A stretch of 64,000 nt of DNA from Psilocybe cubensis. Its lineage: Eukaryota. Below are positions 1 to 64,000 of this stretch, piece after piece. The position numbers were made by a program, and so were the translations under genes. Location: positions 1,860,001 to 1,924,000 of the forward strand of contig CM039006.1 of the NCBI GenBank assembly GCA_017499595.2. Direction: 5' to 3'. The notes beneath the pieces are model-generated. The model saw only the letters and a list, made by a program, of their open reading frames with translations. It did not search any database and had not been told where the DNA came from. Position 1 is the first letter of the stretch, and every line of letters starts with the position of its first letter.

Positions 1-2487
1 TCAGTAGAATTTTTGTCAATCATGTTGCTGGGTTGATATAGGATCTTGAACACTGCTTCCGTGATCTTCGCCTGCCATGCCGGATGGTGAGTCACCTCGA
101 TATTGGCTCGGGGTAGCGTCAAAATAACGTTCCTTCAAAATTCAGGTATTACCTTATTACAAATGGATCACCAAAGCTGTCGATTTGGTAGGTCGACGTA
201 TTCCAAGGATCGTCCGAGTTTGCATGTTGACGCAATATTAATAGGAGTCTCAACGTTGAATTAGCGCTATCTGTCAGTTGTCATGTCCTCGGCGGGTGTA
301 ATACATACTCAATGACGTACACAGATGCTTATGTCTGCACTTACCGAAACGTAAGGGAACATATTATTTTGCATGTGATGCCAATGTATTAACGACAAGT
401 TAGATTCCTTGCTCTCCGTGTATACAAACGTACGGCGGCTATCTTCTCCCTCAAACGCGTTATGGTATTAAATGAACAATTTAGTTAGCGGCAATAATGT
501 TTGGCTTACAGGAATATTAGTGAGCCATACGTCTGACATGATTCGTTGACATATCAGCGCTGACAGACGCCTTTCTTATGTTCTTGTAGCTTGCGCTAGT
601 GTTGCTACATTTCGGTAAGTGGCACGGCACATTGTTTTGGAAATCTCGCAATGATTGACTGGTCTCCGTAAATGCAGGTAGTGGCGAAGGTAACAACCTA
701 AAGCCGAGTCATTTGTTGGACGTGACTAATGGCGATGGAAATACAGTGGCTGCTATTGAGTTGCTACTTTTGAAGAAACATGCTATGGTTACAAGTGTCA
801 AGGTCAGCGCTGATTTACTGGGTTCCTTTGGTCGACTCTAAAGCGTTTCTGATTCTGGATGAAGGTACCGACGATCCTTCGTTTGAGCAGTGCTGCATTC
901 TGCGATACGGCAATAGCAGTCTCACTTTCCTATTACTTACACACGAAAAGGACCGGTTTTAAGAGGTTTGGAGTAATCTCTGGCGCCGCATCCATCATCG
1001 GGGCTAACGTCTTTCAATCAATCCATTAGAAGCGATGAAATGATCGATTATCTGATTCTTTTCTCAATAAACTCTGGCCTAATGCTCAGGTAAATGAAAC
1101 ATCTTGAAAGTGTCTTTTGTCGATGTATTCAAGTTGTGTGTGCTCAGCGCGACCTCGCTTGGATCGTTAATTTTGGTGAGAGCGGCTATTATGGTCTTCC
1201 TGAGAAAATTTTGACTTTGTGGCAGTACATCGTCGTTCCCAGTACCTGGGTATACATTGCATTTTGCTTCTTACTCAGCCGGTGTAAGTATTTCTTTCAA
1301 ATTTGTTATTTCGCCATTCACAAAAACTGATTTTCGAAAAGTGTATGCCACCACATTCCTTTCTTCGTAAGCCACAAACATCATCACTTAAATACAATCA
1401 CTTATTGGTACTAATAAACTAGGCTAAACTCTCGACAAATATTATTTAACGACACCTTTGACGAGAAGGATGGTCCTATTCTGAAAATCAAGCCCTCTAC
1501 CCACATCCGCCATCGCAGTCGACGCTCCAATGTCAATTGGGCGCTCGACCGGCAATCACAAACACCAGATAAAGTGCGTGATATGTGATATTACAAGACA
1601 AACGACTGGGTTCTCATATGCAATAAATTAAACAGACCCCTACTCAGATCTATGTGGTGACGGAAACTATTACAGACAACGTCCCTCAACACTTGAACGC
1701 TGGGTTGGTGCCAGTGAGTAGACCTAACTTTATTCAATACAAGCAAGAAGCGTCGACTGATGCGTGATTCCTTCATGATTAGATTAGTAGGAGTCCGATA
1801 GACGTATCTGTGAAAGAACTACCGGAAACTTCTTCATCTGCTGGTAGTGACTCTGAGTCTCAGAGTGGCGATTCTTCCGAGTCTATGTAGCAGCATGGGA
1901 TTTATCATTTGCCAATATATACCCGTGATGCCTGACTGTGCGGTCAAGTTGAGTTCGTGGCTGCGATCTATTTATTTCTAGTCGATTTTCCTTGCCCAAT
2001 TCCTACTACTAAAGACAGTGGCGACTTCGATTTTCGAGGGTCCTTAGTGGACTTGTGCTTCGTTATACCAATAATTATACCTATTTAAATGGGAGTAGTT
2101 ATCATGTCATTTATATAAATTCGACGACACCTTTTCTACTTTTCAGATTTCTGGACTGTTGTCTGCTGTTGTACGGATTGTTGATGCGAACTATACGTAA
2201 TTAAACGAGTACTACTAGCGTGATCAAATTGCCAATTGGCGCGTGTCAATAGACTCAATTATAGCACAGCCACCACGGATATCGCAACTTGCGTTGTGCA
2301 ACCGACGACAACAGAAGGTAACGGCCCAGCACTTCACATTTTGTGGGCAGGGCGATAGACTTGTTGTATATTCCACATACCCAAGGCTTATATTTGGCCT
2401 TGCTGACCCTGCTTCTGACAACGAAACATCGTGTTCCAGTGCTTAAACTGATTACACCGACTATAATCACGAAAAACCGTCGATTTC

Positions 2488-4773
2488 ATGCAAGCCCAAC
2501 CCGGAAGCAGATCCCCTCGTTTCCATTTGCTCCTATCTTTTTTGATCGTCTTATCTCTCCCTCATCTCATTGGCGCGGAAAGCATCCTCGGAGACAATAA
2601 CACCTGCGACAACGCACACATCCTCGAGCGCAACGCCGACTGTGACCCCCAACGCGCTGCCATGACATGGAATACGACGAAAGAGACCACAGCGAATACC
2701 GGTGCGAAGATGTATGGCTATAGATACCCCCAGGTGCCGCTTGAGGTGGATAATTATCCTGTAGGGCCCGAGGGTTTGCAGTTGGAACAAGTACATGTGT
2801 ATGTTAGACACGGTGCGTTGCCATAGCCCTCGAATTTTTTTTCACGCTTCATTTTTCCGTTTTGTCCACATAGGAGAACGAACACCCGTAGGGGTGCGGC
2901 TGACGGACCCCCCTGCATCGATACCGGAGTATTGGATGATGTGCAAGACTGCGCGCCGTTTTCGTGCCGCTGTATCGAGTGCACTTGGACCTAGCCCTAA
3001 TCAAGCCCCCCATTTGTCTGTGAGAAATGATGAGCTGGAAGAGACACTGCAAACCCAGAAGGTTGTAGAGAGGAAAGACGGGACATTAGTAGAAGGAGAA
3101 TGGTATGCGTTTTTTGCCGTAAAAGTCATAAGCCGCTTACATCTCCCATTTCCTAGCTTGTTGGGTGAACTCACTGACCTCGGCAGACAAGTAGGCATCG
3201 TTTCATTATCCTGTGGGTTGTAATTCATATGTTACAGTCAACATACAGTTTCGGGCAAAACCTACGCCGGCTATACGTGGAAAGGTATGTAGAATCTTTG
3301 TTTGGGAATCAATTTGCTGACTGTCACAGATTAGGCTTCATTCCCGACACTCTACCATCTTCTGACATTGTATACTTCCGGTTTGTGAAACTGCTTAGCC
3401 TTTTACGCATTTTTTTTTACACAAATCTTCTATAACCAGGAGTACCAACATGCCCCGAACGATAGAATCTCTTCAACAAGTAGTACATGGCCTGTACCCC
3501 ACAAATAAATGCCTAGATGGTGCCCAGCCGCCTTTACGTATCAGGTATGAAACTCCCCAAGTCGCTCAAAATATTGTTATGAACGTCATTATTAGGAATG
3601 GAAAAGACGAAAACCTAATAGGTAATACCTACGCCTGCAAGCGCCTAGAGATTTTGCAAGCCGGATTTGCCAACGGTATAATGATTCTTGACTACCTCTG
3701 TATTGTTGTATTGCTGAACCTCCTTGGGTGATGTAGCGGCTGCTCAAGCGTACAATAGAAGTCTTGAACGTCTAGATAAGAAAGTTTCCAAATACCTGAA
3801 TGGTAACCCAATACGCGTGGACGGGAAACCTAGGGCGTCTGGGATAATGGATACGGTACGGTGCATGATAGTATCATCACGGGTGACTGCTGTTCTGATG
3901 TTAATCATTTTTGAAGATTCGAGCTTCAATTGCACATGGAATCAAAGTCCCACCAGAGTTCGAGGACAAGACTATCGTAGATGTCATAGTACGTAATACA
4001 AACTCAACAAGTATCCGCGCAGTCTCAAGTGTCTGGTAATACTAACAGGAGCAAGCAGTCGTAAGTGAATGGTATTCAGGTAGGCCATCCTGTCAGTCAG
4101 AGTATATCATTTAGTTTATCCTGCCATATTTTATAGGATGTATGCTCGACCCTTTTCCTCCCCTATGGTCACCCGCTGAGGACAATCTACGCATTAGATA
4201 AAACGGAAGAAGTCCGTCGACTTGCCATGGGCCGTTTGTTGGACGACATGTCGCGTAAAATGCAGACCAAAATCCAACAGAGGGAAGCAGATCCTTTGAA
4301 AATTCTCGTTCATAGTACACATGATACTGCAATCGCTGGCCTTTGCTCCACATTTGACGTTTTTGACGACAAGTAATTCTCGTTTTTTGATATTCCAGCC
4401 TTTGTTGAGCACTCCCTTCATAGGTGGCCGGCTTTCACAGCGTCAATCACATTTGAGCTTTTCAAAACTCGGGAACCAGAGTCCGACCAAACACGCTCGC
4501 AATCAATCTTAACACGGATGGGATCGCCTTCCTCTTCTTCGCAATACTGTTCGTTTCTTTCATCCTTCTTGTCTGCTCACTACTTACGCCTACCTGCTAG
4601 ACGTCCGGATGCGGCACCAGAACAAGGACATGACTCTCCCTATATGCGCACAGAGTGGTAACCATTTAGAAGGTCACCCTGAGTTCTGCACGTTCTCTGC
4701 GTTCAAAGCACGTGTCAAAGAGCTGACTCCCACAGAATGGGACGATGAATGTTTACCAGCTGGAAAGCCCTAA
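2488..4773 (+). CDS. Histidine acid phosphatase (His_Phos_2 type), multi-exon host gene
   Basis: Splicing gives VHVYVRHG|ERTP (RHGxRxP motif), GELTDLGRQ, FR|STNMPRTIESL and STHDTAI (HD motif, ~4320). Many ~50-nt GT-AG introns; stop TAA at 4771-4773. Start uncertain (ATG 2488 with a hydrophobic N-terminus, or ATG 2662). Confidence 0.9.
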
Positions 4774-5381
4774 ATACTGACTACCTGGATGGATTTTGAC
4801 GTCCAGAATGTTAAACTCAATCGTATGTAGCATCAGACAATCGGACCGGAATGTGCAGCCGGGTACGTCTTGTTACTTTTGTTTCGTCAGAGACTTCAAG
4901 TCTAGTTTTCTGCTACATATTGAGCAGGTTTCCGAACTTTGTCTATCTTACGAATGTCTAAAGGCTTACTCTATTAAGAGCCATATTTTGCTTATCATAT
5001 TATTTCCCTGAAGTATTGGAGTGATACCAAACTGAAGCGCATGGTTATTTTTATTTTCCGCTTCCCCATATCCCCCTATCTCAATGGGCGCTTAATTGAT
5101 CGGACTTGGATCGTTGAATCAACATACCCCGTTCCGTCATTCCTTTCCCTCATTCGTTGTTAGTACAACCTACCACTTATGATTCACTGGACACCGTATT
5201 AACCAAGTTAAAGTTAAACTTTTAAATAAAATTTTACTTAAACTTTTACTTTTGAGACATGCAATTTGTATTTGTAGTTGTTATAAACTATGAGTACGGT
5301 CTCAAATATCACTCTGGTCCATTCCTACCTTTCTTCTCCTACAGCACCCACCCGTCGCTCTGCCTATCCATTTTATCAACG

Positions 5382-6526
5382 ATGCCTCCCCGTTTGTCTA
5401 TTTCCGCTTCACCCAACCTCCCACCGAACCCAGCACCTCCCCGATACATCAACAAGACGCAGAATGAGATCATTGCCTCTATGACCTCAGGAAAACCACT
5501 TATTCACTACCACCCTGCCCCTGCTGGTGGGCACCCGCCCATTGTCCGAGTACCAAACAACAAGTCGGTTTGGGATGAATCATTGTGGAACACATCGGAG
5601 GTCTCTGATGCAGTGAGTCAAACATCTCCCAGCCCAGAGTAATATGTTAACATTTCTGGTCTTCAGCAACGTGGAACCAAGGGCGAATGCCAGAAGAAAT
5701 TTTGTGTAGGTCCCACTTCCCATGTGTTATTTTGTCAGAACCAGGTCATCATCGTATTGCAGCTAGACGACAAGGATATGCTCGACTTGTGCTGGATAGA
5801 CGGACCAGTTAATATATACGGCAGAGCATCGCACATGTACTTGTTAGTTGAAGTAGAACGTCGTGCATGGGAGAAGTACGGGGGCCCGCAAGGACTGAAG
5901 GCTCACCGAAAATTGTAAGTCAAGCTATACATTCGAATGTAACCAATGGAAAGGCTGACGCACGTTTGCTCACAACAGGCCTATACCCGAGCGGAAAGCT
6001 GCCAAACTCATGGCTCGTAAGTTACACAAAGAACTTGTAAGACGTACAGCAATCCGTGTAATTTACCCAAGTCTAATGGATAGTATAGCAACTCGCCGTC
6101 CCATCAGCCGTTGCCGAGGCAGGCCAACCAAATAGTCCAACTAATCAACAAACTGCAAGAAGACGGGCGCATCGAAGAAGATTTTCAGATGCGTCTGTCG
6201 ACTACGTTGAAATAATATCACAGCGTAACGTCCCTGGGCCGTCGTCTTCACCAATCTCGGCGGTCAACACCTCGTCACCTGCATCTGCGCCATATACATC
6301 TCCTCCAGATACTCCTGGACCCTCTACGCCTGTTCGTACACCGAAATCTAATAGACACGTCAGGAAACCATACAATACCCCCATTCGCCGTGGAGGTCAT
6401 CAATCATCTTGCAGTCCAATTAAAAGCGACTCGAGGCGTGTTGAGATCGACTTGACGATTGAACCTGAAGATGATGTTTTCTCGCGCTTCCATACCGAAC
6501 AAGATATAATCGAAATATCCGACTAA
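5382..6526 (+). CDS. Hypothetical protein with XPA C-terminal-like segment and disordered S/P-rich tail
   Basis: Exons read MPPRLSIS...; LDDKDMLDLCW...MYLLVEVERRAWEKYGG resembles the XPA/Rad14 C-terminal helix. The last exon is open 6089-6526. One splice junction (~6017-6088) could not be resolved. Confidence 0.5.
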
Positions 6527-6893
6527 GATCTGCGCGGCGGCTAACCAGTCACTTCTTAATTCTGTAATGTCTACGTTGTATATAACTTGCTACCATCTGC
6601 GCCGTTCTCTTCCAATACGCTTTCCTGTCGGTTTGTGACTTGACTTGGATATTTGCGACCCTCCTTTCCATGTAGTATTGAACTTTGACAGAATACCTGT
6701 CAGAATTATCCTCCTTATCTATCTGTATCTGATTTTAAACCTGTTCAATATACTTGACTAGTATATTGGTTTGTACTCGGAAAAGCAAACACGGGACTGT
6801 CCAAGGTAAAATGTCAAGGCTATTTCAATACGATAAAAGTGTCCAAGAAATTGAAACATGTCCGAGCGCAATATTCTCTGACTATCTTTGAAC

Positions 6894-6959
6894 CTATTGA
6901 AGAGGGTATATTATCTCGACTTTACCATTATGCCCGCTGTTCACATCGATCGAGCACCC
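6894..6959 (-). pseudogene. Detached C-terminal 21 codons plus stop of the secreted-protein gene at 27247-28219
   Basis: Removing Copia-1 and one AAATC copy gives in-frame ...TDTADGF-GCSIDVNSGHNGKVEIIYPLQ*. Confidence 0.8.
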
Positions 6960-6964
6960 AAATC

Positions 6965-7145
6965 TGTTGGAATGATAGTCGGCGAGCGACTTCGTCGCTA
7001 AGTCATTATCTTTCTATTGTAGTTTATCTTATCATATTTTTTCTAGATCATTCTACTACAGGTTCCGTAGCTACTGTAGGTACAGGTGTATAGTTACGTC
7101 GTGAATCGATATCTTTTACCACCACTGCGCATTATACTTACAACA
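6965..7145 (+). repeat. Copia-1 5' LTR (181 bp)
   Basis: TGTTGG...CAACA; direct repeat identical to 27066-27246. Confidence 0.97.
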
Positions 7146-7157
7146 GGTTATGAGCCC
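7146..7157 (+). promoter_or_regulatory. Primer-binding site GGTTATGAGCCC (internal tRNA-iMet, half-tRNA type)
   Basis: Directly abuts the LTR and lacks TGG; same type as the Ty5 and Drosophila copia PBS. Confidence 0.85.
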
Positions 7158-7240
7158 CGAGAGGTCATAACTAAAGCTCGCTTTGTTCTAAACTCGTTCT
7201 ATTCTTATCGATCTATATCTAAACTTGTACTCGACGTCAA

Positions 7241-9307
7241 ATGGCTGACTCGACAACCGCGGAAGTCAACATCGGCGGATATCGCATTGACACACTGAAG
7301 GCCCACAATTGGATGCCGTGGAAGCGGCGCATGCTAGCAGTACTGGTGGACCTCGGACTGGAGAAATACGTGGACGGCACGTCGCTTCGACCAGGATCAG
7401 CGAAACCGAACGCACCCACGGCGGAAGAAATCGCAGCTCAGACAGCGTGGGATAAGGGAGATGCGAAAGCGCGATGCAGGATTGAACTCGCGTTAAGCGA
7501 TGCGGAGATGGTACACGTCCTGGGAGCGCGCACAGCACGCGAGATGTGGACGCAGTTGTGCACAGTGAAGGAATCCAAGGGACGACTCGGTGTTTTGGCG
7601 ACACGACGAGCACTTTTCCGGGCAACCGCAGAGGAGGGATGCGACATGGCAGAGCATATCGCAAAGCTACGTCAATTCCAGGAGGAGCTGCACATCATGG
7701 GCAGCATTGTTTCGGACGAAGATTTCGTCATGATTTTGCTCACCTCGTTGCCGGAATCTTGGGAGAATTATGCGTCATCCTTTTTGGGCTCGAGCGGGAA
7801 TCGTCCTACGCTCACTTCGCAAGAGCTCGTTGGTGTTCTCCTTGAAGAAGCTCGTCGTCGGAAGGAGCGTGGAGGTGATGGTGCCGGAGGGACTACGCTT
7901 CAAGTTCGTGGAGGTCAAGGGTCGTCGGATGGAAAGGGTAATGGTTCGAGGGATGGCAGCGGCGGGAAGGAGTGCTATAATTGCCACAAGATGGGGCACA
8001 TTTCGAAGGATTGCTGGGCGAAGGGCGGAGGTCGTGAAGGAAAGGGTCCGAGGGGGCGGAAGACGAAGAATAGAGGGCGGACAAATCAGGCTCGGGAGGA
8101 CGTCAACACTACGCTCAACGATGAGGTTGCGTACCACACGTACTCGACGTCGAACTTCTCTCGTTACGACTGGCTTTACGATTCTGCAACCACCAGTTAC
8201 GTTTGTCCCGTCCGTGAAGCCTTCATTGAGTATACGCCACTCGTTAATTCCTCTGTTCGTGGTGTCGGAAAGAGTCCAGCTATCATTGCAGGCCGCGGAA
8301 CAGTCATCCTCAACTTCGATGTCGACGGGCAGACGATTACTCATCGTTTGAAAGACGTTTTACACATCCCTGAAGCTGAAAATGCTTTGATGTCGCTCGG
8401 AAGGTTTGAGAGGGATGGGAGGAGCTCGTCGTTTAAGAATGGGAAGGTTCTTTTGATGGATGCGAAGGATAAGGTTATTGGAAAAGGGTCGAAACGCGGT
8501 CAGATGTATATTCTTCACGCTCGCGCTCAGCTTAATTCAGGGGAACAGGTCAACTACGTCTCGCCAAAACTCACCTGGGATCAATGGCATCGTTGTTTTG
8601 GCCATATCTCAGTGTCGTCGTTGCAGAAACTCGTCCGGAACGATCTCGTCGTTGGTCTTTCCGTGGACGAAACGTCTATTCCATCCCCATCGTGCGAGGC
8701 GTGCATCCAAGCGAAGCAGACGCATAAACCTTTCCCTGGAGAAGCAGAAAATCAATCCACGGTTCCTGGAGAGCGAACCATGAGCGACGTATGGGGTCCT
8801 ATTGGAACACGCTCGGTAAATGGATTTTATTACTACATTACGTTTATGGACGACGCAAAGCGATACAATGGCGTGGTTTTCTTGAAGGACAAGAAGGAGG
8901 CGGCGAAGGCGATTGAGAATCATGGGGAGCGAGTGAAGAGGAGGTTTGGGCAGTATCCGAGGTACATTCGCATGGACAATGGCAAGGAACTCGTGAACGA
9001 GCGGATTAAGAAGTGGGCGGCGGAGAGAGGCATTGAAATCGAGACGACGGCGCCATATTCCCCATCTCAGAACGGCGTCGCAGAGCGCTACAATCGTACG
9101 CTGTTGGAGCTAGCACGTGCGATGATTATTGCGAAGAATTTACCTCTCTTTCTCTGGGACGAAGCGGTCAATTACGCGAATTATTTACGCAACCGCGCGC
9201 CTACTCGAGCACTCGACGACAAGACACCATATGAAGGCTGGCATAACAAGAAACCAGACGTTTCTCACCTTCGGGAGTTCGGATGCGATGTATGGGTGTT
9301 AGACGAG
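7241..9307 (+). CDS. Copia-1 polyprotein, 5' part (gag, CCHC knuckle, protease, GAG-pre-integrase, integrase core)
   Basis: CYNCHKMGHISKDC; WLYDSATT; WHRCFGH; CEAC; RMDNGKE; SQNGVAERYNRTL; FGCDVWV. Broken at 9307 by KDZ-1. Confidence 0.95.
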
Positions 9308-9625
9308 CACATAAGACAGTTTATTTATAACGTACATTACCTAAGATTTAATAATAAGGATATTACGTGAGACACGGTGGATTTACTTCCGCTACCTAAT
9401 TAGGAGATTAGCGTGATGTACGTGTGATTTAGCCTGGCAAATCATAGCGTACATGACGTGCCATTTAGCGCTAAATGGAGCCGCCGGGTGGCCTGCGGGA
9501 TCCGCGCGTCTACCTACACGGAAGAAACACGGGCCGGAAATGAGCCGGACGGGTCCATTTGCATCCCGTGTATTGCAAGCAGACGGATCCGCTTGACCCG
9601 TGTTGTGCTGTCAGACGGACCCATT
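9308..9625 (+). repeat. KDZ-1 left TIR (318 bp)
   Basis: Reverse complement of 24631-24948 with 3 mismatches seen; contains the palindrome CCATTTAGCGCTAAATGG at 9461-9478. Confidence 0.95.
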
Positions 9626-9750
9626 CATCCATCCGCTTCTGTATTCCGACAAATATCCGCCTTGAATCGTACATTGGATGACCGTTAATATATGTAATAA
9701 GGTGTATAGATTATACTGGCAGCAAATTTCTTTCCACATACCCTGATAGT

Positions 9751-11030
9751 ATGGATTATGCCTTTGAGCTAACCCAATCCCTCTCAAACTACATGAAGGC
9801 AAAGATAGCTAGTCGTCTTTGGCATGCAGAACTGCCTAATCAAATCCGGGAAAACTTCAGTGCTGAGACCATGTTTGAGTGCAATCTAGCTGTGGAGGTG
9901 ATTTTGCAGGCATTTGAAAATCAAGGTATGCAATCAATAAGCTTTGAAAATTGAGATTAAATAATGTGTGAATGGCAGAATATACGACGTGGGATGCAGA
10001 AGAATATTTGACCCATCTCAGCGCACGTTGCACGGGTCAGAATTCTGCCGTTGAGGCTCGCCTGAAAGACCAGTTTCCTCCGGTGCATTCCACGTTACAG
10101 TACCAAACCCTGCCCGGAACTGTAATCGATAGTGCAGGCAACATATTGGTGTGGTACCTGCCAGGTATTTTGTCAGAGACAAGGGTGGTGAGTTTTAGAA
10201 ACGGACCGATTAATTCCTATATTATGCGTTCTAAAGAGTAACAGGAGAGTGTGTGGAATTCATTACGGGATATTGAAACAATGATTCACAAGGCGGCACC
10301 TTTGGCCACAAGCTGGAGGGTCAATGACAGTTACTTTCGACATGAGCCAGGTTGGCTTCAACCTGGAAATCTTAACTTTTCCCCGGCATGGTTTCAGCAA
10401 GGCCATGAGGTGAGAAACTTGTTTGCTAAGTATTATACTGCCTCATATTTTCCTCAGACGTCCAACCCGCTTGAGGTCTCCTTGGACTTGTGTAATCCTA
10501 TTGGACAGGAGTTTATACGAGACATGATGACATCTTCGGCTTTGCTGGGAGCCATCTTGAGCATTATACACCCCGAGCAGTACCGGGCGGGAATAAAATT
10601 TCTTCAACGGCTTGCTGCGGAACCGGAGTTCGTCCATAAGGCCGAAATATTGAAGCAAATTCTCACAATATGGAGTTCGCCCTTTGGAGTCATGACCGCC
10701 ATCAGCAACCGAGATACACCGTACCATCGGGATAATGGGTCATGCTACTCATGGTACGATTTTTTGATGCCACTTGGGAAGGGTGAACACGGACGGCTTG
10801 AGCTTCCTGGCCTTGGACTTCGGTACAAGTATGATCCCATGACCCTTGTTGCAATTACTGGCAGGTTGCTTCAACACGGCGCGGTGTGCGAGGGAGATAG
10901 GGCAGTCATAGTCTATTACATGCGTAGGAATGTATTTAAAGAGCTGGGAGTCCAAGAGGCGGGATGGTCTACTACGTACGATCTTTTTGCAAATTTACCG
11001 GCCACCAACACTTTTGATTTTGAAATATGA
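9751..11030 (+). CDS. TET/JBP-like 2-oxoglutarate/Fe(II) dioxygenase (4 exons)
   Basis: Introns 9926-9978, 10188-10244 and 10410-10457. NRDTPYHRD (HxD), LLQHG (H) and GDRAVIVYYMR (R) form the double-stranded beta-helix pattern. KDZ context is typical of fungal TET/JBP genes. Confidence 0.85.
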
Positions 11031-11106
11031 TCAGTTTTTGACTTGGAAGTTGGGTTTGGGGAAGATTTTTTTATATTTCCAAAACAAAACGGTACGAAAG
11101 CTACAG

Positions 11107-11392
11107 AACAACCAGAATTCTCTGTCCCAGGGTGTTTCCGACGCGCCCGCGCTGAGCTCTTCCAAGGTTACCGGAATCATCGGACTCCGCCGTCGTATTA
11201 CCGGCGGAAAAGGCATCATCCGCCTCCTCTTCGATGTCCTGTGCGAGAGGTGGGCAACTAAGATTCCTCATCCCAGGGTGTTTCCGACACGTCCTCGCTA
11301 AGCTCTTCCGAGTTACCGGAAGCATCTGACTCCTCCGTCGTATCACCGGCGGAAGACTCCACATCCGCCTCCTCTTCAAAGTCCTGTGCGAG
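11107..11392. repeat. Degenerate ~145-bp tandem duplication over the end of the unknown KDZ gene
   Basis: The unit starting CTCGCACAGGAC (minus strand) occurs twice; the second unit lies beyond the stop codon. Mirrored at ~43245-43530. Confidence 0.8.
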
Positions 11393-12882
11393 ATGCTCTA
11401 AAAACGTAGCTGGTGTAGAGGATTCAGTGGTATTGGACGTACTATCAATATCATCCTCTTCTCCCGGGAAAACAGGTCTTGACCTTGCGTTAAAAAGGAA
11501 GGCATTGCTGGTGTGTGCATTTGACGGAGGGCTGACGGAACCGGGAGTAGGCAGAGTATCTGTTGGGAGATGAATATTTGCAGTGTTGGAGGGTGGCGAA
11601 TGATACCAGAGTGGATGAAAAGGTAGTTCCTTGACGGCAATAAAAGAATAAAAAATGTCGTTGATGTAAAATGAAGCGACTTTGAGCTTTGAGACCTCGA
11701 AGGACCGGGCTTGAGCCGTTATAGCGCCCCAACTGTCAGGAGAAGGGTGAACGGGATGCTGAAATTTGTATTTGGCTGAAAGCCCCTTGCCGTTAGAGAA
11801 CGGGTGCTCCTTAGAGTCAATCCACATCTTCTCCAATACAGAATATCTGCCCAAGGCGGCCGAAGAAGTAGTCACTGCTTTATGGGCATTTTTCATTTTG
11901 TCCGCCACATTCCGGCGCAGGTGAGCCAACTCCCTCATTACGCCCGTTAGGATAGGCTGACCGCAGCGGGGACAGTAGGGCGGTCTGTGGTCAGAAATTG
12001 CAATTGGGGATGTTTCATCCCGCGTGTTTGCAACACGGGTCGGCGGATTGGGTTTCCCCGTGGGCGGTGAAAACGCGGAGCCGTGCTTTCCCGTCAACGC
12101 GGATCCGTGCTTCCCCGAGGTGGGGACGGATGTCCGTTCAGCCGCCTTTCCCTTGCCCTTGGGATTGTTTTCCTGATTTCTTGGAGGCCCAGAGGTAGAT
12201 GAACTTGCGCCCTCCTTAGCTTCTTTCCTCTGATTATTTAGCCGGAGTACCTCTTGTTGGTATTCAGGCAGAACCACCTGGTGGGAAGGACGCAAATCAG
12301 ATATAATCCACAGCAATAAAAAAACATACCTTGTTCCAAAATTCTCTTGCTTGCGATTCAACGGTAACAAAGGCAACTTGCCACTCATCGCCTTCAGCAA
12401 ATCCGTCCCTCCACCAATATCCCCAGCTCTTGGTCTGATTTAAAATTTCATCATCTTCCCATGCTGACCAGCTTTGATTTAGAGATTCAAATAGAACAGC
12501 TCGATGGTGGGGAGTTCGGTTCAAAACGGCATGTACGCTCTGATTGAGAATTTCTGATATAAAAAATGGAATATCGACTTGGAATCCATTGACATAGCAG
12601 TATCCGAGTACTCTCAGCAGTATAGCCTGACGACCAGTTCTCAATACAAGATATAATCGTTCAAAATTACTGTCTTACCACCTCCAGGTCGAGCAAATAC
12701 ATCCATTTTTGGCGACGCACGGAGGAAACAGAGTCTCCGTTTGCAATGAACAAATGGTATCCGGCACGGATCCGTGCACCACAAACATGGACATGAACTT
12801 TGGCCAGAGCACGTCGCTCATCATAGGTAAGGAGATGATGTTCGTCCTCGACAGGAGGTTTAAAAAGCCGCGGTAAGTGCAT
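11258..12882 (-). CDS. KDZ cargo protein of unknown function (Trp-rich helical N-terminus, CPRC, acidic tail)
   Basis: Three ORF pieces join in frame across GT-AG introns (LLDLE|AILLR, EFWNK|VVLPE); conserved in both copies. Confidence 0.65.
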
Positions 12883-12926
12883 GAATTCAACGAGATGGGA
12901 TACAACAAGAATGTTCAAAGAACTGG

Positions 12927-15900
12927 TTAATCTGTAATTATAAATCTCCACACGGACGGATACTCCGGGTTAATTTGACGGAAGACCTTATCCGCGGCCC
13001 GCCCCAGATCATTCCACATGGCAATCTGCTTTTGAGCATTTGCCCTGTGACCAACTAACCTGTCAGGAACAAAATCATGCCGTGCACGCCATGTCTTTGC
13101 CATATACACATAAAATCTGACAGTCCATTCCATTTCCTTTTTTGTCAAGGCCAGCTCCTCTTGCCATCTATTCCTCTGAGCTCGCGCGCGGAGCCAGTTT
13201 AGCCTAAAGACTAAGAAGCCCTTGAGAAAAAAATTAGAAATACAAATAGCAGTACTCACACTCATTAACGTATAATTGATTATCATTGTCCAGGCCCTGA
13301 CGGGATCTCCAAATCCAACTTAGACGGTCCGAGCTTCCTCCGTGAATGTTCGGATCCGACACGGCATTACTATGCTTGCAATCATGGACTTGCAGAATGG
13401 GATATTGTTTCCGAATATTATCCTCGTCTCGCACGCCAGCAGATAAATAGATCATCTTCTGACGGTTTGTGTTGTAGAGTCGCCGGTGCAATTTCCAGGA
13501 AGCATTCAAAAGCTTGACGCCATCCCAAGCACGAGTCCCCATATAGACGGAGTCGGCGGTCCGAACCTGATATTTATACTGCCAAGAAAGCTGGATCAAG
13601 GCTGACCGGACCGCTTCCAGACAGTCCTCTGCGTGGCCATGTCTTATTTGAAGTTCAAGTTTGCGAAGCCCTTTTAAAATGAGGTTTGTTCCCGCGTCAA
13701 GGCCGTCAAAGAAATCTTGTTTGACGGCGGAGGGAAACGGAAGCGGCTGTCGTTCCGGATCCGCGCGGGTAATGTTGACATTTCCAAGATCAGGATCGTC
13801 GTTGTCACTGACTTCATAGTCAAGTATGGGAGCGATGTCCCCTTGAATATCCTCCAAGACATCTTCGCCCATGAAGGTCATAGCGGATCGACAGAAGGCT
13901 TCAACGCGGGTCCGCATGGAGCGACATTTATTGACCAAGTCAAGTTTCTGCGCGGTGGAAGGATGCTTTCCGAGCTTTCTGACATGGTCCCTGAGCTCCA
14001 ATCTAAAAGCATGTTAAATTCTGTAGGATGCAATTGAAATAATCGTACTGCGCTTGCTCCAGTTTTAAGCCGGATGATATCCATGCTGCCTTTCCAGTAG
14101 CACCATTAGATGTAAGTTCCATATTTGAAAGATGCAATTCAATTTCTTGGCGTCCAGCGGCCGTTTTCACTTTGCTTGCCATTACCTTGCCAACAGCGTC
14201 GGCCACACCTTGTTCTCGGTCCGCTTCTGCTTTTGAAATTTCATCTTCCCAAGTGTTGATGAGCCCGGAATCTTGTTGATCCGTGATACCCCTATAAAAT
14301 CGGTCTGTGATTCCGGACTGTTCCCGTGCCCGTTTGAACTTTGCAGCAATTGTTGCAGCCATATTAATGGTCTTCTTCCAGTTGGAATCCCCCATGTGGT
14401 CGTCCAAAACCTCTGCTCGATGGGCAGTGGTAGCGGAACGTGTACTCCGGGATGTGTCATTTAACACGGACCACAACGGCTCCAGGATTTCTCCGTCAAT
14501 GATTCCCACACCCGGGACATAGGTGGATGCGTAGTTGTAAAGACATTCCGTCTTGTGCCCGTGGACGTGAAATAAACCAATTGCAAAAATCATTTTAACA
14601 GAAGGTGGCCAATGCATTTTTGTGGACTCTGAGAGACGCCTTGCCAAGTTAACGCAATATTGACAGTTTATATCGTAGATTTCCAAATGTTTTGTGATTC
14701 CCTGTGTGTTGGTAGTTTCCCTGGCCTGAGTCAAAGACCAATCCATGTGCATCTGCTTTTCGCCTTTGTCAAAATCGACAACGCTGGATGGACAGAAGCA
14801 TCCGTGCCTAGCGCAAGCGTGTGCCCCAATTCCACGTACTCTCTTACCCGGGCTGACTCTGTTTTCAGCTTTCTGGGCGTGGTAGTTATGACATGTTTGT
14901 TCCTGATATTTTTTTACACGGAGGATAAGCCATCCGCCGTGGAAGATTTTTTTGACACGGAAGGGAAGCATCCGCCGTGGAAGATTGTGACACGGAACGT
15001 AAGCATCCGCCGTGAAAGATAAATCATGGTAGATAACGCACCCGTTTATAACGTGGAGCAAGAGAAATTGCTTCCTTGATGTGCTCCTTGTATGGGCCCG
15101 GAGCAGTCATGTATCCTTCTCCAACGCTCAACCAAACATCGTCTCCCTCGTTTTTCTGATTGAGGTGATCTGCTTTGAAATTACCATCTGCAACATAACT
15201 ACGTATGTACAGATTGCTATTTGCTGTTAATTGCAGTCACCCTTGAAGAATAACTAAAACTTGCCTGTCAGCATCATCAATCCAGGTATCAGGTAGGTTT
15301 ATTCCAGGCTGTGGACAGGCGGGGCAGAATAAGGCCAACTTCCCTCTCCTATCTTCAACTTTGGGATGATCCTCGGTCCGCGTCATTTGTGGTGCAGGCG
15401 GACCATCTAATCCGCCGTGTCCCAGAGACGGGTCCGTTGACGTTCCGACTTCTTGAGACGGACTATCAGATCCGCCGTCAATTGGATCAGATACATTAAT
15501 ACCCATCCTCTCTGGTGATGAATCATGGCAATGATGATAGTAAGGGACCACCGCTTCTCTTGTATGCCCTTCTCCGTATTGTCGTCTCAGGACAAGGTCC
15601 CTGTATTCTCTACTAAGCCTTCTCAATTCACGATAGCGGTTCAGCACCTTTTTTGGAAACGCTGGCGAAGTCAGTCTTCGCAACTTTTGGTAATACTGAT
15701 AAGCCGACGTTTTGCACTCGAGGTTGTCCATCCGAAAGTCCTCAAGGACCTCAACTGTGAACACAGTTTGAACGTTTTCAAAGCTGGCTGCAAATAATCC
15801 CATCTCCAGATACTGTAAATCGATAGACGGAAGGCGGACGGACCGGCATGTGCATGTTCGCACGGGCAGATAATGGACTCCGGAGGTGTGCACAATTGCC

Positions 15901-16849
15901 TTGAAAGGAATTCCATTGTTGTCTGCTGCCTTTGGACGAGGTTGGTCCAGATAGGTTGTATCGACTTCCTCGAATAGATCATCGTCTTCATCGTCTCCAT
16001 CGTCCAGCTCAACCAAATGGGGTACCTCCGGGTCCGCCAGAAGCTGAGCCGTAAAGGATTCTTGGTCATTGCTCGCAGGAAGCGGATCCAGGTCCAATCC
16101 GTGTTCATCCTCAAAGATGGGCGAATTGTTTCCGCCGTGCCCATGACTCCCGGATGAATTGTTTCCGCCGTCGCATCCTAGATGGCTCGGATCCGTGGGA
16201 TAAGGACACCGCTTCCCATTATGACCCAAATACAACTTGACACCCACTTCCCACAGAGCTCCCGGACGGAAATATAGACCCGTCCACTTCTCAACGCGGT
16301 GGAAAGGTGTAAATTGATGGTTTCTTCGCAGGCATTCAGAACACAAAATTCTAGAGCCAAAGCATTGGCAACATCTCCACACTCCAGACATTCCTTGACA
16401 TTGCTGACACCGTCCATTCAGATCCGGATCCGGGGCTTCTCCTCCAATCATTGTTCCAAGATACACCTCTCGTTTCGGGAGCCATTCCCTCAGGTAATCA
16501 TTTTGAGACTGGATAGGTAAAGTCATCCTGATCATTCTACTGAAAACATGTTAAAACATACCTTTCCTCCCGTTCTGTCGTCATCTAGCTGTCTCAGGTT
16601 ATCAAGTACCTGCTGATCAGTTAGATCTCCCGGATAATGAGGTATTTCTTCTTCCAGAATGTTGTGTTCATGGTTTTGGAAAGAGTAAGTCGTTGTTTGA
16701 GGGAGGTTTGTTGATGATGATTCTGCAGGAAGTTTGTGGATCCTCGGCCGCCCTCTCTTTCGTTTCTTGGCCCCACTAGACCAGGAGGCCTCCCGAACAT
16801 TGGGAAACTCCTCATCCGATCCCCTATCAGGTACTTTCTTGAAGCCCAT
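12927..16849 (-). CDS. CxC2-domain KDZ transposase (multi-exon)
   Basis: CxC2-like region IVHTSGVH...CTC...QYLEMGLF...YYQKLRRLT; CPACPQPGIN; catalytic-type motifs DGNFK, YDINCQY, FHVHGH..C and DGEILEPLWS; C-terminal WLRARAQRNRWQEE. Confidence 0.93.
14917..15020. repeat. Three ~36-bp tandem repeats with a CATCCGCCGTG core inside a transposase intron (14903-15041)
   Basis: Seen directly; mirrored at ~39617-39720. Confidence 0.85.
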
Positions 16850-17728
16850 GGATGTTGGAAACAAAGAGTCTGACAGCCTGTGAGCGCAGATCTAAATGTA
16901 GTATAACATGTTTATTTCTGTAGATAAATTTCCCTCAATTATGCCGTTTTAAAGAGGAGAAAAATAGCTTTCATATGATCTATCTTGCAGCATATTTGGA
17001 TGAGTGAGTGAAATGTTATGAACAAAACTTAATCCAGAGATGCACAAAATGGACGTGATCCCATCATAAATGTACAATATGATGCAGAACGACCCTTTCA
17101 GAACCACACTTTGGAGTGTTTTTGAAATATCTTTTCACTGGCTGGCCCCTCATTCCTCCGGCGTATATCATATGAAAGATATTTTTAATAGCTACCGAAT
17201 GACATTTTTTGTAGAATGTGAATCCTCGTATTTAAGGAGATATTCTCAATATACTAGAAAATGTGTCAAAATGAGCTCACTGGGATCATTATATTTTTTG
17301 AAAAAAATTATGCATTTGAATACCTCTCATGGTCTCTGAGATGACTGCCGTTTTGGGTTTCACAAGTTTTGGGTGAGAAGACGTGAATTTGAATTTTGTG
17401 TTTCTGTATCTTTACAGCCATCTAACAAGAATTTAAAACCTTGTAAGATTATCTTTATATAAAGCGCTAAATGTTTACAAAATTTCATGTTTATTGATTG
17501 AGTGCAGAGGGAACTATTGCAAAATCATGAGGTCAATGTATGTGACAGCGACCAGCATGCTTTGATCATCGTGGCCGACGATGAAGCGGGATTACCTGAT
17601 TGGGAAAAATATGACATCACATCATTCATTTAGTATGATCGGAAGCTTATTTTATCTCCGTATGACGTGAGATTTGACTAGATCACACAGATACTCATCG
17701 ATAAGCTACTTGTTACATCGCTGCAATT

Positions 17729-20039
17729 ATGCCCACCAATGCATCCCCCGACGCGGATCCGCTTCCTTCCACTGCAAATGCCACAACCCACAACGGACCC
17801 AGAAGCGGACAGACGGCGGAGGGTGACTTTCCGCCGGAAGAATCAAATATATGGACCACAAAGGAAATGCGCGTGTTGAAAAAGCATGTACAGCCCTACA
17901 AAGATACATCAAAGTCATCCAAAGCAGACTACATACAGAACACTGTCATACCTGAGCTGCAAGCTACATGGGATCACAGATACTCTAGACGTGCTAGGAA
18001 GGAAGATAAGCAACTACACAAAGAATGGAAGGTGAAGAAGCATGTGAGCTCGTTGTTTCTTTGAAAATTTTGTTACACACATAAACCATCACAATAGCGA
18101 ATTTTTAATTGGTTTAGAAACCATGCGTCAAATCGAATTGGTGTAAAATTGGAAGGATTGAACTCCCGTATAACCTTTCAGACGGTATTCCGTGAGGAGA
18201 AGTCGGCAGAGATTGACTCCGAGGTTGCGCTTCTATCAGGGAATGCTGCTCGTGGAAGTAAAGATTGGATGAAGTTTTATCAACAAGGACGTAAGCAGGT
18301 TGAGGCCAGATTGACTCAGGAGGAGCGGGACAGGTTCATGGAGATCCTCGAGGAATGGAATAAGAAAGGTGTTTCAAAATCAATGAAGGCAAAGTGAGTC
18401 GGTGGAACTTGTTTCCGCCGTCAATCTGACATCTGCAGGACTGCTGCCAGGCAAGGCAGAAAAATACTTCGACAAATGGAGAAACTTAAGTGGCAGAGAA
18501 TGGGTATGAGGTCCATTACCTTTGAGGGGCATTATGATATTGAGGGTAAAATCAAATACTCAATGTAAGTGTTAAACACGGCATGAACAAGTTCCGCCGT
18601 GAATGCTTACGGCGGAAACTTTATCCGCCGTAGGGTGTTTACGGCGGATAAAGTTTCCGCCGTAAGCATTCACGGCGGAATAATTTGGCCCGTATTAATG
18701 TTGACTGATGGGCATTGAAGGACCCAGACAAGCGATCTAGCACTCGACGATGTCAGAATTCCTTCCTTTGGGCAACTCTTTCTATCCGAGTTGGCCGCTT
18801 TTCGCAGAGCGTTTGTTCAATACCTCGTCCACATTTCAGAAATAGAGAAGGGTGTGGCCAATCCAGCACTGCCAGATGCATCGTTTCATGAAAAATCCCT
18901 CAAGTTTAGCAGCAATGGATTTCCAATAGTACCTAGTCCTATCTATGGCTCAACTGGGAGAGAAGTCGCTTATGCGCAAAAGTCAATTATTAGAATTTAC
19001 ATGAACAAGGTTTATGGTGTGTAATTTGTCTATGTCCTCAACAAACTTGCTAACTATGTATACAGCTTTAGCCAAGGATAGGCCTGGTTCAAGTGTTCCT
19101 TGGGATGCTCTTGAAAGGCGTTCTGCAGAAATGATTGATCCAGAGTATTGGCCAAGTTCAATCCCCGTGACGGATCCGAGCCGGCTCCGCCTGGAGTCAA
19201 CTTCTGCAATTCTCAAGCTATGGAGGGACCGTCAAGCGCAAGGAGACATCCCCTTTAAATTCTCAAAGGTTTTTGGAAATGGCTATGACATTATGGAACC
19301 TCTCTATCCGTCCAACTTGTTTGACGGCCTAGAAGCCCACCCGATACCTCCACCTCCTGCAGCCATAACCAAACGTCGGCTGAGGCAAAAAGCTATACGA
19401 CTTCAAACCCAATCTTCAAGCGACTCTGAATCATCCAATCTGTCAGAGTTTGATAATGGACGGGGTAGTCCGGCATCCGCGATGCCACGCACTACTGCCA
19501 GATTTGAAGTCACGCCAGAGACGGATGAGACTCCTACCGACGCACCTTCAAGATCTAGCGAGCCACCCTCTCTACCAAGTAGATCCAGCCCAACAATTGT
19601 CAATCCATCATCCAGCCCAACTCCAGAGGTTGAGGAGGCGCCTCCCAAGCCAGCTAGAAAGATTATGCCAAGAAAAAGAACAAAGCCATATGTCGGAACG
19701 GCGGAAATGGACGGACCCGATGAAGAGAGTTCTGTACCCCCCCCAGTTAAGCCAAAACCAACTAGAAGGATTCAACCTAGGAAAAGAACAAAGCCCTACT
19801 CAGATCCACTTAACACAGTGGAAGAAGATGGAGTCCAAACAGGAACAACCCAAGACACGGATAATACACGGGCCGGCAGGGACGTGACTTGTGATGCCTT
19901 TGTGGAGACAGTAACAAGTCCAGATACGGATGAAACACGGGCCCGCAGGAATTTGACTTCGGATGCCTTAGCACTTCAGGAAGCAAGTCTGCTTGCTGTA
20001 GCAGGTAAAAGACAAAGAAAAAAAACTTTGAAAGCCTAG
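17729..20039 (+). CDS. KDZ cargo protein with homeodomain-like and HMG-box-like regions and a disordered basic tail (multi-exon)
   Basis: Spliced KKH|RIFNWFRNH (WFxN helix-3-like); FQTVFREEK...YQQGRKQVEARLTQEERDRFMEILEEWN (HMG-like); RKRTKPY twice. Divergent from the transposase gene. Confidence 0.65.
18592..18680. repeat. Perfect hairpin (41-bp arms, 7-nt loop) inside intron 18565-18720
   Basis: TTCCGCCGTGAATGCTTACGGCGGAAACTTTATCCGCCGTA, loop GGGTGTT, then the exact reverse complement. Confidence 0.95.
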
Positions 20040-20317
20040 CTGTTGAAGTAGATTCATGATACCTATTGAATGTGATGCTTTTTATTCTTATCTTGATGTT
20101 TCTCAAACATGTTTTCACACAAAATCAAAACAGAAAGCGGGGTTCATTAAAAATCATCAAGTGCTACTTTTTGGGAGAGGTATAAAACAGATGAGCACAT
20201 GAGAGTAAAAACTATATACAGTCCAAATGATGAAAAAATTGTATAGGGATGTGAGCAATGTAATATATGACAGGCAAAAAAGGAGACCAAAAAAAAGTTA
20301 CAAAGAATTGAAATACA

Positions 20318-22888
20318 CTACTTTTTTTGGGCCTTGGATTTTTTGGGCGAGCGCGATGCTTCAGCCAGAGTCGTTTCCGCCTTTCGCTTTCGTCCAGCCC
20401 TTGTCTTTGTGGCTATGTTCGACGCGGGCAGCGTGGACGCCACGATCTCAACATCCTCCTCCTCCACAATTTCAACCTCGTCGCTGTCCGAGGGATCAGA
20501 CAACTCCGATGAGTGTCCATTCCCGGATGGCCCAGCCTTGGAGGATGGCTTAGCCTTTGACAATGGCTTAGCCTTTGAGGATGGGCCAGCCTTTGACGAT
20601 GGCGCGGCCTTTGACGATGGTGCACCCTTTGACAACGGTGCGGCCTTTGACGTCAAACTTCGAGGACGTGGAGCTGGGAGAGGGGGTGGTGGAGACAGGG
20701 AAAGGATGGGCGGTACCGGTGGGAGCGAGGGTCGGCCAGCTGGGGGGGGCAAAGGCGCTTCCGGAGTCGAACCGGGCAAGAATAGCGCTGTTGGTGGCGC
20801 AGACACGGCAGGGAGGACGGGTGCGGGTGGAGGTGGGGGAGGGGAAGGGAGGACAGGTGCTGGCGGTGGTGGAGGAGGGGAAGGGAGAATGGGTGCTGCT
20901 GGAGGTGGAGGTGGGGAAGGGAGGGGTGCTGGCGGTGGTGGTGCGCTTGGGGATTGTGGCACAGAGGTGGGTTCACGGGTCCGCGACGGACCCGATTCTT
21001 GTTCGACCTCCGTCTTGGAGGGTCCTGCTGCCTGTTTGGGGGCGGGATTCCTTCGTTCATCCTGCTCCAGCAAATCGTCGACCACATCTCGGACGTGGTT
21101 GATCCTCTTGGTGATGTCGTTGAACATCGTGACGGAAAGCGAGGTGCTTCCTGCCACTTGTTCTTTGGCCATGGTCTATTCGGCCTTCACCTCTTGGATG
21201 CCGTCCTCGATGCTCTTCATCCTGTTCTCCACCGCCAAGTTCGTCTCGGCAAACGTCGCAATCCGTGCATTAATCGCCGTCATGGACGCGGATAACCCGT
21301 CCAGCCGTTCCATGATTCTGCCTTGGCGCTCAAAGAGCTGCACAAGCAGTTCTCCCACATCCTCGGGGAACGACCCTTCCCCGGCCTTCCCCTTCGCCGG
21401 AACATCTTCTCCCTCCTCCAACTTCAACGCCTCCCCATAGCTTCCCAGTGGCGTCGTCAAAAATTGACCCACGAAGGTGTTGCGCCCCGGGTAGAAGCTG
21501 CAGTGGATCTTGCGAGACTTGCAAGACTCGCAAGATTGGTGCTTCACGGGGACGAGAGGCTCAGTGCCTGTCTCCCCCTTGACATAGCATGGCACCTTGA
21601 ATTTGATGCATGCCGTGCACCTTTCCACCATGTCCACCATCCCCTCTGGCACCTGGCGCACTTTCTGGGATCTCGACCGCGCCTTCCTGATGGGGGGGAC
21701 ATCGTCCTCGGTGTCCTTCTTTACGGAACGCGTGCGCATCTTCCGGGTGGGGGTGGCAGTGGGGGTGGTAGGCGGTGCCCCTTTGTTATCGCCTTCGTCG
21801 TCCTCGTCAACGTCCGCGTCCGCGTCTTCGTCCGTGTGGCTTCCTATGATCGCCTTGCTCCTGAATTTCCCCTGCTTGGACTTCGCCAATCTTTCCAGCT
21901 TCTCCCTGTACGCTGGGTGACCGGGCATGTTGGAGGCGGTAATGTGGGGAATAATTTCCCCCTTCTTTGTCCGTGGGCCCCTGTAATCCGCTGGAGCCAA
22001 CTGAATGGACTCCACGGGGTCCGCCGCTTTCCGTTTGCCCTTGTCTTTGTGGGCGTCTGTCACGGGTCCGTCTTCCACCGGGGGTTCGACTGCCTTGCCC
22101 TTGCCCTTCTCGGCCCGTCTCTTCTCCGTCTCCTCCTTGTTCCTCTCCTCGTCTGTCTCCTGCTCCTGCTCCTGCTCCTGCTCCCTCTTCCTCCTCTCCT
22201 CCGCCTTCTGCCTCTCCTGCTCCCTGGTCCTCCTCTCCTGCTCCCTCTTCCTCCTCTCATCCTTTCTCCTCTCCTCCACCTTCTGCTTCTCTTCCTCCCT
22301 CTTCCTCCTCTCCTCCTCCCTCTGCCTCTCCTCCTCCTCCTCCCTCTGCCTCTCCTCTTCCTCCTCCCTCTTCTTCTTCTCCTCCCTCTTCCTCCTCACC
22401 TCCCTCTTCCTCCTCTCCTCCACCCTCTGCCTCTCCTCCTCCTCTTGCTCCTCCTTCTCCCTCCTCTTTTCTTGCTCCTCCTCCTCCCTCCTCTTCCTCT
22501 GTGCCTCCTGGCCTTCCTGGTAGGCCTTGAAGTTGGCGACTTGATGTTTGAGCGTCGCCCAGTCGACCTCAAACCTGTAGATGTTCTCGCCGTCCTTGCC
22601 CTGGATGACTTTGTACGAGTAGACAACGGGGCTCGCAACATAGTCAATGAGCCGGAAGCGGGCGGCGTCCCTGACATGCTCCTGACACAATGGAACCTAT
22701 TGGAATTTTTTTTTTTTTGTTGAGCAAGTCATGATCTTATAAAATTGAGAACTTACCAAGTCCCTGTAAAGCTGCTCCAACTCAGCGTTGAACGCGCTTT
22801 CACCGTTGCGGTAGCACTCGGTAAACTTTTTTTCCCAGTCAGCGAGGCGTTGGGCGAAGGTGGCGGTGGTGGAAGATGAAGCGGCCAT
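20318..22888 (-). pseudogene. Zn(II)2Cys6 / coiled-coil / Pro-rich KDZ cargo gene carrying a nonsense mutation
   Basis: CTAC-x6-C-x18-CESC-x6-C; TGG>TAG at 21176-21178 relative to the intact copy at 31749-34319. Confidence 0.85.
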
Positions 22889-23194
22889 TGAAAAAAGCGT
22901 GTTTTTATGGGGGAAGACGCGTTAAAGTGGTGAGGCACGGTAGAACGTGAGGGTGGTGATCGTGGTTGGAGTTAGTCTAAAAAAAGTCTAAAAAAAAGCG
23001 GTCCCGCAAAACAAAACCATACACAAACATGTACAATCTGAGTCATGTGATTTCTTCACCAGATCCAGTTTGTGCAAAAGTTGCTAAGTTCGATACACGG
23101 GTGAATCTATTTCCGTGTCATGGAGAATCCTCGGATAGTATTGTATTCCGTGAGATATATAAACAAGCCCACCCAGTTGCACTTTCTGGACTGT

Positions 23195-24552
23195 ATGTCC
23201 TCCTACAACTTTATTCCCACCTCTAGCAAAAATTCCCCCATTGACTACACCAGTCTCAACAATCTTACCAGGCTTCTTGAAAAACTGAAGGAACCTCCTC
23301 CCGTAAAACCTATAAAATGTAAGACTAATGGCATTAATTCAAGTAAATTTTAATTGATTTCTGAGCATCAGCAATGTCTTCAAATATTAGCAACTCTAAG
23401 GAAAGCAAACGCACAGCAAGGACGGATGACCTGGCTCCGCCGCCAATGCCAGTAATTCCAGCTAACCTGGCTCCGCCGCCAATGCCAGTAATTCCAGCTA
23501 ACCTGGCTCCACCCCCTATGCCTGTCATTCCAGCTAACCTGGCTCCACCCCCTATGCCTGTCATTCCAGCTAACCTGGCTCCACCCCCTATGCCTGTCAT
23601 TCCAGCTAACCTGGCTCCACCCCCTATGCCTGTCATTCCAGCTAACCTGGCTCCACCCCCTATGCCTGTCATTCCAGCTAACCTGGCTCCACCCCCTATG
23701 CCTGTCATTCCAGCTAACCTGGCTCCACCCCCTATGCCTGTCATTCCAGCTAACCTGGCTCCACCCCCTATGCCAGTCATCCGGAACGACACGGCTCCGC
23801 CGCCAATGCCTGTCATCCGGAACGACACGGCTCCGCCGCCAATGCCTGTCATCCGGAACGACACGGCTCCGCCGCCAATGCCAATCATTCCAGATAACCT
23901 AGCTCCTCCCCCTATGCCTGTCATTCCACCTACCCTGGCTCCTCCCCCTATGCCTGTTATTCCAGATACCCTGGATCCTCCACCTATGCCTGTCATCCGG
24001 GATGATGTGGCTCCGCCGTTGATGGCAGCACATGTTTCATACACGTCTGTCGTCGACAAAATCATTATGGACTCTCGTCCAGCTATTTCCTCTGAGAGGA
24101 AGCAAGGTCGCTATTCTCCACCCCCTGAAGCATGCCACCTGCTCCTTCAAAACCCTTATTTTCGAACCTACGGCAGGTTTGATCCCATGGGCGGCTACCC
24201 CGGTTCGCCTCCCACCCAGTCTGACATTGAGTTCGAGGATGTGACAGATCAGACGGCATATTTTAACCCTCCTTTTCTATATGTATGCACTCAGATATTA
24301 CCAAGCACTAGATACTGACAACTATTTTAGAATTATACCGAGCAGCAGCTACGGGCAACATACGACCAAATAATCGACAGTTCCGTCGGCGACAATAGTT
24401 ATGACAGCAAGGTCACAACGTTTAAGAACCTCCGCCTGCATCAGCTGCAGTCAGAAATTCTGACTTATAATGCGCTGGAGGAAATTGACGCTGGGCTGGC
24501 AGGGATTGAATCGAGTTTGGAAAAGCATTTGTATACCGGTAGAGATGAATAA
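23195..24552 (+). CDS. KDZ cargo proline-repeat protein (LAPPPMPVIPAN)n with a helical C-terminus
   Basis: TATA-like element at ~23155; introns 23319-23371 and 24283-24330; stop TAA at 24550-24552. The first exon is inferred. Confidence 0.7.
23431..24006 (+). repeat. Coding minisatellite, 16 x 36 bp
   Basis: 576 bp equals 16 units of 12 codons. Confidence 0.95.
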
Positions 24553-24630
24553 ATTATTTTTGGAGCCCTTGTGCTCATTGATTCGCAATACCTCTCAAAT
24601 ATCCCTCCCTCTCTGGGAAGATACGGGTCA

Positions 24631-24948
24631 AATGGGTCCGTCTGACAGCACAACACGGGTCAAGCGGATCCGTCTGCTTGCAATACACGGGATGCAAATG
24701 GACCCGTCCGGCTCATTTCCGGCCCGTGTTTCTTCCGTGTAGGTAGACGCGCGGATCCCGCAGGCCACCCGGCGGCTCCATTTAGCGCTAAATGGCACGT
24801 CATGTACGCTATGATTTGCCAGGCTAAATCACACGTACATCACGCTAATCTCCTAATTAGGTAGCGGGAGTAAATCCACCGTATGTCACGTAATATCCTT
24901 ATTATTAAATCTTAGGTAATGTACGTTATAAATAAACTGTCTTATGTG
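24631..24948 (-). repeat. KDZ-1 right TIR
   Basis: Ends ...GTCTTATGTG, followed by TSD AGACGAG. Confidence 0.95.
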
Positions 24949-24955
24949 AGACGAG

Positions 24956-27058
24956 ACGAAGGGGCTTTCGAAGCTCAAGCCACGGTCGAAGAAGAAGGTA
25001 TTCGTTGGTTTTAATGAAGGCTCGAAATCTGTGCGTTATTACGATCCCAAATCGCGCACAGTGAAGTCATCGCGAAACGTATCGTTTAACGAAAACGAAA
25101 CGCCGCAGAACGTCGAAATTCCTGGATTATCGTCTGAGGGGGAGCGTAACAAATCGACAGACGTTAAATCCAGCGAAAACGAGCCAGAAACCGTCAAGAA
25201 CGAACCTATTTCGTCTACAGCATTGATTCCACAGCCCAGCATACGTCGATCAGCTCGTGAACACAATTTCATCGATTACAAGAAGGCAAACAACCCGAAT
25301 GCTCGTTTACCGACTACACGATCCCAAACGACTCCAAACGCACCACAAATCGCTACAAAATCGACCGAGACCTCGAGCGCAAAGTCTACAGCAACGGAGC
25401 AAGCAAACATTGTCAAAGAACAGCTGTGGGGCGCGATTTTAGACGATTCGGAACGTGTCTTCGCCATGCGCGAATCGGACGTACCTCGGACACTTGAAGA
25501 AGCTTTGGAAAGCTGTGAGGCAGCTGCGTGGAAGGCAGCTATGGACAAAGAAATCGAGACGCTTTTACGGATGGGTACTTGGGAGATGATGAAGATTCCG
25601 GATGGAAGGAAACTGGTTGGATGCCGTTGGGTCTACGCGAAGAAACAGGACAAAAACGGGAACGTCATCAAGTACAAGGCCCGACTAGTCGTTCAGGGAT
25701 GCTCTCAGAGACCTGGTACAGACTACAGCGAGGACGGAACATTTGCACCAGTCATGCGATTCAACACGCTACGCTCGCTACTCGCATATTCGGCCGTACA
25801 CAATCTCAAGATGCGTCAATTCGATATAAAGGGTGCATATTTGCACGGTTACATCTCGGAGGAGATTTATATGGTCCAACCACCCGGTTATGACGATGGC
25901 ACTGGTCAGGCATGCCGTCTCATTCGTTCGCTTTACGGTCTCAAGCAGGCAGGAAACGTATGGAACCATGAACTCGATAACGCTCTCACTTCATTCGGTT
26001 TTACGAAACTCAAGAGCGATTACTGCTGCTACATCCGTCGAGCTGAAAACGGCGATTTTACAATTTTAGTTACCTGGGTGGACGACATAATCAGTTTCTC
26101 AACGAACGACTCGCTCAACAACCAGCTGGAGCGTGAATTAGGCTCGAAATTCGACGTTAAATCGATGGGTCAGCCCTCGATGATGCTAGGATTCAAGCTT
26201 GAGCAAAAGGACCATTACATTTCGCTCTCGCAAGCACACTACATCGACAAACTCCTTGAGAAGTTTGGTTTACAAGACGCGAACCCCGTTTCGACGCCTA
26301 TGGACCCGAACGTGCAATTGGATAAGGATGAAGGTGTTCGGGAGGATGGAGACGGTCAGGAGGAGGTTAATTCGCGTTTAGGATTCAGTTATGCAACGGT
26401 CATCGGCTTGCTCATGTATCTGGCACTCGGAACTCGTCCAGACATCGCGTTTGCGGTATACAAACTCGCGCAATTCACCAGCAAGCCGAAATCGACTCAT
26501 TGGACCGCTGTCAAACGTATATTTCGCTATCTGAAGGGCACGCGCAATCACAAACTCACTTACGGCGGCGATTCGCAAGTTTTGGACGTAAATCTCAATG
26601 TTTATTGCGACGCCGATTGGGCTGAAAACTACGATCGGAAATCGACTAGCGGATATGTGGTTACTATAGCAGGCGGCGCTGTGGCATGGAGCTCGAAGAA
26701 ACAGAATACGGTTGCACTTTCAACCGCTGAAGCCAAATACGTTTCCACAACACATGCGGCGAAGCAAGTCTTATGGCACCGCTCACTCTTCACGGAGCTC
26801 GGTTTCCACATTCCATCGACGTCAACCATCTTTACCGACAATACGGCAGCCATTTCGATTGCGCATCATCCAGAATTCCATGCCTGTACGAAGCACATTG
26901 ACATTGCATTTCATTTCCTACGCGACTTGGTGGAGAAGAAGACGCTCGATACTGTTTACATCAACACTTCAAACAATTTGGCGGATATATTTACGAAGGC
27001 CTTACCTCGAGTTGCACACGACGGTTTCATTTTGCAGTTGGGAGTTTTGGCCGACTAA
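24956..27058 (+). CDS. Copia-1 polyprotein, 3' part (integrase C-terminus, RT, RNase H)
   Basis: KYKARLV, FDIKGAYLHG, SLYGLKQAG, WVDD, YCDADWA, TKHID, ADIFTK; in frame with 7241-9307 once KDZ-1 is removed. Confidence 0.95.
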   Translation, partial: TKGLSKLKPRSKKKVFVGFNEGSKSVRYYDPKSRTVKSSRNVSFNENETPQNVEIPGLSSEGERNKSTDVKSSENEPETVKNEPISSTALIPQPSIRRSAREHNFIDYKKANNPNARLPTTRSQTTPNAPQIATKSTETSSAKSTATEQANIVKEQLWGAILDDSERVFAMRESDVPRTLEEALESCEAAAWKAAMDKEIETLLRMGTWEMMKIPDGRKLVGCRWVYAKKQDKNGNVIKYKARLVVQGCSQRPGTDYSEDGTFAPVMRFNTLRSLLAYSAVHNLKMRQFDIKGAYLHGYISEEIYMVQPPGYDDGTGQACRLIRSLYGLKQAGNVWNHELDNALTSFGFTKLKSDYCCYIRRAENGDFTILVTWVDDIISFSTNDSLNNQLERELGSKFDVKSMGQPSMMLGFKLEQKDHYISLSQAHYIDKLLEKFGLQDANPVSTPMDPNVQLDKDEGVREDGDGQEEVNSRLGFSYATVIGLLMYLALGTRPDIAFAVYKLAQFTSKPKSTHWTAVKRIFRYLKGTRNHKLTYGGDSQVLDVNLNVYCDADWAENYDRKSTSGYVVTIAGGAVAWSSKKQNTVALSTAEAKYVSTTHAAKQVLWHRSLFTELGFHIPSTSTIFTDNTAAISIAHHPEFHACTKHIDIAFHFLRDLVEKKTLDTVYINTSNNLADIFTKALPRVAHDGFILQLGVLAD

Positions 27059-27065
27059 GGGGGAG
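27057..27065 (+). promoter_or_regulatory. Copia-1 polypurine tract
   Basis: AAGGGGGAG immediately before the 3' LTR. Confidence 0.85.
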
Positions 27066-27246
27066 TGTTGGAATGATAGTCGGCGAGCGACTTCGTCGCT
27101 AAGTCATTATCTTTCTATTGTAGTTTATCTTATCATATTTTTTCTAGATCATTCTACTACAGGTTCCGTAGCTACTGTAGGTACAGGTGTATAGTTACGT
27201 CGTGAATCGATATCTTTTACCACCACTGCGCATTATACTTACAACA
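27066..27246 (+). repeat. Copia-1 3' LTR
   Basis: Identical to 6965-7145. Confidence 0.97.
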
Positions 27247-28219
27247 AAATCCATCAGCAGTGTCTGTTACTCCAGTGAAGTTGCAAGGCGACCATGTAAC
27301 ATTGGGTATTTGTCCGTCCTGGTTCATGATGTTGATAGAACCCATTACTGTTTTTCCTCGCGGAAGTTTGCTGGGTTGAGTGGGGCCGTGGATCTCCAAA
27401 GACTCTTGAAGCCATGTCAATTCATCGCCCACTGAGATTGTCAACGACGAGATAGGAACTCCTTTAAAAACAGAGTTGTAAATGAACCCGGTTATGTTAC
27501 CGGTATCCAGGTCCTTCATTGTTTGTTGCAGCGTAATAACTCCAGTGAGTGACCGTCCGGGGGAAACTTGGGTGAGAGGGGTGTAAAACACATCTGAGCC
27601 TACAACGAACCAAGATGCGATAGCCCAGTAGTCGCCTCCACCAGCAGGTGTGGTACCGAATTGGAGCACAGGCTGAATAACGGATTGGAAGGTGTTGGGC
27701 TCGATGGAGTTGAACAGATAAAGAATTTGTCCATCAACAGTTTCTGGGATGGGTGGGACCTTCCAGGTAGTCGTGAAAGATGCAACGGGACTAGGGCCCG
27801 TGTTGTGCCAAGAAGGCGTCACAACGTAGCCCTCTTTAAATTGTGCTGAGCGACGAGCAGCGGGCGAGATATTATGACAACCAACTCCGTTGCTTGGGGT
27901 AAAGGTTGATGTATGGAGTGTTGTCCCATTTGAGGAAATTATGTGAATGACATCTTTATCGTGAGCGACCAGAGCGCCCTCCGGGACAGCGTGGACCTTG
28001 GATCTTAAGAAAAACCCGCCAGGTGTGCTGACAAGATCGTCAGAGAGCTCAAATACGCTCCTCTTAGCCTAGCGACAAACTGCTTAGTACTATAAACGTG
28101 GCATTAAATACACCACAACTTACACCCAAGCTATCGACCAGCGACTCAGCTGGTGCTGCTAGCACAGATGCCACTTGAAGAGCGACCATTGATAACGAAA
28201 TTAACCTGCTTGAAACCAT
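27247..28219 (-). pseudogene. Host secreted beta-rich protein (uncharacterised; possibly peptidase G1/ConA-like fold), C-terminally disrupted by Copia-1
   Basis: Signal peptide MVSSRLISLSMVALQVASVLAAP; intron 28069-28123; KR/RR pro-peptide-like sites; FTTTWKVPP, LYLFNSIEP, IQPVLQFG..PAGGGDYWAIASW. The fold assignment is tentative. Confidence 0.75.
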
Positions 28220-28833
28220 CTGTAGGAGATGTCTATCTCTTCATAATGCATGGAAATCATATCATGACACTAACCATTTGAGATAAAGTGATAAATGCTC
28301 AGGTGGTGAATATCTTGCGTGGTATCCTGTCCTTTAAATACTGTCTCTCGCTCTTATCCTAGCAGCCTTTATGGTCTTTCTATATGTGGATTTGAGTGAT
28401 TTTATTCAAACATATGCGTAAAACAGCCTATACAAGATGTTTCAGATTACGAATAGTGTGCATGTGTACTACAATTACTCTAGTTTCCCTGAATGAACAC
28501 ACCAAGAAGAGCTGTCACCGCTGAAGCATACTATTGTATCATATCTAAAAAAGGTAGCAGTGGGGCTTGTGAAGAGTGCGTGGTTCGGAAATCTTGCTAC
28601 TCCTCCTGAATCTCTTCAAGAAGTTTAAATATAGCAACCTGTCAACTGGATCTTTACGGTAGTCAAAATCACTTAATATGCAGAATTGTGTCGGTTCCAA
28701 ACTCTTCTTTACCGTGTTATATTTCTGAACGCGGATTTGGGGCTATAAATACTGGTAGAAAGTGCTTGTATAAATTTCCGCTGTGAATGGATATTATAGA
28801 GTGTTTGTAAGCTCCATCGGCAAAAGTGACCAA

Positions 28834-28866
28834 GTCCCCAAATGCCTTAGTAAGGCATTTGGGGAC
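28834..28866. repeat. Palindrome with 16-bp arms and a 1-nt spacer
   Basis: GTCCCCAAATGCCTTA-G-TAAGGCATTTGGGGAC. Confidence 0.9.
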
Positions 28867-29103
28867 GCCCAAAGGCCCCAAGGCGCAAATGGCCTTTTAT
28901 ATCGACTAAGTAGAGACTCGCAATTTTGAAAGGCTACAAATCCTTCACTAGAATGAATGTTTTATCAAAATCTAAATTTAATGAAATCATTTCGGTAAAA
29001 TTTGGGAGACCCAAAAACATTTGGACAACATTTGAGTTGCGTTTGAGAGACCCAAAAAAGATTTGAGGTTCACACAATGCTACAGCTTGTTTATTCTTAT
29101 TTA

Positions 29104-29360
29104 TGTTAGACTCCTCATGACCTACCCTTAGACACGTGACTCACTAGTATACATTTGGTTTCTTTCCTTTCTCTCCCTTTCCTCAGTCGTTCATCCAAGA
29201 TGTTCACTGAGGTGAGATTTAACCTACTTATGACCTACCAGCTACTTACATAGAACCTATGTAGCTTCGTGTCATTGCATAGGTACCAATCCCATAGTCG
29301 TTCATCCAAGATGTTCACTGAGCTTCGTGTCATTGCATAGGTCTGACAGGTTATGAGCCC
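29104..29360 (+). mobile_element. Second Copia-type element: 5' LTR (29104-29348) and PBS GGTTATGAGCCC (29349-29360)
   Basis: TGTTAGAC...GTCTGACA termini followed by the same PBS as Copia-1. The internal region is interrupted by KDZ-2 and probably Gypsy-A; no partner LTR in the window. Confidence 0.8.
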
Positions 29361-29616
29361 CGCCTAGGCGGATTTTTCAGAAACCGAGCATAGGCACACC
29401 TCTAGACTTCTTAACGACCCAATTTTTTCATATCGCTATGTCTGGAGAGTCAATGGAGATTACGGATCCAGTGGATTCCCGGATATATGTGCCCCTTGAT
29501 TTTCCCACTTCTGATTCTCAGCCTTCTATACATTCATTGCATTCAAACTTTTTGCGTTTAACCCGTTCTTCCAATCAGGATTCTCTTTTGCAGTATTATA
29601 GATTACCCATTTCTTC

Positions 29617-29934
29617 CACATAAGACAGTTTATTTATAACGTACATTACCTAAGATTTAATAATAAGGATATTACGTGACATACGGTGGATTTACTCCCG
29701 CTACCTAATTAGGAGATTAGCGTGATGTACGTGTGATTTAGCCTGGCAAATCATAGCGTACATGACGTGCCATTTAGCGCTAAATGGAGCCGCCGGGTGG
29801 CCTGCGGGATCCGCGCGTCTACCTACACGGAAGAAACACGGGCCGGAAATGAGCCGGACGGGTCCATTTGCATCCCGTGTATTGCAAGCAGACGGATCCG
29901 CTTGACCCGTGTTGTGCTGTCAGACGGACCCATT
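29617..29934 (+). repeat. KDZ-2 left TIR
   Basis: Reverse complement of 24631-24948. Confidence 0.95.
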
Positions 29935-30012
29935 TGACCCGTATCTTCCCAGAGAGGGAGGGATATTTGAGAGGTATTGCGAATCAATGAGCACAAGGGC
30001 TCCAAAAATAAT

Positions 30013-31442
30013 TTATTCATCTCTACCGGTATACAAATGCTTTTCCAAACTCGATTCAATCCCTGCCAGCCCAGCGTCAATTTCCTCCAGCGCATTATAA
30101 GTCAGAATTTCTGACTGCAGCTGATGCAGGCGGAGGTTCTTAAACGTTGTGACCTTGCTGTCATAACTATTGTCGCCGACGGAACTGTCGATTATTTGGT
30201 CGTATGTTGCCCGTAGCTGCTGCTCGGTATAATTCTAAAATAGTTGTCAGTATCTAGTGCTTGGTAATATCTGAGTGCATACATATAGAAAAGGAGGGTT
30301 AAAATATGCCGTCTGATCTGTCACATCCTCGAACTCAATGTCAGACTGGGTGGGAGGCGAACCGGGGTAGCCGCCCATGGGATCAAACCTGCCGTAGGTT
30401 CGAAAATAAGGGTTTTGAAGGAGCAGGTGGCATGCTTCAGGGGGTGGAGAATAGCGACCTTGCTTCCTCTCAGAGGAAATAGCTGGACGAGAGTCCATAA
30501 TGATTTTGTCGACGACAGACGTGTATGAAACATGTGCTGCCATCAACGGCGGAGCCACATCATCCCGGATGACAGGCATAGGTGGAGGATCCAGGGTATC
30601 TGGAATAACAGGCATAGGGGGAGGAGCCAGGGTAGGTGGAATGACAGGCATAGGGGGAGGAGCTAGGTTATCTGGAATGATTGGCATTGGCGGCGGAGCC
30701 GTGTCGTTCCGGATGACAGGCATTGGCGGCGGAGCCGTGTCGTTCCGGATGACAGGCATTGGCGGCGGAGCCGTGTCGTTCCGGATGACAGGCATTGGCG
30801 GCGGAGCCGTGTCGTTCCGGATGACTGGCATAGGGGGTGGAGCCAGGTTAGCTGGAATGACAGGCATAGGGGGTGGAGCCAGGTTAGCTGGAATGACAGG
30901 CATAGGGGGTGGAGCCAGGTTAGCTGGAATGACAGGCATAGGGGGTGGAGCCAGGTTAGCTGGAATTACTGGCATTGGCGGCGGAGCCAGGTTAGCTGGA
31001 ATGACAGGCATAGGGGGTGGAGCCAGGTTAGCTGGAATTACTGGCATTGGCGGCGGAGCCAGGTCTTTCCGGATGACTGGCATAGGGGGCGGAGCCAGGT
31101 TAGATGAAATGACTGGCATAGGGGGAGGAGCCAGGTTATCTGGAATAACAGGCATAGGGGGTGGAGCCAGGTTATCTGGAATGACTGGCATTGGCGGCGG
31201 AGCCAGGTCATCCGTCCTTGCTGTGCGTTTGCTTTCCTTAGAGTTGCTAATATTTGAAGACATTGCTGATGCTCAGAAATCAATTAAAATTTACTTGAAT
31301 TAATGCCATTAGTCTTACATTTTATAGGTTTTACGGGAGGAGGTTCCTTCAGTTTTTCAAGAAGCCTGGTAAGATTGTTGAGACTGGTGTAGTCAATGGG
31401 GGAATTTTTGCTAGAGGTGGGAATAAAGTTGTAGGAGGACAT
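30013..31442 (-). CDS. KDZ-2 proline-repeat protein
   Basis: Mirror of 23195-24552, with 18 repeat units. Confidence 0.7.
30559..31206 (-). repeat. Coding minisatellite, 18 x 36 bp
   Basis: 648 bp; includes PDN, SSN and RKD variant units. Confidence 0.95.
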
Positions 31443-31748
31443 ACAGTCCAGAAAGTGCAACTGGGTGGGCTTGTTTATATATCTCACGGAATACAATACT
31501 ATCCGAGGATTCTCCATGACACGGAAATAGATTCACCCGTGTATCGAACTTAGCAACTTTTGCACAAACTGGATCTGGTGAAGAAATCACATGACTCAGA
31601 TTGTACATGTTTGTGTATGGTTTTGTTTTGCGGGACCGCTTTTTTTTAGACTTTTTTTAGACTAACTCCAACCACGATCACCACCCTCACGTTCTACCGT
31701 GCCTCACCACTTTAACGCGTCTTCCCCCATAAAAACACGCTTTTTTCA

Positions 31749-34319
31749 ATGGCCGCTTCATCTTCCACCACCGCCACCTTCGCCCAACGCCTCGCTGACT
31801 GGGAAAAAAAGTTTACCGAGTGCTACCGCAACGGTGAAAGCGCGTTCAACGCTGAGTTGGAGCAGCTTTACAGGGACTTGGTAAGTTCTCAATTTTATAA
31901 GATCATGACTTGCTCAACAAAAAAAAAAAAATTCCAATAGGTTCCATTGTGTCAGGAGCATGTCAGGGACGCCGCCCGCTTCCGGCTCATTGACTATGTT
32001 GCGAGCCCCGTTGTCTACTCGTACAAAGTCATCCAGGGCAAGGACGGCGAGAACATCTACAGGTTTGAGGTCGACTGGGCGACGCTCAAACATCAAGTCG
32101 CCAACTTCAAGGCCTACCAGGAAGGCCAGGAGGCACAGAGGAAGAGGAGGGAGGAGGAGGAGCAAGAGAAGAGGAGGGAGAAGGAGGAGCAAGAGGAGGA
32201 GGAGAGGCAGAGGGTGGAGGAGAGGAGGAAGAGGGAGGTGAGGAGGAAGAGGGAGGAGAAGAAGAAGAGGGAGGAGGAAGAGGAGAGGCAGAGGGAGGAG
32301 GAGGAGGAGAGGCAGAGGGAGGAGGAGAGGAGGAAGAGGGAGGAAGAGAAGCAGAAGGTGGAGGAGAGGAGAAAGGATGAGAGGAGGAAGAGGGAGCAGG
32401 AGAGGAGGACCAGGGAGCAGGAGAGGCAGAAGGCGGAGGAGAGGAGGAAGAGGGAGCAGGAGCAGGAGCAGGAGCAGGAGACAGACGAGGAGAGGAACAA
32501 GGAGGAGACGGAGAAGAGACGGGCCGAGAAGGGCAAGGGCAAGGCAGTCGAACCCCCGGTGGAAGACGGACCCGTGACAGACGCCCACAAAGACAAGGGC
32601 AAACGGAAAGCGGCGGACCCCGTGGAGTCCATTCAGTTGGCTCCAGCGGATTACAGGGGCCCACGGACAAAGAAGGGGGAAATTATTCCCCACATTACCG
32701 CCTCCAACATGCCCGGTCACCCAGCGTACAGGGAGAAGCTGGAAAGATTGGCGAAGTCCAAGCAGGGGAAATTCAGGAGCAAGGCGATCATAGGAAGCCA
32801 CACGGACGAAGACGCGGACGCGGACGTCGACGAGGACGACGAAGGCGATAACAAAGGGGCACCGCCTACCACCCCCACTGCCACCCCCACCCGGAAGATG
32901 CGCACGCGTTCCGTAAAGAAGGACACCGAGGACGATGTCCCCCCCATCAGGAAGGCGCGGTCGAGATCCCAGAAAGTGCGCCAGGTGCCAGAGGGGATGG
33001 TGGACATGGTGGAAAGGTGCACGGCATGCATCAAATTCAAGGTGCCATGCTATGTCAAGGGGGAGACAGGCACTGAGCCTCTCGTCCCCGTGAAGCACCA
33101 ATCTTGCGAGTCTTGCAAGTCTCGCAAGATCCACTGCAGCTTCTACCCGGGGCGCAACACCTTCGTGGGTCAATTTTTGACGACGCCACTGGGAAGCTAT
33201 GGGGAGGCGTTGAAGTTGGAGGAGGGAGAAGATGTTCCGGCGAAGGGGAAGGCCGGGGAAGGGTCGTTCCCCGAGGATGTGGGAGAACTGCTTGTGCAGC
33301 TCTTTGAGCGCCAAGGCAGAATCATGGAACGGCTGGACGGGTTATCCGCGTCCATGACGGCGATTAATGCACGGATTGCGACGTTTGCCGAGACGAACTT
33401 GGCGGTGGAGAACAGGATGAAGAGCATCGAGGACGGCATCCAAGAGGTGAAGGCCGAATGGACCATGGCCAAAGAACAAGTGGCAGGAAGCACCTCGCTT
33501 TCCGTCACGATGTTCAACGACATCACCAAGAGGATCAACCACGTCCGAGATGTGGTCGACGATTTGCTGGAGCAGGATGAACGAAGGAATCCCGCCCCCA
33601 AACAGGCAGCAGGACCCTCCAAGACGGAGGTCGAACAAGAATCGGGTCCGTCGCGGACCCGTGAACCCACCTCTGTGCCACAATCCCCAAGCGCACCACC
33701 ACCGCCAGCACCCCTCCCTTCCCCACCTCCACCTCCAGCAGCACCCATTCTCCCTTCCCCTCCTCCACCACCGCCAGCACCTGTCCTCCCTTCCCCTCCC
33801 CCACCTCCACCCGCACCCGTCCTCCCTGCCGTGTCTGCGCCACCAACAGCGCTATTCTTGCCCGGTTCGACTCCGGAAGCGCCTTTGCCCCCCCCAGCTG
33901 GCCGACCCTCGCTCCCACCGGTACCGCCCATCCTTTCCCTGTCTCCACCACCCCCTCTCCCAGCTCCACGTCCTCGAAGTTTGACGTCAAAGGCCGCACC
34001 GTTGTCAAAGGGTGCACCATCGTCAAAGGCCGCGCCATCGTCAAAGGCCGGCCCATCCTCAAAGGCTAAGCCATTGTCAAAGGCTAAGCCATCCTCCAAG
34101 GCTGGGCCATCCGGGAATGGACACTCATCGGAGTTGTCTGATCCCTCGGACAGCGACGAGGTTGAAATTGTGGAGGAGGAGGATGTTGAGATCGTGGCGT
34201 CCACGCTGCCCGCGTCGAACATAGCCACAAAGACAAGGGCTGGACGAAAGCGAAAGGCGGAAACGACTCTGGCTGAAGCATCGCGCTCGCCCAAAAAATC
34301 CAAGGCCCAAAAAAAGTAG
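31749..34319 (+). CDS. KDZ-2 Zn(II)2Cys6 / charged coiled-coil / Pro-rich protein (~836 aa), intact
   Basis: Exons 31749-31880 and 31941-34319; ERK-rich helix; CTACIKFKVPC...CESCKSRKIHC; coiled coil; C-terminal RKRK/PKKSK NLS-like motifs. Confidence 0.85.
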
Positions 34320-34597
34320 TGTATTTCAATTCTTTGTAACTTTTTTTTGGTCTCCTTTTTTGCCTGTCATATATTACATTGCTCACATCCCTATACAATT
34401 TTTTCATCATTTGGACTGTATATAGTTTTTACTCTCATGTGCTCATCTGTTTTATACCTCTCCCAAAAAGTAGCACTTGATGATTTTTAATGAACCCCGC
34501 TTTCTGTTTTGATTTTGTGTGAAAACATGTTTGAGAAACATCAAGATAAGAATAAAAAGCATCACATTCAATAGGTATCATGAATCTACTTCAACAG

Positions 34598-36908
34598 CTA
34601 GGCTTTCAAAGTTTTTTTTCTTTGTCTTTTACCTGCTACAGCAAGCAGACTTGCTTCCTGAAGTGCTAAGGCATCCGAAGTCAAATTCCTGCGGGCCCGT
34701 GTTTCATCCGTATCTGGACTTGTTACTGTCTCCACAAAGGCATCACAAGTCACGTCCCTGCCGGCCCGTGTATTATCCGTGTCTTGGGTTGTTCCTGTTT
34801 GGACTCCATCTTCTTCCACTGTGTTAAGTGGATCTGAGTAGGGCTTTGTTCTTTTCCTAGGTTGAATCCTTCTAGTTGGTTTTGGCTTAACTGGGGGGGG
34901 TACAGAACTCTCTTCATCGGGTCCGTCCATTTCCGCCGTTCCGACATATGGCTTTGTTCTTTTTCTTGGCATAATCTTTCTAGCTGGCTTGGGAGGCGCC
35001 TCCTCAACCTCTGGAGTTGGGCTGGATGATGGATTGACAATTGTTGGGCTGGATCTACTTGGTAGAGAGGGTGGCTCGCTAGATCTTGAAGGTGCGTCGG
35101 TAGGAGTCTCATCCGTCTCTGGCGTGACTTCAAATCTGGCAGTAGTGCGTGGCATCGCGGATGCCGGACTACCCCGTCCATTATCAAACTCTGACAGATT
35201 GGATGATTCAGAGTCGCTTGAAGATTGGGTTTGAAGTCGTATAGCTTTTTGCCTCAGCCGACGTTTGGTTATGGCTGCAGGAGGTGGAGGTATCGGGTGG
35301 GCTTCTAGGCCGTCAAACAAGTTGGACGGATAGAGAGGTTCCATAATGTCATAGCCATTTCCAAAAACCTTTGAGAATTTAAAGGGGATGTCTCCTTGCG
35401 CTTGACGGTCCCTCCATAGCTTGAGAATTGCAGAAGTTGACTCCAGGCGGAGCCGGCTCGGATCCGTCACGGGGATTGAACTTGGCCAATACTCTGGATC
35501 AATCATTTCTGCAGAACGCCTTTCAAGAGCATCCCAAGGAACACTTGAACCAGGCCTATCCTTGGCTAAAGCTGTATACATAGTTAGCAAGTTTGTTGAG
35601 GACATAGACAAATTACACACCATAAACCTTGTTCATGTAAATTCTAATAATTGACTTTTGCGCATAAGCGACTTCTCTCCCAGTTGAGCCATAGATAGGA
35701 CTAGGTACTATTGGAAATCCATTGCTGCTAAACTTGAGGGATTTTTCATGAAACGATGCATCTGGCAGTGCTGGATTGGCCACACCCTTCTCTATTTCTG
35801 AAATGTGGACGAGGTATTGAACAAACGCTCTGCGAAAAGCGGCCAACTCGGATAGAAAGAGTTGCCCAAAAGAAGGAATTCTGACATCGTCGAGTGCTAG
35901 ATCGCTTGTCTGGGTCCTTCAATGCCCATCAGTCAACATTAATACGGGCCAAATTATTCCGCCGTGAATGCTTACGGCGGAAACTTTATCCGCCGTAAAC
36001 ACCCTACGGCGGATAAAGTTTCCGCCGTAAGCATTCACGGCGGAACTTGTTCATGCCGTGTTTAACACTTACATTGAGTATTCGATTTTACCCTCAATAT
36101 CATAATGCCCCTCAAAGGTAATGGACCTCATACCCATTCTCTGCCACTTAAGTTTCTCCATTTGTCGAAGTATTTTTCTGCCTTGCCTGGCAGCAGTCCT
36201 GCAGATGTCAGATTGACGGCGGAAACAAGTTCCACCGACTCACTTTGCCTTCATTGATTTTGAAACACCTTTCTTATTCCATTCCTCGAGGATCTCCATG
36301 AACCTGTCCCGCTCCTCCTGAGTCAATCTGGCCTCAACCTGCTTACGTCCTTGTTGATAAAACTTCATCCAATCTTTACTTCCACGAGCAGCATTCCCTG
36401 ATAGAAGCGCAACCTCGGAGTCAATCTCTGCCGACTTCTCCTCACGGAATACCGTCTGAAAGGTTATACGGGAGTTCAATCCTTCCAATTTTACACCAAT
36501 TCGATTTGACGCATGGTTTCTAAACCAATTAAAAATTCGCTATTGTGATGGTTTATGTGTGTAACAAAATTTTCAAAGAAACAACGAGCTCACATGCTTC
36601 TTCACCTTCCATTCTTTGTGTAGTTGCTTATCTTCCTTCCTAGCACGTCTAGAGTATCTGTGATCCCATGTAGCTTGCAGCTCAGGTATGACAGTGTTCT
36701 GTATGTAGTCTGCTTTGGATGACTTTGATGTATCTTTGTAGGGCTGTACATGCTTTTTCAACACGCGCATTTCCTTTGTGGTCCATATATTTGATTCTTC
36801 CGGCGGAAAGTCACCCTCCGCCGTCTGTCCGCTTCTGGGTCCGTTGTGGGTTGTGGCATTTGCGGTGGAAGGAAGCGGATCCGCGTCGGGGGATGCATTG
36901 GTGGGCAT
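34598..36908 (-). CDS. KDZ-2 homeodomain-like/HMG-like protein
   Basis: Mirror of 17729-20039; intronic hairpin at 35957-36045. Confidence 0.65.
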
Positions 36909-37787
36909 AATTGCAGCGATGTAACAAGTAGCTTATCGATGAGTATCTGTGTGATCTAGTCAAATCTCACGTCATACGGAGATAAAATAAGCTTCCGATC
37001 ATACTAAATGAATGATGTGATGTCATATTTTTCCCAATCAGGTAATCCCGCTTCATCGTCAGCCACGATGATCAAAGCATGCTGGTCGCTGTCACATACA
37101 TTGACCTCATGATTTTGCAATAGTTCCCTCTGCACTCAATCAATAAACATGAAATTTTGTAAACATTTAGCGCTTTATATAAAGATAATCTTACAAGGTT
37201 TTAAATTCTTGTTAGATGGCTGTAAAGATACAGAAACACAAAATTCAAATTCACGTCTTCTCACCCAAAACTTGTGAAACCCAAAACGGCAGTCATCTCA
37301 GAGACCATGAGAGGTATTCAAATGCATAATTTTTTTCAAAAAATATAATGATCCCAGTGAGCTCATTTTGACACATTTTCTAGTATATTGAGAATATCTC
37401 CTTAAATACGAGGATTCACATTCTACAAAAAATGTCATTCGGTAGCTATTAAAAATATCTTTCATATGATATACGCCGGAGGAATGAGGGGCCAGCCAGT
37501 GAAAAGATATTTCAAAAACACTCCAAAGTGTGGTTCTGAAAGGGTCGTTCTGCATCATATTGTACATTTATGATGGGATCACGTCCATTTTGTGCATCTC
37601 TGGATTAAGTTTTGTTCATAACATTTCACTCACTCATCCAAATATGCTGCAAGATAGATCATATGAAAGCTATTTTTCTCCTCTTTAAAACGGCATAATT
37701 GAGGGAAATTTATCTACAGAAATAAACATGTTATACTACATTTAGATCTGCGCTCACAGGCTGTCAGACTCTTTGTTTCCAACATCC

Positions 37788-40700
37788 ATGGGCTTCAAGA
37801 AAGTACCTGATAGGGGATCGGATGAGGAGTTTCCCAATGTTCGGGAGGCCTCCTGGTCTAGTGGGGCCAAGAAACGAAAGAGAGGGCGGCCGAGGATCCA
37901 CAAACTTCCTGCAGAATCATCATCAACAAACCTCCCTCAAACAACGACTTACTCTTTCCAAAACCATGAACACAACATTCTGGAAGAAGAAATACCTCAT
38001 TATCCGGGAGATCTAACTGATCAGCAGGTACTTGATAACCTGAGACAGCTAGATGACGACAGAACGGGAGGAAAGGTATGTTTTAACATGTTTTCAGTAG
38101 AATGATCAGGATGACTTTACCTATCCAGTCTCAAAATGATTACCTGAGGGAATGGCTCCCGAAACGAGAGGTGTATCTTGGAACAATGATTGGAGGAGAA
38201 GCCCCGGATCCGGATCTGAATGGACGGTGTCAGCAATGTCAAGGAATGTCTGGAGTGTGGAGATGTTGCCAATGCTTTGGCTCTAGAATTTTGTGTTCTG
38301 AATGCCTGCGAAGAAACCATCAATTTACACCTTTCCACCGCGTTGAGAAGTGGACGGGTCTATATTTCCGTCCGGGAGCTCTGTGGGAAGTGGGTGTCAA
38401 GTTGTATTTGGGTCATAATGGGAAGCGGTGTCCTTATCCCACGGATCCGAGCCATCTAGGATGCGACGGCGGAAACAATTCATCCGGGAGTCATGGGCAC
38501 GGCGGAAACAATTCGCCCATCTTTGAGGATGAACACGGATTGGACCTGGATCCGCTTCCTGCGAGCAATGACCAAGAATCCTTTACGGCTCAGCTTCTGG
38601 CGGACCCGGAGGTACCCCATTTGGTTGAGCTGGACGATGGAGACGATGAAGACGATGATCTATTCGAGGAAGTCGATACAACCTATCTGGACCAACCTCG
38701 TCCAAAGGCAGCAGACAACAATGGAATTCCTTTCAAGGCAATTGTGCACACCTCCGGAGTCCATTATCTGCCCGTGCGAACATGCACATGCCGGTCCGTC
38801 CGCCTTCCGTCTATCGATTTACAGTATCTGGAGATGGGATTATTTGCAGCCAGCTTTGAAAACGTTCAAACTGTGTTCACAGTTGAGGTCCTTGAGGACT
38901 TTCGGATGGACAACCTCGAGTGCAAAACGTCGGCTTATCAGTATTACCAAAAGTTGCGAAGACTGACTTCGCCAGCGTTTCCAAAAAAGGTGCTGAACCG
39001 CTATCGTGAATTGAGAAGGCTTAGTAGAGAATACAGGGACCTTGTCCTGAGACGACAATACGGAGAAGGGCATACAAGAGAAGCGGTGGTCCCTTACTAT
39101 CATCATTGCCATGATTCATCACCAGAGAGGATGGGTATTAATGTATCTGATCCAATTGACGGCGGATCTGATAGTCCGTCTCAAGAAGTCGGAACGTCAA
39201 CGGACCCGTCTCTGGGACACGGCGGATTAGATGGTCCGCCTGCACCACAAATGACGCGGACCGAGGATCATCCCAAAGTTGAAGATAGGAGAGGGAAGTT
39301 GGCCTTATTCTGCCCCGCCTGTCCACAGCCTGGAATAAACCTACCTGATACCTGGATTGATGATGCTGACAGGCAAGTTTTAGTTATTCTTCAAGGGTGA
39401 CTGCAATTAACAGCAAATAGCAATCTGTACATACGTAGTTATGTTGCAGATGGTAATTTCAAAGCAGATCACCTCAATCAGAAAAACGAGGGAGACGATG
39501 TTTGGTTGAGCGTTGGAGAAGGATACATGACTGCTCCGGGCCCATACAAGGAGCACATCAAGGAAGCAATTTCTCTTGCTCCACGTTATAAACGGGTGCG
39601 TTATCTACCATGATTTATCTTTCACGGCGGATGCTTACGTTCCGTGTCACAATCTTCCACGGCGGATGCTTCCCTTCCGTGTCAAAAAAATCTTCCACGG
39701 CGGATGGCTTATCCTCCGTGTAAAAAAATATCAGGAACAAACATGTCATAACTACCACGCCCAGAAAGCTGAAAACAGAGTCAGCCCGGGTAAGAGAGTA
39801 CGTGGAATTGGGGCACACGCTTGCGCTAGGCACGGATGCTTCTGTCCATCCAGCGTTGTCGATTTTGACAAAGGCGAAAAGCAGATGCACATGGATTGGT
39901 CTTTGACTCAGGCCAGGGAAACTACCAACACACAGGGAATCACAAAACATTTGGAAATCTACGATATAAACTGTCAATATTGCGTTAACTTGGCAAGGCG
40001 TCTCTCAGAGTCCACAAAAATGCATTGGCCACCTTCTGTTAAAATGATTTTTGCAATTGGTTTATTTCACGTCCACGGGCACAAGACGGAATGTCTTTAC
40101 AACTACGCATCCACCTATGTCCCGGGTGTGGGAATCATTGACGGAGAAATCCTGGAGCCGTTGTGGTCCGTGTTAAATGACACATCCCGGAGTACACGTT
40201 CCGCTACCACTGCCCATCGAGCAGAGGTTTTGGACGACCACATGGGGGATTCCAACTGGAAGAAGACCATTAATATGGCTGCAACAATTGCTGCAAAGTT
40301 CAAACGGGCACGGGAACAGTCCGGAATCACAGACCGATTTTATAGGGGTATCACGGATCAACAAGATTCCGGGCTCATCAACACTTGGGAAGATGAAATT
40401 TCAAAAGCAGAAGCGGACCGAGAACAAGGTGTGGCCGACGCTGTTGGCAAGGTAATGGCAAGCAAAGTGAAAACGGCCGCTGGACGCCAAGAAATTGAAT
40501 TGCATCTTTCAAATATGGAACTTACATCTAATGGTGCTACTGGAAAGGCAGCATGGATATCATCCGGCTTAAAACTGGAGCAAGCGCAGTACGATTATTT
40601 CAATTGCATCCTACAGAATTTAACATGCTTTTAGATTGGAGCTCAGGGACCATGTCAGAAAGCTCGGAAAGCATCCTTCCACCGCGCAGAAACTTGACTT

Positions 40701-41710
40701 GGTCAATAAACGTCGCTCCATGCGGACCCGCGTTGAAGCCTTCTGTCGATCCGCTATGACCTTCATGGGCGAAGATGTCTTGGAGGATATTCAAGGGGAC
40801 ATCGCTCCCATACTTGACTATGAAGTCAGTGACAACGACGATCCTGATCTTGGAAATGTCAACATTACCCGCGCGGATCCGGAACGACAGCCGCTTCCGT
40901 TTCCCTCCGCCGTCAAACAAGATTTCTTTGACGGCCTTGACGCGGGAACAAACCTCATTTTAAAAGGGCTTCGCAAACTTGAACTTCAAATAAGACATGG
41001 CCACGCAGAGGACTGTCTGGAAGCGGTCCGGTCAGCCTTGATCCAGCTTTCTTGGCAGTATAAATATCAGGTTCGGACCGCCGACTCCGTCTATATGGGG
41101 ACTCGTGCTTGGGATGGCGTCAAGCTTTTGAATGCTTCCTGGAAATTGCACCGGCGACTCTACAACACAAACCGTCAGAAGATGATCTATTTATCTGCTG
41201 GCGTGCGAGACGAGGATAATATTCGGAAACAATATCCCATTCTGCAAGTCCATGATTGCAAGCATAGTAATGCCGTGTCGGATCCGAACATTCGCGGAGG
41301 AAGCTCGGACCGTCTAAGTTGGATTTGGAGATCCCGTCAGGGCCTGGACAATGATAATCAATTATACGTTAATGAGTGTGAGTACTGCTATTTGTATTTC
41401 TAATTTTTTTCTCAAGGGCTTCTTAGTCTTTAGGCTAAACTGGCTCCGCGCGCGAGCTCAGAGGAATAGATGGCAAGAGGAGCTGGCCTTGACAAAAAAG
41501 GAAATGGAATGGACTGTCAGATTTTATGTGTATATGGCAAAGACATGGCGTGCACGGCATGATTTTGTTCCTGACAGGTTAGTTGGTCACAGGGCAAATG
41601 CTCAAAAGCAGATTGCCATGTGGAATGATCTGGGGCGGGCCGCGGATAAGGTCTTCCGTCAAATTAACCCAGAGTATCCGTCCGTGTGGAGATTTATAAT
41701 TACAGATTAA
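37788..41710 (+). CDS. KDZ-2 CxC2-KDZ transposase, apparently intact
   Basis: Exons join in frame, including a GC-AG intron at 39373-39420 that brings DGNFK into frame and an intron at 39596-39734; YDINCQY, HVHGH, GEILE. Confidence 0.93.
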
Positions 41711-41754
41711 CCAGTTCTTTGAACATTCTTGTTGTATCCCATCTCGTTGAATTC

Positions 41755-43379
41755 ATGCACTTACCGCGGCTTTTTAAACCTCCTGTCGAGGACGAACATC
41801 ATCTCCTTACCTATGATGAGCGACGTGCTCTGGCCAAAGTTCATGTCCATGTTTGTGGTGCACGGATCCGTGCCGGATACCGTTTGTTCATTGCAAACGG
41901 AGACTCTGTTTCCTCCGTGCGTCGCCAAAAATGGATGTATTTGCTCGACCTGGAGGTGGTAAGACAGTAATTTTGAACGATTATATCTTGTATTGAGAAC
42001 TGGTCGTCAGGCTATACTGCTGAGAGTACTCGGATACTGCTATGTCAATGGATTCCAAGTCGATATTCCATTTTTTATATCAGAAATTCTCAATCAGAGC
42101 GTACATGCCGTTTTGAACCGAACTCCCCACCATCGAGCTGTTCTATTTGAATCTCTAAATCAAAGCTGGTCAGCATGGGAAGATGATGAAATTTTAAATC
42201 AGACCAAGAGCTGGGGATATTGGTGGAGGGACGGATTTGCTGAAGGCGATGAGTGGCAAGTTGCCTTTGTTACCGTTGAATCGCAAGCAAGAGAATTTTG
42301 GAACAAGGTATGTTTTTTTATTGCTGTGGATTATATCTGATTTGCGTCCTTCCCACCAGGTGGTTCTGCCTGAATACCAACAAGAGGTACTCCGGCTAAA
42401 TAATCAGAGGAAAGAAGCTAAGGAGGGCGCAAGTTCATCTACCTCTGGGCCTCCAAGAAATCAGGAAAACAATCCCAAGGGCAAGGGAAAGGCGGCTGAA
42501 CGGACATCCGTCCCCACCTCGGGGAAGCACGGATCCGCGTTGACGGGAAAGCACGGCTCCGCGTTTTCACCGCCCACGGGGAAACCCAATCCGCCGACCC
42601 GTGTTGCAAACACGCGGGATGAAACATCCCCAATTGCAATTTCTGACCACAGACCGCCCTACTGTCCCCGCTGCGGTCAGCCTATCCTAACGGGCGTAAT
42701 GAGGGAGTTGGCTCACCTGCGCCGGAATGTGGCGGACAAAATGAAAAATGCCCATAAAGCAGTGACTACTTCTTCGGCCGCCTTGGGCAGATATTCTGTA
42801 TTGGAGAAGATGTGGATTGACTCTAAGGAGCACCCGTTCTCTAACGGCAAGGGGCTTTCAGCCAAATACAAATTTCAGCATCCCGTTCACCCTTCTCCTG
42901 ACAGTTGGGGCGCTATAACGGCTCAAGCCCGGTCCTTCGAGGTCTCAAAGCTCAAAGTCGCTTCATTTTACATCAACGACATTTTTTATTCTTTTATTGC
43001 CGTCAAGGAACTACCTTTTCATCCACTCTGGTATCATTCGCCACCCTCCAACACTGCAAATATTCATCTCCCAACAGATACTCTGCCTACTCCCGGTTCC
43101 GTCAGCCCTCCGTCAAATGCACACACCAGCAATGCCTTCCTTTTTAACGCAAGGTCAAGACCTGTTTTCCCGGGAGAAGAGGATGATATTGATAGTACGT
43201 CCAATACCACTGAATCCTCTACACCAGCTACGTTTTTAGAGCATCTCGCACAGGACTTTGAAGAGGAGGCGGATGTGGAGTCTTCCGCCGGTGATACGAC
43301 GGAGGAGTCAGATGCTTCCGGTAACTCGGAAGAGCTTAGCGAGGACGTGTCGGAAACACCCTGGGATGAGGAATCTTAG
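41755..43379 (+). CDS. KDZ-2 cargo protein of unknown function
   Basis: Mirror of 11258-12882. Confidence 0.65.
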
Positions 43380-43606
43380 TTGCCCACCTCTCGCACAGGA
43401 CATCGAAGAGGAGGCGGATGATGCCTTTTCCGCCGGTAATACGACGGCGGAGTCCGATGATTCCGGTAACCTTGGAAGAGCTCAGCGCGGGCGCGTCGGA
43501 AACACCCTGGGACAGAGAATTCTGGTTGTTCTGTAGCTTTCGTACCGTTTTGTTTTGGAAATATAAAAAAATCTTCCCCAAACCCAACTTCCAAGTCAAA
43601 AACTGA

Positions 43607-44886
43607 TCATATTTCAAAATCAAAAGTGTTGGTGGCCGGTAAATTTGCAAAAAGATCGTACGTAGTAGACCATCCCGCCTCTTGGACTCCCAGCTCTTTA
43701 AATACATTCCTACGCATGTAATAGACTATGACTGCCCTATCTCCCTCGCACACCGCGCCGTGTTGAAGCAACCTGCCAGTAATTGCAACAAGGGTCATGG
43801 GATCATACTTGTACCGAAGTCCAAGGCCAGGAAGCTCAAGCCGTCCGTGTTCACCCTTCCCAAGTGGCATCAAAAAATCGTACCATGAGTAGCATGACCC
43901 ATTATCCCGATGGTACGGTGTATCTCGGTTGCTGATGGCGGTCATGACTCCAAAGGGCGAACTCCATATTGTGAGAATTTGCTTCAATATTTCGGCCTTA
44001 TGGACGAACTCCGGTTCCGCAGCAAGCCGTTGAAGAAATTTTATTCCCGCCCGGTACTGCTCGGGGTGTATAATGCTCAAGATGGCTCCCAGCAAAGCCG
44101 AAGATGTCATCATGTCTCGTATAAACTCCTGTCCAATAGGATTACACAAGTCCAAGGAGACCTCAAGCGGGTTGGACGTCTGAGGAAAATATGAGGCAGT
44201 ATAATACTTAGCAAACAAGTTTCTCACCTCATGGCCTTGCTGAAACCATGCCGGGGAAAAGTTAAGATTTCCAGGTTGAAGCCAACCTGGCTCATGTCGA
44301 AAGTAACTGTCATTGACCCTCCAGCTTGTGGCCAAAGGTGCCGCCTTGTGAATCATTGTTTCAATATCCCGTAATGAATTCCACACACTCTCCTGTTACT
44401 CTTTAGAACGCATAATATAGGAATTAATCGGTCCGTTTCTAAAACTCACCACCCTTGTCTCTGACAAAATACCTGGCAGGTACCACACCAATATGTTGCC
44501 TGCACTATCGATTACAGTTCCGGGCAGGGTTTGGTACTGTAACGTGGAATGCACCGGAGGAAACTGGTCTTTCAGGCGAGCCTCAACGGCAGAATTCTGA
44601 CCCGTGCAACGTGCGCTGAGATGGGTCAAATATTCTTCTGCATCCCACGTCGTATATTCTGCCATTCACACATTATTTAATCTCAATTTTCAAAGCTTAT
44701 TGATTGCATACCTTGATTTTCAAATGCCTGCAAAATCACCTCCACAGCTAGATTGCACTCAAACATGGTCTCAGCACTGAAGTTTTCCCGGATTTGATTA
44801 GGCAGTTCTGCATGCCAAAGACGACTAGCTATCTTTGCCTTCATGTAGTTTGAGAGGGATTGGGTTAGCTCAAAGGCATAATCCAT
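43607..44886 (-). CDS. KDZ-2 TET/JBP-like dioxygenase
   Basis: Mirror of 9751-11030; ORF translations are identical. Confidence 0.85.
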
Positions 44887-45011
44887 ACTATCAGGGTATG
44901 TGGAAAGAAATTTGCTGCCAGTATAATCTATACACCTTATTACATATATTAACGGTCATCCAATGTACGATTCAAGGCGGATATTTGTCGGAATACAGAA
45001 GCGGATGGATG

Positions 45012-45329
45012 AATGGGTCCGTCTGACAGCACAACACGGGTCAAGCGGATCCGTCTGCTTGCAATACACGGGATGCAAATGGACCCGTCCGGCTCATTTC
45101 CGGCCCGTGTTTCTTCCGTGTAGGTAGACGCGCGGATCCCGCAGGCCACCCGGCGGCTCCATTTAGCGCTAAATGGCACGTCATGTACGCTATGATTTGC
45201 CAGGCTAAATCACACGTACATCACGCTAATCTCCTAATTAGGTAGCGGAAGTAAATCCACCGTGTCTCACGTAATATCCTTATTATTAAATCTTAGGTAA
45301 TGTACGTTATAAATAAACTGTCTTATGTG
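45012..45329 (-). repeat. KDZ-2 right TIR
   Basis: Reverse complement of 9308-9625. Confidence 0.95.
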
Positions 45330-47192
45330 TTTCTTCCCCTTCTCGAGTTAACCCCGGGCATCTTGGCCTTGGGGGGGTCCAACGCTCCAGGTACCGTCTG
45401 CGGTGACGGCAAGGCCCTCTACAAACACTTATTACCATCCAGTTCTTCCTGGATTTGCACGTTGAAGATCGAAGTTTGTGATTGGTTATAAACTATATGT
45501 AATCCAACAAACACAAACCCCAGGGAAAGAGTGGTCCAGACTGGATAGGACGAAACCTTCTCCTAAGTTTCTTAAGGGAGGACGCTGCCTAGGATTTAAG
45601 TAGATTAGGATGGTGTGGATTGTGAAGGGTAACGAAAGCGAAATAGTAAGATGAGGATAACCGGGTCGTCTGGGTACGATAGTAAATAAGCCTTCCGAAA
45701 ATGGGATGGAACCGTGGAATTGGATGGCGGGTGTATATGGAAAGCGTGAAGAAGATGCGTAGAATGCGTATGAGAAATCAATAAATGTGAATCTTAGAGG
45801 GGTTGTCTGAAGTGAGTGGGGAACGTTCCGAGGGGAGATAAGAAGATGACTAGGAGTCGGAATGTCGTTAACGGGCTGAATCTTGAAGAATGGTGAAAGT
45901 GTCTTTAAATTGACAATCTTTCTGAAGCTTGGAATGAAGCTATACGTCGCAGGAGTATTGACTGAATCGAGGATGAAAGACTAAGTCTGTCTCGAATGAA
46001 ATCGCTCCAGATGAGTTGACGGAGGGAAAGGATGTCTTGAATACACTCCTAACGGCGATGGTTGGAAGATGTAGAAAGAGTAGGAGCGGTGACGGAGTGA
46101 ATGGAGGAGAGGAAGTAGGGAAGTACTGGAGGTCTGGATAGAAGTTGGATATTCAACGCTGAGAAGAAGAGGCGTTGGATGAGGAGGATGACTGGTCTTG
46201 GATGAAATCCTCTCTTAATGGAAAGCGAGATGACTTCGGATGAATGGAAGTAAACTTGGTCTCGACGGAGGGTGGAACTGATGACTGAATTGGACTTGGG
46301 TTTGGGCTTGGCTTGAACTTGAGCTTGGAATTGAAATGAATCGATGTGGATTGACTTGAAATTGACTTGACTTGGATGAAAATTGACTTGCTTTGAAGAA
46401 AGTGGGGACTGGGTGTAACTTTCCTGTCATTTCGTGTAATTCTACTACAGCTTTTATACTAAAAGCTACGTGAACGAAATACCAATCTAAGCTACTGAAA
46501 ACCGAGTCATATACTGTACAAAGTGTCAAGAATGAGGCTACGCAAGTGTAACAATAAGCAAGAACAATAAGACATGTCAATATCGACACGACGACAGATA
46601 AGAAATGAATAGGATGAGTAAGAAAGAAGTGTATGACGAAGGTGAATGGTAATACAGATTAGATAAAAGAAGCAAGGATGAGTCAGAAAGCATAGAAGAT
46701 TGGTAAGACAAAGACAATAAAAGCGCAACAGACAATAGAAAAGATATAAATAAACACAAAAGGATGAGTAAGACAAACCAAAAATAAGTTGGAATGAGTA
46801 ATCCGCAGCCTGACGCTGAGTAAGACCATTGAATTGATAAAAATAGAGTTGACAGTCCGGCTGTGCAAGGCAGTGTAGAAAGCTATGCAGTTTGATGGTT
46901 GACTGATCCGTCGCATAGCCTTGATGATCTGATGAAGTGACATGATCCGGAATAACGTGGCTCCCATGTGACAAGTGTTGATAAGATAAGATGTGTGGAT
47001 GACTTATGGAAAGAATGACTGCTTGGGTTGAGGGCGTCGTGTGTAGATCCAAAATGAACATCTCATCTCCAATCAGGATTGGGGTATGATATCCGTCCCA
47101 AACTTGAGAAATCAACCGTCCCCGGTTGCGGAAGGAAGGGGGGGATAGATTAGAAATCGTCCATATCGTCGCTCCATGTGTCTTCATCTTCC

Positions 47193-48264
47193 TCACTCTC
47201 GTGTCCAAGTTCGTTCTCTGATCATCCGGTCTAGCTGAGGTCGAGGAATGACTGAACCGTCTTGTGGAAAATAGCGAAGAAGTCGGAAAGCAGCTACGCC
47301 TTGAGCCAGTTGCGTACCATTAAGTTCTCTAAGCACATATGATCCTCCTCGTGTCTGTCGTACAACTTCATAAGGTCCAAGGTATTGTGGCTTGTGCTTG
47401 CGATTCATCTCCTTCTCGACTTGACTGTTCCTAACGAGGACTAGATCACCAAACTTGAAGCTTTCTTGTCGAAGACGTCGAGCAAATCGTCGTTCAAAAG
47501 TAGCTTTGGATTGAAGTCGTGATTGTTTCAGAACGTCGGCTATGTTGGCTAAGTCTTCATCTTGTTTCATGAGTTGTCGAACACGGAGAGCTAGGAGATC
47601 TTCGGAACTCATTCCTTGTCGGAATCCATCAACTAGAAATGTGGCTTCAAGGAGATCGAATGGAAGAACAGGATGAACACCATGCATGACGTAGAAAGGG
47701 GAATGTCCAGTAGAGCGTCGAGTAATGCATTTGTCGGAGAAGAGTGTGTGATGAACGCACTGTGGCCAGTCTAGAGGTCGGTCGCCGCAAGCTTTGAGAA
47801 TGGATTCACGGAAGTCAATGTGACCACGTTCAATAGATCCATTGGCTTTAGAGTTGTAAGGAGAAATGCGAACTTGAGGAATGCCGTACTTTTCCATCAA
47901 AAGACTGAAAGCGCCAGAGACTTCTACTCCATTGTCCGTGCGTACAATAGCAATAGCACCATATCGGCATATGACTTCTTCCCAAAAGAAAGTGGCCAGC
48001 TCTTCGGAACGTAAAGACTTGAGGGCACGTCCTTCAGGTGCACGTGATAAGTCGTCTCGGGCTAGGACTACGTATCGGAAGCGTCCAGACTTGGGCATGT
48101 ACATGACGTCGACATTGATGATAGTGAAGATAGTTGGGGTAGCTGTGATAGTGATAGGAACTTCGCTTTTCTTGGTGGATCTGATCTGACATTCATGGCA
48201 AGTAGCGAGATGATGCTTGATATCCTGAAAAAGAAATGGCCAGAAAAACCGAATGCGAATAACT
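47193..48264 (-). CDS. Gypsy-A integrase (3' part of pol)
   Basis: RFFWP..CHEC, VRTDNG, NGSIERGH, YLGPYEV (GPY/F); continues in frame from 58180 across the CCAA TSD (GVYGVFG-VIRIRFFWP). Confidence 0.92.
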
Positions 48265-48268
48265 CCAA

Positions 48269-49067
48269 TGATAAGTAGCGCTGTGGCGTAGACCTGTAAA
48301 ACCAACACGAGTGACCTAAAAATAGACGACGGACCGAGCCCTGTAAGACAGATCAGGTGACCCGGTATGCCCGAAGACGCGTCAATAAAACGCCGTAAAA
48401 AGTTGACTCAAACAAGGCGGTGAAGCAGAGGATGACCCGACGGAGCTTGGAATAAGCAACGACGGTCACCCAGTCCGAACCGACCGGGAACATGAGAAAG
48501 AGACGCGCGAGCACGCCTTTGGAAGCATAACCGTGCTAAGAGGCACTCAGACACGGTCACCCAGCGGAACCAGCAAAAAGAAACGACTGTTCCGCGCTAC
48601 GCTATTAGGAAAAACGGATCAGCGAGAGAAGTACCAAGCCACGCAGACGTAACGCACGGACCAGTGGTAGGGAATATAAAAGCAAGGGAGCAGGGAGAGG
48701 GAAAGGTAAGCAACCCCCGTTGTATAGAACAGGCGGAAGTTTCGGGTCATACCCATTGTCGCACTAGTCGAACTTGCGTAATAAAAATTGAGTCATCAAG
48801 TTATAAGTTAAATTGAATTGTTTTGCGCGATCCATTGGGTCTTGATAGTTTGAGTCACTTGGGCTATTGTAAACACCTTGACCAGTTGACTTAGTATATT
48901 GAGATCTATTGCAACAATCATAACATAACTTGGACAACAATCTATAAAGATACACCCTAAAATCCTACGAACTAGCTCTTCCCAAATACTACATATTTGG
49001 TGAAGAATAAGACTTGTGTGGGTAAATAAGACAGAACTACAGTCTTACAAACCTACGCAACACTTCA
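48269..49067 (+). repeat. Gypsy-B left LTR (799 bp), inverted relative to the coding strand
   Basis: TGATAAG...CACTTCA; TATAAAA at 48675-48681; reverse complement of 57381-58179. Confidence 0.93.
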
Positions 49068-49069
49068 TC

Positions 49070-49090
49070 TGGAGCCCACCTCCCCCCCCA
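49070..49090. promoter_or_regulatory. Second PBS copy (TGGAGCCCACC, plus strand) fused to a PPT-like tract (TGGGGGGGGA, minus strand)
   Basis: 49070-49080 is the reverse complement of 57368-57378; 49081-49090 reads TCCCCCCCCA. Confidence 0.8.
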
Positions 49091-49307
49091 ACAATACATC
49101 TTGTCCAGGGCCTCAGGTCTGCGTCGTGCCCGACCCCGCGCTGTTTCTTTTCCACTTGCGCCTTCAATTCTGCCCCGAACACCGCCCTCGATCTCTGCAT
49201 GAGTCAGCGCTGCCTCATCTGCCAGTTTTTTCCTCCAAATCTCTATCCCGCTGGCTGAGTTAAAAAGGTGCGTCTTCGTGCCAATTGTTCATCACTACAA
49301 CTTTCTC

Positions 49308-50657
49308 ATGTCTACCGTCCTACGTATCGAACTCAACCCATCTGCGGCGCACTTGCGCGATGAGTTGTCTCTTGCTTTTGGCCTGGCCCTTGGTGACAAA
49401 AAACGGCCAGCTCCAATCTTTTCACAGGCCCATAAGGTCCCTCGCATCGCGCGCGAGTTAGCCGATGCTGTTCATCAACTGGTGAGTACCTGGTTTGTAC
49501 TACGATCCCGTTTCCTAGTGACCCTCCTTCTCAGGAACCTACTTGGGTCGCTGAGCATGTCATGGTTGACCAGGACGCCACCGACCTTTGTTTCGAACTT
49601 CGTACCGCGTACTTCAATCTTCAAAAGGCCTTGCGTATCACCCAGCCCAGTCTTCCCGAAATGCCGCAATCGCGCGAGTTTGAGGTCGTCTTTGGCTTGT
49701 GCAAGACCATCCAACAGTTGCGTTGCGGGGCCACGTCTGAAAGTCAAGCCGGCGAGCCTAATGTACCGTCGCCCCCCGTCACTACCCCGGCGCCTGTTGC
49801 GACCCCCGTTCCCACGACTTCTACTGGGAATGCTATTCCGCCGTCGGAGTCGTCTGACAGTGCTAGCAATACCCGCAACAAGGTGAGGCATTTCAAACTC
49901 TTCTTCTTAATCTTGCTTTCGCACTTCCACTGCCCTGTCAGCGACGTCGGCGCGTAGTGAAGTCCAAGGCTTTCATTGAGTCCTCAGATGTATGCCATCC
50001 TGTTACCTCTTCCTCTCGTTGTTGCCTTTGTTTCCTTACACTAATCTTTATCTGTCCTGCCGCTGTAGGAGGATGAGGTAACACGCCGAGACCTCATTTT
50101 ATTTATTACCCAACTTATCGATGGGATGCAGGCCATGTCCGTGGATGGCGATCCACCCAGTCAGATCGTCGTGCCGCCGACTGTCATTACTTCCAGCACA
50201 TCCGGGGCCGCGCAGCTTGGGGCGCCCGCAGCTTCTTCCTCGAAAGGCCAAGGTGGTAGCAAGGTACTTGTCCTCCTCCGCAATCTGACATCTTACTGAC
50301 TAGTCTCAGCGCTCTGAAGCCGTAATGTTGGATTACGAAGCTGCTGGAGTCGCTGCCCATGAACCTTCGCTACACAAGGCGCGGAAATATGCGAACAAAC
50401 GAGCTCGGTCTGAGGAAACCGACCCCAGTATGTCACGTTCCATTACTAGTCCCGTTCCTGGTGTTAACTATCTAGAAGTGACTCAATTTGGTTCTTCTAC
50501 CGAAGGCCTTTCCATCGATCGTGCCTTGTATAACTTGTACAAGGAGAAGGCGGATCAGGAGTTCCACCTCTCGCATCTCCGCAAACAGAACGAGCTCACT
50601 CTCAAGGAGATAGCTCATTATACGAGGATGAAGAAGGGCAAGGCCTACCTTCGCTAA
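49308..50657 (+). CDS. Gypsy-B antisense accessory gene, 6 exons, ~352 aa, unknown function
   Basis: Exons 49308-49481, 49535-49882, 49942-49989, 50069-50077, 50132-50263 and 50310-50657; all introns GT-AG and phase 0; no internal stop. Confidence 0.75.
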
Positions 50658-50756
50658 GTACCTCGCTCCTTATTTCTTTTTGGGTTTTTAGTCCAGTATT
50701 TAGTCCTTCTAGACTATAGTACAGGGTTTTCCCAATACATCGCGTTGTTTCTTCTG

Positions 50757-53700
50757 TCAACTTTCTAGCCCCATCTGATCCCAGTCTGGTGCTGCAGCAT
50801 AGTCTTCGTGTGATACTTCTATGCGATCTAACCCTTCCTTTGATGTGTCAAGGATCTCGTCTATGTTTTCTGGCAACGGTATGTGTTCTCGAGCATAATA
50901 CGGAACAACTCGAAACGCTCCGACTTTGTTTTGCCACACGGCACCGTCCATTTCTGCGACGATATATGAACCTCCTTGGGTCCGTCTGACTACAATCATA
51001 GGACCCAGGTAGCGTGGAGTCAGCTTGCTGCTGTGTGACGATTCTACAGCTGTGTTTCTTACTAATACTAGGTCTCCTGGACTAAAACTATAGTCCCGTA
51101 TCACCGCCTTATGATCTGCTTCGTATTTAAGCAAGCGTGCGTATTTATCCTTGTCTATCCTAGCGCGCATGCGATCTACCTGAGCCCGATGCTTTATCAG
51201 TGCCTTAGCTCGGTAAGCTATTAGCTCTTCAGTACTCATTATGCCACTTGGCGGGTTGACTAACCAGGTTGCTTCCTTGATATCTAACGGGAGGGTTGGG
51301 TGTGCGGCCGTAACTAGGAAGTATGGCGAGCACCCCAACCGTCGCCGGATTGTTACGCGGTCCGCCCAGAACACAAAGGTAAGGAACCAGTACCACTTTT
51401 TAATGTGCTCTTCGCCTAACATCTTATATAGCATTTGTCGAATGTCGAAATGGTACCGTTCGATTTTTCCATTCGCTTTGGAGTTATAGGGTGATATCTT
51501 GATTCCGTTGATACCATATTTTTCGCTAAGCCACTTTAGTGCCGCCACAAAAGGTGGTCCATTATCTGTGACAATTGTAGTAAGGCACCCCCATCTACAC
51601 AAGATATCTTCCCACAACCATTGTCCGATGGCTCTACCAGTTTCCCTTGTCAGCCCTCGCCCCTCTACCCACGTTGTCAAGTTGTCCCTGCCGTGTACAA
51701 CTGTTCCACAGCCGTTCGATGGCGGAGTCATTTTCATGCTGTCTGCATGTAATACTTGGAAGATTGACGGAGTGAACGTCATGGTAGGCTTAAGCTTTAT
51801 CATTGTATGTTGTCGTTGCTGGCATGCGTGACAGGTTTTGACATACCACGCTATGTCTTTCTCCATAGATGGCCACCAGAACCGTTGTGTCAACAACTGG
51901 GAGGTGGCATAGAAGCCACGGTGGCCATTGTGGTCGTGAGCCGCCTTCATCATGTACGTACGGTCTTCCTTTGACACTACTAAACGATGCGTGCTTTTGT
52001 AACTGCGCAGATACAGCCGTCCTTCATGTGTGAAGAACCGCCGCGCAAAACGTGTGAACCTTTCTTTTCTTTGTGGTGTCCACGCAGTATTCTCACAGGG
52101 TTTGTTCTCTAACCATTCTCGTACCAACTTGAGGTCGTCATCTTGTTCCTTCGCCAACGATGTCCGGTGTTGCTCGTAGTATGGTAAGTGCCGTTCACCT
52201 TCCGTTGGTAACGCCAGAGCATTGACTAATTGCTCAAAAGTCTCCGCTTGTGGTCCCGTCAGACAGTGTATTGACTGCTGGAGCCATTCCTCGATAACTT
52301 GCTGTTCTGCGGTTCGTAACTCATCTGCACGTTTCAATTCTTCACTAAGTTCATTAGGGGTCTTGGCCGCGTCTGCCAAGCTGCCACTTCCTGGCTCGAT
52401 TTGGTCTACAAACTCCGCTATCGAGTAGAATACGCTTGGCGCAGGACTTAGTAAAATTTCCTGCTTATACCCTCCTCGATTATCGATAGTATCCTTAAAA
52501 TTGGATACCTCTTTTACCCCGGGTTCGCTGGCATCGAAGATGTCGGTAGGAGGCAGAACCCATTCTTCCACCTCATCCCCGCTCGTCTGCGGCAACTCGT
52601 ACCACGGCTGCCCTTTTCGTCGTGATAACCCATCTGGCCCAAAGGTTTTACCTGCTTTGTGTCGCAAGGTAAACTGATACATCATTATTTCCTCGATCCA
52701 TCTGTTAATCGTTGCGTTGGGCATCATATCAGGGTTACGCAGCATGCCGTCTATGTACTGTGCATCGGTTTCCACTATCAACTTCCTGCATCCAATCAAG
52801 TATGCACGGTTCTCTTTCAATGCCCTTTTTAGGCCGTATAGTTCTCGTTTGGGTTGTGAGTATCTGGCCTCATGTTCGTGCAGGGTTATTGACCCGAATT
52901 TTACATAGTTAACAGTCCCGTCCGGATTCTCCTGGTAAATATAGTACCCAATGGCAATAAACGAGGTGTCTACAGCTAATACTACCGCTCCTGCTGAGTC
53001 GTAGTCAATATTCCTCAAGCAAGGTGCCGTCTCCGCTGCTCGTTTCAGGAGGGTCATGCTTTGTGCTTGCTGCGGCCCCCATTCAAAGGTACGTTTCTTT
53101 TGAGTAAGCTTTTGTAGGTGATACGCTTTTTCAGTGTACCCTGGTATGAAGGCTCTCAAAGTCCCGCAGGTACCCAGGAAGGCTCGTATATCCCCCACGT
53201 CTTCACAAGGTGCCCATTCGCTTATCGCCTTGACCCGTTCTACCAACGGTTTACGTCCCTTATAGGTACATCTATGGCCGACTACTGTGATTTCTTCTGC
53301 ACAGAGTACAGATTTATATCCTGAGAAGGTACCACCCGCGTGTTTCATGCGCTGTAGCACCCTATTTACATTTTCTAGATGCTCCCATACGAAGCGTCTT
53401 ATACCCTGATTTTGAGGTATGGTCTCGAAGTTTTCCCCAACTTCGTACCTAGTTGCAGGCCCTCTAACCGCCACATCGTCGATGTATGGTATGGTTATAT
53501 TTGGGATCTCGTCTTGTAAGATATAAGTCACATCATCGTGGAATATGGGTACCGAATTAGTCCACCCCATTGGCAGTGTCACTAGTCGCATGGCACCAAA
53601 GGGCGTTTGGAACGTGGTCATATCCCTAAATTTCTCGTCAATCTTGCGCTCATCGTATCCTACGTATAGGTCAAACATGCCACCACACGCCCGACCTGCA

Positions 53701-54608
53701 AAATGCATTGCAAGATCCTCTGTACCTGGTGGTAGCCCGGAGTGCGCGATAGTTACTGCGTTTAATGGTTCCAGGCTGTGCACGATGCGTAGGCTTTTAC
53801 CATCTTTCTTTAGCACAGTAAACCACCGGGAGCGGTAAGATGCATTTGATTTCTCATATACTCCCGACTCTTGTTTGGACTTAATTATCTTACAGACTTC
53901 CTCGTACAGGCCCTTGGGAATGGGTATGTTTTTATATACCCAGGGTTTATGCTCTACCGTGGGTATCTTAACTGGGGGAAAGAATTCCTCTTTGAAGTGT
54001 CCGCGTTCGCTATCGTCCCAAGCAAACGCTTGGTTCTGTTGCATAATGATGTTGTGTACCAGTTTCTTTTCTTCTGGCCACAGAAAATCATCCCCGTGTA
54101 CCTTATCCATCGCCTCCATACGTTCTTGCGTATAACGTCCTGTTGGTACAAACTCTGTCGGATGTGGGTTCAACGCGGGCATGTCTGCCAGCGGGTCTCC
54201 CTTGATGTCACGTTTTATACGGAATTCCTCGGGTAGATCAGTATAAACTGGTCGCACCTTCTGCGCTACGGGTTTATACCTTTTCTTACCCAAGTAAGTT
54301 GCAACTTGCTTGGTTACCCGGTGTTTTGACGCCCTTGTCCTTGGTGGCACGTCATACTTTTTACCTTGATAAAACTGTTCTAATTTTTGCTTATCCGAGG
54401 GTTCTAGTACTTCATGTTCCAATACTTGGGATAGGAAGGCTTCTCTGACCTCTTTTCGAGAGAACTTGCCTACTTTTACTTGGTATGCATGGACCTTTAA
54501 CTCTTGTGTATTTTCATTCAACTCAAACACTGCTGCAACCTCTCCGCCCTCGTTTACTTGATTCAGCAAGCTTATCTTGAGATCTTCCTCGAGGCCTTCT
54601 AAAAACCC
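50757..54608 (-). CDS. Gypsy-B pol (RT, RNase H, integrase with HHCC and GPY/F)
   Basis: LPMGWTNS, YIDD, AVDTS, ETDA, H..GH..C..C, VTDNG, NGKIERYH, YLGP; uninterrupted ORF of 1270 aa or more. Confidence 0.95.
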   Translation of the reverse strand, partial: GFLEGLEEDLKISLLNQVNEGGEVAAVFELNENTQELKVHAYQVKVGKFSRKEVREAFLSQVLEHEVLEPSDKQKLEQFYQGKKYDVPPRTRASKHRVTKQVATYLGKKRYKPVAQKVRPVYTDLPEEFRIKRDIKGDPLADMPALNPHPTEFVPTGRYTQERMEAMDKVHGDDFLWPEEKKLVHNIIMQQNQAFAWDDSERGHFKEEFFPPVKIPTVEHKPWVYKNIPIPKGLYEEVCKIIKSKQESGVYEKSNASYRSRWFTVLKKDGKSLRIVHSLEPLNAVTIAHSGLPPGTEDLAMHFAGRACGGMFDLYVGYDERKIDEKFRDMTTFQTPFGAMRLVTLPMGWTNSVPIFHDDVTYILQDEIPNITIPYIDDVAVRGPATRYEVGENFETIPQNQGIRRFVWEHLENVNRVLQRMKHAGGTFSGYKSVLCAEEITVVGHRCTYKGRKPLVERVKAISEWAPCEDVGDIRAFLGTCGTLRAFIPGYTEKAYHLQKLTQKKRTFEWGPQQAQSMTLLKRAAETAPCLRNIDYDSAGAVVLAVDTSFIAIGYYIYQENPDGTVNYVKFGSITLHEHEARYSQPKRELYGLKRALKENRAYLIGCRKLIVETDAQYIDGMLRNPDMMPNATINRWIEEIMMYQFTLRHKAGKTFGPDGLSRRKGQPWYELPQTSGDEVEEWVLPPTDIFDASEPGVKEVSNFKDTIDNRGGYKQEILLSPAPSVFYSIAEFVDQIEPGSGSLADAAKTPNELSEELKRADELRTAEQQVIEEWLQQSIHCLTGPQAETFEQLVNALALPTEGERHLPYYEQHRTSLAKEQDDDLKLVREWLENKPCENTAWTPQRKERFTRFARRFFTHEGRLYLRSYKSTHRLVVSKEDRTYMMKAAHDHNGHRGFYATSQLLTQRFWWPSMEKDIAWYVKTCHACQQRQHTMIKLKPTMTFTPSIFQVLHADSMKMTPPSNGCGTVVHGRDNLTTWVEGRGLTRETGRAIGQWLWEDILCRWGCLTTIVTDNGPPFVAALKWLSEKYGINGIKISPYNSKANGKIERYHFDIRQMLYKMLGEEHIKKWYWFLTFVFWADRVTIRRRLGCSPYFLVTAAHPTLPLDIKEATWLVNPPSGIMSTEELIAYRAKALIKHRAQVDRMRARIDKDKYARLLKYEADHKAVIRDYSFSPGDLVLVRNTAVESSHSSKLTPRYLGPMIVVRRTQGGSYIVAEMDGAVWQNKVGAFRVVPYYAREHIPLPENIDEILDTSKEGLDRIEVSHEDYAAAPDWDQMGLES

Positions 54609-55591
54609 TCGGCCTTTTTACGGCGCTCTTCTGCACACGTTTTTGGCCCTTTCCCTCTCTCAAAGGTAGGAACCACCGCTTTCCTTCCGGTGTTAGGGTC
54701 CTCTATACAGATGGTAGCCGACCCATCGTGCTCTGTCTGCACGTTAGATCGTGTTAACGAATCAAAAGTTCTTCCTAACAAAATCGTGTAGGCTGGGTTC
54801 CTGATCACATGAACTTGCAGATACACGGTGACCCCTCCAAACGTGAACGGTACATTTCTTGCGAGCCCCAAGGTGCGATTAATTGTCTTATTTGCACTTT
54901 CCATGTTGATAGTGACATCTGGGTCCCAACTTAGGCCGGTCTTGAGTGCTACTTCCTCAGACATGGATACTATTTGGGATCCGCTATCCATTATCGCTTC
55001 AATCTCTTCTACTCCATTGATTTTGGGCCAGAGAGACCGCAGTTGCTCGGTCTCTTTCCCTGTGTAAGTGGAGGTTGGTAAATCCTTTTCGCCTTGTTGC
55101 AATAATTGCAGGTAGGGGTCATTACCAACTTTATATTGATTTTGTGAGTCCAATTCATCGGTCAACATAAACGCCGCTAATGGTTCTATTTGAGACGTTG
55201 ATACTTTTATGGGAGTAACGTCTTTTCGCAAGTGCTCTCTCACTTGTGGTGCACTGCCCAGTAAGTCCCTTACAGTCACTGTGACTGGTGCATTCATAGC
55301 TTTTTCATGTAGTTGCCGACTGATTATCATGTTTTCAACTGGTGCCTTAGTACTGTATGCCGGCTTTGTCTTGTAGTCTGGCCCACGCATGTCTGTTATG
55401 GGCCGTACAGCTTCATTTAGCGGTTGTACGTCTAGGTATGGCAACTCATTCTTATTTTTCCTTGGGTCTTCTTCTTCTGTTTCTGCTTGTACAGGTGTAT
55501 TACCGTTCTCCGGGTTGTTTCGTTGTTGGAAACGCGGCGAGGTACGTCGTGTCCCTTCATAACCCTTCCTCGAACTTAGGGAAAATTTCCC
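54599..55591 (-). CDS. Gypsy-B aspartic protease ORF (-1 frame relative to gag)
   Basis: AIMDSGSQIV, ILLGRTF; the frame is open back to the slippery site at 55582-55591. Confidence 0.9.
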   Translation of the reverse strand, partial: GKFSLSSRKGYEGTRRTSPRFQQRNNPENGNTPVQAETEEEDPRKNKNELPYLDVQPLNEAVRPITDMRGPDYKTKPAYSTKAPVENMIISRQLHEKAMNAPVTVTVRDLLGSAPQVREHLRKDVTPIKVSTSQIEPLAAFMLTDELDSQNQYKVGNDPYLQLLQQGEKDLPTSTYTGKETEQLRSLWPKINGVEEIEAIMDSGSQIVSMSEEVALKTGLSWDPDVTINMESANKTINRTLGLARNVPFTFGGVTVYLQVHVIRNPAYTILLGRTFDSLTRSNVQTEHDGSATICIEDPNTGRKAVVPTFERGKGPKTCAEERRKKAEGF

Positions 55592-57291
55592 AGGGTTGGC
55601 TCTTCCTCTTCATCGAGGCCCGACTGTCTTCCCATCACAGCCTCAAACGCGTCGTCCCCAAAGTCTTCTCGGAGACTCATAAGGGATTTAGACAACTCGT
55701 ATTGTCTATGAAGTCGGTAGTGAGCAGCATCCAGAGGTGAATCGTTGTGACTCTGCCAGAAGCTCGAAGTCTTACCGACTGGTATAACCCCTGGTGTCCT
55801 ATGCAAGCTTTCGACTACCTCTTTTCGCGACTTATTTCCCATCGGATGCACCTGCGATCCATCTGGTAATCTTACATACCCTTCGGCATTCTTGATGACC
55901 CATTTGTTTTCTAGATGTCGTCTCACATGTGGGCACTCTACTATAATGTGAGTTTCCTCCCTACAATAATGGCACCCCGTGGTCTGACTTATGCGAGCTT
56001 TGGGTGTGAAGGCTGTTTGAGCCGTCTGCGGAAACGCTGCAGTCGGTACAGTGTTTAGCTGTAGACTGTTTTTGAAGGTGAGCATCATATTTTGGAACTC
56101 TAACATCTGTTTATGCTGGCTTTCCTGTAGCATTTTTAGCTCTAGCGCTCGTTTATGTTCTTGGTTACTGATTACATCCGACAACTGAGATATTTGTTCC
56201 TCTAATTTGACATAGATCTTGTCCTTGGATTCTGGAACTAGGTCTGACGTCCCGTACGCACGCGCTGTACTGTACGTACCCTTCATCAAGGTGTTTGAGT
56301 TCCATTTTGCGGCCCTCTCAGCGATGCTGATGGCGGCTTCGACTACATCTACAAACTTGTGTCGATCCTCCCAACGCACTAACTCGATCTCGTCTGTATC
56401 GTCTGCGTTATCTTCTTCTGCAGGCGGCTGACTCAGATTTTTGACGACATTTGTCGTGTCTAACTTGAAGTCCAGCTTCTGACCTACTCGTCCCGCAAAT
56501 TCAGACGTGAGACATCCGATGAAGCGTTCCACTAGATCTCTGTTCGACACCAGAGCCGGCGGCTGTAGTAGCTTACCGGCTTCTGCTCTAAAGGTTCGGA
56601 CTAACGCCATTAATCCTGGGCTGTCGTGGCTTTCGATCTGATTATTTCCGCTGTGTTTTCTGCAAATTTTGTCTAACGCCTCGATGGAACCCCGGTGTAG
56701 GTTGACCGCCTCTGGGTATGACATTATAAGGTCTTTTCTGAACCGTTTCCAGGTCCCATTTTGGAACGAACTGAAAGCGCGCCATTCGGACTCTGTTGTT
56801 GGAGAAATATATCGACATACTACGCGTTTCTTCTCATTGTCCGTCTTGACCCCATATTTTTCAAACAGATCGTCTAACTGGTCAAGGAAACGCAGTAGTT
56901 CTTCTGGTTTTTGTTCATCAAACTTAGGCGCACCCTTGTCTCCCAGAAGTGGTAAGTCTTTTGCCATTTTTCCTGTGTTTATTGTTTCCGGATTAATACA
57001 CTCGTTTTCCTCAGCCGAGAGATAGATTGATTCGTCCGCGGCGAGTTGACCTGTGTTAATTCCTGCTGACTGCTCGTTATCGACGCTGTCTTGTGTCTTT
57101 TCGAGGTCAGTTTCGATTTTTCGTATAACGTCTACTATAGACTGCAGTGGCTGTCTTTTATTTAATATCGACTTATGGGCCCCGCGTTTTGCAGGTTTTT
57201 GTTGTTGTTTTAGTTTACGGGTCTCAGCCGCAGCGTAGGATTCCGCGGTTTGTTCACTGATTCCTGCTCGCGCGCTTCGACGCGTTGCCAC
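55576..57291 (-). CDS. Gypsy-B gag
   Basis: GDKGAPKFD..; CHYCREETHIIVEC knuckle; first ATG at 56967, GTG at 57291. Confidence 0.88.
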   Translation of the reverse strand: MATRRSARAGISEQTAESYAAAETRKLKQQQKPAKRGAHKSILNKRQPLQSIVDVIRKIETDLEKTQDSVDNEQSAGINTGQLAADESIYLSAEENECINPETINTGKMAKDLPLLGDKGAPKFDEQKPEELLRFLDQLDDLFEKYGVKTDNEKKRVVCRYISPTTESEWRAFSSFQNGTWKRFRKDLIMSYPEAVNLHRGSIEALDKICRKHSGNNQIESHDSPGLMALVRTFRAEAGKLLQPPALVSNRDLVERFIGCLTSEFAGRVGQKLDFKLDTTNVVKNLSQPPAEEDNADDTDEIELVRWEDRHKFVDVVEAAISIAERAAKWNSNTLMKGTYSTARAYGTSDLVPESKDKIYVKLEEQISQLSDVISNQEHKRALELKMLQESQHKQMLEFQNMMLTFKNSLQLNTVPTAAFPQTAQTAFTPKARISQTTGCHYCREETHIIVECPHVRRHLENKWVIKNAEGYVRLPDGSQVHPMGNKSRKEVVESLHRTPGVIPVGKTSSFWQSHNDSPLDAAHYRLHRQYELSKSLMSLREDFGDDAFEAVMGRQSGLDEEEEPTLGNFP

Positions 57292-57367
57292 TGTCGCGTT
57301 TTTACAAACACTTAGTACGCTTTTTGTGTTTTTGTATTTTTGACCCTACTGACTAACCCTCCCTCGC

Positions 57368-57378
57368 GGTGGGCTCCA
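57368..57378 (-). promoter_or_regulatory. Gypsy-B primer-binding site TGGAGCCCACC
   Basis: Starts with TGG 2 nt inside the LTR's terminal CA, upstream of gag. The cognate tRNA was not identified. Confidence 0.8.
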
Positions 57379-57380
57379 GA

Positions 57381-58179
57381 TGAAGTGTTGCGTAGGTTTG
57401 TAAGACTGTAGTTCTGTCTTATTTACCCACACAAGTCTTATTCTTCACCAAATATGTAGTATTTGGGAAGAGCTAGTTCGTAGGATTTTAGGGTGTATCT
57501 TTATAGATTGTTGTCCAAGTTATGTTATGATTGTTGCAATAGATCTCAATATACTAAGTCAACTGGTCAAGGTGTTTACAATAGCCCAAGTGACTCAAAC
57601 TATCAAGACCCAATGGATCGCGCAAAACAATTCAATTTAACTTATAACTTGATGACTCAATTTTTATTACGCAAGTTCGACTAGTGCGACAATGGGTATG
57701 ACCCGAAACTTCCGCCTGTTCTATACAACGGGGGTTGCTTACCTTTCCCTCTCCCTGCTCCCTTGCTTTTATATTCCCTACCACTGGTCCGTGCGTTACG
57801 TCTGCGTGGCTTGGTACTTCTCTCGCTGATCCGTTTTTCCTAATAGCGTAGCGCGGAACAGTCGTTTCTTTTTGCTGGTTCCGCTGGGTGACCGTGTCTG
57901 AGTGCCTCTTAGCACGGTTATGCTTCCAAAGGCGTGCTCGCGCGTCTCTTTCTCATGTTCCCGGTCGGTTCGGACTGGGTGACCGTCGTTGCTTATTCCA
58001 AGCTCCGTCGGGTCATCCTCTGCTTCACCGCCTTGTTTGAGTCAACTTTTTACGGCGTTTTATTGACGCGTCTTCGGGCATACCGGGTCACCTGATCTGT
58101 CTTACAGGGCTCGGTCCGTCGTCTATTTTTAGGTCACTCGTGTTGGTTTTACAGGTCTACGCCACAGCGCTACTTATCA
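57381..58179 (-). repeat. Gypsy-B 5' LTR (799 bp)
   Basis: TG...CA on the minus strand, followed by the PBS and gag. Confidence 0.93.
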
Positions 58180-61154
58180 CCAAACACACCGTATACTCCT
58201 CGATGTCCGAGTTCTTCATGAGCTTGAGTAAGAATGAGACGTCGCTTGTCTGGATCTAGAATAACCAAGAGTGGAGGTCTTCCTTGTCGTCGTCGATAGA
58301 GTTGATCATCTTTGAGATAGTACTGAGTAGCGCGAGCAAGGAATCGTCGTCGGGACTGCAAATTGGGAAAAGGGGGTATAGTTTGGTCTGTAAGAAATTG
58401 AAGAATTTGTCGAAGTGTCCGTTCTTGAGAAGAAGAAGAAGCAATAAAAGAAGGAAGCGAGATAGAGTCATATGATGGCATAGAAGAGGGAGTAAAAAGA
58501 AAAGTAGGGAAAAATTTGACCGTATTAAGAAGAGCAATATCGTCGAGCCAGTCATCGTCTTCTTGAGGTTCTTCTAACTCTTCAGAAGTTGGTTGTCGCC
58601 TTGAAAGTCCATCAGGTCCACGATGATTACCGGCCTTTACATGGATGAGCTTGAAGTCAAAGAGAAGAATGCCTTGTATCCATCGATTCATACTAGCACT
58701 AGGCTGCAAGTCAGGCTGATTGAGCATGCCTTTGATGTACTTGGCGTCGACTTCAACGTAGAGGTTCTTGACTCCAATAAGATAGAGGCGGAATTCTCGA
58801 AGAGCACGGAAAAGACCATATAACTCAAGCTTGGGCTGACTGTATCGTGCTTCTCGTGGATTAAGTGAGATAGAACCATAGCGGACAGGTCGTCGGATGC
58901 CTTCTTTGTCAAGCTGATAGAGAATAATACCAATAGCAATGTGAGAAGTGTCCACGGCAAGAATAACTGGGCGATCGGATGAATAGTCAATAGAAGTGAG
59001 AACAGGAGGATTGGAAATGATTTCTTTGAGAGTTTGGAAAGAGTCTTCTCGTTGTTGAGTCCAGACAAAGGGTTCGTCCTTACGATAGAGTTCTGTGAGT
59101 GGTCGGACAAGGGCTGAGTAATTTCTGATCCAAACACGCATTGTTCCGCATAGACCTAGAAAGGATCGGATGTCGTGAACAGACTTTGGTCGTGGCCAAT
59201 CAGTGACTTTCTGTATCTTGCTCTGATCGGGTAGTCGTCCATCCGGAGTGCATAACTGTCCAAGGATAAGAACTTTAGGCTGAGCGAGCTGAGTCTTTGG
59301 TCCAGAAAATGTAGCACCAGCACATCCCATGCGGTGCATAACTCGATGAACATCTTGAGCGTGTTCCCAGACAAATCGTCGTATTCCTGGATTTTCTGGA
59401 AGTGTTTCTGGATTGCCGTCCTCGTCTAAGTACTGTGTTGGAGGGCCTTTGATAGGAACATCGTCGATAAAGACATTGGCTACGTGAGGGATCTCGTCAC
59501 GAAGGATGAAGGTTGTACAGGCTTGAAATTCCGCTACTGCATTCGTATATCCCATAGGCATTGAAGTAAGTCGAAGAGGTCCAATAGGCGACTGGAATGT
59601 GGTAAGATCTCGGCTCATAGGATGGATTTTGCGTGCGTCATATCCCCAATATAAGTCAAAGACCGTGTAAATAGAATGACCAGCAAAGGGAACCACAAAG
59701 TCGTCAAGAACTGGAGGAACTCCTGCGTCGCGATAGGAAATAGAGTTAAGAATCTGCAGATCATGAACTAGACGGATAGCACCAGATGTCTTCTTCTTGA
59801 CCCAGAAAATTGGAGAGCGATACGGAGCTTGGCTTGGTTCGTATACTCCAGCGTCTATCTTTTCACGTAAGAGACTGATAACTTGATCCTTGATGCCGGG
59901 TGGAATAGGAATATTTCGGACTACCCAGGGCTCGTGATCCTCAACAGGAAAGATGTATGGAGAGAAGTATTCTTCAGAAAATGTTCCACGTTCGGACTGA
60001 TGAAAAGCGAGTGAGCGTTCATTGAGTTTAAGAATATGAAGGAAAAGCTTTTCTTCTTCCGGCCATAGGAATTTGTTGGCGTTAATGTTCATTGATTGTA
60101 TGTGATCAAGAGTGAGTCTGGTTGTTGGCGTAAAGGCAGGGGGATGGAGTGGGAGAGGTGGGAGAGATAATAAGGGATCAACAGGAATTCGTCGTATAAC
60201 TTTGGCCGATTCTGGAGTAACCCGATTTATAGGTCTAACTTTCCGATCGACTCGTTTATAGGCTGTATTGGCAGAAGAGGGGGAAAGAATAGGTGATATG
60301 AATTGATTCATGGAGGCTCGGAAGGTTGATAGTGTCGATCCTGACGCGGCAGTGAATACAAAACCAATTGTAGGATAGCTTGACGACCTTGCCGAATTAG
60401 TTCGGTTGACGGTGGGTTTAGCAGTAATATCTGAATTGAGTGACCATGATCTCGCATAAATGCTTTGATCTATCCGAAATTTCTGTAGGTCTTGACCCAT
60501 CAGAGGTAATGGAGTGGTCGTCCTTCTTATCTTGTCCGTAAGCTTGATTTTTCGCTCTTTGTGGATAAGATGAAGCCCTTCCCGATTCTGTAGGAGTTCG
60601 AGGTGTATTGGAGGCGTGATGGTGGTGTATATTGGAGATAGAGATTCCGTATAGCATTCCTTTGGGAGGTTGCGCGTGTTTCTCCAAGAACTCTGCAATA
60701 GGTGACCTGAGGATTTGTTTGCTGACTGAAGTGGTGAAGCGGGGGTGGAACAAATAAATAAAAGAGAGGAATAAATAAAGGTTAGTTTAACGACTTTTCG
60801 GTCGACGTACATACAAATGGATAAAGTGGAAAGAAAATGAAAATAAAAGGTAAAGGAAAAGGTTGTATGGCTTGGAGTTGCCATTGAGAGTGTGAATGTG
60901 AGGAAAAGGTGCATAAAAGAAAAGTGGAGGCGTTCAAGAACTCGTTGCACAAATGAAAAATCTACATAAGTGTCCGTGAAATAGAAAAGAGAAACGCAAA
61001 ATGTGGAAATAAAATGGGAGGTGGAATAAAGGCATAACGATGAGGAAGAAGAAACACCAGCAACAGCAAAGGTGACAAAGAAAAATTGAGGGGATCGGAG
61101 AACAAAGAGAGGGCGTTGAGGAAGCAAGCTGATGTCCATGCACCGTCCAGATAG
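58180..61154 (-). CDS. Gypsy-A pol (RT, RNase H, start of integrase)
   Basis: MPMGYTNA, FIDD, AVDTS, EVDA, AHEELGHRG; truncated by the Gypsy-B insertion. Confidence 0.92.
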
Positions 61155-64000
61155 TCAGTACAATGTGTTGGCGTCCAAGGGATGTTCTTCCGTGTTGTTG
61201 ATACCAAAGGGACTTTCTTCTCCATACTGATAGTACCATTCGTTTCCATCATCCATATTTGAAGCTCGCGATTCGTGCATTGTGCTGGTTATGGGAAGAG
61301 GTAAAAGGGAAGAATTGTGGTCGACCTCTTTGCCATTTTGGGCGATTAGTAGCTCTTCTTCATCCTCGTTTAATGGCTCCTTCGGACTGTCGTGGGCTAC
61401 CCGCAGAGGATGTACCAAAGCTTTCGGGCCTCGATGATGCTCGTCTACATTTGCGGTGACCGTCGATGATACATGTGTTTCTTGGTGAATCATAATCGAA
61501 AGAGGCGTCTCTGGAAGAGCAGAACTTCGGGAATGAGGTTGGGGAATAGAAGAAGCGTTTTGAGAGCGAATGGATTGGGGAATAAAATGAGTCCAGGATG
61601 CTGAGTGACATTGGCCCATTGGATAAGCACTGACTGAAGCAGAGTGGTTAGATTGAGACGAGATACCAGTGCGACTGAAGTGTAGAATAGTTGGAGTCGT
61701 CGTCAAGTTTATATGGCTGTCTCTCTGCGGATAAACATAATGGACAAAGGCCGTTCCTGTTCGGTCAGAAACAACACGAGTAGGAGAAGAATAAGTGGCG
61801 TCGTATAGAATCCAGTCTTCAAAGCGCAAGTGGGGGTTGAGCATTCCCATAGCCGTAAGGTGAGTATTGTCAGAAGAGAATTGAATAGCTTCTACTTCGG
61901 GTGAGCTCAATTGTTCCATTTCTGGATCGTCGTCAGCTGGTTCTTCTTCATGTGGGTCGTTATTGTCTGAAGTGTGGGATTTGATGGACGGATTGACAGA
62001 TGGTGATGGTGGCTGTTCTATTTGTGGGGCCTCATGTGTGGAATCGTAAGGTGGTGTGGAAATATGACCATAATGGGCTGTCGCATTGAATTGAGAAGTT
62101 CCCGAGTCATCTTGATACATTGAGTCATAATCGGAAGCGTAGAGACCGTGAGAGGAGTCCTGAGTCGAGTCATGTTCGCAGTTGGAGTCAGAGAAAGAGG
62201 GTGCATCTTGTGAAGTGGATAAGTCCTCATTTGGGTTAGCAGATTCGTCCCGATTCAGAGATTGTTGCCTAGTAAGGATAGATAACTCGATCATGGAAGG
62301 GGTAGGTGATGGATAGCGAAGGTCGTCCAATAATTCACCGGGTTCTAGATCTTCTTCAATTTCACCTTCTTCGGCATCCGGATTAGCTAAGGAGAGGTCG
62401 TTGTGTGCTAACATTGTGTGGGGGGTCTTGTCGTAAATGGTATCCGTGAAGTAACGCCGGTCGTGCTGAGTATCAGGTGTCACAAGGAATTTCTGCTCAC
62501 GTGTAGGATCTTTGACGTCATAGAAGGCAATGAAGGTCCCTTCGGGTCGTTCTAGAATGTCCACATAGTTGTCACGGGTCCATGGACGTCCCAAGAGTAT
62601 ATCAAACTGGACTTTGTCGGATACATAGCAATGAGCACGCGTCCTGACTGTACCAATATCAAGTTGAACATTTCCAACGAATCCAAGCATGTGGGATTTG
62701 CCGCCATGAATATCGACCATAACAATAGTATTCCGGCTGTCCATCGGCAACTTGACAATCTTCTTCCAAGCCTGTTCGCTTAGAATGTTCTGCGTAGATC
62801 CACTGTCAATCAAGGCATTGAGTTCGTGACCATTACACATTAATGTGATTCGAAGAAGGGGCTCGTGAGCGCGAAGGGATTCGACTGAATTGGTCTCGTG
62901 CATGTATTGAACAGGTACGTCCTTTTCGGCACTGCGAATGATGTCTAGAACTTCCTTATCGGAAAGCTTTAAGTTGCCGTTTGCCAATGAAGCTTTGAAT
63001 TCGTCGACAGTAAGGGTCTTGCCTTTGATGCTGTTGATAAGAAGGGTCCTAAGGTCCTTTGAAACTCCAAGTAGCTCGCCGAACGTCGCATTAACGGGTT
63101 GATTAAGGCATCGTCTGAGAATGGCCATAGTGTCGACAGTTTGGGATATGTCAGAGACACGTTTCTGAGGTGCTGCACGTGGCTTGGTAACTGATTTGCC
63201 TCGTTCTAGACTAGGAGTGACATCTTCCATGATTTGATCATCATCGGCCGGATCAAAAACCTCGTGTCGTTGGGCAGTCTCGGGATGTTCCGTTGGATTT
63301 GCCCTAATCGGGACATTGGGTTGAGCTTGTTTGACAGGAATTGATGGATTCATTTCGGCAGAAGGTTGATTAATTGACGGGATTGGGACAGGTTGAATGG
63401 AAGTGGAGCTAGGCACGTTGTTCGGCAATCCAGAGTTAGCCGGACGTTTAAGAATAGATGGGATCTGAGAAGAATCCTTAGCTTTACTCATTTCCGCTCG
63501 CTTCCCTTTCAGATACGCGGGTTCCGGAGGTACCACAGCGTCCATGACCTGTTTGCGTGCAGCACGTGTTCGCTTTTCAGTTGGGATTCGATTACCAGGA
63601 CCTGCCAGCGTAAACTCAAACTCGTCTTCTCCATCCCAGGTTCCAATGTCGTCCTCTTCTTCTTCTGCAACCATGGCTCTGTAGTTCTTGAACATCTGAC
63701 CATAATATGCTTCGGATACGGCTATGCTTGTGGTAGCAACTTGAGGAGGAGGAGGAGGAGGAGGCTGTTGTTGACGAAGGACTGCTTGTGCGATTGACTC
63801 TCCATTCTGGCGAATAATGCGGGATCCATCAGGGAAGACAACTCGATTGCTACTGTCTCTGGAGATGAGCTTGCGGTTTGTAAGATCAATGAGCGTCGGG
63901 CAGTTGTTGATTCCATGGCCTTGTTGGTGGCAACCATAGCAGATGATCTCGGATGTGGACTGACGTGGTGCTCGTGGTGCTGGAGGTGCTGACTGACTTG
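61155..64000 (-). CDS. Gypsy-A gag-protease ORF (5' partial)
   Basis: CYGCHQQGHGINNC near 63900-63940 is in frame with ALIDSGSTQN and ILLGRPW. Confidence 0.88.
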   Translation of the reverse strand, partial: SQSAPPAPRAPRQSTSEIICYGCHQQGHGINNCPTLIDLTNRKLISRDSSNRVVFPDGSRIIRQNGESIAQAVLRQQQPPPPPPPQVATTSIAVSEAYYGQMFKNYRAMVAEEEEDDIGTWDGEDEFEFTLAGPGNRIPTEKRTRAARKQVMDAVVPPEPAYLKGKRAEMSKAKDSSQIPSILKRPANSGLPNNVPSSTSIQPVPIPSINQPSAEMNPSIPVKQAQPNVPIRANPTEHPETAQRHEVFDPADDDQIMEDVTPSLERGKSVTKPRAAPQKRVSDISQTVDTMAILRRCLNQPVNATFGELLGVSKDLRTLLINSIKGKTLTVDEFKASLANGNLKLSDKEVLDIIRSAEKDVPVQYMHETNSVESLRAHEPLLRITLMCNGHELNALIDSGSTQNILSEQAWKKIVKLPMDSRNTIVMVDIHGGKSHMLGFVGNVQLDIGTVRTRAHCYVSDKVQFDILLGRPWTRDNYVDILERPEGTFIAFYDVKDPTREQKFLVTPDTQHDRRYFTDTIYDKTPHTMLAHNDLSLANPDAEEGEIEEDLEPGELLDDLRYPSPTPSMIELSILTRQQSLNRDESANPNEDLSTSQDAPSFSDSNCEHDSTQDSSHGLYASDYDSMYQDDSGTSQFNATAHYGHISTPPYDSTHEAPQIEQPPSPSVNPSIKSHTSDNNDPHEEEPADDDPEMEQLSSPEVEAIQFSSDNTHLTAMGMLNPHLRFEDWILYDATYSSPTRVVSDRTGTAFVHYVYPQRDSHINLTTTPTILHFSRTGISSQSNHSASVSAYPMGQCHSASWTHFIPQSIRSQNASSIPQPHSRSSALPETPLSIMIHQETHVSSTVTANVDEHHRGPKALVHPLRVAHDSPKEPLNEDEEELLIAQNGKEVDHNSSLLPLPITSTMHESRASNMDDGNEWYYQYGEESPFGINNTEEHPLDANTLY

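Follow-up and report, generated by a model that had tools for sequence, protein, structure and literature searches.

Among described transposons, the TET-carrying Kyakuja families come closest to the element reported here and, according to the main text of Kojima 2025 (PMC12730594), they generate 7-bp target-site duplications and have 5'-CA..TG-3' termini. The same source gives 8-bp duplications for Dileera and Zisupton, with Zisupton-1_PGr as a Dileera example, and assigns AG-type TET genes to Kyakuja as well as to some of the Zisupton elements (Kojima 2025, PMC12730594). In Cryptococcus, the elements KDZ1, KDZ2 and KDZ3, of 9-11 kb in length, have been assigned to the Dileera clade and described as experimentally mobile (Huang 2024, PMC11343200; PMC12810828).

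The window analyzed in this work, a stretch of 64,000 nucleotides of the Psilocybe cubensis genome (contig CM039006.1, positions 1,860,001 to 1,924,000 of the forward strand), an origin that protein matches support, contains two copies of what is very probably an autonomous cut-and-paste transposon of the KDZ superfamily. Its duplication, its termini and the type of its predicted TET/JBP gene make Kyakuja the most likely lineage under which to file it. All gene models and splicing patterns are gene predictions, and the exon map of the transposase was taken from the annotated protein P0185.

Element boundaries and insertion history

Copy 1 spans 15,641 bp (positions 9308-24948) and is complete as a DNA transposon, with CACATAAGACAG as its first letters, CTGTCTTATGTG as its last ones, and CAC...GTG termini. 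The structural features of the locus are the following:

6965-27246, plus strand: host Copia retrotransposon (Pfam gag, integrase and RVT_2), the target of the copy 1 insertion
9301-9307, no strand: left target-site duplication of copy 1, AGACGAG
9308-9625, plus strand: left terminal inverted repeat, 318 bp, starting with CAC
24631-24948, minus strand: right terminal inverted repeat, 318 bp, ending with GTG
24949-24955, no strand: right target-site duplication of copy 1, AGACGAG
29617-45329, minus strand: copy 2 of the element, inverted, 15,713 bp (29610-45336 including its duplications)

The inverted repeats of copy 1 are 99% complementary over 318 nt, with three mismatches at positions 64, 66 and 81, and the left one combines an outer portion of CGTACAT-like repeats with an inner portion of GACGGRYCC-like repeats. 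The terminal 34-mer occurs four times in the window, always at one of the four element ends, for an expectation of 0.00 in shuffled sequences. A palindrome, ATTTAGCGCTAAAT, was considered as a shared promoter site and dropped, being confined to the four inverted repeats. Copy 2 is bordered by a 7-bp duplication of its own, TTTCTTC, at 29610-29616 and 45330-45336, and a duplication of this length thus accompanies two of two copies (AGACGAG and TTTCTTC), together with an empty site. The two targets are both purine-rich.

The Copia retrotransposon that received copy 1 has two LTRs of 181 bp each (6965-7145 and 27066-27246) that are 100% identical. When copy 1 and one duplication are removed in silico, a Copia pol ORF of 1,395 aa is recovered from position 7223, and its SH3_retrovirus domain is the region interrupted by the insertion. 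For copy 2, raw DNA reads of another strain (run X15) include 26 reads with 20 start points that connect 29609 directly to 45330. The 15,720 bases skipped correspond to copy 2 (15,713) plus one duplication (7), which defines a precise empty site. In run X2, the exact left junction of copy 2 is present, with a contig spanning the junction. Both copies hence agree with the original prediction in its exact CAC...GTG ends, its 318-bp repeats and its two different 7-bp duplications; the Copia frame said to be recovered by excision of copy 1 is the 1,395-aa ORF, and the search for empty sites that it recommended in other strains found the copy 2 site exactly empty in the X15 reads.

Over about 14.8 kb (36-bp array excluded), 12 substitutions separate copies 1 and 2, and nine of them are CpG to TpG/CpA changes. 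Judged from such changes, methylation-type decay marks the copies of the element, which implies that its TET, if acting, gives incomplete protection. In X15, 499 reads exit the element end at 45329 into dissimilar flanks (agreement of 0.35), and depth is fairly even along the element, at about 500-620, versus 26-39 on the low-copy flank; in X2, the element contigs reach 160-200, versus 12.6 for the junction contig. The annotated cluster of gene 4, one of the genes carried by the element, comprises at least 16 JR316 locus tags (15 of its 22 members being listed), with depth and annotated paralogues alike pointing to some 15 copies per genome. The locus tags of genes 4 and 5 are numerically adjacent as at least six pairs, at six further loci on six contigs. 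The family is multicopy, and the whole gene set is present in most copies. Deletion derivatives are also found, one with a 994-bp loss that takes out much of TET (27 X15 reads) and another with a 4,820-bp loss in one X11 contig. The element has been recently active, and its earlier description as one recently mobile unit is upheld by the 12 substitutions, the site empty elsewhere, the even depth and the adjacency of genes 4 and 5. The identity of the LTRs of the Copia host likewise speaks for a recent insertion of copy 1.

Genes carried by the element

9751-11030, plus strand: gene 1, predicted TET/JBP dioxygenase, 3 exons (introns at about 9926-9978 and 10188-10244)
11258-12882, minus strand: gene 2, 492-aa protein, 3 exons as mapped by tblastn; protein P0010 is 99% identical
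12927-16849, minus strand: gene 3, KDZ transposase spread over at least 6 exons, pairing a zinc-chelating CxC2 domain with the KDZ catalytic domain
17729-20039, plus strand: gene 4, 668-aa protein (P0008), 5 exons
18591-18681, plus strand: hairpin in intron 3 of gene 4, a 91-nt palindrome with a perfect 43-bp stem
20318-22888, minus strand: gene 5, about 836 aa, 2 exons
23374-24318, plus strand: gene 6, putative Pro-repeat ORF with a 12-aa proline-rich repeat, APPPMPVIPANL-like

The six-gene layout originally proposed is borne out in its order and strands, that is, TET (+), unknown (-), transposase (-), gene 4 (+), gene 5 (-) and Pro-repeat ORF (+), and so are its two divergent pairs, transposase/gene 4 and gene 5/gene 6. 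That the genes number six is uncertain, because gene 2 is fused to the transposase in one annotated model (P0185) and gene 6 was not found among the annotated proteins.

The transposase matches the KDZ profile (PF18758) with an E-value of 7.6e-38 and 130.8 bits (cut-off 26.6), over profile positions 49-217 of 217 within a single exon, and the CxC2 profile (PF18803) with an E-value of 1.4e-21 and 77.1 bits (cut-off 27), as expected of the KDZ transposon that had been claimed. Among the transposase ORFs scanned (E<=0.01), neither CxC4 nor SWIM was detected, CxC2 alone being found. The N-terminus of the protein is basic and AT-hook-like, its intron at 14903-15037 holds three ACGGCGGA repeats, and its ORF pieces have identical lengths in copies 1 and 2.

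The start codon of gene 1 lies 126 bp inward of the left inverted repeat. The presence of a TET/JBP gene aboard, also part of the original prediction, is confirmed by matches to Pfam Tet_JBP (E 3.1e-19) and to the CcTet structure 7vpn_A (E 7.8e-27), the N-terminal exon matching CcTet residues 79-146 (E 8.9e-5). The alignment to 7vpn_A shows that the iron ligands, HxD (as HRD) plus the distal His, are kept, with an Asp at the equivalent of CcTet Asp337 and a Ser at that of Gly331. These residues at 331/337 fall inside the range given for Kyakuja TETs in Kojima 2025 (PMC12730594). Gene 1 is a predicted AG-type (CcTET-like) TET/JBP dioxygenase.

Gene 4 belongs to a large uncharacterised family of Agaricales with 280 representative homologues. 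In its AF2 model, a core of residues 40-440 is confidently folded and the basic C-terminus, rich in Ser and Pro, is disordered; weak signals are found at about 135-200 (HMG-box-like) and 330-400 (GTF2I-like). The protein itself gives no Pfam match to a homeobox at E<=10 and none to an HMG box, and homeodomain and HMG folds are absent from the best 50 Foldseek matches of its model in the PDB. At the level of the family, HMG_box_2 appears at E<=1 in 5 of the 46 members scanned and HMG_box in 2 of them; a single homologue, P0037, lies exactly at the HMG_box_2 cut-off (22.4 bits), in a region that corresponds approximately to residues 150-199 of P0008. The family profile reaches an HNF1 homeodomain with an E-value of 0.24 only. 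The "HD/HMG" label given to this gene survives in part, as its HMG component has those weak family-level matches, and its homeodomain component, with no match in Pfam or among the best 50 of Foldseek and the HNF1 value just mentioned, finds no support. As for GTF2I, this profile appears at E<=1 in 9 of the 46 homologues, with a best value of 0.0057 and the 27-bit cut-off reached by none; the family profile matches GTF2I domains of the PDB with E-values of 0.0037, 0.0074 and 0.042, and Foldseek comparisons of gene 4 with GTF2I give a probability of 0.35-0.69 and a target-normalised TM of 0.42-0.58. The hairpin within the third intron is composed of six ACGGCGGA motifs, with an RNA fold of -96 kcal/mol (z -12.7), and reads from other copies include 63-bp deletion variants at the equivalent site.

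The ATG of gene 2 follows the stop codon of the transposase by 45 bp, and the 3' end of the gene shows an acidic tandem duplication of 145 bp. Gene 2 has no Pfam or PDB match, and P0010 was its sole protein match. Gene 5 consists of a Glu/Arg/Lys-rich coil, a cysteine motif (C-x2-C-x6-C-x17-C-x2-C-x6-C) and a Pro-rich tail, and its six cysteines are kept in three of three paralogues. The PROSITE pattern of Zn2Cys6 clusters has a middle loop of 5-12 residues, whereas that of gene 5 has 17. The "Zn2Cys6" label of the original prediction is not sustained, since the 11.6 and 11.5 bits scored with Zn_clus fall short of its cut-off (21 bits) and the alignment covers only 14 of the 39 positions of the profile. 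An Atlas search with the cysteine region found only hypothetical clusters of Basidiomycota, at 0.81-0.83, under the counting level. Against PDB sequences, genes 2 and 5 gave only low-complexity or chance matches (E>=0.019), and word-based searches found no relatives of either one beyond P. cubensis. Codon 21176-21178 of gene 5 is a nonsense TAG in copy 1 and TGG in copy 2, where a 792-aa exon is open, which indicates that not all the genes are required in cis. Finally, the repeat of gene 6 is encoded by a 36-bp array (23429-23996) with 15.8 units in copy 1 and 18.5 in copy 2, and the exact single-exon ORFs of both copies are missing from the protein collection and have no Pfam match.

Lineage, mechanism and alternative readings

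The traits that point to Kyakuja are the 7-bp duplication, the CA..TG termini and an AG-type TET with an Asp337 equivalent and Ser331. Of the Zisupton traits, the element makes a duplication of 7 and not 8 bp, and CxC4/SWIM were not found; of those of Dileera, it again differs in the duplication (7 versus 8 bp) and has CxC2 instead of CxC1. Zisupton, with its 8-bp duplications, was therefore the wrong comparator in the original prediction. Moreover, the suggestion that a 7-bp duplication could be undescribed does not hold, since the main text of Kojima 2025 (PMC12730594) already gives this length for TET-carrying Kyakuja, and the duplication length is not new.

Mobilization of the element would start with the binding of the CxC2+KDZ transposase to the motifs of the inverted repeats and the cutting out of the element at its CAC/GTG ends, and would be followed by reinsertion via cuts with a 7-bp stagger. 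The TET encoded near the left repeat would oxidise 5-methylcytosine of the element DNA and oppose methylation-based silencing, the anti-silencing role proposed in Kojima 2025 (PMC12730594) for TET-carrying elements. Gene 4, whose family shows HMG-box-like and GTF2I-like signals, is the leading candidate for an accessory factor that binds DNA. A bolder and rather improbable extension would be that gene 4 represents a conserved accessory DNA-binding family (HMG-box-like plus GTF2I-like) of Kyakuja-type transposons of Agaricales, which would recognise ACGGCGGA/ACGG-rich arrays, that the intron hairpin acts as a regulatory or small-RNA device, and that both, together with TET, make the element a self-contained cassette for epigenetic control and not just a transposase plus passengers.

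A simpler possibility is that genes 2, 4, 5 and 6 are captured host genes or fragments that travel as passengers and contribute neither to transposition nor to its control, only the transposase and perhaps TET being of importance. The lack of relatives of genes 2 and 5 outside P. cubensis in word-based searches, the nonsense codon in gene 5 of copy 1, the variable 36-bp array that makes up most of gene 6, and the ORFs without known domains that Cryptococcus KDZ elements also carry (PMC11343200) would all fit with passengers. However, the fairly even depth along the full length of the element in about 15 copies and the adjacency of genes 4 and 5 at no fewer than six other loci argue for a set that moves together, and gene 4, with its 280 homologues, folded core and DNA-binding-type signals, looks as expected of a maintained accessory protein, which leaves the passenger reading as a minority one, to be kept in mind but somewhat unlikely.

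Much less probable is that the element belongs to Dileera or Zisupton instead of Kyakuja. Long inverted repeats are known from KDZ1-3 of the Cryptococcus Dileera clade (139-241 bp) and from Zisupton (PMC11343200, PMC12730594), and the named Laccaria families of Kyakuja are described without them (PMC12730594), but both insertions have a 7-bp, not an 8-bp, duplication, the zinc module is CxC2 and neither the CxC1 of Cryptococcus Dileera nor the CxC4+SWIM of Zisupton, and the CcTET-like AG-type TET is of the kind found in Kyakuja and some Zisupton (PMC12730594). As to the copies themselves, their near identity at a distance of 4.7 kb could evoke a segmental duplication or an assembly artefact. 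This is practically inconceivable, given that flanks and 7-bp duplications differ between the copies, that the Copia ORF is regained on removal, that independent reads show the empty site and an X2 contig crosses the junction, and that hundreds of reads exit the element end into many flanks. The preferred reading is thus that of two separate insertions of a probable Kyakuja element.

Transposons carrying TET are thought to erase the methylation mark of the host, and the Psilocybe family may suit a direct test of this idea, being young, multicopy and strain-polymorphic, with exact ends and a CpG-decay signature, and offering TET-intact and TET-deleted copies side by side in one cultivable mushroom. 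The genes that accompany transposase and TET in a TET-carrying transposon are also described for the first time; among them, gene 4 points to a large uncharacterised protein family of Agaricales that is possibly transposon-borne.

Comparison with known systems

Among solved structures, CcTET of Coprinopsis cinerea (PDB 7vpn and 8jkk) is the nearest to gene 1, with the HxD...H ligands and Asp337 common to both proteins, and Gly331 in CcTET versus Ser in gene 1. At the level of the whole element, En/Spm, with its TnpA and TnpD, is a two-protein DNA transposon that pairs a transposase with another, probably DNA-binding, protein, and its second-protein logic and repeated subterminal motifs resemble the Psilocybe element, a likeness that would be one of logic only. 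The same applies to PIF/Harbinger, where a transposase works with a second protein, a Myb/SANT partner (Kojima 2025, PMC12730594), in an arrangement that may be likened, again only in its logic, to that of gene 4.

Within the superfamily, Zisupton elements of fish and fungi share the Pfam KDZ domain and the inverted repeats, but have 8-bp duplications and CxC4 plus SWIM, neither of which is found in the Psilocybe element (as described in Kojima 2025 and Huang 2024). The Cryptococcus KDZ1-3 are likewise large; their inverted repeats are long (139-241 bp), and besides a CxC+KDZ transposase they encode further ORFs without known domains (PMC11343200; PMC12810828). They differ, according to the same sources, in their CxC1 module, their 8-bp duplications (4-8 bp for KDZ2 and KDZ3) and their lack of TET, whereas the Psilocybe element has CxC2, 7 bp and TET in 15.6 kb.

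The TET-carrying Kyakuja described in Kojima 2025 (PMC12730594) share the most with it, namely a KDZ-type transposase and an AG-type TET/JBP in one element, 7-bp duplications, CA..TG termini and an Agaricales host. On the other hand, the two named Laccaria families are described without inverted repeats (PMC12730594), versus 318 bp in the Psilocybe element, which also holds three or four additional genes on which the main text of Kojima 2025 (PMC12730594) is silent. Psilocybe has no occurrence in that main text (PMC12730594), and the same family could figure in its Table S1 or Figure 1. Elements of this kind were described in 2025, and the Psilocybe element is a clearly delimited new family among them, set apart from the named Laccaria families by their description.

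Ends, target duplications and empty site of the element

Both inserts of the element, a TET-carrying transposon of the KDZ superfamily, could be delimited exactly, and the features discussed here are listed below.

Features of the element and of its Copia host (window coordinates)
6965-7145 and 27066-27246: LTRs of the Copia element hosting copy 1, 181 bp, 100% identical
9308-24948: element copy 1, 15,641 bp, AGACGAG on each flank
29617-45329: element copy 2, 15,713 bp, inverted, TTTCTTC on each flank
9751-11030, plus strand: gene 1, TET/JBP dioxygenase, three exons, Pfam E 3.1e-19
12882-11258, minus strand: gene 2, 492-aa protein without family
16849-12927, minus strand: gene 3, transposase, at least six exons
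17729-20039, plus strand: gene 4 (annotated protein P0008, 668 aa), five exons
18591-18681 (copy 2: about 35956-36046): hairpin in gene 4 intron 3, perfect 43-bp stem, six ACGGCGGA
22888-20318, minus strand: gene 5, about 836 aa
23374-24318, plus strand: gene 6, putative ORF, mostly a 12-aa Pro-rich repeat

Copy 1 starts with CACATAAGACAG and finishes with CTGTCTTATGTG, its termini forming a 318-nt inverted repeat with 3 mismatches (positions 64, 66 and 81), and the terminal 34-mer occurs 4 times in the window, exclusively at the four element ends (shuffles, 0.00). The insertion interrupts the SH3-like integrase domain of a 1,395-aa Copia polyprotein ORF, which is regained when copy 1 and one duplication are deleted in silico. 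The ends, the flanks and the restored ORF bear out the original prediction in its exact delimitation, two 7-bp duplications and Copia frame restoration. Since the Copia LTRs are identical, this Copia is young and the insertion of copy 1 younger still. In element orientation, the target duplications read AGACGAG and GAAGAAA (9301-9307 and 29610-29616), both purine-rich, and the two inserts face opposite ways across a gap of 4.7 kb; with n=2, this no more than hints at a preferred target or at hopping over short distances.

Copy 2 plus 1 kb of flanking sequence was compared with four public sequencing runs at 88% likeness. In X15 (raw DNA reads from another strain), position 29609 is joined to 45330 by 26 reads with 20 start points, and the joint leaves out 15,720 bases, corresponding to copy 2 plus one duplication, so that a precise empty site was found. 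In the flanks next to it, every X15 read differs from the window (8 variant sites listed, 29416 to 29593), so the empty site belongs to an allele that has diverged or to a closely related paralogue; in both cases it displays the pre-insertion sequence. The left junction of copy 2 is crossed by one contig of the run X2 (record 17, 540 nt, zero mismatches). The sequence immediately around copy 2 is low-copy over a short distance and borders on high-copy repeats (28815-29058; 45463), and to the right of 45463 the depth climbs to about 1,000-1,400 and hundreds of reads break.

A further inverted repeat of 812 nt, 100% complementary (48269-49080 / 57368-58179), flanks a minus-strand region of Gypsy type with gag, protease, RT and integrase (50757-57345). 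The LTRs of a single element are direct repeats, so this arrangement probably reflects two elements or a rearrangement.

Copy number, gene order and sequence decay

A 10-kb stretch of the element, looked up across public runs, was found whole or in part in 14 of them, nine with at least half of its words, and no RNA data set is among these listed runs. In X15, depth reaches about 500-620 within the element (both directions summed) versus 26-39 at the low-copy flank, and in X2 the element contigs show 160-200 versus 12.6 for the junction contig, which together suggest some 15 element copies, an approximate number, as the count takes in reads of as little as 88% likeness. As expected with many insertion sites, 499 X15 reads pass 45329 into unlike sequence with a consensus agreement of 0.35. 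X15 depth is roughly uniform over the gene regions, dropping in gene 5 where the sequence is of low complexity (Glu/Arg/Lys-rich and Pro-rich). X10, X11 and X12, large runs under other organism labels, also contain short contigs of low depth that match all gene regions at 98-99% identity. Among the variants, a 994-bp deletion (43986 to 44981; 27 reads) takes out the promoter of TET along with the greater part of the gene, 4,820 bp are missing internally (40066 to 44887) from one X11 contig, whose depth is higher (51), and the repeat arrays show 63-, 42- and 39-bp deletions among copies, together with a variable length of the 36-bp array.

Protein searches assign the window to Psilocybe cubensis, and the truncated product of gene 5 in copy 1 has a 100% identical match in the annotated protein P0002 (JR316_0010027). 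Clustered at 90%, gene 4 falls in a group of 22 proteins, with 16 JR316 locus tags among the 15 members listed, and the gene 5 clusters hold 12 locus tags. Six times, on six different contigs, a gene 4 tag and a gene 5 tag from one contig bear consecutive numbers, and at one of these loci gene 2 lies two tags away; taking tag adjacency as a proxy for physical adjacency, this supports a constant gene order in many copies.

MAFFT alignment of the two copies revealed 31 substitutions and two 36-bp indels, with 19 of the substitutions and both indels falling in the tandem array of 36-bp units, of which copy 1 has 15.8 and copy 2 has 18.5. The 12 sites that differ outside the array (about 14.8 kb; 12755-22469) are all transitions, nine of them CpG to TpG/CpA changes (seven losses in copy 1, two in copy 2), and the three non-CpG changes include a TGG to TAG in gene 5 of copy 1. 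X15 differs from the window by 160 C>T, 189 G>A, 89 A>G and 76 T>C transitions, with 20-35 transversions per class. CpG observed/expected is 0.81 in the element versus 1.36 in its host Copia, and this value and the nine CpG changes indicate that methylation-type decay persists in a TET-carrying element. The signature shows that the copies have been methylated or otherwise exposed to C-to-T decay, a pattern more in line with an arms race than with complete protection.

Gene content and intronic motif arrays

The predicted KDZ transposase and TET/JBP gene are both present. The transposase carries CxC2 (E 1.4e-21) and KDZ (E 7.6e-38) Pfam domains, and its ORF pieces have the same length in both copies. 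Gene 1 matches CcTet (7vpn) with E 7.8e-27, keeping the HRD, the distal His and the Asp337 equivalent, with Ser in place of Gly331, and its upstream exon aligns to CcTet residues 79-146. Gene 2 runs on the transposase strand, its ATG 45 bp past the transposase stop (11258-12929), and P0185, a public 1,559-aa gene model from a partly deleted copy, splices gene 2 to the transposase; alternative splicing of one transcription unit is thus possible, and the proposed six-gene layout stands with a count of five or six. A length-limited word search for gene 2 returned P. cubensis copies only. For gene 5, a word search crowded by low-complexity words gave no relatives beyond P. cubensis; its six-cysteine motif is kept in all three paralogues, but the Pfam Zn_clus score of 11.6 bits, under the cut-off of 21, does not sustain the "Zn2Cys6" label. 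Gene 6 has no family match, and no annotated counterpart was found in the protein collection.

Gene 4 is not an orphan, since a full HMMER scan of representative proteins gave 280 homologues at E<=0.001 (46 at <=1e-10, 11 at <=1e-30). Three of ten looked up are P. cubensis paralogues, the other seven being hypothetical proteins from Flammula, Agrocybe (two), Galerina, Crepidotus (two), Gymnopilus and Hebeloma. The AlphaFold2 model, from a 46-sequence alignment, has 340 residues with pLDDT>=90, a core at 40-440 and a disordered tail. Foldseek against PDB gave no match at E<=0.001, the best being the NRF1 DNA-binding domain (E 0.26) and GTF2I domains (probability 0.35-0.69). The family profile aligned convincingly with PDB GTF2I repeats over the motif (E 0.0037, 0.0074 and 0.042), and Pfam detected GTF2I in 9 of the 46 family members (best E 0.0057), HMG_box_2 in five (best 2e-4) and HMG_box in two. 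The "HD/HMG" label is partly upheld by one family member reaching the HMG_box_2 cut-off (region around P0008 residues 150-199), but the HNF1 homeodomain gave only E 0.24 with the family profile, and the GTF2I-like and HMG-box-like modules of P0008 itself each fall under family thresholds. Gene 4 probably encodes a DNA-binding accessory protein.

The window contains 40 occurrences of the octamer ACGGCGGA (1.55 expected), with 19 per element copy and 2 elsewhere. Ten of the 19 are intronic: the transposase gene has three within a single intron (14933-15013), and gene 4 has one in its intron 2 and six in its intron 3, these six making up the hairpin, whose RNA fold has -96 kcal/mol (z -12.7). At this site 63-bp deletions appear in about one X15 read in four, so hairpin length differs among copies. 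Related ACGG-rich motifs occupy the inner part of the terminal inverted repeats.

Mechanism and place among KDZ transposons

The empty site, the two different 7-bp duplications and the 12 non-array differences establish the ends of the element, its mobility as a single unit and its recent activity, as foreseen, and the duplication implies a 7-bp staggered target cut. The family is evidently active. The transposase would recognise repeated motifs of the inverted repeats, which resemble CGTACAT towards the outer end and GACGGRYCC further in. The promoter of TET may lie in the left repeat or immediately interior to it, the TET product would oxidise 5mC on element DNA, and the gene 4 product could act as an accessory DNA binder.

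Inverted-repeat motifs of Marasmius KDZ elements were characterised by Hiltunen 2021. No paper joining Psilocybe with Kyakuja or 'TET JBP' was found in the literature searched, and the main text of Kojima 2025 (PMC12730594) does not mention Psilocybe, though its Table S1 may list this family. The extra genes, above all the gene 4 family, and the intronic motif arrays are undescribed within that literature, in keeping with what had been suggested for several cargo genes; the 7-bp duplication, also taken as possibly undescribed, is already reported for TET-carrying Kyakuja families, with 5'-CA..TG-3' ends (Kojima 2025). Dileera (Zisupton-1_PGr) and Zisupton make 8-bp duplications (Kojima 2025), and Cryptococcus KDZ1-3, of the Dileera clade with CxC1, have inverted repeats of 139-241 bp and duplications mostly of 8 bp (PMC11343200). 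Like the TET-carrying Kyakuja, the element has 7-bp duplications and CA..TG ends (here CAC...GTG); unlike two Laccaria Kyakuja families, reported without inverted repeats (Kojima 2025), it has repeats of 318 nt. The element displays all the Kyakuja features checked and is a new, very clean family, by these features most likely of the described TET-carrying Kyakuja kind.

Follow-up and report, generated by a model that had tools for sequence, protein, structure and literature searches.

Organization of the element and its insertion site

The window analyzed here, a 64-kb stretch of Psilocybe cubensis DNA, carries a Ty3/gypsy retrotransposon located within the integrase gene of another gypsy element (Table 1). 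The gag, protease, reverse transcriptase (RT), RNase H and integrase of the inserted element are all encoded on the minus strand, while its two LTRs are inverted relative to each other. Four of 14 sequencing runs (X1, X5, X7 and X11) were compared with the window, X1 being the source-like one.

Table 1. Coordinates of the inserted element, its target site and the interrupted host element in the window.
Feature	Position	Strand	Remarks
Host gypsy integrase, C-terminal part (CC half, rve core, SH3-like domain)	47193..48268	-	Domain search, alignment
TSD, left copy (CCAA, 4 bp)	48265..48268	.	Empty site in 4/4 runs
Left LTR, 799 bp	48269..49067	+	Inverted relative to coding strand; X5/X7 LTR contigs
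TC + 11-nt PBS copy TGGAGCCCACC	49068..49080	+	Inner end of inverted arm
Polypurine tract (PPT) GGGGGGGGA	49081..49089	- (coding strand)	Adjoins complement of PBS copy
ORFx, accessory gene antisense to gag-pol, 354 aa	49308..50657	+	4 exons
pol frame: RT (YIDD), RNase H, integrase (HHCC, D959/D1018/E1053, SH3-like C-terminus)	50757..54617	-	
Protease frame (DSG)	54599..55609	-	Entered from gag and left for pol via -1 shifts
gag, 463 aa, ATG at 56967, CCHC zinc knuckle	55576..56967	-	
Genuine PBS (first 11 nt) + TC spacer by 5' LTR	57368..57380	-	Joint of 49067 with 57380 in 3 X11 reads
Right LTR, the normal 5' LTR of the minus-strand element	57381..58179	-	Repeat search
TSD, right copy (CCAA, 4 bp)	58180..58183	.	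Empty site in 4/4 runs
Host RT, RNase H, integrase start (HH half), same interrupted gypsy element	58180..61154	-	Domain search, alignment

Both a repeat search and blastn against the whole window identified positions 48269-49080 and 57368-58179 as exact reverse complements (812 nt, 100% identity) separated by a spacer of 8287 nt. Each arm comprises a 799-bp TG..CA LTR (starting with TGATAAG and ending with CTTCA) followed by TC and the 11-nt primer-binding site (PBS) TGGAGCCCACC, past which the arm sequences diverge. The left LTR contains TATAAAA at 48675 and AATAAA at 48780. This architecture, described in the initial annotation, was recovered in full, and the 799-nt LTR boundary was independently backed by the LTR contigs of X5 and X7, which span 48269-49067 and stop at 49067, not at 49080. 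The complete identity of the arms over 812 nt is expected if one replication event templated both. When the element was compared with itself by blast, the two arms were the sole repeat, and no further copy of it turned up when the 64-kb window was searched by blastn.

The genuine PBS extends as GCGAGGG on the coding strand. Positions 49068-49080 putatively correspond to a plus-strand strong-stop DNA's 3' end; no tRNA genes were found in the 64-kb window, and the 11 nt are only a putative natural strong-stop end. At the inner junction, the exact 3' end of the PPT abuts the exact end of the unit formed by the LTR, TC and the 11-nt PBS, with no shared letters; each side of this junction coincides exactly with a natural terminus of replication, one being the PPT 3' end, as defined by the canonical joint in X7 and X11, and the other the PBS copy with which the arm closes. 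The outer ends of the whole unit are U3 termini lying beside the target-site duplication (TSD).

The proposed 4-bp CCAA TSD was corroborated by an empty site in all four runs, where position 48268 runs straight into the letters of 58184 onward (one contig each in X1, X5 and X7, and 351 reads in X11). The element plus one TSD copy amounts to 9915 nt (3 x 3305), and removing the unit restores the integrase frame of the host, as had been claimed. In this region, the upstream host ORF aligned to the pol of the inserted element up to residue 905 and the downstream host ORF resumed at pol residue 912, after 5 unaligned host residues, which indicates that the zinc-binding domain of the host integrase is split between its HH and CC halves. 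The interrupted host is a different, high-copy gypsy element, with a depth many-fold above that of the insert.

As to coding capacity, the three frames of the inserted element are joined by -1 shifting at two places, a GGGAAAT/AAATTTT-like site and a GGGTTTT site. Pfam searches assigned an aspartyl protease to the protease frame, and within pol they assigned RNase H to residues 513-647, Integrase_H2C2 to residues 882-937 and an SH3_Tf2-1 tail; residues 303-449, with YIDD at 378, aligned to RVT_1 at 24.2 bits, under the cut-off of 29.6. The order protease-RT-RNase H-integrase of Ty3/gypsy is thus present. Pfam rve was not listed for this pol at E<=0.01; the DDE triad (D959, D1018 and E1053) is conserved in comparison with the integrase of the host element, which does match rve. 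The gag, protease and RT-RNase H-integrase content given in the initial annotation was thereby confirmed (CCHC, DSG, YIDD, RNase H, HHCC and DDE were all found), as was the lack of a tyrosine recombinase domain, with none in any scanned ORF of the element. The inverted copy can probably still encode gag-pro-pol.

The 1.7 kb from pol to the left LTR belongs to the regular interior of the family and contains an antisense gene interrupted by introns, ORFx, whose exons (49308-49481, 49535-49882, 50069-50263, and 50310-50654 plus the stop) are separated by GT..AG introns. Its protein matched no Pfam family; a UniRef entry from Psilocybe cubensis has the same sequence (100% identity). The stretch is not a second promoter-proximal module peculiar to the inverted copy, a point missed in the initial annotation; in the canonical X7 copy, pol, the ORFx region and the PPT follow one another without interruption.

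Inverted and ordinary copies in the sequencing runs

X1 was assembled independently as k=31 contigs; since it may share its sample with the assembly, it excludes assembler error and does not count as an independent strain. In this run, the repeat was recovered as one 812-nt contig (48269-49080) at a depth of 114.6, compared to 54.8 for the interior (2.1x, a ratio of contig depths and not a true copy number), and a 4938-nt contig (49051-53988) bridged the odd junction with 0 differences. Among the X1 matches listed there were no flank-to-U3 junction contigs, so that the reads support the outer left junction only indirectly, and no ordinary PPT-U3 joint; the inverted form looks single-copy in X1.

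These observations also bear on a possible assembly artefact, i.e. a misoriented LTR or a chimeric join. The element is a repeat inside a nest of repeats and, at positions 57318, 57334 and 57345, the window carries C, G and C where all four runs have A, A and T, as might be expected of a faulty assembly. However, an artefact is extremely unlikely, given that the independent k-mer assembly of X1 has the odd junction at full single-copy depth, with no canonical junction among the matches listed, and that its double-depth contig reaches through TC and the 11-nt PBS, which is possible only if a PBS follows both LTR copies. Further, the sequences on either side of the insert are not mirror images but neighbouring halves of a single host ORF, and the other large inverted repeat of the window consists of two real copies of a transposon, each with terminal repeats of its own.

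Other strains under the same species label contain the same element, about 99% identical, with the PPT abutting the U3 start. In X7, a contig running from 53988 to 49081 differed from the window at 32 letters and by 9 gaps along 4899 nt, and its next 30 letters (one below the 31-letter bridging rule) match the opposite strand from 48269 on, which corresponds to an ordinary PPT-U3 joint connecting 49081 with 48269. Only six raw reads of X11 contained this joint, with sides of up to 69 and 44 letters. In X5, a different flank precedes the U3 start, placing the X5 copy at another locus. The family is low-copy, apparently with about one copy per genome, and its normal layout is 5'LTR-PBS-gag-pro-pol-(antisense ORFx)-PPT-3'LTR, with direct LTRs.

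Of the two interpretations offered in the initial annotation, a previously undescribed ambisense architecture with inverted LTRs that replicates by its own route and a rare outcome of aberrant reverse transcription that became integrated, only the second was supported. Perfect arms, a PBS in both of them, intact genes, a spliced gene on the opposite strand and a clean TSD are all features that a genuine inverted-LTR family could display. Nevertheless, the existence of such a replicating Ty3/gypsy lineage is hardly credible, as the X7 and X11 copies (the X7 contig and the six X11 reads) have the 799-bp LTR boundary and the ordinary PPT-U3 junction expected of direct LTRs. In addition, the inverted form looks confined to a single copy in X1, the canonical copy also has the antisense gene, and neither a tyrosine recombinase nor an alternative integration enzyme was present in the scanned ORFs. 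In the established replication scheme of LTR retroelements, strand transfer needs a sense 3' R, which RNA from either LTR of the inverted copy would not have. The aberrant-product alternative, for its part, is backed by the exact junction between the PPT end and the LTR-TC-PBS unit and by the single-copy appearance in X1; ordinary junctions in sister copies had been named beforehand as the outcome pointing to a one-off aberrant integrant, and this is what X7 and X11 gave.

Origin of the inverted copy

We conclude that the locus most probably holds a real, one-off malformed copy of an ordinary fungal Ty3/gypsy element, derived from an aberrant cDNA that ended in U3 on both sides, entered the genome a single time and is unable to replicate. 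The family is a member of Ty3/gypsy, and the inverted copy is a malformed member, since it does not have direct LTRs with the PBS after the 5' LTR and the PPT before the 3' LTR, an arrangement with which the PPT-U3 joint of X7 and X11 agrees. Its breakpoints coincide with natural termini (the PPT 3' end, the strong-stop end and the U3 terminus), and across the four runs its occurrence is unique, X1 having only the odd junction together with the 2.1x arm depth, and X7 and X11 having canonical copies.

On the coding strand, the misbuilt cDNA would comprise the normal 5' LTR through the last PPT base, followed, in place of the 3' LTR, by an entire plus-strand strong-stop unit (U3-R-U5-TC-11 nt PBS) in reverse complement. 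Most likely, a DNA 3' end at the PPT/U3 nick would have jumped end-to-end onto free plus-strand strong-stop DNA, or the jump would have gone the other way round; another possibility is that end joining united two cDNA fragments that had these natural ends. Either route would yield a linear DNA with a U3 terminus at each end, both of which the integrase of the element could have used in a normal concerted reaction, giving rise to the CCAA duplication in the integrase gene of the other gypsy element. Of the first 12 positions of the U3 and U5 termini, 8 agree (counted by eye), which makes acceptance of two U3 ends by the integrase plausible. Integration in one piece through two U3 ends, as originally put forward, is in accord with the TSD and the empty site, both of which were verified.

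Two molecules would account equally well for the TSD, for U3 at both ends and for an inner junction that is blunt and lacks microhomology; in that case, the U3 ends of a near-complete cDNA and of a double-stranded strong-stop DNA would have been captured by the integrase complex and inserted concertedly at CCAA, and the host would have end-joined the PPT and PBS ends. In vitro, concerted integration often proceeds with two donor ends that are separate and of the same kind. We regard this course of events as unlikely, because a break with two dangling cDNAs would have to be repaired with zero loss at either natural terminus; the present data fit both this and the single-cDNA route, and none separates them.

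Since no canonical donor was present among the X1 matches listed, the donor of a single misbuilt cDNA must have been lost or segregated, which is an extra assumption. The missing donor would be explained if a canonical insertion at CCAA had later been rearranged, its 3' LTR being replaced in situ by the inverted 5' LTR and PBS through template switching or gene conversion; fold-back template switching does yield inverted duplications in genomes. However, such a rearrangement is very improbable, as it requires two switches exactly at the outer LTR terminus by the TSD and at the PPT-U3 boundary, the latter without microhomology, and these points are natural ends only for reverse-transcription intermediates.

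Returning to the malformed cDNA, the 3' end of the copy lacks an R/U5 in sense orientation, so that first-strand transfer would be impossible and retrotransposition should fail. The promoter of the left LTR faces ORFx and, consequently, the two LTRs should drive convergent transcription. It is quite improbable that the copy represents a recurrent, defined by-product, arising by a jump from the PPT end to strong-stop DNA and two-U3 integration, whose convergent double-stranded RNA silences the family. If so, transcripts from the inward LTR promoters would converge and form double-stranded RNA along the entire element, ORFx would be placed under an LTR promoter, and silencing of the family could explain why the source strain apparently has no other copy.

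Comparison with known retroelements

The family resembles fungal Ty3/gypsy elements (Metaviridae) in its gag (CCHC)-protease-RT-RNase H-integrase content, TG..CA LTRs, a PBS 2 nt past the 5' LTR and a short TSD and, as in canonical members, the PPT adjoins the 3' LTR in the sister copies. The inverted copy differs from them in having no direct 3' LTR, with the PPT followed by an inverted LTR and PBS, and in that both outer termini are U3.

Integrated retroviral DNAs with inversions and asymmetric LTRs, ascribed to RT template switching, lend weight to the origin favoured here; for HIV-1, PMC9278108 reports inversions in 2 of 78 unique proviruses. Like the inverted copy, these defective proviruses are integrated and replication-dead, and switching with strong-stop DNA and two co-packaged genomes is invoked for them in the same account. 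However, as portrayed there, they have internal inversions or LTR deletions and ordinary U3/U5 outer ends, whereas in the inverted copy a whole strong-stop unit, inverted, replaces the 3' LTR and both ends are U3. A foamy-like endogenous retrovirus of the guppy was noted with an 'inverted LTR' in PMC5210030; it is likewise a single full-length copy with inverted LTRs reported as an oddity, and is likened to ours by LTR orientation only.

DIRS elements (PMC7192593 and PMC3950715) are retrotransposons with inverted terminal repeats which use a tyrosine recombinase and have neither a DDE integrase nor a TSD. In contrast, a DDE integrase, a PBS and a PPT are all present in the inverted copy, a 4-bp TSD flanks it, and its scanned ORFs gave no tyrosine recombinase. 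A DIRS-type identity was rejected on the grounds of the DDE integrase and TSD, the lack of a recombinase family and the lack of any repeat besides the arms that matches the termini.

With regard to ORFx, Boty-like gypsy elements of Botrytis have an additional antisense gene, brtn (Zhao et al. 2011, cited in PMC8365987), and plant gypsy elements have additional ORFs, according to PMC9289625. The present family is similar to these in being Ty3/gypsy with an extra opposite-strand gene; brtn is both set beside ORFx and set apart from it, given the four exons and no recognised domain of the latter, by description only.

The locus thus offers a natural, base-exact record of a reverse-transcription accident, in which a PPT end was joined to the end of a strong-stop unit, and the integrase, working with two U3 ends, apparently generated a normal duplication of 4 bp. 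This makes it a useful in vivo anecdote for studies of strand transfer and integrase end recognition, and a caution for LTR-element annotation pipelines that presume direct LTRs. The flipped LTR may prove of less lasting interest than the antisense intron-bearing gene of the family and its apparent limitation to roughly one copy in each genome.

Separately, two identical 15.6-kb KDZ/TET transposons are present in the window.

Structure and coding capacity of the element

The retrotransposon is bounded by two arms that are reverse complements of each other over 812 nt (100% identity, 8287 nt between the arms), and these were the sole inverted pair returned at that place by the repeat search. 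Each arm consists of a 799-nt LTR, which starts with TGATAAG and ends with CTTCA, followed by TC and then by TGGAGCCCACC, an 11-nt copy of the primer-binding site (PBS11). Beyond those 11 letters, the two sides differ: the genuine leader (GCGAGGG) follows on the right, and TCCCCCCCC on the left. The inverted LTR arms described in the initial annotation were hence confirmed. No further copies of the element were detected in the 64-kb window when the element was compared with it by blastn.

All retroelement genes of the element are carried by the minus strand. The gag, protease and pol frames are set apart by two successive -1 offsets, from gag to protease and from protease to pol (55570-55615 and 54590-54625, minus strand), and both overlaps contain slippery-looking runs, GGGAAATTTTCCC and GGGTTTTTAG, beside upstream stop codons. 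A layout in three frames is seen more often in some retroviruses than among the gypsy elements of fungi. Pfam gave nothing significant for gag and did not list rve for the pol of the element; residues D959, D1018 and E1053 are in place in this pol, as aligned with the rve-positive integrase of the host element, i.e., the other gypsy element that the insert interrupts. No tyrosine recombinase was found by Pfam in the element's ORFs that were scanned. The element is therefore a coding-intact Ty3/gypsy retrotransposon, with the right arm as its 5' LTR.

Coordinates of the element, its predicted genes and neighbouring transposons (window positions)
Feature	Position	Strand	Remarks
Element	48269-58179	-	Ty3/gypsy retrotransposon
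Left arm	48269-49080
Right arm	57368-58179
TATAAAA	48675	LTR's own sense	left LTR
AATAAA	48780	LTR's own sense	left LTR
gag	56967 down to 55579	-	463 aa, CHYCREETHIIVEC zinc knuckle
Protease frame		-	DSG and Pfam aspartyl-protease matches
pol frame		-	1286 aa; YIDD, two RNase H models, Integrase_H2C2, SH3_Tf2-1 tail
ORFx	49308-50657	+	four exons, GT..AG introns; between pol and left LTR
15.6-kb transposon, first copy	9308-24948		terminal inverted repeats 9308-9625/24631-24948
15.6-kb transposon, second copy	29617-45329		opposite orientation to the first; terminal inverted repeats 29617-29934/45012-45329
Arms of the 15.6-kb pair	9308-23924/30713-45329		14617 nt, 100% complementary
Copia-type element	6965-27246		gag-integrase 7223-9370, SH3-RVT_2 24950-27058
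Direct repeats	6965-7145/27066-27246		181 nt, 100% identity

Insertion site and LTR arrangement in the sequencing runs

At least half of the element's words were present in 8 of the 14 runs in the index, from three studies. Four of the 14, namely the source-like contig run X1, the contig runs X5 and X7 of two other studies, and the raw Illumina reads X11, were compared with window positions 47000-57380, a stretch that includes the left arm only.

The ORFs at both flanks of the insert belong to the pol of the host element, whose depth was many-fold higher than that of the insert. The alignment of the upstream ORF with the pol of the insert itself reaches residue 905 (GHRG.Y), and the downstream ORF picks up at residue 912, five residues in; since the alignments break at 905/912, the insert separates the HH half of the host integrase zinc domain from the CC half. 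CCAA is present at both flanks, and the element plus one copy of this duplication amounts to 9915 nt (3 x 3305). In all four runs, an empty site was observed, with letters matching up to 48268 and then ACACACCGTATACTCC, as found after the right-hand CCAA in the window (one contig each in X1, X5 and X7, and 351 reads in X11). Therefore, the CCAA target-site duplication that had been proposed is real and the unit is an insertion. At position 47091, a sharp repeat boundary was also observed in the four runs, where numerous contigs and reads (562 in X11) agree with the window as far as this point and then diverge into many different sequences, so another high-copy element ends there, inside the tail of the host gypsy element.

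In X1, the repeat was recovered as one contig of exactly 812 nt (48269-49080), with a depth of 114.6 vs. 54.8 for the interior (2.1-fold). Further, a 4938-nt contig (49051-53988) spanned, with 0 differences, the odd junction at which the polypurine tract (PPT) abuts the inverted PBS11-TC-LTR. As the double-depth contig runs through TC and PBS11, the PBS follows both LTR copies in that genome, which is not explicable as an assembler flipping a repeat. Both contigs, together with flanks that are not mirrored, contradict a misassembly. A foldback assembly artefact was likewise rejected because of these flanks, and the other large inverted repeat of the window corresponds to two transposon copies. 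Among the matches listed for X1, neither the canonical PPT-U3 joint nor contigs joining the flank to U3 were present, and no canonical donor copy was seen. The inverted copy thus appears to be the only copy of the family in X1, although this is indicative only, as contig depth is not a copy number. At positions 57318, 57334 and 57345, all four runs, X1 included, carry A, A and T vs. C, G and C in the window, the rest of the interior being identical in X1; this discrepancy may reflect a paralogue's contig kept after bubble popping, or small local assembly errors.

The LTR contig of X7 covers 48269-49067 only. An interior contig of this run follows the window from 53988 to 49081, with 32 letters different and 9 gaps over 4899, and its next 30 letters match the opposite strand from 48269 onward. 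Read in the coding sense, this joint is GTTGGGGGGGGA followed directly by TGATAAG, which is an ordinary PPT-U3 junction; its 30-letter side is as expected of a k=31 contig and one letter under the bridging rule. The same joint was carried by six raw reads in X11, three placed at 48268/49082 (side of 69 letters) and three at 48269/49081 (side of 44 letters), with the two placements differing by one ambiguous letter only. Three X11 reads contained the 5' LTR-PBS-leader joint (49067/57380), and the LTR depth in this run, averaged over depth bins, was approximately 2.1-fold that of the interior. The LTR contig of X5 stops at 49067, with a different flank before it, so that copy is at another locus.

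The same family, approximately 99% identical, carries direct LTRs elsewhere. A propagating family of inverted-LTR elements is contradicted by the copies in X7 and X11 with the canonical joint, while, among the four runs, the inverted form was seen in X1 only. The undescribed inverted-LTR architecture that had been suggested is consequently not supported, given the ordinary junction in X7 (one contig) and X11 (six reads). The family itself is ordinary, and the inverted copy is a malformed, one-off integrant of it, of modest interest.

Two further observations concern these runs. Firstly, one X7 contig links 55588 to 57349 with 1760 nt missing, which is almost exactly the gag frame (side of 26 letters, under the bridging rule); it may come from a derivative that lacks gag, or the short match may be due to chance. 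Secondly, approximately 47 nt at 48700-48747, just downstream of the LTR TATA box, are common to another repeat family, and matches limited to this segment continue on both sides into unrelated sequence (one contig per side in X1; 31 and 28 reads in X11).

The inner junction and its proposed origin

From the canonical joint, the PPT is GGGGGGGGA on the minus strand, with its end at 49081. In the window, the final A of the PPT is directly followed by GGTGGGCTCCA-GA-TGAAGTG, the complement of PBS11-TC-LTR, with zero letters shared across the joint, and the remainder of the inverted copy reaches from the 5' LTR as far as the 3' end of the PPT. Judged from these sequences, the four ends correspond to natural ends of reverse-transcription intermediates, i.e., the U3 terminus on either outer side, the 3' end of the PPT and a putative strong-stop 3' end, which suggests that the copy arose in the particle and not in the chromosome. 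The fallback explanation of the initial annotation, an aberrant reverse-transcription integrant, was upheld and could be refined, in that the odd junction falls on natural replication termini. By comparison, an in situ rearrangement of an integrated copy would need two switches exactly at the element termini, without microhomology. An inversion via recombination between inverted LTRs was rejected by reasoning, as the repeats would stay put and an outer U5 end cannot become U3.

In a first possible route, the 3' end of a DNA strand lying at the PPT/U3 nick would jump end-to-end onto free strong-stop DNA and copy it as far as its U3 end or, conversely, the strong-stop 3' end would jump onto the sense strand ending at the PPT. 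In a second route, two fragments carrying these ends would be joined, possibly after the integrase complex had inserted the U3 ends of two molecules; such a two-molecule origin and a single-cDNA one are indistinguishable here. The product of either route would be a DNA with two U3 ends. Since the U3 and U5 termini have the same letter at 8 of their first 12 positions (hand count), integrase could plausibly accept U3 twice and make the usual 4-bp duplication. The tRNA scan of the 64-kb window retrieved no tRNA genes.

Integrated retroviral DNAs with inversions or asymmetric LTRs are documented and have been put down to template switching involving strong-stop DNA (PMC9278108), and a single sentence of PMC5210030 ascribes 'inverted LTR' to a foamy-like ERV of the guppy. 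Within the literature searched, subscription journals and supplements excluded, no account of an inverted LTR+PBS unit joined to the PPT was found: the search for inverted-LTR retrotransposons with an integrase returned papers on DIRS elements only, that on aberrant, inverted plus-strand strong-stop products of retrotransposons returned none, and those on inverted or opposite LTRs returned papers of which none described this structure.

With regard to the consequences of this arrangement, a transcript of the inverted copy that starts in the right LTR would lack a sense R/U5 and an AATAAA at its 3' end, and no AATAAA or ATTAAA is present on the minus strand within the left LTR. Without a sense R/U5 at the 3' end, first-strand transfer should fail. 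The inverted copy should be immobile, yet still able to make gag-pro-pol. Further, because the left LTR promoter faces ORFx, a gene antisense to gag-pol, the two LTRs would be expected to transcribe convergently.

ORFx and other transposons in the window

The exon limits of ORFx were read off the sequence and checked by tblastn of the protein; the exons are a 100% match to a 354-aa 'uncharacterized protein' of Psilocybe cubensis (UniRef). By manual reading, the frame would also be kept by a candidate extra exon of 48 nt (49942-49989). The ORFx region is contiguous with pol and the PPT in the canonical copy of X7, which represents another strain, indicating that it is a regular passenger of the family, and its introns probably survive because ORFx is antisense to the genomic RNA. 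Four matches, including itself, were obtained at E<=0.001 among 1.84 billion representatives: one paralogue from the same species (46-54% identity) and two others at 25-32%. Neither ORFx nor these three relatives gave a significant Pfam family, and together they form a small orphan family. Within this retrotransposon lineage, ORFx may act as an accessory gene. When metagenomes were scanned with gag and the ORFx alignment, 113 and 132 stretches, respectively, fitted the patterns, and tblastn confirmed none of them. Antisense extra genes of fungal gypsy elements are known in kind, an example being brtn of Boty-like elements (mentioned in PMC8365987); the literature search on antisense ORFs of fungal retrotransposons itself found nothing relevant.

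A transposon of approximately 15.6 kb is also present twice in the window, the copies being oppositely oriented. Terminal inverted repeats of 318 nt (99%) enclose each copy, and each encodes a KDZ transposase (PF18758), a CxC2 domain protein and a Tet/JBP 2OG-Fe dioxygenase. Both contain 36-nt tandem arrays, of unequal length between them. The pair appears to represent a KDZ-TET/JBP DNA transposon with very recent activity, an association that is known from the literature. The first copy interrupts a copia-type element, of which the 181-nt direct repeats may be the LTRs.
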